Shown here: in pieces, positions 1 through 64,000 of the stretch | Position numbering within the stretch: position 1 is the stretch's first letter | How the letters are laid out: every line of letters begins with the position of its first letter | Source of the DNA: Antedon mediterranea | Taxonomy: Eukaryota; Animalia; Echinodermata | NCBI RefSeq assembly: GCF_964355755.1 | Contig: NC_092673.1 | Location: 21,883,648-21,947,647, forward strand | Length of the DNA stretch: 64,000 bases | Direction: 5' to 3' | Position numbers and translations under genes: made by a program | Notes under the pieces: model-generated | What the model was told of the DNA's origin: nothing | Database searches by the model: none | The model's input: the letters and a program-made list of their open reading frames with translations, nothing else

Positions 1-200
1 TTATAAGTGGATGCAGCATGTTCTCCACCTGGGCTGTATGTTGCAGTAGTTAGATATTTCTGTGTTGATAGTCGTTGGTTTTGATGAATGCAAAGATGTC
101 TGTTTGTTAGTCGGTGGGTTACGATTGCAGATGTCGTAATCGGAAAGGTTTTCCTCAAAATCGATAGGCCCACATTTGTACGTGACAGAACTCGTAACAT
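1..200 (-). CDS. First coding exon (partial, runs off window) of a probable mitochondria-targeted protein
   Basis: Minus-strand acceptor TTTCACAG (AG at 205-204), ATG at 200, frame open to the window edge: MLRVLSRTNVGLSILRKTFPITTSAIVTHRLTNRHLCIHQNQRLSTQKYLTTATYSPGGEHAASTY. Rich in Arg/Leu/Ser/Thr with no acidic residue for ~59 aa, typical of a mitochondrial presequence. Candidate 5'UTR donors GTGAGT (577-572) and GTAAG (649-645). Different frame from the supplied 1..264 ORF. Confidence 0.6.
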   Translation of the reverse strand, partial: MLRVLSRTNVGLSILRKTFPITTSAIVTHRLTNRHLCIHQNQRLSTQKYLTTATYSPGGEHAASTY

Positions 201-649
201 TGTCTGTGAAATAATATTTATAATGAATAAATATACATGGTAATCTAGTAGGTCTATAGATCATGGTCAGAGAAGATCATTTTGTTTAGCATACTGGTGC
301 TTCCGTGGATACTAAAGTTAAACTTGATAAAGCGGATCGTTACGACCACACATAGAAAATCCACCTCATATTAACAAGTCAAATATAATATCCACATACC
401 CTAAATAATCTACCCATAGAGATATTATACCTAACCTAAATAATCTCCTAACCCTTTCATATTTATAACCATAAACAACACGGCCAATTTCGTTAGGATG
501 TGCACCATCCAAATCATGATCTCATATCATCTTCTTATAATAAATTATAGTCTATTCATGAGTTTATATATACTCACTTCTGTAGAATCAGCTAGCTGAA
601 TAATCACAAGCGCTGGTTATGACCGTACCACGAAAAGAAGCAACCTTAC

Positions 650-1116
650 TTAGCAAAGTCCAACTGATAGTTAACTTTATCGATCCATCTACTGTAGCCT
701 ACATTTGCCTTTTATTATATTGTAGAAGTCCATTTACTTGATTAATATTATTTGATTAGGACTATTTTGATACTGCATACCGTAGCTATATTATTGAAGT
801 AGCTTTGGCTGAGGAATTATGGAATTGTAAACCATTGATTTTCATAAATAGATATAAATGGAAGCAGGAAGTTGTTATTTGTCAAAGATCATACAGTTAG
901 TATCTTTACTTTGCTATTGAATTGTACAAACGTCCCTACTATGATGAGGGCTCCCTTTTATAAATAATAACATCATCGTTTCATCACGTCGCGCGGTGGC
1001 GGTCGGTTGTGTTTTTGGGTAATTTCAATGTTTTTTAGACCTTGCTAAAAGACCTATTTTCAAATAATACAGTGTGACATACATATGTATGTCATACTAA
1101 TGTATTGAACTGTGAG
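650..1116. promoter_or_regulatory. Putative bidirectional promoter and SLU7 non-coding first exon
   Basis: Lies between two divergent genes. CpG-rich patch at ~985-1005 (CGTCGCGCGGTGGCGGTCGG), tandem GGAAG ETS-like cores at 860-872, strong donor GAG|GTAAGA at 1117 and acceptor CATCAG at 1531 just upstream of the SLU7 ATG. TSS positions are inferred. Confidence 0.4.
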
Positions 1117-1554
1117 GTAAGATACGATTTGATTCAAGTCAAGGCCGGGTTGAAGCTAACTAAAAAGGTTGGCTGGCTTTGTCTAACTAGCCTAGCCTAG
1201 GCCTAACTTTACTAGGCCTCCTACCTAGGCCCAGCTTTCGCTGTCTTGTTGGCCTGTTTAGCTCTAGGATATAGGGATTTCCCTCTCTTTTTAGCGTAGC
1301 GGGACGTTTCGGCCCGGGAGCCCAAACGTCCCACTACCACTTTTAATATACATTTATGTGGTACAGTATTTATCAGTTTTATGAATTTAAACATATTAGC
1401 CAATGAACGGTATTTTATTTTTATAAATAATAATTTACATTTTTCAATATTTAATTTTAATTGAATTTAACTAAGTCAATAATGATTAGAAAATATATAG
1501 GCTAAACTCTTTCCTTTTTTTTAATCATCAGAAAGATATAAATTTAAATACATT

Positions 1555-4500
1555 ATGTCAAAGTCTCATATACTGCCCTCAAGGGCAAATCAAAGTTCTG
1601 CAGCGGACGAGCAGTATGTCAAACCGTCTTTAGAGAACAAACGAGAAGATTGGAGGAAAGCGAAAGAATTGGAAGAAGCGAGAAAAGCTGGAACTGCTCC
1701 TGCTCTTGTGGATGAAGAGGGAAAGTATGACCTTTTTTAGCTATAATATTTTATTGAATACTCTGTAAATAATAACATGATGCATGTAAGAGGTTGTATA
1801 GAGAAAAGTAAAATGATATGAGACTAACATTTTATTTGAGATATCACTTGATAATCAATGAAATATTGGTTACTTTTATTTACTTTTTCTATGGCCGTGA
1901 TTAACAACTTTATTACATCTACAAAATAACCTATTCAAAGTCTTATTTAGTTAATCTTCATTTTTCATGTTTTTTGGGGACAATACATTTGTAACTGGTG
2001 TACCTCTTCAGTACAAGACTGTTCTCCCAGAGAGCCTATTAATAAATGATTATATTACATAGCCTATGTAAATACGCGAACGTGATTGGTTGAAACTGCA
2101 TCACATGACTACCGCTGCGAGGATCGTAAATCGTATATATCCTCGAGAACGATGATATTGACTGTGTAATTTTCGCGTAATAATCGTGTCCCCTGTTATT
2201 AATCATATAAATTCTCGAGTACGATGATATTGACTGTGTAATTTTCGTGTGCAACACTCGAGTTTGCCGATAAATAAACAAAAGTCATCTACTCGATCTT
2301 GAACTCGGGTGGAATTGTCACTCCATCGCAAGACAACGTTTCATCCGCTGGGCCACGGAATTTGCTTGAAGAAAATAATCTTCTAAACTATTTAAGCTAT
2401 GCATACATAGCGCCCTCATTTGTTATAAGTCCACCCTAAATGTGATGAAACACCGTTTATGATTGGTCAATACTCACGGTAGTAACCTAGTAACTAGTAC
2501 GCGCTGAACATCCGGTGATTCGGCTCCTCGAAGATCGAGAAGACGACGAATTGTTTATTCGGCCTACCTGAATATAATATTATTATTAATAGGCTTATTG
2601 ATGGAAATTCTTCTGTTAATTTAAACGACCTAGGCCTAAGTGAATATTTTATTGCCAAGGAATCATTAATTAGTAATTATCTGTATATTATTCTTCGCAA
2701 GGTAAGGTGTCTAAGCAGTACAATACAATAAGGAGGCCTAGGCCCTAGCTAGCCTAGCTTCACCCAACCCAGCAGACTTGTTCTTGGCTATATAATGTAA
2801 CAGATATTGCCTTTTATATCGGTTAAATATAAGATTTGACATCCCCTCGAGAATGATATTAAGTTCTCGGGGAATATATATTTCCCTCAGCTGGCGCTTC
2901 GGGAAATATATATTCTCTCGAACTTAATATCATTCCCTCGGGGATGTCAAATCTTATATTTAACCTCTAAGCAGTCAATATCTGTATAATAGTAAAGTTT
3001 AACTTTCTTATTTTCAGAGATATTAATCCACATATTCCTCAGTACATATCAACAGTACCATGGTATGTTGGTGTTGATCACCCGACCTTAAAACATCAAC
3101 GTGTACAAGATGAGAAAAAGAAGGTTTTCAGTGGTATTGACCAGTGGTACAAAAAGGGTGTTAAAGAGGTAATCATAAAAAAGTATGAAAATCTAGATTT
3201 GATCCAGACAGATTAATTTATATTAGAATATTGTTTTTATGTACACAGAATGCTACTGTAGTATGAATATGGTGTAACCTAAAATGGGCATATACCTTTC
3301 TTCACTACAATTCATTACAGTATAAGGTATACTTAGCAGATAAAACTAAAGTTTAAAACTTTACATTTCAGGGATCAATAGCAACAAAATTTAGGAAAGG
3401 CGCTTGTACAAATTGTGGAGCTATTACCCACAAGAAAAAGGATTGCTTAGAGGTAGGTTATGTTACATATTGTTACCATTATAACCAAAATGTAGTGTTA
3501 AGTTAAATCTCTCTCTACATAAGATTAATTTAATCAATGTTATGTGCACAACATTTCTATAAGCTTTTATGACATGAAATGCGTTTTTAGTTTTACAAAT
3601 ATGAAGTATGTATTGATTTACTGTACAATTAGTGATGGTTCCAGATTGTTTTTTAAATGGGGTTAATGTCCTATCTTTTACATTGTGTTTTCTACAATTT
3701 ATTGGAGGCCGGCTAAGCCTGAACTTGAATCCGACAATATGTGTGTGTTTCTTAGAATTTGTACAAGTATGAATGAGCATTCCCACTTAAACTTTTACTA
3801 TGTACTGTAAAAAATTACTGTGTATATTTTGTCTCTTACAGAGACCAAGAAGAGTTGGCGCCAAATTTACAAGTAGCCAAATTGCACCCGATGAGCATGA
3901 ACAACCCAATTTGGATTTTGACTACGCTAGCAAACGTGATCGATGGAATGGCTACGACGAAGAAGACTACGATGATGTTATCAAGGAATTTGCCAAAATT
4001 GAAGAGGTATAAAAACGTAATTTTTTATATAAAGATAGAAATCATCAATCAAAACAAGTAACTGAATGTTACATATATTATTGAGGCTATATAAGACTGT
4101 TAAGGTGTGCAGAAATATGAAATTTAAAAAGTTAAAAGTTAAACCTTTTAAAGACAGCGAGCAGATTTGATTCAGTTTTTACTCCTCAGGCTCTGTCTAC
4201 ACTATTAAACGTTATGTGACAAAAATATATGATGTGCCCATATATGGACATGATGATGTCATATCACTACCATATTTGGGTATATCACTACCATATCTGT
4301 GCACATTACACTTTTGTTTGGTAGTTTAGACAGAGCTTCAGAGCAATTTTCAACATTCTAATATATGGTAATTTTTTAAGCTGGGTTGTTATGTGTTATG
4401 GCTTAATTTTTCCTTGCTAAAGGTTTAGTAATAATAGAAAATATTGTTATTTTGTCACAGGCAAAAAAAGAACTAAAAGCTGCTCAACTTGAGGATGAAA

Positions 4501-7500
4501 TGATGATTGAGAAACAAACCAAAGAAAAAGAAAAGGTGAATATATTTAGAATTAAACACCAATGAATGTTAAGGCAGGTGCGCCGTTTACCATACCTAAA
4601 GAGCCAACAATAACGGCATGGGTTCGAGGCCAACTCGCTACTAGTTCGGTGGTGGAACAAGTTTTCTCGAATAAGGACTATAAACCGTAGGTCCAGTGTA
4701 CACAGTTATAACCTGTGTGCATGTTAAAGAACCCAATTCATCATTCGAGACGAGTAGGGGGTACTCCTGGTGAACTGGTTCACAAAAAATCCCTGTATCC
4801 GGGGGATTACCACCTATCTGATAGGACAGTGATTAATTTAGTATTGATAATCCTTGGCCACTTGTGCCTAAAAGGCATAAACTAAAAAAAAATAGAAAAG
4901 AATTGTAATTATATTAAAATAATCCATGAAAGAGACTATACACTATTGAAATAAGTCTGATAATGTGTACCTGAGTGCTAAGTCTCCCCTCCCGCTAAGG
5001 TGAAATTGCTCCTGATTGTTTTGAATACTGTACGAGAAAAAAAAATACTTGCACTGATGAAAGGCTAGTGTTGCCTGAAAGCTCTGCTACTTTTTCTGAC
5101 TGTTTTACTTATAGTTTTGCTTTAGCTTTTTGCTTATCTTATTTTCTATTTCCATTGATACACCCACAGCATTTCATTATTTTCAGTAATTGCCTTTGGA
5201 TATATTTATGCACTTATGAAGGGCTAGTGTTGCCCGAAAGCTCTGATAACTTTTCTGGCTGTTTACTTTATCGTTTTGATTTAGCTTTTCGCTTTTTTTT
5301 TTTTTTTTTGTATCGAGATCCAGCCACTGATACCCACAGCATTGTCAATTTTTTCAGTAATTTGCTTTTGGATTTATATATAGTGTATATATATATATCC
5401 AATCTGCAGACAGTACTGTTTCGATCTTAGTAGATCTCGTCAGTGCAGCTCAGGTTTCGAAATGAAATAAGCCGCAGAACTGGCACAATATATAGGCTGA
5501 GCCAGGTATGCGGGACATGGTACACTGATTATGAACACAAAGAGTGCACAAGTTCAACGAGCGTGCTTTGCAAAATGCTAATAGTATTCACAACAAAATG
5601 CACCGTTTCGAAATGAAGAGTGCTCTACAAAACAACATACTATATATGTATATATCAGAAAGTAGAGGAGCATAATATCCAATCTGCAGACAGTACTGTT
5701 TCGATCTTATTAGATCTCGTCAGTTCAGCTCAGGTTTCGAAATGAAATGTACCGCAGAACTGGCACAATATATAGGCTGAGCCAGGTATGCGGGACATGG
5801 TACACTGATTATGAACACCTATATATAAATATATGTGACAAATGTGTTTTTTTTTATTGAAATAAGCCTGATAGGATATAATGACATACAAACTGTTTCT
5901 GAAACTAATTTTATTTTGGTTAAAAGGGAGACAGTGACAATAGTGAAGATGAAGACAAGTATGCAGATGATTTTGACATGCCTGGTACAAACTTTGACAG
6001 CAAAAGGTTAGTTAATTCAAGTTACAGATTTCATTTTGACATGCCTGGTACAAACTTTGACCGCAAAAGGTTAGTTAATTCAAGTTACAGATTTCATTTT
6101 GACATGCCTGGTACAAACTTTGACAGCAAAAGGTTAGTTAATTCAAGTTACAGATTTCATTTTGACATGCCTGGTACAAACTTTGACAGCAAAAGGTTAG
6201 TTAATTCAAGTTACAGATTTCATTTTGACATGCCTGGTACAAACTTTGACAGCAAAAGGTTAGATAATTCAAGTTACAGATTTCATTTTGACATGCCTGG
6301 TACAAACTTTGACAGCAAAAGGTTAGTTAATTCAAGTTACAGATGTCACTTTGACATGCCTGGTACAAACTTTGACAGCAAAAGGTTAGTTAATTCAAGT
6401 TACAGATTTCATTTTGACATGCCTGGTACAAACTTTGACAGCAAAAAGTTAGTTAATTCAAGTTACAGATTTCACTTTGACATGCCTGGTACAAACTTTG
6501 ACAGCAAAAGGTTAGTTAATTCAAGTTACAGATTTCACTTTGACATGCCTGGTACAAACTTTGACAGCAAAAGGTTAGTTAATTCAAGTTACAGATTTCA
6601 TTTTGACATGCCTGGTACAAACTTTGACAGCAAAAGGTTAGTTAATTCAAGTTACAGATTTCATTTTGACATGCCTGGTACAAACTTTGACAGCAAAAGG
6701 TTAGTTAATTCAAGTTACAGATTTCATTTTGACATGCCTGGTACAAACTTTGACAGCAAAAGGTTAGATAATTCAAGTTACAGATTTCATTTTGACATGC
6801 CTGGTACAAACTTTGACAGCAAAAGGTTAGTTAATTCAAGTTACAGATTTCATTTTCACATGCCTGGTACAAACTTTGACAGCAAAAGGTTAGTTAATTC
6901 AAGTTACAGATTTCACTTTGACATGCCTGGTACAAACTTTGACAGCAAAAGGTTAGTTAATTCAAGTTACAGATTTCATTTTCACATGCCTGGTACAAAC
7001 TTTGACAGCAAAAGGTTAGTTAATTCAAGTTACAGATTTCATTTTCACATGCCTGGTACAAACTTTGACAGCAAAAGGTTAGTTAATTCAAGTTACAGAT
7101 TTCATTTTCACATGCCTGGTACAAACTTTGACAGCAAAAGGTTAGTTAATTCCAGTTACAGATTTCATTTTGACATGCCTGGTACAAACTTTGACAGCAA
7201 AAGGTTAGTTAATTCAAGTTACAGATTTCATTTTGACATGCCTGGTACAAACTTTGACAGCAAAAGGTTAGTTAATTCAAGTTACAGATTTCATTTTGAC
7301 ATGCCTGGTACAAACTTTGACAGCAAAAGGTTAGTTAATTCAAGTTACAGATTTCATTTTGACATGCCTGGTACAAACTTTGACAGCAAAAGGTTAGTTA
7401 ATTCAAGTTACAGATTTCATTTTGACATGCCTGGTACAAACTTTAACAGCAAAAGGTTAGTTAATTCAAGTTACAGATTTCATTTTGACATGCCTGGTAC

Positions 7501-10500
7501 AAACTTTGACAGCAAAAGGTTAGTTAATTCAAGTTACAGATTTCATTTTCACATGCCTGGTACAAACTTTGAAAGCAAAAGGTTAGTTAATTCAAGTTAC
7601 AGATTTCATTTTGACATGCCTGGTACAAACTTTGACAGCAAAAGGTTAGTTAATTCAAGTTACAGATTTCATTTTGACATGCCTGGTACAAACTTTGACA
7701 GCAAAAGGTTAGTTAATTCAAGTTACAGATTTCATTTTGACATGCCTGGTACAAACTTTGACAGCAAAAGGTTAGTTAATTCAAGTTACAGATTTCATTT
7801 TCACATGCCTGGTACAAACTTTGACAGCAAAAGGTTAGTTAATTCAAGTTACAGATTTCACTTTGACATGCCTGGTACAAACTCTAATAACCAAAACATG
7901 TACAGTAAATGATTCATCTTTTTCCTTTGGCTCTAGTTGAAGGCGTTTGTTGATAATAACAGCATTTTATTTATAATTTTAGACGTATTACAGTGAGAAA
8001 TCTGCGTATTCGTGAAGACACAGCCAAATATTTGTACAATTTAAACCCAAACTCTGCGTACTACGATCCGAAAACGAGATCAATGCGTGGAAATCCATTC
8101 AAAGACACCGGCAGGCATCCTAATGAGTAAGTCTAGCATTTATTCTGTTCTTACAATTTAGTTTCTTTTTGTTCATATCCTTACAGTTAAACTTTCTTTC
8201 AAGTTGTTCATATTGTAAATTGTTTTAACCATTGCTACTATCAATCCTAGGCTAACCAGATAACTTGTAGGTCTTGTACTCATCGGTCATTGTTAATTCA
8301 AAATCGTAATGAAGAATATACTGTTTAGGTTCACCCTCTATAAATAAAGTGAAATTAAAAAAAAAATAAATAAACTCAAAATAATATTTAATCATGTTGT
8401 GTTATATTTGATACAAGAAGGTGCAGATCATTATCAATAGAAAAACAATGTTAATTTCCTTGTTGTATGTTTCAGTTTAAAATATGCTGGTGAGAATTTT
8501 GTTCGCTCAAGCGGAGATACTGGAAAAATGGCCAATGCTCAATGTAAGTTCGCTTAGTGTGTCAAAGCTCTGTCTACACTATCAAACTAATTTGACAAAA
8601 AAAGTGTGATGTGCCCAAATATGGTACTAATATGCCCAATAAGGTAGCGATATGACATCATCATGTCCATATATGAGCACATCACATTTTTTTTGTCACA
8701 TAAAGTATGATAGTGTAGACAGAGCTTAAAGCACTTTTACAGAATACAAAAATAAATAAAAACTTATTTTGAGGCTTACAGTAGTAGCTAGTGAGAAAAT
8801 CATGATAATGAGTTCGGGCTAGGATTTGAACCAAACACATTGGGTTTGGTAACTTTAAAGATGTATTGTCCCGCTGAAAAAATAATTCTTAACAAAATTT
8901 TGTTGAATATTCAATTTTAATGTAACATAATAGTTATCCACTTTGACCAAAAATTGTATAAAAAAAAAAGTATTTAAATGAAAACACTGTAATTTAAAGC
9001 AAAAAATGGCCAAATTGGCTGCCAGCCAGTGGGTTTTTGTTGAATTGAACCATTTAATTTGTCAATTTATAGGTGAAAACATTTTTTTTCCTTTATTTTT
9101 TGTATGTAAGTAATTAACTTTATTAAAACTACAAAATAACATATTCAAAGTCTGATTTAATTAATTTTCATTTTTCATGTTTTTGGGGGACAATATATCT
9201 TTAAGAAAGCAGCCTATAGATTCCTATAAGTAACGAATATTCCTTGTGGGTATTTTGCCAAGCTACTATTTTTCCCCACTACAAATAAACTGAGGGCTTA
9301 TAGCAGTGTCAGTAGGGTTATTACACTATATTCATCTGCTTTGTATATTTCAGTATTTGCATGGGAGGCAACAGATAAGGGTACTGATGTACATTTACAA
9401 GCAGACCCGACCAAATTGGAATTGCTCAACCGTGAATTTGAAGTAAAGGCCGACGATTTTAAGAAAGGTCAAAAGAATAGCATCTTAGATAAGGTATATT
9501 ATTTTCATTTTTTGAGATTACTACATTGTAGTATCGTTTGTATATTTAATTGTTCAGACATAACAATTTACATGTGTAATGGTCGTGTGTAGTGTAAATT
9601 TGCTGTTTCAAAAACCCAACTCGTGAGGTGGATTTTTTAATTACACCTTAAATCGCAAGCTGATTAACCACAAGATAAGGAGCAATTTGACCATACTAGT
9701 GTAAAAAGAAGAATGAAATATTACCTTGGTGGATAATTTGAACGAACGATCACTGATTTATCTCTAAAGGTTACACATGTAATTGATTTTACGTGCGAAC
9801 ACAGCCTATGTCTCTGTTGTTGAATAATTCACAAACATAAGAATAATAGAATAAGAAAAGAAAGTTAATTGATTAAAATAATATTTTATTTTCGACACGA
9901 ATGAATAGTCACCAGCACCAGAAATGAGATTCTACCTCGCTTCATATTAGCAAGTTTTTGTGGTGGAAGGAAGAAAACGATAATTAAATCAAAAGATTAA
10001 TCTGCGTGTTTGTAGAAGCCCAGTGTACATCATCTTCATTATCTGCACTCTATTTGGTAGATTTGATATTTGACCTTCGTCTATATTTAATATTACTTAT
10101 TTTTTTACAGTATGGAGGACAAGAACACTTGGAAGCTCCTCCACAGCAACTGCTCATGGCACAGACGGTAAGTTCAATAACCACAGTGCTTCAGATTAAA
10201 TATTTAGCTGTCGGTCTAATTCTAAACTATCTTGAAAGTAGATAATTAAATTACTCTTAAATTTAAAATGTTAATTAACATTGTACACTACAGACTGTTT
10301 AATTAAAATGCTTCAGATTAGATATTTAGCTGTCGGTCTACTTCTAAATTAACCTGTGGACATGTGTTTATATATTGAAAGTATAATAACTAAATAGATG
10401 ATTCAAGTTAAAATTTCAACATTATATTGTACACTGCAGACTGTTTTATTAAATTGCTTCAGATTAGATATTTAGCTGTCGGTCTAATTCTAAACTATCC

Positions 10501-13500
10501 TGTAGACATATATATATTGAGAGTAGATAATGAAAAGGACTCAAATTTAAAATGTTAACATTATATTGTAGACTACACAATCATATGCTATACTTTAAAT
10601 TTCCAAATTGTCTTGAAGTACTGTGATTTGTTTTCTTGTATTTATAGGAAGATTATGTAGAATATTCAAGGCAGGGTAAAGTGATCAAAGGTCAGGAAAA
10701 AGCTGTGGCAAAATCAAAGTATGAAGAAGATGTGTATTTTAGTAATCATACAGTGAGTATAAACAAAAGAAATCTTCTATCATATCAAGTTCAATATTGA
10801 ATATCGAAACGTGGCAGGCTACTGGGCGCTTGACCTTTGACAAGGTCGCCTAAAATGTATAATTTAAAACTATGGTACTTAGTATTGTATATCTAAATTA
10901 ACTGTTTTTCTAACAAATATCAAAAGTCATGTCTCGGGTTCATTCTATGCTACATCAGAAATGTAATGAATGGATGGCTAGTTGGTGACAAGAACGTTAG
11001 TTGATCATACCCAGTACCGTTTTGATTTTATGATCATTCACATTAACAGCATAGTCATCCTAGTGGCAATGACAGCAATAGCTGCTATTATACTGAATAC
11101 ACTATCCAGAGGATAACTGTATGTGTAAAGCTCTGTCTACACTATCAAACTTTATATGACAAAAATATGTGATGTGCCCATATATGGACATGATTATGTC
11201 ATACCACTACCATATTTGAGCATATCACAACCATATTTGGGCATATCACAACCATATTTGGGCATATCACTAACATATTTAGGCACAGCATACTTTTTTT
11301 GTCAGACTAATTTGATAGTGTAGACAGAGCTTATCACTATAACAGTGCATACTTGGCTATGTTGATATATTCTTAAGTAAAAACAGCTGTAAATCTATTG
11401 ACAATTCTATGAGGCTGAATTACTTACTGTATACATTTTAAACCGAAATTGAATGGTAATGGTAAAACATCATCAAATTTTGTATTTAGTTTATATAGTA
11501 TAAGTTTTTTGTTTTGGTGTAAATATTGTATAAATTATTGAGTGAGATTAAACATTATTTATGGGATATACTCGGTTTGTATAATAATAATATTGTATAA
11601 ATTATTGAGTGAGATTACTCGGTTTGTATAATAATAATATTTTTTTAATTGAATATTACACTACAGACTGTGTGGGGTTCATTTTGGCATGAGGGCCGAT
11701 GGGGCTATCACTGTTGTCATTCATTTGTCAAGATGTCGTACTGCACAGGAGAAGTTGGTAAAACTAGCTTGGCGTCAAGTGGCGCCCTCTCTATGATGGG
11801 CCAGGACAGGTTAGAACAGATTGACGATGGCAAACAGAAATCATTAGTTGAAGTAAGATCACATTTATTTATTTTTTTTTATTAGTATTTATGTTCAACG
11901 ATTTATATCTTGCGGTAACATCATGTCATAAATCTTAAACTTTGTTTAACCAAACAATACATACAAGTATTATAGCAAGCATTGTAATACATGGAAATGT
12001 GTTTCATCTGTTGATATAAATGATGAAATTGATAAAATACTAATATATATTAAAGATGTATTGTGCCCCTGAAAAAATAATGTTTAATGTCATTTTTATA
12101 TTTCACATAATATTTATCCACAAAAAATGAATCGGAAAACATTTTTATTTTATATACCTGCAAAAAATGTAATTTAAAGCAAAAAATTGTCAAATTGGCT
12201 GCAAGCCAATGGGTTTTTGGTTAAATTTGACTATTTATTTTGTCATTTTACATTATTTTGGTTCGTTTTTTTTCTCTGAAAGTGATTAACTTTATCAAAA
12301 CTACAAAAGAACCTATTCAAAGTCTGATTTAATTATTAATCTTTATTTTTGGGGGACAATACATCTTTAATGTAATTTATCCATTAAATAATAAGAAGAT
12401 AGCTAAATGAGTTTTACCTTTTGTTGAAAATGATATATGTAATAATCAATAATAATTGTTTTTTGTTGTTGCTGTATTAGAGCATTTTTCAAAGCTTATT
12501 TATTAAATGGAGTTGTCATGTGATTGGTCTCACATTTGTTACTAGGAAACGGAAATGGTTTTGTACGTCATGATGAGCAAGTTATATAAAAAATCGTTAA
12601 ACTTTATGTAGAATGTGACGTTTATGGCAAATTATAAAATGATGGATTGATATGTTAAAAGTGGATGACCATAATACAAATATTGAGTATTTCTTTGTGA
12701 TAATTTCGAAGGATATTTAGATGTCAACTCATGGTAAAACTAAGAGTTTCTAATCTAACATTAAAATACAAATTGCCAATGCTAATTTTAATTTGAAATT
12801 AATTATCCTAAATGTTTATCATAGCAGTATTTTATTTCCCTTTCTATCTACTCTTTAATAATCTTATTAAAATGGCTTATAATTTTATGTACTTGGTGGT
12901 TCCTTTACAGCTTCAGCAAAAGATTATCTGTATACAGTGTGTAGAATAATAGGAATGACAAATAAAATATTTATACAGTAATATACACTAAAAGAAATGT
13001 TATGGGATATACTGACTGTATAATACAGTATAGCCCATTTCCACTCGTATCAATTATTATTTGTATAATACAGTATTATTATTATTATAAATGATACGAG
13101 TGGAAATATCAATATTATCTACATTCCAAGAATACAACTCCATAATTATTTGTTTTATAAGACATCTATTTTACTCAATGGTAAGAATACATTATAATAA
13201 ATTATATTGTTTACAATTCAAATTGCAGCAACACAAAGAAAAAATTCACACAGAAAAGACAGAAAGAAAAAGAAAGAAAAAGAAGAAACATAGCAAAAAG
13301 ACGGATGTAAAATCAAGTGAAGATGAAAGTAGTGAAGACGAAGAAGAAATAAAAAAGAAAAAATTAAAGAAGGTAAAAAGAATAGAACCATTTTATTTTG
13401 GAAAAGTAGGTTGGGAAAAATTCTCAAATGTTCTGTTTGTTCATAAAACGAAAAAAAATTTTTGTTTTTGTTTTGCATGGGTTTTAAATATATGTATATT

Positions 13501-13931
13501 TTAAATATAAATATACATTTATATTTTTTTAACATATTTTTTTCTTCTCATTTATGTTACAATGTTAAAATTAGTTGCAATAAATTGTCATTTGCTTATA
13601 CTGTATATACAAACAATAATTGATTTATTATTTCACATTTTTAAAAAATTAATTAAAATATAAGTAACAAAATGGCAGTGGTCATAATTCTATTGTGTTC
13701 AGGTAGAGAGGCTATAAACTTAAACGAAAACATCATTTTTTTCAGGCCTTGATAGCTGAGGTACTTAGACAGAAAGAAGCAGATAAGATTCTTGCAATGG
13801 ACGAGAGAAAGAGGACATATAATAGCATGCAAACGATGGGCCAGTACAAAGAACCAACAGAAGAGGAAATGGAGGCTTGGAGGCTGCTGAAGCAGCGGCA
13901 AGAAGACCCTATGGCACAATTTATTTCTTGA
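1555..13931 (+). CDS. SLU7: Pre-mRNA splicing factor SLU7 (second-step factor, zinc knuckle), 14 coding exons, 583 aa
   Basis: Exons 1555-1724, 3018-3168, 3372-3452, 3842-4006, 4461-4535, 5927-6006, 7983-8126, 8476-8543, 9354-9493, 10111-10167, 10648-10752, 11667-11852, 13229-13372, 13746-13931. All GT-AG and phase-compatible, total 1752 nt. Diagnostic motifs: [112 protein letters not shown]. Candidate polyA signal AATAAA at 14378. Confidence 0.97.
2048..2990. mobile_element. Non-autonomous DNA element with terminal ~185-bp foldback palindrome (class uncertain, possibly Crypton-like)
   Basis: 2800-2985 is an imperfect palindrome (CAGATATTG...AAGATTTGACATCCCC / GGGGATGTCAAATCTT...CAATATCTG). 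Both ends of the element recur, joined and inverted, at 48209-48437. Confidence 0.6.
4189..4338. mobile_element. MITE family A (PIF/Harbinger-like), TIR AGCTCTGTCTACACTATCAAAC
   Basis: Terminal inverted repeats plus internal ATATCACTACCATATTTGGGC repeats; ~14 related copies in the window, often flanked by TAA/TTA. Confidence 0.8.
4575..4890 (+). mobile_element. SINE with Deu/Nin-like central domain
   Basis: B-box-like GGGTTCGAGGCC, then AAACCGTAGGTCC...GTTAAAGAACCC...TTCGAGACGAGTAGGGGG...CCTGGTGAACTGG, resembling the DeuSINE conserved domain; A-rich tail. Related copies at 62420-62600 and, inverted, at 54700-54930. Confidence 0.65.
5051..5087 (+). ncRNA. Minimal type I hammerhead ribozyme (Penelope-like/retrozyme type), family 2 copy 1
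   Basis: GCA-CTGATGA-A-AGGC(tagtgtt)GCCT-GAA-AGCT-C-TGC: helix I GCA/TGC, intact CUGAUGA and GAAA core, palindromic AGCU helix III, predicted cleavage after C5084. Confidence 0.65.
5051..5385 (+). mobile_element. Tandem ~159-nt hammerhead-containing repeat (2 units)
   Basis: Units start at ~5051 and ~5210. The second ribozyme (5210-5245) has core CTTATGA and a compensatory helix II, GGGC/GCCC versus AGGC/GCCT. Ends in a (TA)n tract. Confidence 0.65.
5404..5448 (-). ncRNA. Type I hammerhead ribozyme, family 1 copy A (intact)
   Basis: Minus strand CTGCA-CTGACGA-GATCT(acta)AGATC-GAA-ACAGTACTGT-C-TGCAG: 5-bp helix I, 5-bp helix II, palindromic helix III, GUC triplet; cleavage between 5409 and 5408. 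Confidence 0.9.
5684..5728 (-). ncRNA. Type I hammerhead ribozyme, family 1 copy B
   Basis: Same core as 5404-5448, with loop AATA and one helix I mismatch (CTGAA/TGCAG); exactly 280 nt from copy A. Confidence 0.85.
5971..7883 (+). repeat. 63-bp tandem array (30 full units + partial) spanning the SLU7 exon 6/intron 6 junction
   Basis: Unit TTTTGACATGCCTGGTACAAACTTTGACAGCAAAAG|GTTAGTTAATTCAAGTTACAG|ATTTCA. ATG at 5978 and 7868 (1890 nt = 30 x 63); substitutions only, no indels. Confidence 0.98.
8566..8727. mobile_element. MITE family A copy
   Basis: AGCTCTGTCTACACTATCAAAC...GATAGTGTAGACAGAGCT, 22 nt downstream of the SLU7 exon 8 donor. Confidence 0.85.
8859..9200. mobile_element. MITE family B (Kolobok-like, TTAA TSD)
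   Basis: TTAA|AGATGTATTGTCCC...GGGGACAATATATCT|TTAA. Copies at 12054-12366, 40855-41144, 45726-46069; fragments at ~1860-1990 and ~14740-15067. Confidence 0.8.
10188..10575. repeat. Three ~120-150-bp tandem copies in SLU7 intron 10
   Basis: GCTTCAGATTA.ATATTTAGCTGTCGGTCTA.TTCTAAA recurs at ~10188, ~10310 and ~10456. Confidence 0.8.
11129..11331. mobile_element. MITE family A copy (extra internal 21-bp repeats)
   Basis: Both TIRs present; four CATATCAC.ACCATATTTG-type units. Confidence 0.85.
12054..12366. mobile_element. MITE family B copy (Kolobok-like)
   Basis: TTAA TSD on both sides, TIR AGATGTATTGT.CCCC / GGGGACAATACATCT. Confidence 0.8.
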
Positions 13932-13973
13932 ATTATAAACATAGTCCTTTTTTTAAAGAGTCCAGTGTACAGT

Positions 13974-14175
13974 CAGTGGCGTAACGACTATGAGCACTCA
14001 TTGACTAAACCCAGGGGCCCCTGAGCTTATAAGGCCCCTGAGCAGTGCCTAGAGAAAAAAACCTGAGGTATTCAAATATGTAAAAATAGGCTAGAAATGC
14101 CTAAGGCCTCCATGGTTGGAGGGCCACTTAGGGTTTCTAAATCAGGGGGCCTCAGGTCTTTATGTTACATCACTG
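13974..14175. mobile_element. hAT-like MITE (CAGTGGCGTA TIR) in the probable SLU7 3'UTR
   Basis: CAGTGGCGTAAC...GTTACATCACTG with degenerate 8-bp flanks TGTACAGT/CGTACATT; inverted relative of 57703-57881 and 60905-61076. Confidence 0.7.
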
Positions 14176-15085
14176 CGTACATTACCACTAAACCAAGTGT
14201 GCGTGGGAAAACATCGTTTATATGTCACAGGATATTGTCAATTATGATCAAGATGTTGACGTCTTTGCAATAATTTTAAAAAAAATATTTATCGAAGAGT
14301 TCACATCACGAAATACAGGTTTAGCAACAAGGTGCCTCTGGTAAAAGTTAACAATAATATATGTCACTTTAAAAATGAATAAAACATTATTAAAAGAACT
14401 AAAAACAGCTAGAATACAATTTTTATTATTACCAAGAAACTGTCGCTCTATTTTTATCAGAATATTTTAAAGGACAGCTGATTAATTAATTTCTATCAAT
14501 CCCTTTTTCAGTATTTTAATATTATTCATGAAATTTTGTCAATATTAGACCAGTGTAATTAAGTTATATTGCTGATATCAAGTTTTACATATTGTGAAGG
14601 CTGGATTTAATTATCAGTATGCAAATTGATTCATTCATTCTAAAACAAGACACGATGAAAATAAAAATAAAGAATAAAATCAACATTTCAATAAAGCTAT
14701 TCATTTTTTTAAAGTAATGAATTCAAAAATAAATAATTTTATTTAACTAGAAACTCATTGGCAATTTTTGGTCAAAATGAATAATTTGACATTTTTTCTA
14801 ATTTATTTTTTTGTGTGGACTATATCTAACTCAGACTTTTAATAGGTCATTTTGCAGTTTTAATAAAGTTATTCACTTTTGTAGGGAAAAAAATCATTTC
14901 AAAACACAAAATAAACGGTTAATTTTAACCAAAAACCATTTTCTGACAGACAATTTAAGTATTTTTTGCTTTAAATTACATTTGTTCAGGTAATATTATG
15001 CGAAATTCAAATTGCATATTAAACAAAAAAATGTAAATTTTTTTTTTTTCATGGAGACAATATATCTTTAATTTGAACATTATAA

Positions 15086-15500
15086 AGGCCCATTTACACT
15101 AGAATGATAACGATCGACGATCAAAATTTAAGCATGCATTTTTATTACATAAAACAAAAGAAATTAGAAAGTTTTTCGTTCTACAACTAATAGGATAAAC
15201 ATTTATGCTGTCTTTCTCTAATATTTTTTTAAAATTCTAATTAAATGACGTCATGATAAATAAAAACAATAATACTCTTGATAATACAACGATTTTATTC
15301 ATGACGTCATTTGATTGGACGGGTGGAAATATCATTTTCATCAAAGGAAGCATAGATGGTTATTCTATAGTTCAAGAATGAAAAGTTTTTTATATTTCTT
15401 TTGTTTTATGTATGAAAAATGCATATTTGTATATTTATCGTCGATCGTTATTGTCCTATGTTAAATCATGGAGGAAAAAATAATAATTAATAATGGGCCT
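15086..15500. mobile_element. MITE family C (Harbinger-like foldback, TAA TSD)
   Basis: TAA|AGGCCCATTTACAC...AATGGGCCT|TAA with long imperfect inverted arms; second copy at 34897-35257. Confidence 0.8.
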
Positions 15501-15949
15501 TAAGGTAAAAATATATACAGTATTCAAAATGATAGACTGCAGCCACACAGGAAAACGAACGGATGCACACAGCTGAGTGTTTGTAAGCCTGTTGAATGGC
15601 CTTGGATTTATCAAATATCATTTAAATTATCATTTATAATAAAGGTTATTGTGTTGGCTTTCATCTATGCATATCAACATCATGTTAATTAAAATTCAAG
15701 CTATAATATTCTGAATAGAACACCTGCCTAATTTAAGAAATCGATTTAGTATAGGGCCTACTAAAAAATGTTTATTATGAATGTATTTTGAGCGGACTAT
15801 TAGGCCTACTGTACTTATTTATATAAGGTGTCAGTAAATTTGATTTTAACATTAACATTGCTATTTATATTGCATCTTTACAAGGATCTTTATAATATAA
15901 CAACCGATCATCTGGTGAACATTATTTTTTTGGGGAAAAACAGTACATT

Positions 15950-16045
15950 GTAGTTGTAGCTTGGTAGTTAGCTTGTCTTCCAATCCAAAGGTGCCAGAGT
16001 TTGTAACTCACGACACTTTCAACTCCACTCCCTTACCTAAACCTC
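15950..16045 (+). mobile_element. Degenerate tRNA-derived SINE head
   Basis: GTAGCTTGGTAGTTAG A-box-like start and ACAACTCC-like segment shared with 44213-44480. Confidence 0.4.
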
Positions 16046-16347
16046 AAATTAGACTTTTTAAGCACGATAAACTATAAAATAATTTTCCATTTTATAATTG
16101 GCTAGTTACTGTTGGATGCGTATGAAATAAAAATGTTTCACTGACGTTGAATTGAGTATTATTTTAGTGAGGTTATTTCACGTAGTCGAGCCAATTGAAA
16201 ATTAATGTTCTTCGCTAGATGATCGGTGAACATGATGAACGTACAGTTTGGTAACATTGAGTTCAGACCTGATTATTCTGTGTGTTTACATATAATAGTA
16301 ACAAACAGTTACTATTACCAGGATAGGCAAATGCAATATCAGTATTA

Positions 16348-16484
16348 AACTCTACCTAAAACGTCATGCGACAAAACATATGATGTGCTCATAGGCCTAT
16401 ATGGACATAATGATGTCATATCACTACCGTATTTAGGCACATCACACTTTTTGTCAAACTAGTTTGACAGTGTGGACGGAGCTT
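16348..16484. mobile_element. MITE family A copy (degenerate)
   Basis: Internal GATGTCATATCACTACC and right TIR GTTTGACAGTGTGGACGGAGCT. Confidence 0.7.
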
Positions 16485-17517
16485 AGTAAATCATTTTATT
16501 TTATCATTGAGACTATTGAAAGGGGAAACTTAAAAAATCGTCCGTCTTATACCCCTTTCAGATTGCATTGTAAATCGTCGGAGTTTACACACAGCAGCGA
16601 CGTGTTTTGTTTGTTGTGTGTTTATTAATGTTTTGCTAGGCGATTTGAAAGCAGTGTATTACACAATGAATAATTTAAATGCATACATTTTTAATGAATT
16701 TGCGTAGTCTGTTTCAATTAAGTACTTTGTATGGAATAATTGATGAGTTTGCTATAACAACATCATTGATTTTTTAAAGACAGATTTTGTTACGTCAACA
16801 CTTTTGAATACATAAGGCCATTAATTTTATATGGAACAAAAAAAGATTGAGTTTGTATGTACCGTATGCATCTAACGGGGAATTAAAGTTATTTTAGTGT
16901 TTTCTTTCGTTTTATTGTCGATTATAAACAATGAATATTTTCATTTTGTCCATTTCTTAGTTCATGGCTAAATAGTATAGCTCATGAGAATTTTGTTTTA
17001 CCAAATTTACCAAATTATCGGACGTGAAACGTATAGTACTGACCCATCACAGAGTTTAGTCGACTTCTTTGCATTGGCTTTCTCGATCCTCCGCGTTAAA
17101 TTTAGTTTGGGCGCGCGCGGATCACAAGGAAGACGACTAGAGACTACACTGGACGTAAACAGAGATTACTATTGTAAGTCTTGTTTACTTACGATTAGTG
17201 AGTGAATTAATTTGACTAAGATTTACCTTGGGAACGCTTATTATGTTCATTAAGTGACAATAGAAGAAGATTCTCATTTCTCATATTAAAGAAGAAAGTC
17301 ATGGTTACTTGTTTGTTTAAGAACATCGTTTGAAGACAGAATACTTTAAAGCAAAAATGAGCCAGAATTGTTAAATTATGAAAATATAGAAATTACAATA
17401 GAATTCCACTAATAAGGCAAATTGATATTTTAGGTTGTTTTTGTGGGGGTGATTTATTGCCTGGTGAAATTATTTCTCTTTTTAAAGTAAATGAATGAAT
17501 AATAATGTTGGGACCCG

Positions 17518-17675
17518 AAGTGTTGCCTTAAGGGGTGTCCATTGAATAAGGGTTGGCTATAGTGTTAAATATAGGGGGCTGGGAAAGTGTTGCCTTAAGG
17601 GGTGTCCATTGAATAAGGGTTGGCTATAGTGTTAAATATAGGGGGCTGGGAAAGTTTTGTCTTAATAGGGATGTC
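17518..17675. repeat. ~69-bp direct tandem repeat (2.3 copies)
   Basis: AAGTGTTGCCTTAAGGGGTGTCCATTGAATAAGGGTTGGCTATAGTGTTAAATATAGGGGGCTGGG repeated. Confidence 0.85.
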
Positions 17676-17818
17676 TTCTTCGATTTAGTATTCACAAAAA
17701 GATTTATGCTTATAGAATTGAAATGCTATTAAATTTAATAACGATTGTGCATTGTTAACCTTTTAACTTTGAGCAATTGTATGTCACATGAATTTCCGTA
17801 TGGACAAATAAAATGAAT

Positions 17819-17849
17819 TATGAACTATGAACTATGAACTATGAACTAT
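17819..17849. repeat. (TGAACTA)4 microsatellite
   Basis: Direct reading; possibly the 3' tail of a LINE fragment. Confidence 0.8.
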
Positions 17850-20023
17850 CAGCGCATTATTACCTCCTTTCGCGCTTAGTTCATCATCCCCATTAGGATG
17901 AAGCATTGCTATCGCCTAGGTGATATAATAGAAGAGAAGAGTGCCAATACAGCAGCATGTCATGCTGGATACTCTGAAGATAGTAAACACAAATTAGAGA
18001 TATCTTCATTGTATAAATGAGTTAAAATTTCAGTTCTCATCTCACTGTAACATATCGAGGTTATTTTAAACTTTAGGAATGAAAAAAATTGTCCGAAAAT
18101 TATGATGTAATTGCTTGAAGTAGGCCTATAATCACTCTTTGAGAAGTGAACATTTTTAGTGACATTCACTCATTTAAACGTGGTCCTTTAATCCTCAAAA
18201 AGGCAATAACTGATTCTAGAGTGGATTTTCACTGTTTTATAATTGGCTATGGCTATGGTACCTACATAGTAATAAACTTCACTCGATTTCTAGTATAGTA
18301 TTAACACTGTTTTAATCTTTCCACTTGAACCACGGCGCATATTGATACAAACGCTAGCCTTTATACAAAATCATTTTTTACGACGTTTGCATTATTTTGT
18401 CGTGGGGGGTTGTAATTGCGATTTCTGTTTACAGAAATCAATCATTAAAAATCTCTTATTCTGTTACATACAAAGTGAGCATATAAAAAGAAGCACGTTT
18501 GATATCAAACATGACAACCACCTCAAATAACAATTCTCATTATTTTAACATTAAAGTTATCAATACATTATTTACACGTTATAATTCAAACATTTTCAGT
18601 AAATATAGATTAAGTCGTGTGTCATTTCTTTACACGCAGATATTTGAATTATGTAGAAAGTCATTATGTATCATGTCAAATATTATTCTACTGCAGTTAC
18701 TGCAGTAAATACGGTATGTTTTGTCTATTCTTTAACTTGTTACTCTTACGAATCTTTTCTCTTTTGAGGGTAATCACACACACTGTTGCACTGTTGCAGT
18801 GACCGCCTTATTAATAAAGCTAAACCCATACGTTATCATAACAGTATACAGAATGTTTTTATTGCTGCAGTAACTGCAGTAAACAATTGTTGACATAATC
18901 CCCAATGAGCTACCAACAACGACAGAGTTTCTGTATTCTGGATATTCATACTGAAATGTGTGTTGATATTTACATTTAGTGTACAAAAATAAACTAATTT
19001 AGGTGAACATTTTCATTCATGTGCTTCAATATATACAGTATGTTACTATGCATAGTAATACTGAGGAGGTGCGGAATTAAATATGATGTCACATACTATT
19101 TACAATACCGCGTATTCGGCATATATGCATAGCTGGCCTACACACTAAAGGTGCGCAATCACGTTCATGTTATGGTGGTAAACATTTTCTGTTAATGTTC
19201 CTTAACTCGAGCACGGCGGAATCTTGGACGGAATTATTAACTACTCATTCTTAAATTAGGATTAAAAACATTAAAATTGTACAATATACAAGTAGTACAG
19301 ATTTTTTTACAACCTAATTTCTGTTATAACATAATAATAATAATAATAATATAACAAATTAATAATTCCAAATAAAAAACTTGATTCAAAATTTGCATAA
19401 AGAAAATGTGTTTTGCCTTAATTAATGTTTTTAAGTTGATATATCCACAACAAGATAATCAATATTAAATAATAATAATTACACTTTTATATCATCCTTA
19501 TTTATCATACTTTAAGAATGTTATACATAATTTAATGCCTTTTTCATATCACATTCGTATCTAATGAAGTCACTGTATAATATTAGGCCTATAAGTATTA
19601 TATAAACACATTTTAAATGGAAAGAAACAACATATGCAATAGTAAAATAAATATTATATATTCGATATATCATCATGAAGTTTCCCGATTTTTCAATATA
19701 TATCGTCTCGTTTCCATAGTTACGAATGTGTGTTTTTATGCTATAACTTAAAAGTGTCGTCATGTGCCCTGTAAATAACAATCATATTATATTGAGGCGG
19801 AGCTTGTAACATAGACTTCAATATCACACAGTTTAATTGCTAATATAAAAGCATTCTTCATTAATAAAAATAAATTCATCTATTATATTGAACACAAAAA
19901 TTCATTGTGTATATCAAGAACCAGTGAAATAAAGTAATAAAATATTGTTCTTCGCGTTGATAATTGTTTAAAAAATTTAAGACAGGAAATCAATGAACCT
20001 AATTAAAATTAAGTATTGTAACT

Positions 20024-20198
20024 CAGGCAACTTGGACAGTACATGTCAGCCCTAGGCCTAGATGAAGCGGCTATCGATCAGACAACTTGGACAGTACATG
20101 TCAGCCCCTAGGCCTAGATGAAGAGGCTATAACGATCAGGCAACTTGGGCAGTAGGCCTACATGTCAACTCCTAGACCTAGATGAAGCGGCTAACGAT
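20024..20198. repeat. Three ~53-60-bp tandem copies duplicating the stop-codon region of the minus-strand gene
   Basis: CAGGCAACTTGGACAGTACATGTCAGCCCTAGGCCTAGATGAAGCGGCTA x3; the last copy contains the TAG at 20180-20178. Confidence 0.85.
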
Positions 20199-22332
20199 AA
20201 ATGATAATGCCAATACTACCAAGCTTATTTGTGATACGAAACCTGCAAAATATAATAAAAAAGATTATAAATCAACGAATAAATTATCATAGGTAATTAA
20301 ACAAACAACCTCCATATCCTTTTTTATAAAAAATATTCCTTCATCTGAATTTTTTAATAATGTTTAAACAATTTTAATTTCTTTCCAGGTTTAATACCAA
20401 TGTTTTTTTCGAAAAACGTTCGTCTTCACGTTAATGAAATGAGACACTTAAATGGTTTTTTTTTTTTTCAATTCATTCAACATTTATTTAGAAACAGAAA
20501 TAAAAGAAGCATACATTTACATTAACTTAAATGGTAACAATAATTTAAGAACTGTTTCTGGGATCCGAAAAAGAAGTAAAAAAACTTGTCTAATATATCA
20601 ACCCTTAAACAAAAGCAAAAAAGCAACTGCATGACAAATCATTAGCTTACCTCGACACTTAAGATTTCCAGTTTTACTGTCAGAAAGGTCTCCTAATTCT
20701 ACGCAATAGTGGTTGTTGGTTGTTACCGCATCAGTATTATTAGAGTTTTCGTTCGTAATCACCACACACGTATATTCAAAGTCGTAACAGTCAGCGTTGG
20801 CCTCTGGTACATTGATGACGGATACGACCCCTGTAACGCTGATGCTACCTCCTGCACTTATTCCTGCGTCCGTATTGTTAGCATCCGATAGATCAGTTAC
20901 AAATTCTAACGTAGTAGCGTCGTCTGCTGTCGGGTCGTCTGATCCACTTAATACAATTTTAAAACTCCAGTTGTCGCCAGATGATGCCTCTTCTATATCC
21001 GTCCCACCATCATTTGTGATCTGGATGGTGTAAGTTACGTATTCGTCAGCATCAACGTAGAAGTCAAGATCAGAGGAAGGGTTGGTGATCGTTAAACCGA
21101 CAGCCTTTGTATCTAAAGAAAAACAAATAGGATAACCATCATCTCAAATCACATTGTAGTTAAGCGTGGTTCTCACTAGCGACGCAACGCAAGGATGTAA
21201 CGCAACGCAAGTGAATTGACCAATCACAAGCGATGGCTTATTCGCTTGTGATTGCTAACTGTCTATAACTTCGCTTGTCATTGGTTAAAACGCTTGCGTT
21301 GCGTTTACGTCCTTGCGTTACGTTCTAGTGGGAACCAAGCTTTAGGCCTACTGCAGTCTATAGAAAAATAGTCTACAGAAAATCTAACTTGCTAACACAT
21401 TAAACTTACCGCTGGGTGCTGGAGTAGTTATAACAGTCCTCATCTCTGTTGTAGGTCCTGTAGTGATAGCGTCTGTCGAACCTGTAGTGATCGCGTCTGT
21501 CGAACCTGTAGTGATCGCGTCTGTCGGACCTGTGGTGATCGCGTCTGTCGGCCCTGTAGTAACGACGCCTGGAGTAGCATCGGTTGTTAGACTCGTAGTA
21601 ATAGCATCTGTCGGATCTGTAGTAATAGCATCTGTCAGACCCGTAGTAATAGCATCTGTGGTAGACATCTCTGTAGTGGACATCTCTGTAGTGGACATCT
21701 CTGTAGTGGACATCTCTGTAGTGGACATCTCTGTAGTGGACATCTCTGTCATCGTCTGCCCACAAACTTAAAACAAATATACACATGATTATAGGCCTAT
21801 GTATGATATTTAAGGTTATAATAGGTAAGTATGCCTAGGCCATAATAGGTCATGGTATCAAACTTCTATGATTATAAAGTTATGTAGGATACGTTTTGCA
21901 TGCTAAATACAACAATAATTGAGTAAAACAAAAGCTAAAAAGGTTAATTTATATACACAGGTGACACAACGGTTATAAACTGCATTATGATATACAATAG
22001 CCTACAAAAAATACATTAGTATCATACACTTCATGATAAACAACATTCTACTTCATAATCGAATAAATTATCCGAACATTTTTATATTTATATTATAATA
22101 TATTACATTTTAACTCAATATTTTTATTTACATTCTTTATTTTAGATTACTAAGAGACTAATTGATTTCGAAATGTTTAGCAACTTTTTATTTACAATTA
22201 AACGGAACTCTGAGTCATAGACTATTATAGTGAACTATATGCTTTAACAGGTTGTCATTCTAATTGTCACTTACCTTGGGTCACACATGTGACGAAAAGA
22301 ATCAAATTTACTATAATTAAATCGCAATTCAT
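20178..22332 (-). CDS. Secreted, probably GPI-anchored Thr-rich mucin-like protein with an acidic beta-rich (CARDB/Ig-like) domain, 313 aa
   Basis: Exons 22332-22275, 21766-21410, 21112-20651, 20242-20178, all phase 1, 942 nt. Signal peptide MNCDLIIVNLILFVTCVTQVCG; (TEMST)6 and (TDAITTG)-type repeats; domain with YTIQITNDGG...C...C...D..TNNHYC...C; hydrophobic C-terminus GFVSQISLVVLALSFIVSRFI with no cytoplasmic tail. Confidence 0.85.
21163..21341. mobile_element. MITE family D (Harbinger-like, TTA TSD)
   Basis: TTA|AGCGTGGTTCTCACTAG...CTAGTGGGAACCAAGCT|TTA, internally palindromic; degenerate copy at ~39430-39591. Confidence 0.8.
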
Positions 22333-22822
22333 CTAAAAAGAAAGAAAGAAACTAATGATTAAAAAACGTATACATTAAAGATAAGTAAACAGTTTTAAAT
22401 GACGTAATGAGAATAAAATACAATAAAAAAAATACGACACTACCGTGGCAAGAATGTATTGGAGAAATTTCACGCGAATCGCAATTCTTAAAACTCGACT
22501 CTTCGTAAATAATTCGCAGTAAAGACTGTATGATTATCGGAAGCTCTGATTGTTCTGAGCGACAAACCACATGAATCTTGTTGTTACCACGGTAACATCT
22601 TAAGATTGTGTCAACGACGTTCATTGGCTATGAGATACAACATAGCAGGTTATTTGTGGATTTAGTTGATCCGGTATGAGATTAAGAACGCGCTACATAA
22701 AGTTGAAAATAATTATCTCTACGAATGTAAATATTCACAATCTATGGTTATCGTCCAGTTACTTCATAGTACTTTAACCAATATTACAGCGGAGAACGCG
22801 GCACTAGATTATATTATTATTA

Positions 22823-23109
22823 CACTGTAAAGATAGTGTTTAGATCTTAAACATCTATTTTGTACCACATTTTCTACACATTTCTTTGAAACACGTAGTT
22901 ACATATTGTTTAGCATGTAGATATAAACACGTTTAGGTTTTAAAAAACCTAAACGTGTTTATATCTACATGCTGTTTTCCTCCACTCGTTAAGCAGTCAA
23001 CATGTTACTATATTTAAAAAAAAAAATTTTTGTTATTAACATTAACTATTATGTTCAGTCAACATGTTTAGGTACGTGTTTAGCGTTGCGTGCATATGAT
23101 TTTACTGTG
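22823..23109. mobile_element. CACTG-terminated non-autonomous element (EnSpm/CACTA-like) with internal perfect palindrome
   Basis: CACTGTAAA...TTTACTGTG ends, repeated GTGTTTAG motifs, 30-bp perfect arms at 22912-22973. Confidence 0.5.
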
Positions 23110-23533
23110 GCGGAAAAAAGCTCCACACATGAGCTCTACACATGGCAAATAAACAAGATATATAACAAAGTATGGCCACGTTATACAATTAATCGTCCTC
23201 CAATTATTGTTAACTATGATAATAAATTTATATGATTTGTATGTACCGATTATCACCTTTTATATCTTCACAAAAATTACATATATTTCGTTAAAAACAA
23301 ATTAAAAGTTTTTTGTTTGTTTCGTTCTTTTGATGTGCTGCATACATTTTTTAATGTATTTTCATTATTAGAATGCACTACCGATTGGGGTTTGGTAGCA
23401 AAAACTAACGACGTGAATGTACAAAGAACAAATCACGTACGTACGCGTCGTGATGTTTGCTCTCAAAACCCTTCCCCTCATGCGTCGCGCATGCTACTTG
23501 CGATATAGCCCTACCATTTGCGGAGGACCATTT

Positions 23534-23749
23534 GTCGTATTCGAGTGTACTACCGTTGAGTAGTTTTTCCGTTGAGTACTTCTTTAACGGAGTGTTTTGA
23601 GCGTTGAGATTGTTCTTAACGAAAAAGCCTTCGTTGTCAGCGTTTTCTATTCGAATGACTTTCTGTTGAGCACAAATTTACAATTCGAATACAAAAAGTA
23701 CTCAACGAATCTCTACGTTGACAACGAAAGTTCCCAATCGAATACAACA
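23534..23749. mobile_element. Small TIR element with repeated CGTTGAG subterminal motifs
   Basis: GTCGTATTCGA / TCGAATACAAC ends; several CGTTGAG and CTCAACG motifs. Confidence 0.45.
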
Positions 23750-23832
23750 ATTGTCTACCCCTTTATCGAACAGATGGAAACGGTACAAAAGCTGACTTTT
23801 CACACACTATTGTTTGTGGATCATAACAATAG

Positions 23833-24073
23833 CAGTGGCGTATCCAGGATGTTGAAGTCGGGTGGGGGGGGGGGGGGGAATTGCCAATTTGCTTACAAAA
23901 TCAATGTCATTACCTGTACTGTCATGCCTAGGCCTACACATCAATATATGTTCTAGGATTGCATAGTCATGTTGTCTTATATAGGGATAACGATGCAAAA
24001 TTAAGACCAAATTAAACATTATCTGTACTTTTGTTTGCCGACGGACGTGGCCCCCACACTGGATACGCCACTG
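23833..24073. mobile_element. hAT-like MITE with perfect 8-bp TSD
   Basis: AACAATAG|CAGTGGCGTATCCAG...CTGGATACGCCACTG|AACAATAG. Confidence 0.92.
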
Positions 24074-24653
24074 AACAATAGTATAGATTCCTTTGTTTAT
24101 GAAAAGGATGTTATCAACACATAATAACATTTAGATAAAAAGAATAGAGACCTCAAGGCCCACTATTACACCTATCAACTGATTTCTCCATGGTTACATG
24201 ATACGTCACACTCAATATCATAGAAGAGCTTATATAGGCCTATTGTTTTTAAATTCACAGTTTCTAACACGAATTTTTTTTGTTATAATTTCTTTTTAAA
24301 TTTTTTTAAAGAAATAAAACCCACTTATGTGACATATCTATGTTTTTTCATAATTTTGTATTAATTTAATTTAAATAATAAAAGGAATCATCTCCTTCTC
24401 TACCTATTACCAATTTTACAATGTGTCCATTAATAGATTTGTTCGAGTAAATTTTTATCGTAAAACGTATTCTTTATTTTTCGAACAAATTGTGGTTAGG
24501 ATCAGGGGAGAGACAATCAGGATTTACCGAATAAAACGAATTCAAAACGTAAATTGTATCTATCTTATCTTGTGCGTTTGTTAGCCTAAAGCATATTATT
24601 GAAAATAATTATACAGTATAAAAAATACTTTGCCGAGATATAAAAAGAAGCTA

Positions 24654-24885
24654 TAAGGTGTTTGTAACCCACGGACATTTAGGCCACTATTGTCAAAGAA
24701 ACCAAATAATATAGGCATAGGCCTAATGTACCTTAATAAAATAATTTATCATTGAAGTAAAAACTCAACATAAGGTGTTTGTAACCCATGAACAGTTTGG
24801 CCTATCATTGTCAATGAACATAAATAATGGGCCTACTATGTACCTAAATCAAATCGTTTATCATTGAATTGAAAATTCAACAGGA
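24654..24885. repeat. ~118-bp tandem duplication
   Basis: TAAGGTGTTTGTAACCCA...TTTATCATTGAA.T.AAAA.TCAACA twice. Confidence 0.75.
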
Positions 24886-26253
24886 AATAAGTTGATTAAA
24901 ATTATATCATTGTTTCTTCACAATCTAAAGATTTTGTTAAATTAAAAAAACGAGCGTTTACGCGTAAATGAAGCTGTGACGCAGGTGACGGTTTATTAAT
25001 TTACATTTGCAAGCAAATTGTTCATCTGAAAAACATACTTCGTTAATGAATGAAATGCTTTTCTAAAACATTAGTTTCTACAGTAAATTAATTAAACTTT
25101 GTAGGTTATAACGATCTTAAATAGGTAAATCTAACATTCTTAAACGAAATAAATCAACGAATAATTTTTCTTTTTCTTTAAATATTAAAGGATAGTTTAT
25201 GAAATATTTTATTCGTATTTTTTCCTCGAAAGACCAATGATAAACATGGAGGAAATATATATTTATATATATTTCCTCCATGTGATAAACAATAGTTTTC
25301 TGTTAAATCTAAATACGCTATGTAAATTAATTATATTTTTAATGTAAAATTGCAATATTTTTACTTACTTTTAATTTAATTTTTGTACGGAGATTTCCAC
25401 GAATTTCCAAGCAAAAAAATGGCGCAGAGATATTTTGTTAAAACGGTAATGCGTCGGCGTGAATTCAATTAATGCCAGTTCACTGAAGGCTCACGCTTAT
25501 TCTATCCATTTATTTCACAATGTTGTTCTGTTACTATGGGTTACTACAGATGCTGTGGAAATTAAGTATTGACGTCTCCAAAGCAACCGATTTTAAAATC
25601 TGCAGTTGAAACAAAAAATTTACATAAGTATTATTATTAGATCTACTCTGAAAGGGTCTTTAATGCACCATTGGGTTTTAGTGGATGTGTGACGCAAATT
25701 ACAATTGGATTTACCATGTATTTACGATCTAATTAATCCAGTGAGTAGGCCACTGTATCAGGTTGTTGATACACTCCAAAAAAGTGTATGGTACTTCAAG
25801 TAGTAGGCCTGGATATAAAGGTATAATAAAGTATACGAAAGTATGTAATAAAAAAGGTAAAAGAATACAATATATAACATTTTATTTGTACTGCTGACAA
25901 GTTATTTACTTAAAAAAGTTACCGTCAAGCCAAGGCGAGGCTAAGTACACACTGGTAGGTACTGGTACAACGAAAGCATGAAATAAAAATCGTGTTTTCT
26001 GAAGTGGTTTTAAAAATGAGTATTGTTTAATGACATTAAATGCAAAATAAATAAAGATTATGTATAGGTATTGATAATATTAACATTTTGTGTATTCATA
26101 ATTTTGTTAGACATGAAGTCTCTGTCATGACATCAAATGTAAATATTGAGTTTTCAATAAAAACAACACAATTAAAATGTGCATGAATACATTCATACTA
26201 TGAACAAGGCAATATTATGTCGTTTCAATAAATATTGCTGCTACGTTAGCGTA

Positions 26254-26566
26254 GGGAGTGCGTGTTGCGCAGTGTGTTGGACGTTGGACTACCGATCGTC
26301 AGACCTAGGTTCGAATCCAACTCTCGCCGCATTGCTTGTATCCGTAGGCAAGATACTTTACTTACGTTGCCTCTCTCCACCTAGGTGTATAAATGGGTAC
26401 CCAGTTAGATCTAGACACAACTGCGCTGGTTACCGGCTGCATTATGGGAGTATGTTTCCATACGTGTTTGATCCCAAAAAATACTGGGGTAATAATGCTT
26501 GTAAAGCGCCTTTGAGCATGATTACTCATGAAAAGGGCGCTATATAAATCTGGTATTATTATATTA
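26254..26566 (+). mobile_element. tRNA-derived SINE with CORE-like centre and L2-type 3' tail
   Basis: B box GGTTCGAATCC; GGCAAGATACTT...CCACCTAGGTGTATAAATGGGTACC core; tail TGTAAAGCGCCTTTGAG...AAGGGCGCTATATAAAT followed by (TAT)n. Confidence 0.8.
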
Positions 26567-26715
26567 TACGATTCTATTTTAACGTACGATGCTGATGGAT
26601 TAAAATCCTCAGTTTATTGTGAATTGGATAGATTTGTTTTTGTTGTTTCTATGGAGCTAAGTTGCACGTAAGAATCATAACAAAAGATTAATTAATCAAC
26701 AAATACTTGAATATA

Positions 26716-26867
26716 AGCTCTGTACATCAAACTTTATGTGGAAAAAAAATGTGATGTACCATATATGAACATGATGATGTCATATCACTACCATATTTAA
26801 GCATATCACTACCATATTTGGGTACATCACACTTTTGTCATACTAGTTTGATAGTGTAGACAGAATT
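26716..26867. mobile_element. MITE family A copy
   Basis: Both TIRs (slightly deleted) and internal repeats. Confidence 0.8.
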
Positions 26868-27446
26868 TAGGCTCTTATTTAATTTCTGGAAAATTTCCAC
26901 GATGCTGTGTGGTGGTTCGACATTTTCCCGAAGACAAGTTTGCCAAATATTAGTTTGTTCGCAAAAACGAGAGTTGTAGACATGTTTAATAATGCGGATG
27001 TCTTATCTAATAATACTATTATTTCATCAAGTCACGCTGTAACCAAGGTGAAAATTGAAAATAAATAAAAAATACAAAAGCATCCAAATTGCATAAAGAA
27101 CCCGGATCTCATAAAAATAATCATTAATTATTTCACTAACAAAGTAAAAATGTATCACTGTGACAAAAATAAATTTAGAAAATGTACGGTAGTTCTCCGT
27201 AGAAAGTGTGCCTACAAATTGTTCTACAAGCCACTATGGATCAATAGCGAGAACTCATGCCTATATAGGATAGTCCTAGACTTAGGACCCATATTAAGGG
27301 AAACATTCGGGACCCGGAATAAAGCCTCTTATTTAAAAGATGTTTACCCTGAATAGGGTCGTCGTAAGAATAAACAAATAATTATGATTTCCACTCTTTC
27401 GGTTCACAGGACGGTCACTTAATAATATAATAAGTGTGTCCCTTAA

Positions 27447-27942
27447 AGGCCAGGTACGGGCAAAAAATTCTATTGATTATACATTAAAATAATTATCGAT
27501 CTCTAGTTTCCCCTATGTTTCATAATTTTTGGGATTTTATTCATTTGTGTTACACAAGCTTGTTAAAAATAAGCACTTTCTTATCAGTGGGGGGATAGTT
27601 CAAATTACACAGCAAATCATTCTTTTGTACACAAATGTTGTAAATAGAGAGGCATTTTTTAAAAATGATTAAAAATAAACGGTGAGGTAAAAAATGTTAT
27701 CAGATGACTAAATATACGTTTATTTTCATGCTATAACAAAAATTATCCACCGTATATCCACCATGTTATTACATTAGGTTAAACTATACCTTCTTCCTGG
27801 TTTTTATGCTAAATTTTGTATTTGAACATTTTAAGGGAGGAATTAGGCCTAATGTTTTTTCGTCTTGATTTCTATTACAAATATTTGATTTTTGTACAAT
27901 TAACTAGATATTATATTTAAAATTCAAGCTTGTACCTGAGCT
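27447..27942. mobile_element. Kolobok-like TIR element, TTAA TSD
   Basis: TTAA|AGGCCAGGTAC...GTACCTGAGCT|TTAA. Confidence 0.65.
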
Positions 27943-29304
27943 TTAAAGACTGTATGTTGCAAACCAATAGGCCTAAGTAAGGATAAATTCTGTTTCAAAG
28001 TTGCCAGGTTAAGAATACATCACAAAACAACAACAACAATATGTAACCAAGAAGTTGATGCCAAAATCGATCACTATTGTCTGTCTAAGTGAAATATCCT
28101 TCTTATTCATACTGTTTTTATTCAATCGATTATCAAGTGAATACTTAAAACGTTTTTATCTCTCATGGCGGCTGGCCGGCCAAACACTATTATTATCATT
28201 ATTTTACATTATTCCGAGACAAGATTCACGCTGTTCTTCAATGTTTATGGGGGATTTATGGTTATTATCTTCAGTTTAACAACTCTACATCTGATTTCAT
28301 CAGTGTATAGGCTAAGAATATCTCAAAATATATATTTTAATTATGATAATAAATAGCACGACTAGATTTAGAAACAAATTGTTGTTGTGGACAGAGGAAC
28401 GGACATCGCCGTTTGGTGGCATCATTCGAAGGAAACCTTGGGGAAAAAAAATTGTGGTATGTGTCGTCCACATCTGTGCTGCGCAGTTAATTGGCTGCAA
28501 AGTCGCAGATTATTCCTCCTATTTAGGCCTACATTTACATTACATGCTTGGATTGTATGTTTCAAGAGGAACAAGTTGAATAATACATTTCTTGCAAAAA
28601 TATTAAACAGAATGATTCAATACATTGGAGAATATAAAATGCATTTACATTGTACATTTATCAGTATGGCAATAATGACCTTCATATTTAAATCCCGATT
28701 GTCCAGAGTTTGATGGAGTTATCGATTTAAAACAATTTCAACCTAGAATGTAATTGAGTAAACAGATACATGACACCCCTGCCTGTAGTGGGGATCACCC
28801 AGAGCAGCTCCGTTGCATCCAAGAAACCCGGCCTATTGGATCTGCCTACAAACGTACGACGTAACATGGTGGTTATTTAAATACGGACATCAATGGTTCG
28901 ACCTTTAAGAATATCCCGAGAAGTAGGGCGCGCCAGAAGTAGCTTATACCAATTTAAAGCTGAGAATCATCGACACGTTTGTTGTTGTTGTTGTGTTTAG
29001 TTGAAAACAATACATCACAATAATAGATATATGGATTGGAATCGATATCAAGTAGATACCAGAAACGCGTTTCAATGGATAAAGGAACGCAAGTGGAACA
29101 CGCAATCGGAACTAAATTAACTTTGAATGCGTTCTAGGATATTAACGAAACAGATATTAATATTATTGGTAAAAGTAAAAAGGAGACACTCACAATTATT
29201 TATACTTGGTTGAACTAATGGAACGCGTTACAATGGGAACAGGTTCACGCAAACAGCCAAACAAAGCAATTATCTAAGTTTGATGATGTTTTGTACAACG
29301 GATC

Positions 29305-29625
29305 ATGTCAAGAACTAGAAGACAAAAGACGGCATCAACAAATTATGCCATAATGGCTGAAGCCAAAACAGATTCTGATTGCGCTGATGAATATAAAAGT
29401 ACTTCGAATGTCTCCCGACTAAGTAGAACAAACTTAAAAGTTTTTGACAATTACTATGGTAACAAGGATGACAAGGTTTATCGAGATAAACAGGGGTGGA
29501 TACGGAACTGGTTAGAGGAATTAAGAGAGAGAAGAGAAGCAAATAAATTTAAACAGGCGCGAAAGTTATACCATTTACCTCCCGTTGACGGAGGTGGGGC
29601 AACAAGGAATGTATGGACAAAGTGA
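29305..29625 (+). CDS. Small intronless hypothetical protein (106 aa)
   Basis: ATG in ATCATG context, GC-richer and purine-rich relative to flanks, natural hydrophilic composition (...GWIRNWLEELRERREANK...YHLPPV); TATA-like TATTTAAATA at ~28874. No family recognised. Confidence 0.5.
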   Translation: MSRTRRQKTASTNYAIMAEAKTDSDCADEYKSTSNVSRLSRTNLKVFDNYYGNKDDKVYRDKQGWIRNWLEELRERREANKFKQARKLYHLPPVDGGGATRNVWTK

Positions 29626-30786
29626 TACCGACATGCAAGGTGGGAAAACGCGGTTGAAAGCATGGCAGACTGTATAAGAAATACAACAAGAACACTATAG
29701 CCTACTAGTAGACACTTTTAAACACGATGAAATATCATTGTGCCGTCTGTGTTAAATATGAATAATTAGGAGATATTTATTACAAGGCAATTTCAATTTC
29801 CATCAATCACCGAAGTGAATATTAAATTATAGGCCTATTAAATCTATAAGAAAGGCCTTGATCGCCACACAATGTTAGTGTTCTTTCCTTTTGTTAAGAC
29901 ATAATGCGAGAGATTGCCATAATTTTTCATAATCAATGATCACAACACGTATGACAAGACAAAATACGAAAAGTGCATAAACAGTAGACCTTCGCTTCCT
30001 ATATAATGTTATTGTTATTGCATCATTTATAATCTTTAACATTCATTAGAAAGGGCGTTATCAATATCACATGCTTTAGAATGATAGAAAAAAACTCTTT
30101 TGTCGCCAACTGGTGGATAAGAGATCGGAGAGGGCGAGAGATAAGAATATAAAAATGTTCCGTTCTTAATGATGTAGCCCTCTATAGTTGAGGTAAAGCT
30201 TGTTCTGTCTTTGACTAAAGATATAATATACTACTACTACTAGTAATAAGGGTGTCAGCCATATATTTGTACTGTACTTCAAAAATTACACTCCAGTAAA
30301 TATATTTGTTGGTAATACACAAATTGCTATGACTTTATTTCTACATTTTATTAATGATTATCACCATTATTTATAGGTAAATGTAGTTACTGCAGTACTG
30401 TGGTCCCGACTGCAGTATAACACGATACCAAGCAAATAAAACATAATTAAAAACAGTTCATCAGTTTTAATGATCACTTCAGTTCGTCGATTGGTCAAAA
30501 GTTTACTCATATCGATCCAATGCGCACACTGCATGCGCATGCTATTCTTTTTTTAAACGAGAAATGAATAGCGCCCCCAATGTTTAGTAAAGCTCCAGAA
30601 CAACATTACAGATCACTCTAAAACTTAGTACGAAAACTTTCTCTCTATAGCTTTGTTCACCTATTACCTATGCATGCCATGTTTCAGAGCCGTCAGACGA
30701 CGCGTAAAGAACTAGTAGCTTGAAAGTTGGCTCAATAGTGTCCAGATGGAAGAAGAAGAAGAGTAAGAGAAGATGAGTCCCAGTCC

Positions 30787-30910
30787 TGTGATGTGCCCAT
30801 AATAATGGACTTGATGATGTCATACACTACCGTATTTGGGCATATTTCACCACCATATTTGGGCACATCACACTTTTTTGTCAAACTAGTTTGATGGTGT
30901 AGACAGAGCT
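30787..30910. mobile_element. MITE family A, partial copy
   Basis: Internal repeats and right TIR GTTTGATGGTGTAGACAGAGCT. Confidence 0.75.
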
Positions 30911-32387
30911 AAAGAGAGAGTACAGTATATGAATATATTTTTTACTAAAACAATAAAATATTTGATGATGTTTACAGTACCAGCTCCGATTGGAGAGCGC
31001 TCGCTTAGCTTGTGAGAGAATCATCGCCCGGGGTTTCCAATAATTTAGGTCAAAGTTTATTACTGATAGTGATACTGTTATTTTTTTCCTGAGATTTCTT
31101 TATATTTTTTCGTTTATTCGGTAATTTTTTAATACAAAACTCATTTTTAGTGTTATATTATAGCACACTATTAAAACTAATCTGGGTTCCAGACGGAGTT
31201 TTGTCTTAATATTAGTAAAAAGATAAATATTTTGGCACATATGGCGTTTTAGACGTATACTACTTGATTTTGGATACTACTGTATTTTCAGACAAAAATC
31301 GCGGTCGAAATAAAAACAAATAAATAAAAAAGACAATACAGACTTGAAGCAAGTCTATAAAACATGCAATTGAAAATACTATAGGCCTATATTCTATACA
31401 GAATTAGTGGCATTGGAAGAAAAAACAAATAATACAAACTAACAATAACATGCACAAAAATTAATAATATAGTTTATTAATTCACAATTATTTTTGTAGT
31501 TTTTAAAAGTTAATTCATATCATTAATTATTATTAATACTAAATACTGTACAAATATTGCATATTAATTAATTAAAATATTTAAAAACAATTATCTCATG
31601 ACATGACATACATACTAAATAGAAAAGGTCTTTGGTCTTACATACATTGTATTTATTCCTATCCGTATCCGTGATATACAAAAAGGGATCAGCACCGAGG
31701 AGAGACAATAGCTGTTGAAAAAAACTATCGCCAAAAACTGTTTCTTCAACTCAGGACAATCAAACATTGCAAGCTAAAATATTTCTGGGGAGAATTTATA
31801 TTTTTATACAAATTGTTACAAACAATATTAACATGTCATACAATTATAACAGGCTTAATTATTCGTATTTGATTTCCTTTGTGGGCTTGTTCCACTTTTA
31901 TTGTATAATATAATACCTATTACCTAGTATAAATCCAAAAGTTTATTTGAAAAAAATTTTATAGATATTTCACTGATGATACTGTAGTAAAATTTAATAA
32001 TAACATAATTATTATGTCTTATATATGGAGAGAGCAGGTTCTGGAATTTTTCCTTTTAATCAATCTTTTAATTTAATTAATTTTTGTAATTAATCATAAT
32101 ATTTGATTTGCTTATTAAAATGTTTTACTGATGATGTACCAATAAAGTTATAAATTCATAATCATAATGTCTCATATATAGAGAGCAGGTACCGGAATTT
32201 TGTTAACCTTTTATTAATCAAAATTATTATTAATAATATATGAAAGTAAAAAACAAGGTCAAAACCTATTAATTGAAGGAAATATCTACATAATTTTTAT
32301 TCCAATTCATTGTATACTGTAGTAGGTCTAATATTAATTTTCGTACTATTATAATAATATAGTATATTTAATTAACAGTAATGTAAA

Positions 32388-33445
32388 TTAAACTTGTAAT
32401 TTTTTAAATTTATTGGAACATTTTCCTGGAGATGGGGCATAATACAGCTTAATATTATTCCATGGCTTAGCATTTTTATCCATCCAATTACATATTTCAA
32501 CTCCATGATGGTGGCACACAATTTGAATCAATGTGACCACATCAGCCTCAGCATTGTGAACATTTTCTGGTAGTTTTCCAAATGTTCTTTTATATATTTC
32601 TGCCAATTTATAAGACACCTTTCTCTTCTTGGAAGGACTGTGTTCATTGGACGTTGACGACATAACTGGCAATGTATTGTTGTTACTTGTGGGTGAAGAA
32701 CTGGAAGGTTTGCTCAAAATATCTGGTTTTCTGGTCTGGCTTCTAATTTATCATCAATGTCTTGAAATGCTATCAAGGAATCCACACAGAGTACGTCACA
32801 CGGCAGCGAACAATCAATGTAATTCAACTCAGTTTTAAGTAATGGGAAATCAAATCGTTCCCCATTGTGTGCGACTAGACATACAGGTTTTGTCTGTCTA
32901 TTAAGGAAGGCGTTGATACAATCTACAAGATTACTGTCAAAGCCTTTTTTCTCATTCTCCAGAAGAATCGAGTTATCTAGACCGGTCATATCACCTGAAT
33001 GTATTTGCTTGTTAGGGTATAAACACAGTGTCATCTTATCAACCACCCTCGGGATGACAGGAGGACTTGATGTGCTACTTGTTGAACCATTAATGCTTGA
33101 TCTGTGAACAGCTATCAAGCAAATCTCAGTAATTTTTGGTCTTTCACACGGGAGTAATGCAGATGACTCTAAATCCAAAAATACAAACGACTTAATTACA
33201 TTTACATCTCGTTCGATATCAAGCTGTTGCTTACTGGTACTAGCCCTGCTACACGATTTTTCGCTAGTAGGCATCGGCCGACAAGAGTAGGAGCTTTCAT
33301 CGCCGCCAGACCCGGCGTCGTCGTTCGAACTATCATCAATTGTTAATGCCCCTTCTACTACTAGGCCTAGCATCCGACGAGATCTAGGTGGTGGACTACC
33401 TAGGCCTAGAGAGTGAGACGCAGATTTATCTTTAATACCAAGCAT
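32388..33445 (-). pseudogene. TREX1: Intronless TREX1/TREX2-like DEDDh 3'-5' exonuclease with a -1 frameshift (pseudogene, null allele or assembly error)
   Basis: ORF 33445-32714 carries ExoI FVFLDLES, PRVVDKMTLC, ExoII CLVAHNGERFDFPLL and CVDSL. ORF 32717-32388 carries SYKLAEIY and ExoIII HNAEADVVTL. The frames overlap between ~32745 and 32714; one extra A in GAAAAC (32727-32730) would join them. Confidence 0.8.
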
Positions 33446-34896
33446 AGCGGGATCGTAACACTTAAATGTAAAGTCAGTCCTTAATTATAGGCAAAACATT
33501 AAATAGAATACGCCACTATCATCTGCTAGGCCCAGGGCGTAATAACGGTAGTCGAGTTTCCTCTCTTCTTTCTTTGAGTGAGTGAGTGAGCGAGTCGAGT
33601 CGAGTAAGTTGGTATTTTCCGCTTGATTGCACACACAAAAAACATGTCCTGGTGGTCCGTCCCCCCCCCCCCCCCTGGCGGCCTATTTAAGAAACGCCTA
33701 ACAGCGGTAACCACAACAAACAAACAAAGATGAGATTTGAGTTGGTTGTGTAAAATAAAATGCATTTTTGGAAAATTTCAGTAAATCTAAACAAGAAATA
33801 CTTCTTACAAAAAACGTCGCTTGGTTGTTGACGTAACAGTTTTAAAGATATTGACCTTAGCAATAATACTAAGTGACAGAAATCGAGTTAGTGGTCTAAA
33901 ATTGGCTTTAATATTATTTAGACATCATTTTTATTTAAATTATTTATTAATAAGCACATCATCCTTTACAGATTTATTTTTTCGCGCCGCGGCTCTAGCC
34001 AGCTATGTCCCAGGAGGACACATTCATTAATAAGCTGTTTCATAGCGGTAGCTTTAGTATCTAAGGCTGACAGTTTTGTGAATTTGGAAACTCGACTATA
34101 ATTTATAGGTAGCTGCTGGACCCAAAAAACGTCCGGGAGAAGAGAGTCTATATGAAAGCCTTTGCTGATAATACATATTATTGAGATGTAGACGGAAATC
34201 TGTAAAATCTTGTTTAATAAAATAACTTCGTTTTTGCTGTCAACCAGGCCGGTATTATAATAAGTCACTGTCAAATAATCATTCGATAATGGTCAAAACT
34301 TTATTTTGGCTCTGTCAACATAGGCCTAAAGGGAAGTATTTACAATGACTTTCTTTTTTATGACTGTCAATCTAGGTCAATGTTATAATAATACGCCGTC
34401 AGATATTAAATCATTGAAACAGTCCTGGTAAATTTTTGTTTGGTTATCAGATGCCGTGGGGTGGGGGGGGGGGGGGTAGGTCTAATCAATTATCGTCAGA
34501 AGGTGAACAATCAGTCTAGGTAGCAGCAGCAGATTATTAGGAACGCCTGCTCCATTAATTAATCCAGAAAAAGAAAAAGGTTTGTACATTATCTATTTGT
34601 TTATTAGCCTTCTCCTAGCACAATTATATTTTCTTTAAAAAAAGGTTTTATAAGTGGTGTCAACATTTATGATAGTAATGTCACAGTTCTGTGTCTGGAC
34701 GCAAGTTCATAGACCTACTAGTTATATTATTCATATTAACTGATACTTACTCTTCATTTACCGTAAAGTTCAGTTTTAATGAAATATATAATATAAATTG
34801 GCTTCGTAACAATTAATTAGTGTTGAAAAGGTTAGTTTTTTGGTGATAGGTGAAAATGGCATGTAACTTCGTAATCAATTTATTTTTTTTGTATAA

Positions 34897-35257
34897 AGGC
34901 CCAATTACACTATGACGATAACGACGGACGATAAATATATAGCATGCATTTCTTTTACATAAACCAAAAGAAATTAGAAAGGTTTTCGTTCTAGACCTAT
35001 AGGATAATCATTTATGCTGTCTTTGATAAAAATAATGTTTTTCAAATTCCAATCAAATGACGTCATGATAAATAAAAACAATAAAATCGCTGTATTGTCA
35101 CGATATTATTGGTCTTACTAATCATGACGTCATTTGATTGAACGTGTGAAAATATAATTTTCATCAAAGAAATTTTTTATATTTCTTTTGGTTTATGTAT
35201 TAAAAATGCACATTTGTCTATTTATCGTCGATCGTTATTGTCCTAGTGTATGGGCCT
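34897..35257. mobile_element. MITE family C copy
   Basis: AGGCCCAATTACAC...GTGTATGGGCCT, homologous along its length to 15086-15500. Confidence 0.8.
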
Positions 35258-35564
35258 TATGCTGTAAATGTTCAATTAATTGATCATTCCGATTTTATTA
35301 GTTGGACTCTTGCACAGTTGCTGTCTAATCGTTGTTGTGTAATATCATTTCGAACCATATTAAAATCATAAAGAGATTCATATTCCTTAACATGTGGCTG
35401 TGCATGGAAGTCTGGTCTACACAAACTCGGGCCCGGGCCTGAAAGTGTTGGTGAATTCATAATTATACTTAATATTATATTTATAAATATATATATATAT
35501 ATATATATAATTATTTTTATTATACAATTGAAAGCAAAACCCGTTGAATCTCAAATCATTAGGA

Positions 35565-36712
35565 CTAGAAATTTGGCTTATCAATCAAATAAATACTTTC
35601 GTTCAAAATGAAACTCCAACCTCTCTAATCAAAAGATTGAACTCGAAAACGGACCGTTTTTTTTAATTGGGTATGTTGAAACATTTCAATATTCATTTAA
35701 AAAAGTACATTAATTATGGTATTGATCAGTGGCCGGCTATAGTAGAGGCGTAAAAACCCTCGGTCAATATCATGTAAAATGCACTGTGGAAGGGTCATTA
35801 TTAAGACTGCAAAATTGGGCTTATCAACAAATAAATACTTTCATTCAAAATGTAAAATCAAGGCTGAAAAATTGGGCTTATCAACAACAAAATATTTTAT
35901 TATTAGACGCGATATAACATCAAGGATAATCAGTATAATCATTAATATAGCCACTGTTACTAGTTTTATTCTACATGCTAAAGTAAATAAAAATCCACTA
36001 GAAAAAACAAGCAAGTCTGAATGTTATGCTTATTAGCCATGTTATGTTTGTTACTGTAGGCCTATGATTGTTTGCAATGTCCACATATTATTTCCGTGGG
36101 CATATCCATAGTTACAAAAAAGACGTGTGAGGTTCTTTCTTTAGATTTTGAAGAATGATTTGTGTTACAGGTTGACACAAGGGTCAAATGCTCAAGATAT
36201 CGGCTAACGCCATGGGACCCTTGGCTTATCAATGAATAATAAATATAGTACGACTTTCGTTCAATTGAAATCGGAATCTGACCGTTTCATTAAATTGGGT
36301 GTGATTAGGCCTAAACATATAATAATTTATTAAAAAGGTACAATAAAAACAAATGCATCAGAGGCGTAAAGAACCCACGGTCAATATCATGTAAAATGTA
36401 TATGGTAAGCACTGTGGAAGGGGTCATTATTATTAAACTGGAAAATTCGGCTTATCAACAAATAAATACTTTCATTTAAAATGTAAAATAAGAATGCAAA
36501 ATTGGGCTTATCAACAAATAAATACTTTCGTTCAAAATGTAAAATAAGACTGCACAATTGGGCTTATCAACAAATAAAATACTTTTTTTTCAAAATGTAA
36601 AATTAAGACTGGAAAATTGGGCTTATAAACAAATAGATACTTTTTTTCAAAATGTAAAATTAAGACTGGAAAATTGGGCTTATAAACAAATAAATACTTC
36701 CGTTCAAACTGT
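35565..36712. repeat. ~55-bp minisatellite within a larger ~600-bp duplication
   Basis: AAAATTGGGCTTATCAACAAATAAATACTTTC.TTCAAAATGTAAAATAAGACTG recurs ~9 times; the flanking GAGGCGTAAA...GGTCAATATCATGTAAAATG block occurs at ~35745 and ~36361. Confidence 0.8.
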
Positions 36713-36741
36713 AAGAAAACATTTTTAAAATATAATCCTTA

Positions 36742-36893
36742 AGCTCTGTCTATACTATCAAACTAAATATGATGTGCCCATATAATATAGACATGACGAT
36801 GTCATATCACTACGATATTCGGGCATATCACTACCATATTTGGGCACATCACACCTTTTTTGTTAAACTTGTTGGGACAGTGTAGACACAGAA
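36742..36893. mobile_element. MITE family A copy
   Basis: TTA|AGCTCTGTCTATACTATCAAAC start and internal repeats. Confidence 0.8.
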
Positions 36894-38039
36894 CTATGTG
36901 ATCGAAACATAAGTCGGAATTGGACTGACGCGATTGATTTAATTGGGTATTTTTTATTAATGTAATGATTCATTAAAAACTATAATACCGATACGCGTTT
37001 GGTATTGATCAATGGTGCAAAAAACCCTGAGAAATAATGTTATTACGCGATTTGGTGATAGCTTAGCAATAATACAACCCATATACTATTATTATAAATA
37101 CCTATTACAAATCCATTCATATAACTTTTCATCGCGAACCGAAAATGTATAAATGTTATTCTACAGACAGTAATTATATATTCAAAAGCCATATTATTAT
37201 TATTATCAATACCTAAATGCGATAGTAATAACCACATACATTATTCCCAATACAAGTTTGTGCGTTTAATTCTAGAAAGAAACGACTGTGCTGACCGGCC
37301 AATGACATAAATCACAATTAGTAAAGTCCCAATTGTTCACTTGCGTTTTGATTGGCCGACCTATTATATTAGATTAATGAAGACTGTTCTTACAACTGTC
37401 CAGTCAAAAAGTTACGCGGCGTTTTTTGTAAGAAATATTTCTTGTTTATTTTTCAATTTCAATTGCACAATTATCACATATCAAAGTATGAATTCTTTTT
37501 CTATTTTACTTCAAATTTTGACTTCAAATATAAAAGTTATGATCACTTTCGTAACAACAAAATAATAATTATTCAATCAAAAATAAATGAATGAAAAATG
37601 AAAAATATTTGTTTTTTCAAATTTGTTTTTGAATGTGTCATTTTATTGTCACATTAGTTATTCATACGCTCAAATCTGTGGGTTAGAGCAAACCTAATCA
37701 ATAACAGATTCTCAAACTGAACCACGACAAAATATATAAAATACATTAAACTATAGCATTTATAATTCAACTTACGAATCAATCAGAATGGCATAGAAAA
37801 GGTTATGTCCAGTTCAGCGTGCCATAGTTGGCTCACTCGACCGCACTAAACTTAACTGTGTGGACGTGCATTAGCGTTTCAGCATCATGACAACCAAAAC
37901 CGTGATTGCAAATGTTTATTTGTGACAAATGTTTTTCTTATGGAAATTTAAGAATTTAATACTCGTTTAAATATTTAGTATTTCTCAGCTTCAACAATTG
38001 GCAATGTAGTTTCAGAGTAAGGTAAGAGTAGCGCCTAAA

Positions 38040-41000
38040 ATGGCTCTTAATTGGCGGAGGAAGGAGTATTTCAAGTTATTGATAGGGGATGCGGACGAAG
38101 CTCATGGAGCCCTGGAGCTACTTGTCGATGACCTGCATAAAGACAAGCCTAGGACGGTGGCTACTTTCTTGGAGCACTGTGGATCCGAAGACTTCTTGTG
38201 GGGCTTGATCAGCATGCTTCGTCATAATAGCCCAAGGTAGGTATTACGTAACATTAAAATAATAGAAATTACTGCATGAAATTCAGTTTTCAAATGACAA
38301 AGGTTCAGCTTTAAATAATAATAAGTTTAAGAAAAGTTTTTTATTTAGAGTTAGGCCCCCCTAGTTAGGCCTACCTAGCTAGGCCTAGTCGGCTGTAGTA
38401 ATTGATAATATAAATAATAGGCCTAATTAATTATAAAATTTAATAATAAATCTTTATTTTTGCAACGGAAAAACTCGTTGACCAAAAATGTGTTTTTCAA
38501 CGAGGCCGTAACAAAAAGTATTAAAATAAAAGTTTTTTTATTAAATAATGTTAAATATTGTTAGTTTTCCAGGGCTGCTTTATTAACTTGTTTTTGGTTA
38601 TTCGTATATAGCCACTAAGTTTGTATCCCTTGTCCAATTTGAAATTGCGCAAGGATTTTCTTGCAAATTGCGCTGCGCAAAACACGAAGTAACATATTTA
38701 ATAATTAGTTACAAATTACTACTGTAGCCTGTGTTTATGCCTAGTACTATTCGGCACTTGAATATTATTTTATTATGATATATATATTTTTTATTTTACA
38801 ATAATACAATACATTATTTTACACTACAGCTGCTTCGCAGTTGATTTTGCATTAAATGTAGCGGCAGCAGTATTATACATTAAATGTAGCGGCAGCAGTA
38901 TTTTGCATTAAATGTAGCGGCAGCAGTATTATACAAATGTAAAATGAGTGCATACCGAGATCATTAGAAATGTTCAAATTTAAAATTGTAAGCCTACTTA
39001 ATTTGTGTAAGCATTTTTGCTCAGCGTGATGGCAATTAGCAAATAAACAATGAACAACCTGAAGACATTTAGTAACTTAGGTCCTGTTTCTGCTTCATAA
39101 AAAAATAACTGGTTATAAACGGTGTGAAAATATTAACTCCAATTTCTTGGGAGCAAAAACAGGACAATTTAGGACGCCATTTAACTGATTATTGCTGAGC
39201 AACTTTTAGCTGAAACACAAAATAACGTTTATTTGCTGACCTCTAGTCAACTACACTGCAGTAACATTTGGGTAAACGATTTTTGTCAATGACCACTCAC
39301 TGATTTTTTATTTATTTTGGAGCAAAAATTTAGCAGAAATGCAGTCCATATAAAAATTGCATTTAGAAAAAAAAAAATTGGTTTTCAATTAATGTTACAG
39401 CAGGGTCATTTGCATGGTTGATAAATTCTTTTCACATTTCACTTGGATGCAACACAATGACGTACTTACAGTAAGCACAAGTAATTTGAACAATCACAAT
39501 TATATAGATCATCTGAACTGTCGATAATGATTGGTCATCTCACTTGCGTTGTGCTTGCATCATTGTGTTGAGTCCAAGTGAGAACCAAGCTTAAAGACAT
39601 TGGACCTATGTTGTTTTGGGGTCACACACTACATGTAGGACTTATAACGAGATTTTTTTTCGTCTTTAAACTGTTAAAAATGTGAAAAATACAGCAATTC
39701 TTATAATTTTAACGGCCTGTTATAAATCCCAATATGCATTGTGTGCGGATTGATATTTTTTACCTCCGCCAAGGAGGTATATGTAATCGGTAGCGTGTTT
39801 GTTAGCAGGAATACTCAAAAAGTAATTACAAGATCTTTACCAAAATGAATATACAGATATGTGATCAAGGACCATTCCATAAAATTTTGGGATCATTTGG
39901 GACCACGGTCACAATTCTGGACCACTTTTTAGTATACTTTTCAGACCTGCTAGTGTTAAAAGATAGGACAGAATTTTTCAAAGGCCGGCAAGCAGTCTTA
40001 AAGTAACAAGTAAACTGAAATTGCATTTTCTCGAGAAATACTTGTCCAAAAAACTTCATTTTTGTACAAGAGGCAAGAGTTATAATTTGTAAAATTTCAT
40101 TTGCTGAATAATGTACACAGTTTAGGAAGTACATTAACTTTTTGGCAACATTTTTAATATAATTTATTTCTTAATATTAATGTCCTTGAGTAAACAACAG
40201 GACTTCTATGATTCAATCAATGTGGTAAAAACTCAAGTTCTAAAGTACCATTATTATTTGATGGACAGGTATCACATGACACTAAACATTAATGTTGACT
40301 GACTGTCATTTATTAAACGTGATCCTAAACATACAGTACACATTTTCTTCTTTAAATTTGTATTATTTTTTACTTTGAACAGTAAAATACTATTTCATGC
40401 CTAGCTTACCTGGATAAACCAACATTAGCCTTTCTTCTTTAAGAGCGAGATATAACTTGAAAAGTAGAAGTTTTCATTGAATCCCCCTCTCCACAAATGG
40501 TATAGTCCATGAATTATGCCCTCGAATGGGAGCCTGCCCACAAACCACCATCATCATTTCTTTTCGAGACATGAAAGAATTAACATGTCTTCAAAGAGCT
40601 TGCACAGTGTCTTGCTGTTGCAATAATGATTGTAACAACATCATTAGTAGCTTGAATGTTAAAATGCTGTCCCCTTATCTCTATTCAAATCAAAGTGATT
40701 TCAGTTTTAGTGTTTATGTTATCATAAATTTAATCATGAGTTGATGCTTATCAACATAAAATGTTAACCCAGCCCAGTGTGATAGTGTGACTTCTACAGT
40801 ACTGTAGGTTTTGTTCGTGTCCGATCTCTATCATTTATTTCTGTTTGATATTAAAGATATATTTTCTCCCTGAAAAATATATATTTTTACAAATTTTTTT
40901 GATGAATATGTCATTTTAATGTTACATAGTAGTTTATTTACCTGAAAAAAAATGTAGTCTATATCGTGCCTAGCTTACCTGGATAAACCAACATAAGCCT

Positions 41001-44000
41001 CTCTCCCCGACGAGAGGTAAACATTAGTTTTATTTTTGTTTTTTTTTCTACAGAAGTGAATAACTTTATTAAAACTGCAAAATGGCCTATTTAAAGTCTG
41101 ATTTTATTAATCTTCATTTTTCGTGTTTTGGGGACAATACATCTTTAAATAGGGTCAAATAACTTCTCTCGATCTAATTTAATCTAATTGATCATGTCAA
41201 GACATCACTTTTAAAACTTTTACAGGGTTGCTGGAAATTCTGCATATATTCTTGGGACATTAGCAGAACATCATGTTGGACAGACACGAGTATTGGCGCT
41301 CATCTATGGCCAACATGAACACAGCATCCTTGTTGATCTCTGTAACATGCTAGAATATGATGATTCTGAGTCCGTGATGAATGCAGCTGGTACCCTAGGC
41401 ACATTGGTAAGAAGGATTGAGATCATGATAAAAAGCGGGGCAGGGTTGGCATTTATCAATATTTGCTAATACTTTTGCTTAAGCTGAAATATTTAACTTA
41501 CGAACTTACAGTAAGCTTATTTATCAAGCAGAAAAATTGTCTTAAAAAAATGTTTACTTGGCATGTGTGAAAAATGGAACACTAGAGGGCAGAAAATTTT
41601 GTCTTAAGACGAAAGATCTTTGCTTACGTGTATACATTGGCTTTTTCTATTAGGGATGGCGGCGCTATAACGTTTTATCTTCACATTTTCACTCCCAACA
41701 AGAGAGGGTTCATTCTGGTTACTATGCTTTTTAAGATAGAGAAATAACACAAAAGTCAGAAATACATGAAAATCATTATCATATTAATCAAGGATTTAAG
41801 GCAAAGTTATAAAATTTGTTATGCTAAGCAAGTTTGATCAATCCGGCCCCTGGCAATGTTTGAAGTATTGTTGTATGTAAAAATTAAGCTAAATAAATTG
41901 CTAATAATAATTATAAATATTTTTATTATTTTAAATTTTATCTAATTCAATTTTAATTATTTGATAATGGTGAGCAATCAGACTTGTTGGTTATTTAGAA
42001 ATGAAAACAAATTCACCAAGTGCCACCGCAGCATTGGCTCTTGCGTGTAGTAAAACTATTAACATTATGATTATCACTGATCATAATCACTGTTGTTTAT
42101 AGCAACTATGGAATGTATATGATTACTTGATCTATAGTGTTTATTGACTTCAATGATTGTATCTGTTGACAAGTTACTAAAATTGTGGTAATTTGGTAGT
42201 TAATATTGCACAATATTTATTTAACCTTATTTTAAGTCAGAAATTTGTTCTGATAAAATTTAACAGTAGTATTACAGGTGATAAAAATATCAGAATAATA
42301 CTTTAATGATGTGCTTGAATAATATTAAGCTACTGTACCTATCCTATTTAGGTCCATAAGGCTCTGTCTATGTTATTAAAGTAGTTTGACAAAAAAAGTT
42401 TGATGTGCCTAAATATGGTAGTGATATGCCCAAATATGGTAGTGATATGACATCATCATGTCCATATATGGGTACATCACAATTGTTTGTAACATAAAAG
42501 TTTGGTAGTGCAGACAAAGCTTAAGGCTGCACATTTTCTTTGTCTCCAGTGAACACAGTCTTTGGCCAAAACTTTGCATTGTTCCAATATTCCCATCCCA
42601 ATGCCAATTCTCTCCCTTTCCACCGTCTATCCTAATATCAAGTGATCTTCCATCCACTGCTAAATGTGCAATTTGTTCAGTGTTTGATAGAAATATCCCT
42701 GATATTGTATTGCATACATTTACAGTTCAGGCTCAAATCTACCTATATTGCATACTTGATACCTATTGTTCAATCGACTTATAGCACCGGTACTATCCAA
42801 TGTTCAAAAGCACTTGATAAAGTTATACAGGAAATGTTTCTGTGTACAATTGTGTTTTAAGACGTAATTTGAAGATATTGATGTTTTGTGATGTCTTTAT
42901 GTTTACTAAAAAGCATTCTTATTGGTTTGGCCATTCTTAATAAAGATGATCATTTTTTATTTAAAGTTTTAACATTTTTCTTTTATATTTAATTTTCATT
43001 TCGATGATGATACACAGGCAGAGACAGCAGAGGGCCGAGCCTGGATGCTATCGGAACAATGCATGGACACAATGATTCACAGAGTAATGGCGTTACTAAC
43101 ATCTGAAAGCATGTGGACCGCAAGCAATGCTGCCCTCGTGTTGGCCAGGTTGTCTATTTCAGAAGAAGGTTGCCATCATTTACTTCATCATCAACAATCA
43201 CATCAACTTCTCACTCGGCTAATACAATCACTCGGTGTTGATGAAGCTGGTAAGTATACAGATCATGTATTTTTGCATTCGTTAATACACATCGGTATCA
43301 AAAAATATAATACAATATCAAGTGCAACCAAAAAGTTGAATTATGCCACTCATTTGAAATTGGTAAATGACAGAGTGTTTGGTGTGTTAATAAAAAATAT
43401 TGGTAAGATATGGTATGGGACTCTTGCCAAATCTGCTCGTGGTACTGTATGATCAAAATTTCCATATTTCTTCTCATTGCGAGTTGCATGTGGTTTAGGA
43501 AACCACTACCATGTTTCGGCACATCACACTTTTTTTTTCAAACTAGTTTGATAGTGTAGACAGAGCTTAAGACTGCTGAATGATTGTGTTTCATGTTGGT
43601 TCTTTGTGTTTTTCCATCCTGTTGTGCTTTAAATTCAATTTCTATTTGGTATACTAGGTACAGGCATGAATGCTGCATTCGCAGTTGGAAGAATTTGTGA
43701 CACAGAGGAAGGACGAGAGAAACTCATAAAACACCAAGATATTACAAAAATGGTAAATAGTTCTATCAGAGAAACTGATGCCTTATACTGTAACTGGGCA
43801 CATGACCTAGTGTGGTGGTAGGGTCATTTCACCCGTTTGTGTCAAGATCTATGTTTCTGAAAACGATTTTCTAGTCCATTTCGTGCTGTTATCTATCAAT
43901 TTTTGTTTTGGCCTTATGAATAGATTTAAAGACTCAAATTAACACCATGTTTAATATTAAATTTTAAACTTTTAGATTTCTGTTTTAACTGATATGTTGT

Positions 44001-47000
44001 CCAGTAAAGATCCTGGTTGCAGTAAGAACGCTTGTTTCGCAATAAGCTGCCTTGCTGGCAACGAGGAAGGGCATGCGCTACTGCTCAATCATCTGCGATG
44101 TGATATCATGCTGAGGCGTCTTGCGGAACAACTACACTCAACAGACCAAGAGACATCCTGGTTTGCTGCTATGTAAGTTACTATTAAAAAACATTGTTAA
44201 AGTAGTATAGAGTGGAGCTGTAGCTTGGTGATTTAGATGTTCAGCTACCGATTACAGGGTCCTGTGTTCAAATCCTGTCAGATTCTTTCTCATGACAGAA
44301 CAACTCCGCTCCCAAAGACTTTGTTTTGTTTGTAGAGCATCTTGTGTATACTATATGTTTGTCTTTGTGATTATTTAAGCCACTTTATTAGCTAATAGCC
44401 TTAACGGCTACATGTGGCTATCTGGCCCCTCCAGGAGACTTGTCTCCAACTGTCATAAAATAATTTAACAAAATAAAATAAACTTATATATCTCAGAAAT
44501 ACTGCCTAAGGTGGACACATCAGACTCATCCTACATACATACAAGATGAGTCCATTATATTGATTCCACTTTGAAAATGTAGACATACTTGATCATCAAC
44601 AATCACTTTTGTGAATAATCAAAGCATGTGTGTGCCGACAGCTTCCCCCAGTTGATATAAAGGGCACTTCCTTCACATGCTTTCACCTAAACCCCCACCG
44701 AAAATTCTTGCTGGAAAAGTCAAACGGTTGCATTTGAAAAAACAAAGGCTGTGTAGAATACTGTTACTTTCTGATGCTGCCAAGTACTAATTTTAAACTC
44801 GTCTATTCCTAAATCAGGAGAATCCTGACAATTGCCTACTTTGTAGGATTCCCACCTTAACTCTTTGACAACCCTGATAACAGTTTAGAAACCTGAGCAA
44901 TATACGTTTAAAGGTTCTGTAGAATCTCTATACTTGTTCTGAATTCATTCTGATATTTTCTGTTCTTTCAGGACCCTTCGAACACTTGCAAGTAAAAAGA
45001 AAGGTTGTTTAGTACTACGTGATCATGTAGTCATTGTACCTGCATTACAGGTATAGAGTCTATTTTTAGACAGCATTTGTTTTTTCTTGGTAGCTTGAAT
45101 AGCTCAATGCAGTATCACTCAATCAGGGATGTAATCTATGTAGCCATAGCCTGTACTTAGGGGAAGGATACTACAGAAACAAAATCTTACAACTTAAGTG
45201 TTTAAAAAAAGTACAGTATATAAATTCACACTCTACAAAGTTGCAATAGAACTCAAAACAAAGCTTTAATTTCAGTCAACTAAAGAATTCAGTATAGACT
45301 TCAATCGTCTTCACAATTACTCTTATAATCATAAAAATAATAAATAAAAAATAAAAAAAACTTGTTTTCTATAATGGGTAGAAAGACAAAATATTGACAT
45401 TGATGTTAGTAAACCAACCAGTGGTAGAAGACCTGGTTACATTTTGGAAAATCTTTTATTTCTTTACTTCAACAATATTTTTTTATAGGAAATTAATGGA
45501 GCAAGTGGAATTTCCAACGACCTTCAGGATGAAGTTGTTTTGACATTAGAGCTTTTGAAGAAACTTGACAAACCAAATCCACCAGTGCTGGAGGTCAAAG
45601 GTCCCAGGGAGCTTATGGTGACCTGGGATATAACAACACTCGAGAGTGGACTTGACATCATTTATATGCTTTACTTAGGTAAAAATAAAGTTTTACCTGA
45701 AACCTACCTGCATACAATCTTTAAAAGATGTATTGTCCCCCAAAAACCAAAGATTACCGTAATAAAATCGGACTTTGATTATATTATTTTGTAGTTTTAA
45801 TAAAGTTGATTACTTTCGTAGAAAAAAAAACAGAAAAAATATATGTTTTTACTTATAAAATGACAAAATGAATGGTTAAATTCAACGAAAATCCCATAGG
45901 CTGGCAACCAATTTGACCATTTTTTGCTTTAAATTATAGTTTTTTAGGTAAATACTTTTTTTTTTGGATCCAATTTTTGGTCAAAGTGAATAACTATCAT
46001 GTGACATTAAAATGGCATATTCAACAAAAATTGTTTTTATAATGATTTTTTCAGGGTGACAATACATCTTTAATTGCAGGAATATTTTTGTTGTCTTTCT
46101 TGTGAAACAAATGGTCAATATGACTATAACCTACCTCTATTTAGGGACCAGGACAATTTTTAGTGTGCCAAATAAATCCATATTAACTTTAAAAATTATT
46201 AAAAACATTTTTGACAGATAATACGGTGCTCTACAAAGGTGCTGAGACCAGCTTTTTGGCAACCAACCTCAAACCAAATACTTTATATAATCTACAATTG
46301 CAATTGAAGACAGAAGGTGATGAAAGTCAGCTGAGTGACCCTTTAGAGGTCACCATGGATCAATGTGGTAAAAAGTTCATTTTTATAACTGATGCCTTAG
46401 TCTCCCCCAACCTTAAGCTCTGTCTACACTATCAAACTTTATGTGAACTAAAATGTAATGAGCCCATTTATGGACATGTTGATGTCATATCACTACCATA
46501 TTTGGGCATATCACTACCATATTTGGGCACATTACACTTTTTTTTAAAAACTAGTTTGATAGTATAGACAGCATTAAAGATAAAATCACATCCAGTTTAT
46601 TTATACAAAATGCTAACAAGCAATTTTTATATTTTTTAAAGAAATATTATCATTCAATTTATATAAAATAAAAGGTCAACTTGTCTAAATTTTCTAGCTC
46701 TAGTGATCTAATCTAATAATTAAGTATTTTCTGAATTCATATTTTAAAATTAATAGTGAACTCGAGTGCCATATTTTGTACCATAGACTTTGTTTATGTA
46801 GAGCATCTTGTGTATATGTTTGTAGGGTAAACAGGATTGCCACCTTTGAGAAGGATAGTGAATGAATTAGCAATTTGCCTAAATATACAACCAAACAAAA
46901 CAAAAAATGATCACATGTTGTTGGTGGGCTTATACCTGAGACCAGGTTTATACTGGCTGGGCTTATACCCGCATCAGTATGGTACAATAAAATATTTGTA

Positions 47001-50000
47001 GCACTAAATTTGTGAATAATCATTCGAATTCACAATTTAATTTTCTTAAGAATGAATTATTAAATAGGTTCATAATTTTTTATACTAAAGCACCTGATGC
47101 CCCAGAAGATTTGCGAATCCTAGCGGTTTCAACATCACAGATCAGAATAGGCTGGTCACCCCCAGCAGCTGTTAATGGCGGGTTAAAAGGCTACATAGTT
47201 TATAATGGTAAACAGCAGATTGAATCCACTACAGAACTATGCAGTATACTCAGCTCTCTTGCGCCCTCTACAAAGTATGATATTTACGTAAGTATTGCGG
47301 TCGGAAATCAAACAAGCAAACTTCATCTTAACTATGAAATTGAAAAAAAAAAATTGAAAAACTATGAACTTTTTATGTTTTTACGTCTATGTTTGTGTAT
47401 CTTGTAGATTTGAAAAAACCCCAGATCCAAAATAACCTTGCACATTTTGCACATGATAAAGTCTATTCCATAAGACTGCTTTAATTTATAAAATCTCAGT
47501 TTTTCACTTAAGCACTTAACTATTTTGACTTAACCAAAAAGACTCATAAATATCAGCCCTCTTTTTTTATTATACCATGCTATTGATATACAACTTACTG
47601 TATATAAAGTATTTAATATAGAATATATTAAAATTAATATTTGTCATTACTATCCACATACAATCAAATTAAAAATATATATACTTGTCAAAGAGATTTT
47701 TTAAAATTTGTTGTTTTTCGCCATTTTTATGTGGAATATACTTTTTATTTTATAGGTGTGTGCCTTTAACCACAAAGGAAAAGGACATAAAGCCTGTATC
47801 TCAGCAGCTACCAGTGAGCTAGGTAGGCAGTATATTGCAAATCCCCAATGTCCTAATCTCTATCAAGAATGTTTTTTTTTCAGACATAAAATAAAGTGAT
47901 GAATATAACTTTTTTAAATGTATAATAGCTCATTTCCTGTAAGGAAGAATACATAAAAAGGTTAACCATGAGTCTAAGCTTTGTCTACACTATCAAACTA
48001 GTTTGAAAAAGTGTGATCTGCCCAAATATGGTAGTAATATGGTCAAATATGTTAGTGATATGACATCATCATGTGGGCACATCACATTTTTTGTCGCATA
48101 AAGTTTGATAGTGCAGACAGAGAATTACAAGGCTTTGCATAACTAAGCTCCTGTAGTCCACTCAATAATTCATAGTATTAGCAGAAACAAGCATACCACT
48201 GGCACTTACAGATATTGCCTGCTTAGAGGTAAAATATAAGATTTGACATCCCCAAGGGAATATTTTGCTCAAAGGCTGAAGGAAATATAATTCTTGAGAG
48301 CAAAATATTATTTCCCGAAAATTAATTAGTCAATATCATCATACTCAAGGAAATATACGATTTACGATCCTCGCAGCAGTAGTCATGTGATGTGATGGTT
48401 TCAACCAATCACGTTTACGTATTTACGTAATATAATTTTTTATTTACCATAAAATGTTTCTTCTCTGTCAAGGTGGTTATTTTTTTTCACTTGCTAAACT
48501 CTGTTTCTGTAATAAAGGTAAACATGCACCTGGCAAGCCAATACTGAATGTCAGAGGTCGTAATGAGATTCATCTAACATGGTCTCCACCCGAATCTCCT
48601 ATTGGTCGTTTGCACAAGTTTGAGATATCTATCAATGGAAAGGTAGTTTACTCGGGCACAGAGCTCTGCTTCACGGCTCGTAGGCTTGTGCCAAACACCG
48701 ATTACACATTCAAGGTAAACATTTTCATTTTGTATTCAAGGTTTGTATCAATCTAAATATATTAAAGAAATAATTAAATAGACTGTTACATAATATTTGT
48801 AATCTAATCTTGTTAATGCACCAATCAAGTCTTTAACCATTAAGCTGTCACGCTGATTAATGTAAATTGATCGGTATTAATATACAAATAATGAATGATT
48901 ATGAGATAGTGAGAATATTTCATGAATTAAAAAATGTACTGCTTTATTTTTAACGAAGCGGAGTCAAGTTAAAAGTAGAGAAATCAATTTTTCATTGAAA
49001 AAAATTTTTGTAAAAAACGTGGGTATATTGTAGGTGTACATCAATTGTACTGTATACAGTATACATATTTATGTCAAAACAAATCGAAATCTTTTTGAAA
49101 AAAATTTTAAACATTGTATTTTAAACTTCATTAAAGGTTATAGCAGTGACAAGTGAAGGCAGGTGTGAAAGTGAGCCTGCACGGAAGAAAACTCCTAAAG
49201 ATGAATGTAAGTGTAACTTTACATTATTAAGGGGACAGGCCCTTCATGCACTTGTCAATTATATGACCCGCTATACGACCCCTAGGAAATGTGCGTCATA
49301 CCTTTTGAATACCATGACGCACCCCTGTGTCAAAAAAGTGACTTACCTTCAGGTGACCATGATGCACCCATTTTGAAGCATTGAGACCATTGTTCATGAT
49401 ATGATGGGTGTTTGTTGATGTTGATTTTGTTTCTTTTAGTCACTCCTGCATCAATAATTATTTGTAAATGATACACCCATAACACACCTCTCTTGGGGGG
49501 TTGTATAGTGGGTCATACAATTGACAAGTGCATAATAGAGGTGTCTCCTGAATAATATAAGGGTGTCTTGTGAATAGATTTCCCAAATGAGGAGGAGGAG
49601 TTTTACTGTTATAAATTATTCATTTATATTACTGAGAATGATTCAATATTCAATATGTAGTAGGTCACTTGTTAAAATAGAAATGTTCTGGTTGCCTTTA
49701 ATATTGTGTTGAAGTTTGTTGTTTAATTATCATACATCAATATAATATTTTAAAAATCATGTTGTTTTTTACTGTAGATAATGTACAATCAACAGCTCCC
49801 ATATTCTTTAGCCATCCACACAAGATTACGGATCAAGATACAGGTACAATTTTTTTCTGCCATAATTATTTTGCATAAATAAATAAATCAGAATCCTTTA
49901 ATGTTTCCCCTAGATGAAGTATCATCATTAATTTTAGAATTGTATTATCTCTACTTTATTTTGTGATTTTGTTTCCTCTTTAAAGTAAGCAATTTAAAAA

Positions 50001-53000
50001 TTCTTCATTTTCTGATTTCATTGGTTATCCTCACGGCGAAAGACCATTGTAATTGTTTCCTTAAAACTGCCAAGTTTGTTATTTAATTTAAACTATATTT
50101 TATTATAAATGTCTCTAAAGATAACTGTGTGTGAATATGTTTTAATGGGTTAAGTGGGTAAGTTAAAGCCCCATTCCCTACGTTTTTTAGATCTAATTTA
50201 AGATCACAAACTATATTTAATGTAAAAATAATACTATATGGTCCTATTGCGATAACTTTTTTCGTCTTTAAACGGTTAAAAATGTGAAAAATAAATCGAT
50301 TCTAATAATTATAGCGGCCCGCTATAAATCCCAAAATGCATTGCGCGCAGATTGATATTTTTGTTTTTCACCTGTAATTCGCCCACTTTTCGATCGATCG
50401 TGAAGCCAAAACAAATGGAAGACTCCTAACTTTTCAGCGAAAATACCGGGTTTTCCCCAATTTGTATCAACGGAGTCTGGCAAAAATAGAAAGACAATTA
50501 ATGCAGCAACTATACAACGTCAGGCTAGGTATATAGCTAGCGTACGATGTTCGTACGTTATCGATGTTTACCAGCTAGGCCTACAAAACTAAGCCTAGCT
50601 AGGCTAGGCCTAAGACCGTCCACGAGAGGTCGATTGCTGCGAGCTACTTAGGTAGTGCATTGTTTCTCACTTTTTATCATAATTTACCATAAAACGTACA
50701 TTTAAGACAAGGAATGACATGGTTTAATGTTTTTAAAGTGATATATATGTATTATTTTCCAAAAAACGTCCAAAATTGCAGGGAAGGGGTCTTTAAATGT
50801 GTAAAGACTGGTTTTGTGACAATATGTATCTTTAATACATCAAGATATAATATTTTAGATTTTTCTTTGTTAGCCTCTAAACAAATAAAACTGCCACAGT
50901 CTAAGGGCAACCGCATTAAGACTCCATTACTGCATAAGGTAGGTTTAACGTTGACTTAATGTGAACATTAATGCTGTAAGATCAAGTACTGGAAGCTTAA
51001 AAGCCTTTTTGTTGTGGAATATCATAGTACTAAGATTGAAGTGGCCTACACTGAACACTATACAATGCTAATAAAGCTCATTTGGCTTTTTATGCTAACA
51101 TTTTATTTTCCATAATTAATTATCAATTGTGTTTCATGTGGTTTTTATAGAAACTTAAGCTAAGTCTACACTATCAAACTTTATGTGACAAAAAATGTCA
51201 TATGCGGCCCATATACAGTATGGACACTACCATATTCGCGTACAGTTAGTGTAAAACCATTTTAGATGTGTGGTTAGTCTCATTTACTTTATCCCCAGGA
51301 TGCACCATGTAGCTTTTAGTCTAACAGTCATTCTGTGCATGTTTAAATGTTTCTGAGCATGTGCAGAATGACTTTTTGACTTGACAACTGTGCATCATAA
51401 AAACAAGATACAGGTACAATTTTTTTTCTGCTATAATTATTATTTTGCATAAATAAATAAATAAATCAGAATCCTTTAATGTTTCCCCTAGATGAAGTAT
51501 CATCAGTAATTTTAGAATTGTGTTATCTCTACTTTATTCTATGATTTTGTTTCCTCTTTAAAGTAAGCAATTTAAAAATTCTTCATTTTCTGATTTCATT
51601 GGTTATCCTCACGGCGAAAGACCATTGACCATTGTAATTGTTTGCTTAAAACTGCCAAGTATATTATTATAATTTACTTTACCCTCATGATGCTATGTAG
51701 CTATTTAGTCTAACAGTCATTCTGTGCATGTTTAAATGTTTCTGAGCATGTGCAGAATGACTTTTTGACTTGACAACTGTGCATCAGAAAAACAGGTTGC
51801 TATTAACTGAATAATGATAATCCTAATTGATATCTTTTGTATTTCTAGCAAAGGCATCTGACCTCATCTCCCTGTGAATTAACAGAATCAAGGCCATCTA
51901 CAGGTTTGTAGAATAAATTCATTATTAAAAAACAGGTATAGTTATCTATTTATCTAATTATTGTTCTTTAAAATATCTGATTTTCATTATTTGCATTGTA
52001 GGTATTAGTTCATCAGAAAGTAAATCCAGTTCAGATGAATATAGATCAATCCATAATGGAAATAACAATGTTGAGAATACTGCTATTAATAACATGACAT
52101 CTGGTGAATCTAAGAATTTACAACATGGTGTCCTCTCTTCCACGCATCCAAATAAAAGCGCTACTGTTTATCAGAATGATGATAGTGATAGTAATGATAG
52201 TGAAAACTCAGAGGAAGATGACCACATTTTGAATCGATTGAAAGTTGTAATTCATTCCAAAGGGGATACTAAAGACTCCAGGAATCATTTTCCACCTCTT
52301 GAAAATCATACACTGACGCAAAACAGTGGTGAACCAAGAGCTAAAACTGAGGTTAGTAAGACCCAGAAACATACTGAACTGAATCAAAATCAAACACCGG
52401 TACAAAACAGTGGTGAACGAAGAACTAAAACTGAGAAAGAAAAGACTCGGAAACATGCTGAACTGATAGAAAGAAAGTATAATGAAAATAAACAAATTAG
52501 GAAACATTTAAGTGATCAAGGAACTAAACCACATAATAAACATAGGAAGGATTATTATACATCAGGGAGAAGCACTACTACAGGTTTAAGATCATTAACT
52601 AAAGGCACAATATCTGATAACTTTGATAATTCTGATAGCTTGCAGAAAGGATCAGCTTTAGGTATGGATGAAACAGAGCAAATGTGTGGAAGAGATAGAA
52701 ATCCAAGGAATCATATCGATGATGTTCAGAAGATTCCAGTAGCATGTGTAAAAGATGGATCAGCAGATAGCTCTCATTATAGAGAAAGACAAAATGCTTC
52801 TATAAATAGAAAATATACAGAAGTTAGACAAAGACAGTTCACAGACACTGACCTGCAGTCAAGGAAACAAGACAGGAAAAACAGAGCTTTTAAAGGCAGT
52901 GTGCAAGTGAAAAAAACATCAAGACTTCAGTCTTTGAACTCTGCGCAGGAAAGCGGTCTTCAAGCAGGGTTTAACCGACGAGGGTCGAATAATACAGCTA

Positions 53001-56000
53001 AATTCATTCCTGCGATGACGTCCAGTTATCGTTCAGAATCAAACTCATCGGATAAAATAAGTGAAGATGTTGACAATACTGGATTTGTACTCTCATCAAA
53101 TGGTAGAGTTGTTTATTCAGAGGGAGAATCTCCAAATCTAAGGTCAAAGGACAAACATTTTAGCATTGAAGAGAGAAATAAACAGCAGATGGTTGTAGAC
53201 GAGGGCAAATATATGAGCAATGCATTGTTCAAAGGCAAGGAACCAATAACGAAAAGAACACCAAACTTATTCCCCTGGGAAAGAGAAGGTGCATTCTTTT
53301 CTGAATCATACGAAAGGTAATTTTTTATTTTTATATTGGTTTTAGAAACAAGACAATAGTCCCACCCTTTATTAATAAAAACAAAAAGCCATTAACGACC
53401 TTAATGACCTATTGAAAAGGACAAGTGAATTGAGCAATTACTCAACTCCTTGATGACGTCTACAGTAGTTAAATACAATAAGGTTTATCGCAAATAGCTT
53501 GATTTCGTGAGGAACATCATTACACAATGCATGATGGGAAGGTTTTGGGAGCAATAGCACTGTATAATAAAAAGATCTTTGACTTTATATACTGGTGGTG
53601 GCGCTGTTGCTTCCAATTCCTTCCCATCATGCATCGCTCGAGCTGTTTGCGATAAACCTTATTATATTCAACTCGTAAACATTCATTATTATACAAATGC
53701 TCCAAAAGAATTTCAATACAAAATACAAATTTTATTGGACAAATGTTTAATTTGAATCCAGGTATTCAGAAGCAGACAACATCTCAAAGAATATTGCAAA
53801 TCTGCAGAAGACGTACTCAAAACCGGTGAACTGGAACTCAATGATTGACCCCTTGCATGACAAACACAGTTGCTCAGATCGTTCAGCATTCTACCAAAGA
53901 GCTCAGACTTTTATGAGCAGCCACAGGTGACAAATCATATGAGACTTTTTCGTTATTAAGAATTATTTCCAAATTCGTTTTTCTCCAATCAAGCCGGCAA
54001 AACTGTGAACGGCCCATGTGTACCAATTTTATTTGGTCAAATTATTAGAATTTGTTGATTAAAGAAACTTAACTGGTCGCAACTCAACGCTGCCAAAAAA
54101 AATAGTTTCCCAAAACCACAATTTTCTTGCTTCTCAAAATATTTTATGCTATTTAAAATTGTAATTCTAATCCTAATTTAAAGGATGTCCAGTTTTAGGA
54201 GATTTGACTGCATAACACAATTCAATATAATATTGTTATTGAAAGGGCAATGTTACAAAGATAAATTTACGCTAAACAAGGTTAAAAGATTGTTTATTTT
54301 TAATTGTTATTTTGAACATAATTTAATGCTTTATTTTTCTCAAAAAGACCATTACTAAAGAAGACTTTAGAGAAATTGCCACCTCATGGACCACTATTCA
54401 CTCAAACAAGCAACGCTGGCAATGTGGAGTTGCCGCAGCAGCCAAACATGTCCAATAATCGTTACCAATTTATACCAATGCAGTTCAGAACACAGCCTCT
54501 TCACATGCCAGGCCCCCCTCTGCATCCAGGAAACCCTAATGCTAACCTTTACGATAAAGGTAAGTTATTTATTATGTATAGGAAAGATTTTAATGTACAA
54601 ACCGTTGTTATATTCTCAGTAGTGTATGTTTTTCTGTTATAACTTCAACACACATTTAACAGCAAGTACATAGATTAGGATTAGTCCCTGTATGGACACA
54701 CAATAGTCACAGTGCAAGGCATTTCATAGACTACAGGAGCTGAGATGTACCAGTACTTCGATGAAAGATGCACTTTAATGTGTACACATTAAGCTAGATG
54801 TGTTCACTAGACGTCCTCTTTTAGGTTTTTAATCGAGAAGACTTATTCTACCACCGGAATGATGATCAAGGAACCTGAGCCATTTTTATGGATATGGTTT
54901 GCGGCACCCTTGCCTTAATGACTCGACTGTACAGAGTACATGCGTGCACAGTGAACGAGCAACATTAGGAAGGTTTCGCAACGCTACGAATATGTCACGT
55001 TTGTGAAACTTTTGAACTGATCCCAATTTCATATTTGTAAAGCGTATTCGTGTTGAGTTTTAGCAGTCCTTACTTGCTTTGATGTTATGCTAGGGCTAGG
55101 CAGCCAAGCAACACGTACCTGCCCTTCGTCAAAATTTACTGCAGTCATATTTTGGACGGCGCCCTCAATATTTCGTTGCCATGCGAAACAGATTTTTACT
55201 GGCTTACGAAAAACGAATACGTGTGTGTGACGTGTCCGTTTTCGTTATTGTACTCGTAGCGTTGCGAAACCTTTCTATTGATCAGATTTGCCAACAATAC
55301 AATACTTTATTTTGATTTGCTATGGAATTTGTATGCTTAATCTTTTCTTCCCCTTTTCTTGTGCTTGTTTATATATGGATCCGTTTATATTTTATCTTCT
55401 CTTACATGCATTATCACTGAATATAGCATTTTATCTGGAGGAACTTGACCAACGTCCAATCTTCTTACCCCGGTCTTACACCTGCCCTTCCCTTGACCGT
55501 AAGCTATGTGTCTTTTGCTTCGAATACTGCATATATATTTATTAGTATCTATATAATTGTATTCACTTTTATATCTTCATTTTCTAATCCATTTTATATT
55601 ATTTTGTAGTTAATAGTTTAATATTTTAGTAAACATGTAATAATTATAATTTATTATTTTCACAAAACGTACATTGTATCTTGATAAATGTTATTTAAAA
55701 AAATATTATTTTGGCCTTTTTTATTTAAATGTATTGTTGTTTATTGTTTATTCTGTACTCTTCATAGTTGTAGTTGATTAGTACTGTCCAACATTTGAAT
55801 TGATTATATTAACTAAAAGACAGTAAAACAAGTTTAAACACCAAATTATATTATTAAAATACAAATAAATTTATGTAAAACAAATCAGATGTTGTGACTT
55901 CATCATATGGCCAGTTGAACTAAAAACTTGGATTTTAATCTTTTGCGTCATAGATTATCACATTTGAAAGAACGCGCACCTTGATTCTACATTTGCTTTT

Positions 56001-58074
56001 TTGTGTGCGTTCAACAAATTATTGCTCTATGCAGCAACTGAGTATTTGATTTGAGTATATGGTGACTCAATTCTGTAATATTGCAGATATCTATTTCTTG
56101 TCTAAGCCTTTAACCCAAACTCAATACATTCTCTATATTTTCTTAGCATTAGTGACTCGTTCTCTTCCACCTATTAACACTGCTCCTGAATGTAAGTCTG
56201 TGTGAGCTTGGCAACATCAATTTCCCCACTTCCTTTAAAATATAAAATTTAAAAACAATCCCTCAGAAAAATGCTTTTGCCATTATTTTTTTGTCATCAC
56301 TTTAGATCCTCTTTGAAGCTTTTAAAAATCAAGAATTTCATTGTCATCACTAGTAGCATAACAACCAAAACCATACTTCAGACCTCCTGGTGTGATGGGA
56401 GTCTCCCGATATTTTGAGTCATCTCCTGCTATCCCGCTAACATGCAATTTCTCCTGATATTTTGAATATAATAAGTTGCCAATGCATTTTCCGCCTTCAG
56501 CACACATTATAGATGCCAATATTTTAAGATTTTCACAGTGCCCTCTATAGTTTCATTAAATCTCTCGATATTTGTTTCCAAGTTGGGATCAGGTCTGATA
56601 CTTTAATTCTATTTGGGAAGACATGGTGTACCACAAACCTTCACTACCTATGACCTTAGACCTATGACCTTACATGTGTTTTTACAGTTCAAACAAATTA
56701 TTTAAAAACATGGAGATGTAATTCTGAGCAATGATTTTGCAAATTCACTACAAATATTGAGCTTTCAGAATATTAACAGACAATTGGCTCCAAATTGATC
56801 TTAATATTGCAATAGTTCTTTGTTGTGTCACCCATATCTATTATTATGTGTTTATTAGTTTTTTTATATTGCACCAGAATTTTACTGGGAAGGTTTTAAA
56901 CTACATTTGAAACTCAACCTGAGCCAACTTATATTATATGCTTTTAGAATTTAGACACTTGTATACACATATTATAATGCATACATACACAGTCTATATA
57001 TTTCAACATTATTTATTCTCATCCTCATACCATATTGTTCCACCATAAGACATGGCCTTTAAGGCTTATGTTTTCAGTAGTAGCATATAGTGCAGTCAAG
57101 TCAACTCTCCCAAATGCCTTGAGTTGGCCCAAAATGATGTAAGAGTTGTTGGTTTTTAGGGAGTTGACTGTATTGGTATTTTGCATGACTGTTGTACCTT
57201 AGTATACTGCATATTGTTTTACATATTGGAATAATAAAATAATAATTTAGCATTTTAACAAATGTTTTTAAAAATAATGTTACTAGTTTTATTAGAAATA
57301 AAATAGTCATGTTGTGACTGATGACTATTGAGCTTCAAGCTAATCTTTTAAAAGAAAAGAACCAATTGTTAATCTATGATGTAACTTGTAAAAGTTACCC
57401 TATGTGCATCATTTTAATTATTATACCTGCAATCTACCTGTACAAAACTTGCTCCATGCTTGATTTTCCTGATTAATATATGATTTATACTCTATATATT
57501 CAATGCTAATTTACATTTTTGTATACAGGTGCCTATGTGAGGAAGTTGGAAGCAATGTCGTATCTATCAACACAAAAGAAACAATCAGCATCAGCATTGA
57601 CATCGTGTCGCCAACCAGCCATGAGGTATTCACATCGTGAGAGCCCGTAAGTACAGTAGATTTACCTTTGCATTGGAGAAATAATAAAATCTCTATTCTA
57701 TGCAGTGCCGAAACGCAGAGGCCCGAGGCCCCTGGTTTAGGAACTATAAGTGACCCTCCAACGTTGGAGACTTTGAAATATTTCAATGCCTTTTTTTTCC
57801 TCTAGGCACTGCTCAGGTGCCCCATAGGCTCCTGGACCCCCTGGATTTAGCCAGTGAGCGCTCATAGCCGATACGCCACTGATTCAATGCTGAGACTTTA
57901 AAGGTGTATAATATCGTATATTGTCAGCTTTGGTTAATGGTATATTCTTTTTAAATACCAATTTTATATAAATTATATTTTCTGTTTTTGTTTTTTTCCA
58001 TTAACAGTAGCATACAAGTGGAATCACCAAAATCTCGGAGTGCCTCAGGTCTGCTTACTGATGCAGCACATTAA
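38040..58074 (+). CDS. Uncharacterised armadillo-repeat + 3 x fibronectin type III protein with long low-complexity C-terminus (~1343 aa, ~22 exons)
   Basis: Exons 38040-38236, 41226-41406, 43018-43249, 43658-43752, 43976-44172, 44972-45050, 45489-45678, 46218-46367, 47091-47287, 47756-47822, 48518-48714, 49137-49206, 49778-49843, 50874-50938, 51849-51903, 52002-53316, 53762-53926, 54348-54559, 55427-55498, 56147-56191, 57529-57646, 58008-58074; phases compatible, 4032 nt. ARM-like helices (NSAYILGTLAE, NAAGTLGTLAE, NAALVLARLS, NAAFAVGRIC, NACFAISCLA); FN3 signatures (VTW...NLKPNTLY, IGWSPP...LAPSTKY, LTWSPP...LVPNTDY). The last small exons are less certain. Confidence 0.85.
38828..38935. repeat. 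28-bp tandem repeat
   Basis: CATTAAATGTAGCGGCAGCAGTATT.T. three times plus a degenerate leading unit. Confidence 0.8.
39755..39930 (+). mobile_element. Helentron-associated (HINE/DINE-like) non-autonomous fragment next to a Kolobok-like fragment (39596-39760)
   Basis: TTTTTACCTCCGCCAAGGAGGTATATGT hairpin start in a T run, followed by GTTTGTTAGCAGGA.TACTCAAAAAG. Upstream 39596-39760 matches the 50167 element. Confidence 0.5.
40855..41144. mobile_element. MITE family B copy with internal replacement
   Basis: TTAA TSDs and TIRs; the middle carries TGCCTAGCTTACCTGGATAAACCAACAT, also present at ~40398. Confidence 0.75.
42360..42521. mobile_element. MITE family A copy
   Basis: Both TIRs and internal repeats, reverse orientation. 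Confidence 0.8.
44213..44480 (+). mobile_element. tRNA-derived SINE
   Basis: GTAGCTTGGTG A-box-like, GTGTTCAAATCC B box, AAATAAAATAAA tail. Confidence 0.55.
45726..46069. mobile_element. MITE family B copy (reverse)
   Basis: AGATGTATTGTCCCC...GACAATACATCT|TTAA. Confidence 0.8.
46416..46572. mobile_element. MITE family A copy
   Basis: TIRs and internal repeats. Confidence 0.8.
47977..48123. mobile_element. MITE family A copy
   Basis: TIRs and internal repeats. Confidence 0.8.
48209..48437. mobile_element. Internally deleted, inverted copy of the 2048-2990 element
   Basis: CAGATATTGCCTGCTTAGAGG...GACATCCCC matches 2940-2985 (rc); CAATATCATC...GATCCTCGCAGC.GTAGTCATGTGATG...CAACCAATCACG matches 2050-2165 (rc). 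Confidence 0.7.
49222..49557. mobile_element. MITE with ~60-bp imperfect TIRs, TA flanks
   Basis: ATGCACTTGTCAATTATATGACCCGCTATACGACCCC / GGGGTTGTATAGTGGGTCATACAATTGACAAGTGCAT. Confidence 0.75.
50167..50792. mobile_element. Kolobok-like element, TTAA TSD
   Basis: TTAA|AGCCCCATTCCCT...AGGGAAGGGGTCT|TTAA; relatives at 39596-39760 and (reverse, degenerate) 59780-60245. Confidence 0.7.
51304..51794 (+). repeat. Mosaic local duplication
   Basis: 51405-51660 copies 49835-50078; 51304-51404 copies ~51695-51794. Confidence 0.85.
54967..55276. mobile_element. TIR element with 3-bp ATT TSD (PIF/Harbinger/ISL2EU-like)
   Basis: ATT|AGGAAGGTTTCGCAACGCTACGA...TCGTAGCGTTGCGAAACCTTTCT|ATT. Confidence 0.8.
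57703..57881. mobile_element. hAT-like MITE
   Basis: ATTCTATG|CAGTGCCGAA...ATACGCCACTG|ATTCAATG (7/8 TSD); partial relative at 60905-61076. Confidence 0.8.
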
Positions 58075-59245
58075 CAGTTGACGTGGACATTATTATTTCA
58101 AACTGCTATATAACACAACTGCCCTAAAATTTATTTATTGTACTTCACTGTAAACATTGTACAAGTGAAAGTGTCCCTTCACTGTAATTGTAAAAGACAC
58201 GCTGAACAAGGCATAATTTCACGGTCCACACACAAAATGTATTGAGCAATTGGCTTGATTTGTACATGTATGCATGCATGTTAACAATGTCCAACAACAC
58301 AATATTGTTTATAAATACCTCATTGTTATTATTTTAAGTTCTTTGAAAATCCTGCTTGATCTGAAGGCAAAAGAGAACCTTCAGTACATCTTTTATGTTT
58401 AAAACAGCCCTAGTCGTAAATAAAGCCGACTCCACTGATATCCCTTTTCCTACTCTCTGCCCCTTCTTATTCCCATCCTCATCACCAATAAAGATACATC
58501 CATGTCTCCTTTGCGTTATCTAATGAAAGACTGAGGCAATATACATGGTATACACCACCTCCCATTCCAGTTTTTTTGTGTCAACTGATAAATATGAATT
58601 GGTAATGAGTAAATATTTGTTTGAGATAAGTATTCCAATACACACACTATGGAGTGTGCCCAGGTGTGATGTGTTCTAGTGGAACTGCAATGGTATTGAT
58701 TTGAATAAGCTCCAGTGTAATTGCACAAGTTTTGATATGTGATGGTTTGATGGTAAAAAATTGAAAATATAATTTTGTTTGTAATATTTTACTGTAGGTG
58801 TATAAACAAAATCATGCAAGCAACTCGGAGGAGTTTCAAATATAGAATCGTGTACAGTGCCATTCTGTTCTTGTTTAAATAACCAATCTGTACTCAAAAT
58901 GTGATGTCATATCACAATCATATTTGGGCACTTGCCTAACTAGTTTGATAACTAGTGTAAACAAGGCTTTGCAGTACAGATAGTAGTGTTATTGTAAATT
59001 TAATTGTATGAAGAATTCGTTGATGTGTATGTGTTTGATTGTTAGTACAAATCCCACACCAATGATACCTTGATGTTTAGAGGCTGTATGTTTTTATGTG
59101 TAAATAGTCTAAATACTGTATATTTTGGATAAAATTGTGTACATGACCTTGAGTACATTTACTATATAAAATTGACTATTAACCGCAGGCTGAACTATTA
59201 CGAGGTAAGAATAACCAGTGTTTATGTACAGTATGTATGTTTTAA

Positions 59246-59368
59246 AGCCCTGTCTACACTATCAAACTAGTTTGACAAAGTGTGTTGTGCCCAAATATGG
59301 TAGTGATATGACATGTCCACAGGCACATCACATTTGACATAAAGTTTGATGATAGTGTACACAGAGCT
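59246..59368. mobile_element. MITE family A copy (short)
   Basis: AGCCCTGTCTACACTATCAAAC...GATAGTGTACACAGAGCT. Further partial copies at 43503-43567, 51158-51240 and 58900-58969. Confidence 0.8.
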
Positions 59369-60322
59369 TTAGAGTACGCTCAATTTATAGACAGTTAAAT
59401 GAAAATTAAAAAAAGTATATTTTATAGAGTAATAAAACCAAAGATATATTACACCAGACAAATAAAATCTTGATATCTCTTTTTTATAGAAAATGTTGGT
59501 GATGTAATACTTAATTTATATCAGTATATTATATTATAAAATTACATTAAAAAAAATATTTTGTCGCACAAGTCAGTTATTCACAGTTTCTTTTATAAAT
59601 ATGTTCCATTATTGGTACAAATTATGTTGATATGCTAATTAGCATGGTGCTTAACACCTTTACCAAACCAGGTATTCCTACATAAAATAAATGTATTTAA
59701 AATAAGTTGTGGTTGTTCTTTTACTGGTTTCTCATTGTTTTTTTCATTTCAAAATTACAGAATGTATCACAGAATAATTAAAAGACACTAGACCTGCAAT
59801 ATTTGACTGCATACTGTATACATATATAATTGTAAAAAAATTAAACCAGGTCATTTCTTGTCTTAAATGTGCGTTAAAAAAAACAACAAGCAGCTTACGT
59901 AGACATTTCTAGGCCTAGCTTAGTTGGGCTTAGTTTTGTATTCCTGAGTGGTAAAGAGCACAGAATTTGTTAATACAAATGGGGAAGACCTGGTATTTTC
60001 TCTGAAAAGTTACGGTTCTTTTATTTGTTTACCCTTTCACGCGATCGGTTGAAGTGGTTGCATTAAATCACAATATGAAAATATCAATCCTCACGCGATA
60101 CATGTTATATATAAATAATCAACTTAATTTTCACATTGTTCACATAACCGTTTAAAGACAAAAAAATATCACAATAGGTCCATATAGTGTTTATTTTTAC
60201 ATAAAATGTAGTGTATGACCTTAAATTAGGTAAAAAAAAAAAGATGCACTTCCCCCTCAAAATGACAATTAAAAGATGAAATGCAACCTTGTGTAAAGTT
60301 CGTTCTCAAGAACCCTCTCAGT

Positions 60323-63300
60323 TCAGATTACAATCACTAAACGTCCCAGAGTGGGCTTATTACTTATGACGTCTTCATGAGCCTGGCTAGCCTCTTTCAT
60401 TGTGTACTCCTTGCCAATAACCGGCTTAATCCAACCCTGCTCCATGCCTGGCTGTATTGCTGCATTTACTTGCTGCTTTTCCTCCTATAAACAAATAATT
60501 ATTTTATGCTGGAATTATTTTTATGAGGTCATTTCGTCCCAATTTCAAGTTTCCACAACCTACTAGCCATCTGGGCTTAAAAGGAAGGTACTTTGGATAG
60601 CCCAGAGCTCTTTTTACTTGCCATTGTACGCCGAGATAGTACCAACTGTGATTTTTATAAATTCAATAGTAATACCAATGCATGGTTGGCAGGATATTCT
60701 AGGTTTTACATACCTGTTCCTCCCCCTAATACCCATTTCATAATATATAACCTCATTTCATAGCCTACCTCAGCGCCTGGTGGAAACAGTACTCCTACTA
60801 TACTCGTCTCCTTTACCATTGTCAAACGTGGATTTATCTCAATGTTTCCTCGATTGCCTACAACCTTCAAAACAATCAATGCAATGTTTTACTCAAAATT
60901 TCAATACTTAGGAACCCTAAGTGGCCCTCCAACGCTGGATGCCTTGAGCATTTTTTGTTATCCCTTTTCTACACATTTTAATGCCTGTTTTTTTCTCTGG
61001 GCTCTGCTCAGGGGCCCTAATAAACTCCCAGGCCCCTGTATTTAGCCAGTGAGCGCTCATAGCCGTTATGCCACTGTAAGACAGCTGTTTACACCATATA
61101 TGGAAAACAAATATATATACAATACCATGAAAGCCCCAGTGGTCTAATGGTTAGGACATCTGCATATCAAGCAGGCGGTCCGAGTTCGAATCTCGGTTGG
61201 GGCGACTTTTTCTCATTCTCACAGATTTCCTCATCTTTATCGTTTCAAATTATATTAAATTTCAGTATATCACCGGGTGGTTTCGAATTAATGTTCATTG
61301 CCTGCTGTGTTTATATATATATATATATATCCAATCTGCAGACAGTACTGTTTCGATCTTATTAGATCTCGTCAGTGCAGCTCGGGTTTCGAAATAAAAT
61401 GTACCGCAGAACTGGCACAATATATAGGCTGAGCCAGGTATGCGGGACATGGTACACTGATTATGAACACAAAGAGTGCACAAGCTCAATGAGCGTGCTT
61501 TGCAAAATGCTAATAGCATTCACAACAAAATTGCACCGTTTTGAACTGAAGAATGCTCTACAATATAGCAGAAAGTAGAGGAGCGTAATATCTATAGATG
61601 ACATTATGATGGAAAACATAGAGTAAAGGTAAGTTCACTTTTCATCTCATCAGTTTTCTGTAATAAAGTGGTAGGTTGTTTAGCTAACATGGACCCATAA
61701 CACCAGGGTACAGTAGACAGTGGGAAAGTCTGTAGAGTAAAGATGAAAAATGACAGATCTTGAGACAGGTATCAACTTACAGCAACAGTGCCTCCACGAG
61801 CCAGTAATTCCAAGTCTTTTTGTAGATTTACATTAGCCAACATCTCTATAATAATATCAACACCCAATCCACCTGTAGCTTCCTGTAGTTGCAAAGAAAA
61901 TACAAACAATGTGATTAACTGTTTTCCTTTATTCCATTTTTCATTTCAATTTGTTTTTCTATTTGACTGTTATAAAATACTAATAAACAACCAAAGGTTG
62001 AAATAAAGAGTTTACAATAATTCAGAATGCCTAAGATTTTTATTTGGCATCTCAGCATGAACATAAAAAACATAAATATAGAATAAATATAAAAGCAATA
62101 AAATACCATAAAAACAAATAAAAAAGGTGGGGTAAATGAAGTCAAAATGGATGTACAGGACAACTTGCTGTAGTTGCATTAGTAATTATAGTTTTGAAAA
62201 AGAAGAAATAGAAGGGTCATATAAGCTATTTAGCTTGTTAAAATATCCGACCCATTAACATCAAGCATTAGTATGCTGCTAAATGCCAGTAACAATCTAA
62301 CGATATTTATTGGGAAATATATCCTGTTTAAATAGACGGAGACACGCTTCTTCCCTGATTCATTTTGTGTTTATAACAGCTTGTATTCAAGTAGTGGAAT
62401 CGTAATTACATAGCCATAACATCGGCAAGGGTTCGAGGCTACCTCGCTCCATGGTTCTGGCGGTAAAACAATTCTTCTCGGATATAAGGACTATAAACAG
62501 AAGGTCCAGTGCACACAGCTCAAGAACCTAGTATATCTTTCGAGTTGAGTAGGGGGTTACCGCGGTGTACTAGTACATAACTGGGCGCTTTGGGTCAATT
62601 CAACCATGTACTCAAATAAGGTTCTGCACAGTATAGAAAGATGAGGTGATGTACAGTGGAGTCTCTCAATACAGACTACCCTTGGTACGATCGACTTCTG
62701 AAATTTGGTTTGCAGAATATATTTCCCAAGCCTACATAGGCCAAGTTAGGGCTACCTTTTCAGGCCCTTACAAAGTTTTATGAACTTAAGTTATGTTGAA
62801 TAAATGTGTGTAAGTAGTTAAATAAAAATATAACAATATATACCATAATTTTATCTGTGTATCCAGGTTCCTTGTGATTAAATACATTCCTTGCCCCAAT
62901 ATTGCTGACAAGTTTTAAGCCCTCTGAACTCCCTGCTGTTCCATACACGGTCATTCCGTAAGCTTTTGCTAGTTGGACACTTGCAATACCAACCTACACA
63001 TTCAAAAAGTTTAAAGTAATATTATTATTCTTTAATTTTTATTTCTATTTTATACATCAAGGCTGTAGCGAGAGGTTAAAAACAAGGCAAATCTGCTTTA
63101 AATATAATTATTATTATATAATATGATGATCTGTGCTGGGGAATTTGGTTGGGTAGTGAAAATTTCTCATCTGCCTCATGCTGACTACTGCCCTGTGCAT
63201 TCATATAATAACCATAATTTATTATTAATTTAATAAATATACAGTTAAACAATATCTGATGCAGCGTTCAAACATAACAATAGTCTATGTTTTCAAGGTT

Positions 63301-63638
63301 CGAACAAACCTTCTTTTTCCTGAAGATTTACCCTTTTAGACTACACCTACAGCAGAGTGCTAGTAAAGATTTTTGAAAAAAACTAACCAATAAGCAAATT
63401 GGAAATAAATTAAACTATGCTTTAAGGATATGAATATTCTCATTCATCCAGGTAGTATTGACCTACTCTGCCTTGACCCCGTCACTGACCAAACACCACA
63501 ATTCCATCATTTGGTCTGATGACCTTGATAGATCGTGAAATGTCGCTGTTTACTATCTTTCTAAACTACTGTATGCCTTCACTTACTGAGCCACTTGCAC
63601 CATGGACTAGCACTTTTTGCCCAGCTTTTGCTTTTGCT
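60323..63638 (-). CDS. CRYZ: Quinone oxidoreductase / zeta-crystallin (MDR family), last 5 exons; 5' part outside the window
   Basis: Exons 63638-63587, 62993-62844, 61882-61781, 60864-60769, 60484-60323. Motifs GQKVLVHGASGSVGIASVQLAKAYG, GTAGS.EG, VFNHKE, GVDIIIEMLANVNL.KDL, VVGNRGNIEINPR, GWIKPVIGKEY, AHEDVI, GRLVI-stop. Confidence 0.93.
61133..61204 (+). tRNA. tRNA-like gene, anticodon ATC (Asp), complete cloverleaf; probably repeat-associated
   Basis: GCCCCAG/TTGGGGC acceptor, GTCT/GGAC D stem, TCTGC/GCAGG anticodon stem with loop AT-ATC-AA, CCGAG/CTCGG T stem with TTCGAAT, discriminator G, TTTTT terminator at 61207-61211. Confidence 0.7.
61329..61592 (-). mobile_element. Monomer of the family 1 retrozyme/Penelope-like element
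   Basis: Near-identical to 5397-5676 apart from a short AT-rich indel; abuts a (TA)9 tract. Confidence 0.85.
61336..61380 (-). ncRNA. Type I hammerhead ribozyme, family 1 copy C (intact, sense within a CRYZ intron)
   Basis: CTGCA-CTGACGA-GATCT(aata)AGATC-GAA-ACAGTACTGT-C-TGCAG on the minus strand. Confidence 0.9.
62420..62600 (+). mobile_element. Deu/Nin-domain SINE copy
   Basis: GGGTTCGAGGC...TTCTCGGATATAAGGACTATAAAC...GGTCCAGTG...TTCGAG.TGAGTAGGGGGT, homologous to 4575-4890. Confidence 0.65.
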
Positions 63639-63922
63639 CTGTAATAAAAGAAAAACATTTAAATTCAATTACTCTGTATAGTCTGTTAGTATTTTCTGTT
63701 ATACACTCTCAAATACAATGCATAGAAGAGTATCACAACTCATTCTTGAATTGACTCAAAAACAATGCATAGAGTAGAATCTTATTCTTGAATTCACTCA
63801 AAAACAATGCATACAATTAAGACAATGAAAGGCAAAACTGAGAAAGCTGGTGGAGGAAAATGGAATACTAAAGTCTATGAAATTTTGTAAAAATATATTT
63901 TTTTTTAATTTTACAGAGGTTA

Positions 63923-64000
63923 CTACTAGCCTAGAGCCAACCTAGGCCTGCTACTAGCCTAGAGCCAACCTAGGCCTGCTACTAGCCTAGAGCCAACCTA
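63923..64000. repeat. 28-bp tandem repeat, truncated by the window end
   Basis: CTACTAGCCTAGAGCCAACCTAGGCCTG, ~2.8 perfect copies. Confidence 0.9.

Follow-up and report, generated by a model that had tools for sequence, protein, structure and literature searches.

Minisatellites that span a 5' splice site (donor) are a class whose study in human genes goes back to 2006 or earlier. In minigenes carrying the 37-bp VNTR of human F7 intron 7, the most upstream donor is the only one used, in-frame downstream copies are ignored as well, and adding or removing units leaves splicing unchanged, according to the available text of Borensztajn et al. 2006 (PMC1557585). The same text reports use of the authentic donor only for lamin B2 (100 bp, 10-15 copies) and PDGF intron 4 (81 bp, 16-18 copies), and use of two further donors for the 31-bp VNTR in human CBS intron 13 and for intron 2 of the interferon-inducible gene 6-16. 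The CBS VNTR has been associated with reduced CBS activity, to judge from the title of a reference in PMC2630376. Internal tandem repeats at exon-intron boundaries have also been described in primate segmental duplications (PMC2812944, available text).

The locus described here lies in a window of 64,000 nt from the echinoderm Antedon mediterranea, in the gene for the splicing factor SLU7; a literature search pairing Antedon with SLU7 returned nothing. As in F7, unit 1 covers the exon-intron boundary and identical donors follow the real one. The F7 repeat comprises 5-9 copies and takes in 4 nt of exon; in SLU7 there are 30 copies, and the exonic part of the unit is 36 nt. Unlike in F7, every donor of the SLU7 array is in frame, and the host is an echinoderm splicing factor for which first-donor preference is assumed by analogy. 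CBS and 6-16, with 15-25 reiterated donors and a long exonic part, are nearest in copy number, although the 31-bp CBS unit breaks the frame and the 63-bp SLU7 unit keeps it. Lamin B2 and PDGF share the long units across the donor, and the length of the PDGF unit, 81 bp, is likewise divisible by three; these repeats are mammalian and the available text of PMC1557585 gives no ancestral seed state for them, whereas the SLU7 array has a candidate seed. The primate boundary repeats resemble the SLU7 array in being apparently recent and either retainable in or removable from mRNA, but, unlike in SLU7, many of their retaining forms have transcript support.

We estimate a probability of about three in four that the array is a recent, tolerated minisatellite over the exon 6 donor, with donor 1 mainly used and the array removed with intron 6. 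Because its 30 identical donors are all in frame, nonsense-mediated decay would not filter the products, and the array is a clean natural experiment on whether the first donor is preferred in a non-mammal.

The SLU7 gene and its intron 6 array

The identification of the host gene as SLU7 in the original prediction proved correct. The 14 coding exons, with 6006 joined to 7983, translate letter for letter to P0004 plus a stop, and P0004 is the NCBI Antedon mediterranea SLU7-like model. The protein matches Pfam PF11708 (Slu7) with E 1.6e-103, and zf-CCHC_4 weakly, and aligns with residues 17-584 of human SLU7 (5xjc_Z) with E 5.7e-219. It thus has the Slu7 domain, the upstream zinc knuckle and a full-length match to a known SLU7. 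The features of the locus are as follows.

1555..13931, + strand: coding region of SLU7, 583 aa from 14 coding exons (tblastn map, Pfam, human match)
5927..6006, + strand: coding exon 6, 80 nt, ending at the authentic donor AAG/GTTAGT
5970..7883, + strand: 63-bp minisatellite, 30.4 copies; unit of the last 36 nt of exon 6 plus the first 27 nt of intron 6
5970..5993, + strand: exonic copy of a 24-nt direct repeat, likely left copy of the seed, present in organism B
6070..7839, + strand: 29 further copies of the donor, at 6070+63k with the last at 7834, each in frame with exon 7
7860..7883, + strand: incomplete final unit, equal to the 24-nt direct repeat on its intronic side and likely right copy of the seed, with no donor after it
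7884..7982, + strand: 3' tail of intron 6 (unique sequence), containing an in-frame TGA and the authentic acceptor
7983..8126, + strand: coding exon 7, with the motif RITVRNLR at its start

TRF reported a period of 63, 30.4 copies, 98% matches and 0% indels, and together with the donor count this confirmed the predicted unit, number of donors and donor variants. The first unit straddles the exon 6/intron 6 boundary and the exact donor is repeated in the intron, as in the F7/CBS type, so the array is a member of the known class of donor-spanning minisatellites. Including the authentic one there are 30 donors, at 6007+63k up to 7834. The reiterated ones comprise 26 with the same 9-mer, two with GTTAGA (6259 and 6763) and one with AAA/GT (6448). 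Array donors agree with the consensus in 7 of 9 positions, which puts them level with the strongest authentic donors of SLU7. RNA folding of 5927-6222 was not better than that of shuffled sequences (z 0.80). The array is the one large array among the 24 TRF rows for the 64-kb window, and the 23-nt unit start had no match elsewhere in the window at up to 4 mismatches.

Contigs from six of ten runs (X1, X5, X6, X8, X9 and X10) were compared; the array collapses in contigs. The possibility of an assembly artefact or a private allele arises because the assembly may have been made from sample S1 and no single record spans the whole array. However, in DNA run X1 depth was 5600 on the unit contig and 267 on the unique flank, a ratio of 21 where the assembly predicts 24, and the units carry nine distinct variants at patterned positions. 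Loop contigs of the repeat were found in DNA run X1 and in RNA run X8, and the loop, with at least two units, was present in a second individual of A. mediterranea from another study. With these data, an artefact or private allele has very little credibility.

The exon 6 frame stays open through the array to the TGA at 7910-7912. All 30 donors and four of the five in-unit acceptors keep the frame, and the stop is reached only on full retention. The predicted frame relations to exon 7 and the predicted lack of a stop or indel in 1.9 kb were therefore accurate, but the latter carries little weight: a single stop-free unit, multiplied 30-fold, accounts for the whole 1.9 kb and has a chance of ca. 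0.17 (1/3 for the length times 0.52 for nine intronic codons without a stop). Non-synonymous changes make up 7 of the 9 distinct unit variants, compared with 148 of 189 possible changes, and the variants show no protein-level constraint, as expected without selection. The open frame is probably due to chance and would at most explain the tolerance of leaky donor use. Pfam matches (SusE, DUF4465, ectoine synthase) obtained with the read-through frame of 662 aa were rejected as repeat artefacts, as no stretch passes alone.

A close relative without the array and the probable origin of the repeat

The orthologous intron, proposed earlier as a check, could be inspected in organism B, which is 4.3% diverged from the A. 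mediterranea sequence (organism A) and is represented by two samples. The array is absent there, whereas A has 30 copies and carries the array in two individuals. Run X5 yielded one 670-nt contig (depth 210.5) that aligns to 5886-6056 (record 21-202) and to 7798-8351 (record 112-670), with consistent record arithmetic. Run X6, from the other sample, yielded a 681-nt contig that agrees with the X5 contig on its left side and in the 468 letters beyond. In organism B the intron thus crossed measures 154 nt and has one donor only, and a copy of the 24-nt exon end is located 68 nt downstream of the exonic copy. Exon 6 is covered with 0 substitutions, and the intron tail 7884-7982 (99 nt) shows 8 substitutions and 4 indels. 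Within the array 14 of the 30 units match unit 1 exactly, and the 18 differences over 1890 nt correspond to a divergence of 0.95%, against 4.3% between A and B.

These comparisons suggest that the array likely arose recently from the 24-base direct repeat. The seed would have been the two 24-nt copies flanking the donor, whose misalignment may have duplicated the intervening 63 nt. Repeated unequal exchange or slippage could then have enlarged the array, in line with the recurring variants that neighbouring units share. An ancestral-looking seed surviving in a close relative would thus display how such an array starts. The direction of change is unrooted: X10 (organism C) has no cover on exon 6 and X9 none on exon 7, so there is no outgroup, and collapse of the array in organism B is possible. 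The spacing of 63 in A and 68 in B leaves room for selection that let only an in-frame array spread. Of the options initially put forward, a recent neutral minisatellite agrees with the absence in organism B and the unconstrained variants.

Donor use in RNA

None of the runs is recorded as RNA. Run X8 was taken to be one, a guess that agrees with a contig that is spliced at two joints and continues into exon 9. In this contig some array-type donor is joined to 7983, and 8126 to 8476, both joints being GT..AG. Only 30 nt precede the first joint, and these are common to all units and fit any of the donors. The NCBI SLU7 entry has one isoform, with a cluster of 1, that uses donor 1. In our preferred reading the spliceosome would mainly pick this first donor, and the whole array would leave with the intron. 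That the most upstream of identical donors wins is a rule we extrapolate from F7 (PMC1557585, available text).

The depth of the repeat loop in X8 was 74.5 against 93 for the spliced contig, or ca. 0.8 repeat turns per mRNA. If all 30 donors were used evenly, the repeat depth would be ca. 10 times that observed, and with the single NCBI isoform this speaks against the isoform ladder that had been proposed. A simulation with 5% whole-intron RNA gave depths of 141.5 for the node and 74.4 for the loop, where ca. 141 and 74.5 were observed; the same depths resulted if half of the mRNA used donor 3 (the other half donor 1) or if all of it used donor 2. The RNA depths thus argue against an even 30-donor ladder, while ca. 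5% unspliced intron and use of donors 2-3 are indistinguishable.

A leaky ladder, in which donors 2-3 serve a sizeable share of transcripts and add 21 or 42 residues that escape nonsense-mediated decay without any regulatory role, would fit the loop depth and the half-and-half simulation. The identity of the donors, on par with the best real ones of the gene, also favors it, as does the intron tail, where the 5% whole-intron model expects a depth of 3.5 and no contig was found. X8 cover was absent on the unique intron stretches 7902-7979, 8136-8291, 8396-8473 and 5832-5926, and such gaps are not evidence; assemblers prune short low-depth links. We nevertheless consider leaky use unlikely. The 5% unspliced intron fits equally well, NCBI has a single isoform, and no repeat-bearing protein was among 4 matches of 1193 candidates, a result that is weak by the tool's own note. 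Moreover, the spacing from KYAD to the motif is nearly invariant in SLU7 proteins (106 of 119 occurrences of the motif have 17 aa), so longer isoforms may be harmful, and none of 121 proteins has a doubled motif. The accessible structural literature on SLU7 yielded no residue-level statement for the insertion site; supplements may contain one. A precedent for leaky use is provided by the further donors of CBS and 6-16 (PMC1557585, available text).

The repeat words that occur in RNA might alternatively reflect a splicing brake, in which the 29 extra donors act as decoys that bind U1 and slow intron 6 removal, so that SLU7 output falls with copy number. The title linking the CBS VNTR to lower CBS activity (in PMC2630376) would agree with this. 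However, the repeat RNA amounts to only 3.6-5% of SLU7 RNA if it is entirely unspliced intron, and its RNA/DNA depth ratio (0.015 per repeat copy) resembles that of a dispersed intronic repeat (0.013 and 0.008) and lies far under that of exon 7 (0.35), a relation that also favors our preferred reading. Gain or loss of units in F7 did not change splicing either (PMC1557585, available text). The U1 decoy that had been suggested is thus very improbable.

Acceptor-like sites and the proposed feedback by SLU7

Each unit had also been described as a 21-nt micro-intron plus a 42-nt mini-exon. The arithmetic is right, but no such joint was seen in the X8 contigs, which drop rare forms. A length of 21 nt is far below the shortest intron of this gene (introns of 203-1976 nt); human ultra-short introns measure 37-65 nt (PMC4463651, available text). 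The acceptor-like site, ACAG at unit position 57, scores 2.88, higher than 5 of 13 real acceptors and reached by only 11 of 382 decoy AGs. Its base-composition score is within the real range, in favor of the original prediction, but another AG lies only 4 nt upstream, whereas all 13 real acceptors have AG-free zones of 18-58 nt. For the AG at the AG/GT boundary (unit position 36) the score is -7.3, and the 17 nt counted for it hold 3 T, compared with 6-12 in real acceptors; recursive-splicing ratchet points were rejected because such a site lacks a good pyrimidine tract.

These sites bear on the proposal that the array is an autoregulatory sensor, in which acceptors within the AG-rich units would depend on SLU7 and, through 42-nt mini-exons or recursive removal step by step, couple the SLU7 level to its own splicing. 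Each unit indeed holds five AGs, four of them frame-keeping, and the ACAG score is respectable. Autoregulation is nonetheless unsupported and the sensor highly unlikely, given the lack of in-array joints in the RNA contigs, the poor acceptor context and the unconstrained variants. SLU7 acts after donor choice and would not select among donors. Autoregulatory splicing cassettes are typically conserved in related species, whereas organism B, at 4% divergence, has neither the array nor a second donor. The alternative products are in frame and would not be subject to decay, so the event makes no unproductive mRNA, while the autoregulation literature among the matches listed deals mostly with unproductive splicing; by title or start of abstract, none of these matches reports SLU7 regulating itself. 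The role of SLU7 as a second-step factor in 3' splice-site selection, which favors the sensor, was correctly stated in the original prediction (10.1101/496695 and PMC9984181, available text).

A related reading holds that the RNA repeat signal stems from downstream donors or in-array acceptors, giving decay-proof in-frame isoforms with a longer linker whose share responds to SLU7 activity, the 68-nt seed of organism B being the state just before. We regard this newborn feedback element as far-fetched, but if downstream donor use and SLU7 sensitivity were true, the locus would represent a splicing feedback loop caught at birth.

SLU7 gene model and the intron 6 array

Fourteen GT..AG-bounded exons between 1555 and 13931, with 6006 spliced to 7983, yielded exactly the 583-residue protein P0004, the NCBI SLU7-like model of Antedon mediterranea (feather star), to which the exon 7 product was 100% identical. 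The protein contains the Slu7 domain and matches human SLU7 across its length. The 90% cluster of P0004 has a single member, so that collection holds no longer isoform. A weak search of longer proteins (1193 candidates) with exon 6 plus two units found no repeat-bearing protein; the four matches each covered at most 43% of the query.

Tandem Repeats Finder placed the array at 5970-7883, with a 63-bp period, 30.4 copies, 98% matches and 0 indels. Cutting the sequence into units gave the 30 donors that the original prediction had placed at 6007+63k, the last at 7834, and its donor variants (GTTAGA at 6259 and 6763, AAA/GT at 6448) were all present. The exon 6 frame was likewise found open up to the predicted TGA at 7910-7912. 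The unit 1 sequence occurs identically in 14 of the 30 units, with 18 differences in total over 1890 nt. Variant G5C is found in units 15, 17, 18, 19, 26 and 30, T1C in units 7, 9, 10, 16 and 31, and T42A in units 5 and 13. A partial unit at 7860-7883, equal to exon bases 5970-5993 except for one mismatch at 7861, closes the array.

In X1, a DNA run of organism A that is possibly the assembly's own sample, the unit was collapsed into a 60-nt contig of depth 5600, against 267 for the unique flank. The resulting ratio of 21, for which contig depth is a rough guide only, may be set beside the 24 that the assembled array predicts for the words of this contig. In X8, another organism A sample from a different study, an 86-nt contig completes one full repeat turn and thus implies at least two units in a second individual. 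That the array is an artefact is hardly credible.

A relative with a single donor and the probable origin of the array

In X5, a sample of the close relative organism B, a single 670-nt contig (depth 210.5) spans the intron 6 region.

Matches of the X5 670-nt contig to the window
Left match: window 5886-6056, record 21-202, 0 substitutions
Right match: window 7798-8351, record 112-670, 24 substitutions

Taken together, these record positions are exactly those expected of a single uninterrupted sequence. A 681-nt contig from X6, a second B sample compared at the left flank only, aligned as the X5 contig did and was identical to it for 468 letters beyond. In B, exon 6 is followed by a single donor, 27+5 nt of intron and a 24-nt duplicate of the exon end, after which come the tail and exon 7; the intron is about 154 nt long. 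No second donor occurs in this intron, which the X5 contig crosses completely. The 24-nt copies lie 68 nt apart, which is not a multiple of three.

If the two 24-nt copies of a B-like state were misaligned once, a second complete unit would arise. The units diverge by 0.95% from unit 1, compared to 4.3% between A and B; this low divergence and the recurrence of variants in neighbouring units fit a stepwise expansion after the A/B split. Gain in A is the likely direction and no firmer, since a collapse in B would look alike and run X10 of organism C, a possible outgroup, had no cover on exon 6. The likely seed of the array survives in B.

Probable splicing of the array and possible consequences for the protein

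X8 was taken to be RNA by guess. Splicing is visible in its 1069-nt contig (depth 93), where a donor is joined to 7983 and position 8126 to 8476, with GT..AG at both joints, and where a loose end reads as exon 9. Only 30 nt precede the first joint and these are common to all units, so the contig is compatible with any donor. No joint inside the array was found in the X8 contigs, which lose rare forms. The depth was 74.5 for the repeat loop and, as deduced from bins, about 141 for the node that the forms share. Simulated word counts with all 30 donors used evenly gave a loop of 717 with exon 7 at 70, and such use does not fit the X8 depths if the array of that individual is similar. Simulating 95% donor 1, the authentic exon 6 donor, with 5% whole intron gave 141.5 for the node and 74.4 for the loop; use of donor 2 throughout, half donor 3 or 5% donor 30 fitted equally. 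The RNA/DNA depth ratio, a rough control with summed depths from different individuals, was 0.015 per repeat copy, 0.013 and 0.008 for the intron 7 dispersed repeat and 0.35 for exon 7. Because the repeat ratio is near that of the dispersed repeat and far below that of exon 7, we lean towards background unspliced RNA as the source of the array signal. Against the 5% whole-intron reading, the intron tail with an expected depth of 3.5 was covered by no X8 contig.

Minisatellites whose first unit lies across an exon-intron boundary are a known class (Borensztajn et al. 2006, PMC1557585). As described there, F7, lamin B2 and PDGF use the authentic donor only, whereas CBS and 6-16 also use two further donors; minigenes of F7 are spliced from the most upstream donor whatever the unit number, and in-frame later copies stay unused. 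Primate duplications include boundary repeats, often with a repeat-retaining transcript (PMC2812944). A literature search found no paper on Antedon and SLU7. We put at about 75% the reading that the array is a genuine donor-spanning minisatellite, recent and restricted to this lineage, whose removal most likely starts at donor 1. Sizeable leakage to donors 2-3, compatible with the simulations and paralleled by the further donors of CBS and 6-16, is the less probable alternative.

The AGs of the unit were scored crudely by base composition, with the gene's own 13 acceptors as training set (real sites scored leave-one-out). ACAG at unit position 57 reached 2.88, exceeding 5 of 13 real acceptors and attained by only 11 of 382 decoy AGs, in favour of the original prediction. 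However, the preceding AG is only 4 nt away, versus 18-58 nt in all 13 real acceptors, and the four remaining AGs of the unit, including the AG/GT boundary needed for recursive splicing, scored -1.3 to -7.5. The putative 21-nt intron is one tenth of the gene's shortest (203 nt) and shorter than the validated human ultra-short introns of 37-65 nt reported in PMC4463651; introns near 25 nt are described for some ciliates (PMC5014332). Longer introns ending at the AG of a later unit are geometrically possible. Feedback through SLU7 appears very improbable, and so does a decoy effect of the array on U1.

The stop-free frame is one event copied 30 times. Its chance is about 0.17, from a unit divisible by three (1/3) and nine stop-free codons (0.52, derived from intron sequence of this SLU7 gene). 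Seven of the nine distinct unit variants are non-synonymous and none is a stop; 148 of 189 possible unit changes are non-synonymous and the probability of no stop in nine is 0.68. The variants give no indication of selection on the repeat peptide. In-frame inclusion need not be harmless: with a later donor the last unit restores the 12-residue motif, but farther from the upstream KYAD. Across 121 fetched proteins with 119 occurrences of the motif, this distance was 17 residues in 106 cases, 19 in two and not found in 11, the DMPG pattern of the survey matching just 74 of the 119; none had a doubled motif. SLU7 is reported to bind Prp8 in extended form (10.1101/496695); no residue-level statement on the insertion stretch was found in the literature consulted.

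Other features of the window and further SLU7-like sequences

Further features were observed:
~5390-5530 and 5670-5820, intron 5: two copies of a 150-nt element
8316-8370, intron 7: short element
11200-11285, 26784-26830, 36803-36852, 42401-42449, 46486-46529 and 48023-48062: 21-bp tandem unit
32714-33484, minus strand: TREX1/TREX2-like 3' exonuclease open frame (best PDB match E 3e-37; no Pfam match at 0.01)
46193-48756, plus strand: fibronectin type III domains in three or more frames, which are probably exons of a single gene
51929-53320, plus strand: open frame of 463 codons, charged and of low complexity, with no Pfam family, probably a large exon

The intron 5 and intron 7 elements are dispersed repeats, as both match hundreds of contigs that come from other places in A and B. 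The 21-bp unit sits within a dispersed element also found in introns 4, 8 and 11.

A 1306-nt X1 contig, whose depth of 262 resembles that of single-copy host DNA, aligns to exon 7 at 7995-8106 with 16 differences in 112 nt (third-codon positions being 7 of the 10 listed), and may represent either a second SLU7-like genomic copy or the SLU7 of an associated organism. In X6 (B sample S3), an extra depth of about 53 on a stretch of some 32 nt that includes the exon 6 donor (5982-6013) possibly stems from another SLU7-like locus with an identical intron position. In two Cordylochernes scorpioides protein models, P0002 and P0003 (1013 and 1143 residues), one SLU7 copy follows another head to tail; annotation has probably fused tandem paralogues here.

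What the first reader, a model, noticed from the sequence alone, without database searches (positions are those of the whole stretch)
5397..5818. Tandem hammerhead retrozyme predicted to release a 280-nt self-cleaved RNA antisense to SLU7
Seen: two type I hammerheads on the minus strand (5404-5448, 5684-5728) with canonical CUGACGA/GAAA core, GUC triplet and a fully palindromic helix III (ACAGUACUGU), exactly 280 nt apart. A third near-identical monomer lies 56 kb away. Differences between the ribozyme copies fall in the helix II loop or helix I, not the core. Established: tandem type I hammerheads with palindromic helix III typify metazoan non-LTR retrozymes and Penelope-like element termini, can fold as dimers and can yield small circular RNAs. 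Inference: a young, probably unannotated family that would produce a 280-nt monomer (5688-5409) able to circularise.
Basis: partly seen in the sequence, partly recalled or inferred. Interest (0 to 1): 0.85.

Follow-up and report, generated by a model that had tools for sequence, protein, structure and literature searches.

The report
Feather star hammerhead retrozyme copy
This is one and a half copies of a 280-base protein-free repeat in an intron of a feather star gene, each ending in a hammerhead motif predicted to cut its own RNA; it is a new member of a known kind of animal mobile element that likely spreads through small RNA circles, though this copy faces away from its host gene and may never be expressed.

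Summary
Two type I hammerheads lie 280 nt apart on the minus strand of a SLU7 intron, and a third unit sits at 61592-61331. The host is the crinoid Antedon mediterranea. The element is a 1.5-unit copy of a dispersed family seen in public runs of several organisms. It has a fixed 3' end about 10 nt past the cleavage site, variable 5' truncation and TA-rich flanks. This fits metazoan non-LTR retrozymes, which are already described, and not Penelope minimal hammerheads. Release of a circle from this locus is doubtful. The element is antisense to SLU7, no RNA evidence was available, and the upstream ribozyme carries a near-private helix I mismatch, although a double-hammerhead fold could bypass it. 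The third copy is in sense orientation in an intron of a quinone-oxidoreductase-like gene, with an intact ribozyme. A coral-associated family with near-identical helices I and III also ends in microsatellites (48 of 69 terminal copies). Part of the non-ribozyme body is shared with families from other animals, a possible clue to the mobilising Penelope partner.

The parts
5399..5818 (-). 1.5-unit retrozyme insertion: a 5'-truncated half unit plus one full unit, ending 10 nt past the second cleavage site (5398-5395 could be element or TA flank)
5684..5728 (-). Upstream type I hammerhead (A); predicted cut 5689/5688; helix I mismatch at 5725
   Evidence: nearly all laid contig depth in 4 of 4 runs has the pairing base at 5725
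5404..5448 (-). Downstream type I hammerhead (B), all 12 helix pairs intact; predicted cut 5409/5408
5409..5688 (-). 280-nt unit between the two predicted cleavage sites, 40% GC, more structured than shuffles
   Evidence: linear z -2.80, 1 of 200 shuffles as stable; circular z -2.4, 3 of 200
5617..5625 (-). First GAGCACTCT box, shared with related families from other animals
5541..5549 (-). Second box (GTGCACTCT), end of a roughly 45-nt block shared with loci L027 and L113
5375..5398 (-). (TA)n-rich 3' flank or tail
5819..5835 (-). TA-rich 5' flank; no target-site duplication can be resolved
61331..61592 (-). Third copy: one unit, same 3' end, followed by (TA)n; lacks a 20-nt segment
61336..61380 (-). 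Hammerhead C, intact; predicted cut 61341/61340
4536..5926 (+). Host SLU7 intron (element antisense); boundaries read by eye
60865..61780 (-). Host intron of a quinone oxidoreductase (zeta-crystallin)-like gene holding the third copy in sense orientation; boundaries read by eye

Best explanation
The stretch is a 5'-truncated, 1.5-unit copy of a dispersed 280-nt protein-free repeat family of the feather star, each unit ending in a type I hammerhead predicted to self-cleave, and it was likely written into a TA-rich site by target-primed reverse transcription, probably by a Penelope-like element's enzyme, from an RNA whose cleavage junction was intact, most likely a ligated circle. Shown: the anatomy, the fixed 3' end, the variable 5' ends, the TA flanks and the multi-copy family. 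Inferred from known retrozymes: read-through transcription of some tandem locus, cleavage at two successive hammerheads, ligation by a host RtcB-type ligase, and more-than-unit reverse transcription. This particular copy is probably a passive insertion. It is antisense to SLU7, so it cannot cut SLU7 pre-mRNA, and I put its own production of a circle in vivo at about 0.2. If transcribed, it could still release the unit: in a double-hammerhead fold the intact core B would cut site A, and B could then cut as a monomer.
For: The motif is far above chance. Helices I and II covary across 10 hand-picked related motifs: 7 of 12 pairs change on both sides, 0 of 500 shuffles as high; helix III was fixed by the search pattern. 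The family is multi-copy: 295, 253, 127 and 5 contigs laid on the third copy in runs X2, X4, X15 and X16. Within the ribozyme the only listed variant is the freely variable core position 7 (61371), against 17 listed variant sites upstream; this is weak on its own (Fisher p 0.13). In run X15 coverage falls almost wholly on the ribozyme. Other copies leave the element at the same 3' point into AT-rich sequence (19 contigs in X4 and 9 in X9 at 5675-5676), while 5' loose ends are scattered. A linear cleaved monomer would end at GUC, whereas both insertions here run 10 nt past it. A coral-associated family with the same helices I and III forms 241-246-nt tandems. Of its 69 terminal motifs, 48 run into a microsatellite 4-16 nt after the cut, against 379 of 5000 random positions, and its 5' ends are spread over the unit (47 copies). 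Neptune and Naiad Penelope-like elements favour microsatellites (PMC8557442, passages), and a 2026 preprint links vertebrate retrozymes to Penelope terminal repeats (10.64898/2026.07.22.740005).
Against: No cleavage, RNA or circle was observed here. Ribozyme A's active fold is +1.1 kcal/mol against -5.6 for B and C. All active folds lie above a competing minimum-energy fold, 10-20 kcal/mol higher in the 441-nt transcript, though the same competing pairing occurs in the related families. The two halves differ at 5 of 144 sites, so they are either aged or came from a mixed multimer, not a fresh single-circle copy. An uncleaved multimer explains the ends as well as a circle does. Only 1 of 9 Xenopus dimer elements cleaved in vitro in the 2026 preprint. 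No Penelope-like element was found in the window, and the genome could not be searched. The microsatellite count is lenient (two copies of a 4-nt unit counted) and its loci are not independent.
Confidence: 0.8

Rival explanations
1. The copies are 5'-truncated termini (pseudo-LTRs) of an autonomous Penelope-like element, and the 1.5-mer is the usual partial tandem. No independent small circle exists.
For: Fixed 3' end, microsatellite flanks, 5' truncation and partial tandems are Penelope traits (PMC8557442, passages). Xenopus retrozymes match Penelope terminal repeats. Some fly, rotifer and shrimp Penelope hammerheads have a small palindromic helix III (PMC4209133).
Against: The ribozyme is canonical (5-bp helix I, 4-5-bp helix II, no extra base before helix II, helix III present), unlike the minimal type defined in PMC4209133. 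The unit closes head-to-tail on itself: the third copy starts with the sequence that follows the cleavage site in the tandem. No shared loose end pointing to a longer element was among the rows shown (most rows were not shown). In L067 a Penelope-like element ends in its own minimal-hammerhead-like motif and a microsatellite, separate from the neighbouring canonical tandem.
Confidence: 0.1
2. A Pol III-transcribed SINE-like element with an internal hammerhead and a (TA)n tail, copied from linear uncleaved transcripts by a LINE enzyme, as suggested for tRNA-containing schistosome repeats.
For: An A-box-like site (5504-5493) and a B-box-like site 42 nt later lie just upstream of the ribozyme (box consensus recalled). 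A 131-133-nt head-to-tail variant keeps just this part plus the ribozyme (one contig each in X2 and X4).
Against: Such a pair occurs in 83 of 2000 shuffles, in 19 of 456 window tiles, and also on the opposite strand. My pattern missed the window's own tRNA-like gene. The unit holds three T4 runs that would tend to stop Pol III.
Confidence: 0.07
3. A local tandem duplication of a dead repeat, with no RNA step in forming the 1.5-mer and no ribozyme activity left.
For: The halves differ at 5 of 144 sites. Ribozyme A is damaged. The locus is antisense and borders a 63-nt minisatellite.
Against: The internal junction matches the start of the distant third copy, so the head-to-tail order is a family trait. 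Cores are intact in all three copies.
Confidence: 0.03

Closest known systems
Metazoan non-LTR retrozymes (Acropora millepora, Mytilus galloprovincialis, axolotl; Cervera and de la Pena 2020, PMC7229834, parts 1-4 of 6 read, supplement not readable)
   Same: Type I hammerhead in each unit of a short tandem repeat of 170-400 nt, GC under 45-50%, no ORF, structured unit, size variants differing by about 20 nt.
   Different: Echinoderm host. Expression and circles untested. No target-site duplication resolvable. The fixed 3' end with microsatellite flanks and the shared body boxes are not described in the text I read; a review says the repeats show no conserved motif pointing to a partner (PMC7761336, passage).
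Coral-associated 241-246-nt hammerhead tandems in metagenome loci (L031, L046, L067, L081 and others; 88 motifs in 84 loci)
   Same: Same helix I and helix III sequence, GAUAU about 10 nt after the cut at internal junctions, microsatellite tails, 5' truncation, two GAGCACTCT boxes.
   Different: Different helix II. Direct body similarity to the crinoid unit is not significant for 7 of 8 loci tested. Whether this is the published Acropora family is unverified; only L007 was placed, by a neighbouring gene whose named relatives are stony corals.
Penelope-like element pseudo-LTR hammerheads (PMC4209133, parts 1-2 of 4 read)
   Same: Type I topology, palindromic helix III region, partial tandems, microsatellite-associated ends.
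   Different: Those are mostly minimal ribozymes with long helix II and an extra unpaired base, flanking an RT/GIY-YIG ORF; none of that is seen here.
Intronic hammerheads of amniotes (Rfam Hammerhead_HH9, RF02275)
   Same: Best Rfam model match; the third copy is intronic and in sense orientation.
   Different: Below the gathering score. Here a mobile multi-copy repeat, not a conserved single-copy motif (the HH9 description is recalled).

Membership tests
Metazoan non-LTR retrozyme | Canonical type I hammerhead in each repeat unit | tested here: met
   ribozyme A has one helix I mismatch
Metazoan non-LTR retrozyme | Head-to-tail units of about 150-400 nt, GC under 50% | tested here: met
   280 nt, 40% GC; 1.5 units here
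Metazoan non-LTR retrozyme | No protein-coding capacity, no LTRs | tested here: met
   only short stop-to-stop frames overlap the element; no terminal repeats other than the unit itself
Metazoan non-LTR retrozyme | Dispersed multi-copy family | tested here: met
   two loci in 64 kb; hundreds of variant contigs and many distinct flanks in public runs; no copy number obtained
Metazoan non-LTR retrozyme | Highly self-paired unit RNA | tested here: met
   z -2.80 linear, -2.4 circular; modest
Metazoan non-LTR retrozyme | Self-cleavage in vitro | not testable with these tools
   folding energies only
Metazoan non-LTR retrozyme | Expressed as linear and circular unit-length RNA | not testable with these tools
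   only contigs were available; no run on record as RNA
Metazoan non-LTR retrozyme | Target-site duplication (optional in the description) | tested here: inconclusive
   both insertions sit in TA-rich sequence
Penelope-like element terminus | Minimal hammerhead (long helix II, extra base before helix II, little or no helix III) | tested here: not met
Penelope-like element terminus | Contiguous with an RT plus GIY-YIG ORF | tested here: inconclusive
   none in the window by tblastn with the L067 proteins; genome not available
Pol III SINE | Internal A and B boxes and no internal T runs | tested here: inconclusive
   box-like pair at about 4% chance level; three T4 runs

The most novel reading that the evidence does not exclude
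Crinoid and coral retrozymes belong to one lineage that shares, outside the ribozyme, two GAGCACTCT boxes and a GAUAU priming site about 10 nt after the ligated junction. These would be the cis signals by which a microsatellite-targeting (Neptune-type) Penelope reverse transcriptase recognises the RNA circle and primes on (TA)n DNA, sometimes reiterating the element's last bases as telomerase does. This would give animal retrozymes a defined partner and a direct test.
Probability: 0.2. Interest if true: 0.65.

Novelty: new member of a known kind. Interest (0 to 1): 0.3.

Why it matters
As it stands, it extends a known class of ribozyme-bearing retroelements to crinoids. My searches found no echinoderm report, but supplements and older genome surveys were not seen. 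The more useful by-products are testable leads on an open question, namely which autonomous element mobilises animal retrozymes and how it primes: a fixed 3' end with microsatellite tails in two phyla, and partly shared body sequence. The sense-oriented intact hammerhead in a quinone-oxidoreductase-like intron is a natural test of whether a pre-mRNA tolerates a fresh intronic ribozyme.

Tried and rejected
No whole genome is held, so there is no copy number or partner search. Sequencing runs: no RNA holder was listed. Summed contig depths are not used as copy numbers. No contig bridged an empty site, so insertion polymorphism is unknown. The exact crinoid-type ribozyme pattern gave 0 hits in metagenome contigs and 0 in viral contigs. 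The looser scan gave 119 loci from 28 of 64 parts of the collection. Of 131 motifs in them, 82 in 79 loci had helices I and II of at least 3 pairs; the rest were not used. Pfam scan of 53 of 55 long ORFs near those motifs (the two from L002 left out): RT domains in L043, L061 and L067, GIY-YIG only in L067. One locus is anecdotal. The idea that copies stop after exactly one round of a circle was rejected: only 4 of 47 coral-type copies start within the first 11 nt. The idea that the shared boxes are essential is weakened by the 131-133-nt variant that lacks them. The Pol III promoter is inconclusive. The bacterial promoter scan was irrelevant. A paper search for the helix III sequence returned only miR-101-type papers among the 20 listed. 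One search matched 5,805 papers and none of the 40 listed held 'retrozyme', so it is a weak negative. Earlier-finding look-ups by sequence and by words were empty.

Full report
Observation. On the minus strand there are two hammerhead motifs at 5728-5684 (A) and 5448-5404 (B), with predicted cuts at 5689/5688 and 5409/5408, 280 nt apart. A third (C) lies at 61380-61336. A generic pattern finds exactly these 3 in 64 kb against a shuffle mean of 0.02. Rfam's HH9 model matches all three below its gathering score.

Host and setting. A single-exon exonuclease ORF in the window is 100% identical to an Antedon mediterranea protein, so the host is a crinoid. SLU7 runs on the plus strand. The element sits antisense in the intron at about 4536-5926, roughly 108 nt from the acceptor. 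Copy C lies in an intron (about 61780-60865) of a minus-strand quinone-oxidoreductase-like gene (Pfam ADH_zinc_N in three of four exons tested; best PDB match quinone oxidoreductase, E 3e-12). C is therefore in sense orientation and would be transcribed with that pre-mRNA. It has one ribozyme, so it would be cut once and would not release a unit.

Anatomy. The insertion is 1.5 units, from 5818 to 5399. Copy C is one unit that begins about 9 nt after the cleavage site and ends 10 nt after the next, then (TA)n. Over the shared 144 nt, A and B differ at 5 sites, A and C at 3, and B and C at 6. Helix I has 5 pairs, helix II 4-5, and helix III 3 pairs with a GUAC loop, or 10 pairs between two copies. 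This is the canonical invertebrate type and not the minimal Penelope type of PMC4209133. A has a mismatch at the second pair of helix I (5725). At that position nearly all laid depth in 4 of 4 runs carries the pairing base (20, 43, 43 and 2 contigs), so the change is close to private to this locus. Its isolated active fold is +1.1 kcal/mol against -5.6 for B and C. In the whole transcript the double-hammerhead fold (-113.1) is more stable than two monomers (-106.3), both above the minimum-energy fold (-126.5). In the double fold, site A is served by B's intact helix I strand, so release of the unit is not excluded. These energies ignore tertiary contacts, and the same competing pairing exists in related families.

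Family. Twenty of 22 listed runs hold part of the stretch, none on record as RNA. On copy C, 295, 253, 127 and 5 contigs were laid from runs of organisms A, B, D and E; D shares almost only the ribozyme. Inside the ribozyme the only listed variant is the free core position 7, with 17 listed upstream (p 0.13). Other copies leave the element at the same 3' point into AT-rich DNA (19 contigs in X4, 9 in X9, most rows not shown), and 5' ends scatter. A 131-133-nt head-to-tail variant appears in one contig each of X2 and X4.

Relatives. A looser scan of metagenome contigs gave 119 loci. One family (88 motifs in 84 loci) has the same helices I and III and forms 241-246-nt tandems. A gene beside one copy has stony-coral named relatives at 77-86% identity. 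Nineteen motifs run on into a next unit. Of the other 69, 48 run into a microsatellite within 4-16 nt of the cut (27 TA, 14 a repeat of the element's own last four bases), against 379 of 5000 random positions. The criterion is lenient and the loci are not independent. Its 5' ends are spread along the unit. A second family (L027, L066, L087, L113, L118; host unknown) resembles the crinoid unit beyond the ribozyme. L113 scores 67 and L027 51-55, with 0 of 500 shuffles as high, and 0 and 2 of 3000 random stretches reach 67 and 51. The other three are truncated or weak. L027 in turn shares a 33-nt block with 4 of 5 coral-type loci (at most 2 of 1000 shuffles). Direct crinoid-to-coral body similarity reached significance in only 1 of 8 loci, so the cross-phylum link is transitive and modest. 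Across 10 chosen motifs, helices I and II covary. In L067 a Penelope-like element (RT, CxxC linker, GIY-YIG) ends in a microsatellite next to a coral-type tandem, with its own minimal-hammerhead-like motif. This is one anecdote, from another animal.

Mechanism. Copies that extend past the cleavage site, and a 1.5-mer with two intact junctions, require a template whose junction is intact: a ligated circle or an uncleaved multimer. Fixed 3' ends, variable 5' ends and TA-rich flanks fit target-primed reverse transcription. Published work shows that such units in coral, mussel and axolotl self-cleave, accumulate as circles and are ligated by RtcB in vitro, and proposes Penelope-like elements as partners (PMC7229834). 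A 2026 preprint adds co-occurrence and terminal-repeat homology in vertebrates, and found cleavage in only 1 of 9 dimers tested. I infer the same cycle for this family (0.8). Production of a circle from this antisense, partly damaged locus is much less likely (about 0.2). Rivals are a Penelope terminus (0.1), a Pol III SINE-like element (0.07; box-like pair at about 4% chance, three T4 runs) and a dead local duplication (0.03).

Novelty. This is a new member of a known kind. Searches gave no echinoderm retrozyme report by listing. The supplement of PMC7229834 could not be read, and the preprint's supplements were not seen; these, or older surveys outside the library, may list echinoderm hammerheads. 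Papers seen: PMC7229834 parts 1-4 of 6; PMC4209133 parts 1-2 of 4; the preprint parts 1-3 of 5 plus a term search; passages only of PMC7761336, PMC8557442 and PMC4918200.

Noticed in passing
window 61331-61592 (-), in intron 61780-60865: Third copy is in sense orientation in an intron of a quinone-oxidoreductase-like gene with an intact hammerhead, predicted to cut the pre-mRNA once at 61341/61340.
   Followed up: partly
window 5970-7883: 63-nt minisatellite, 30.4 copies at 98% match, whose unit repeats the end of a SLU7 exon and the adjacent intron start. It forms a 662-codon open frame (5924-7912) and may offer many candidate 5' splice sites.
   Followed up: no
window 5047-5283: Two diverged copies of another repeat next to the retrozyme, with far greater summed contig depth than the retrozyme in all four runs laid; not identified.
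   Followed up: no
runs X2 and X4, joints at window 5798 to 5676 and 61450: A 131-133-nt head-to-tail variant of the unit that keeps the A/B-box-like region and the ribozyme; one contig per run; shorter than the 170-400 nt range in PMC7229834.
   Followed up: partly
L067:1230-3588 (-): Frameshifted Penelope-like element (RT, CxxC linker, GIY-YIG) ending in (GATA)n/(TA)n with a minimal-hammerhead-like motif near 1350-1310, beside a 246-nt canonical hammerhead tandem.
   Followed up: partly
L002:3001-3367 (-), also L096: 47-nt tandem repeat in which each unit carries a hammerhead core and the same palindromic helix III but no helix I.
   Followed up: no
window 61133-61204 (+): tRNA-like gene, called Asp with an unusual ATC anticodon, in the same intron as the third copy on the opposite strand; possibly a pseudogene.
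   Followed up: no
window 4190-4345, 11130-11330, 26711-26872, 36733-36888, 42364-42526, 46416-46580 and others: Dispersed repeat with an internal 21-nt subrepeat, present in both orientations at more than ten places.
   Followed up: no
window 32714-33484 (-): TREX2-like exonuclease ORF, identical to an Antedon mediterranea protein; used to place the host.
   Followed up: yes
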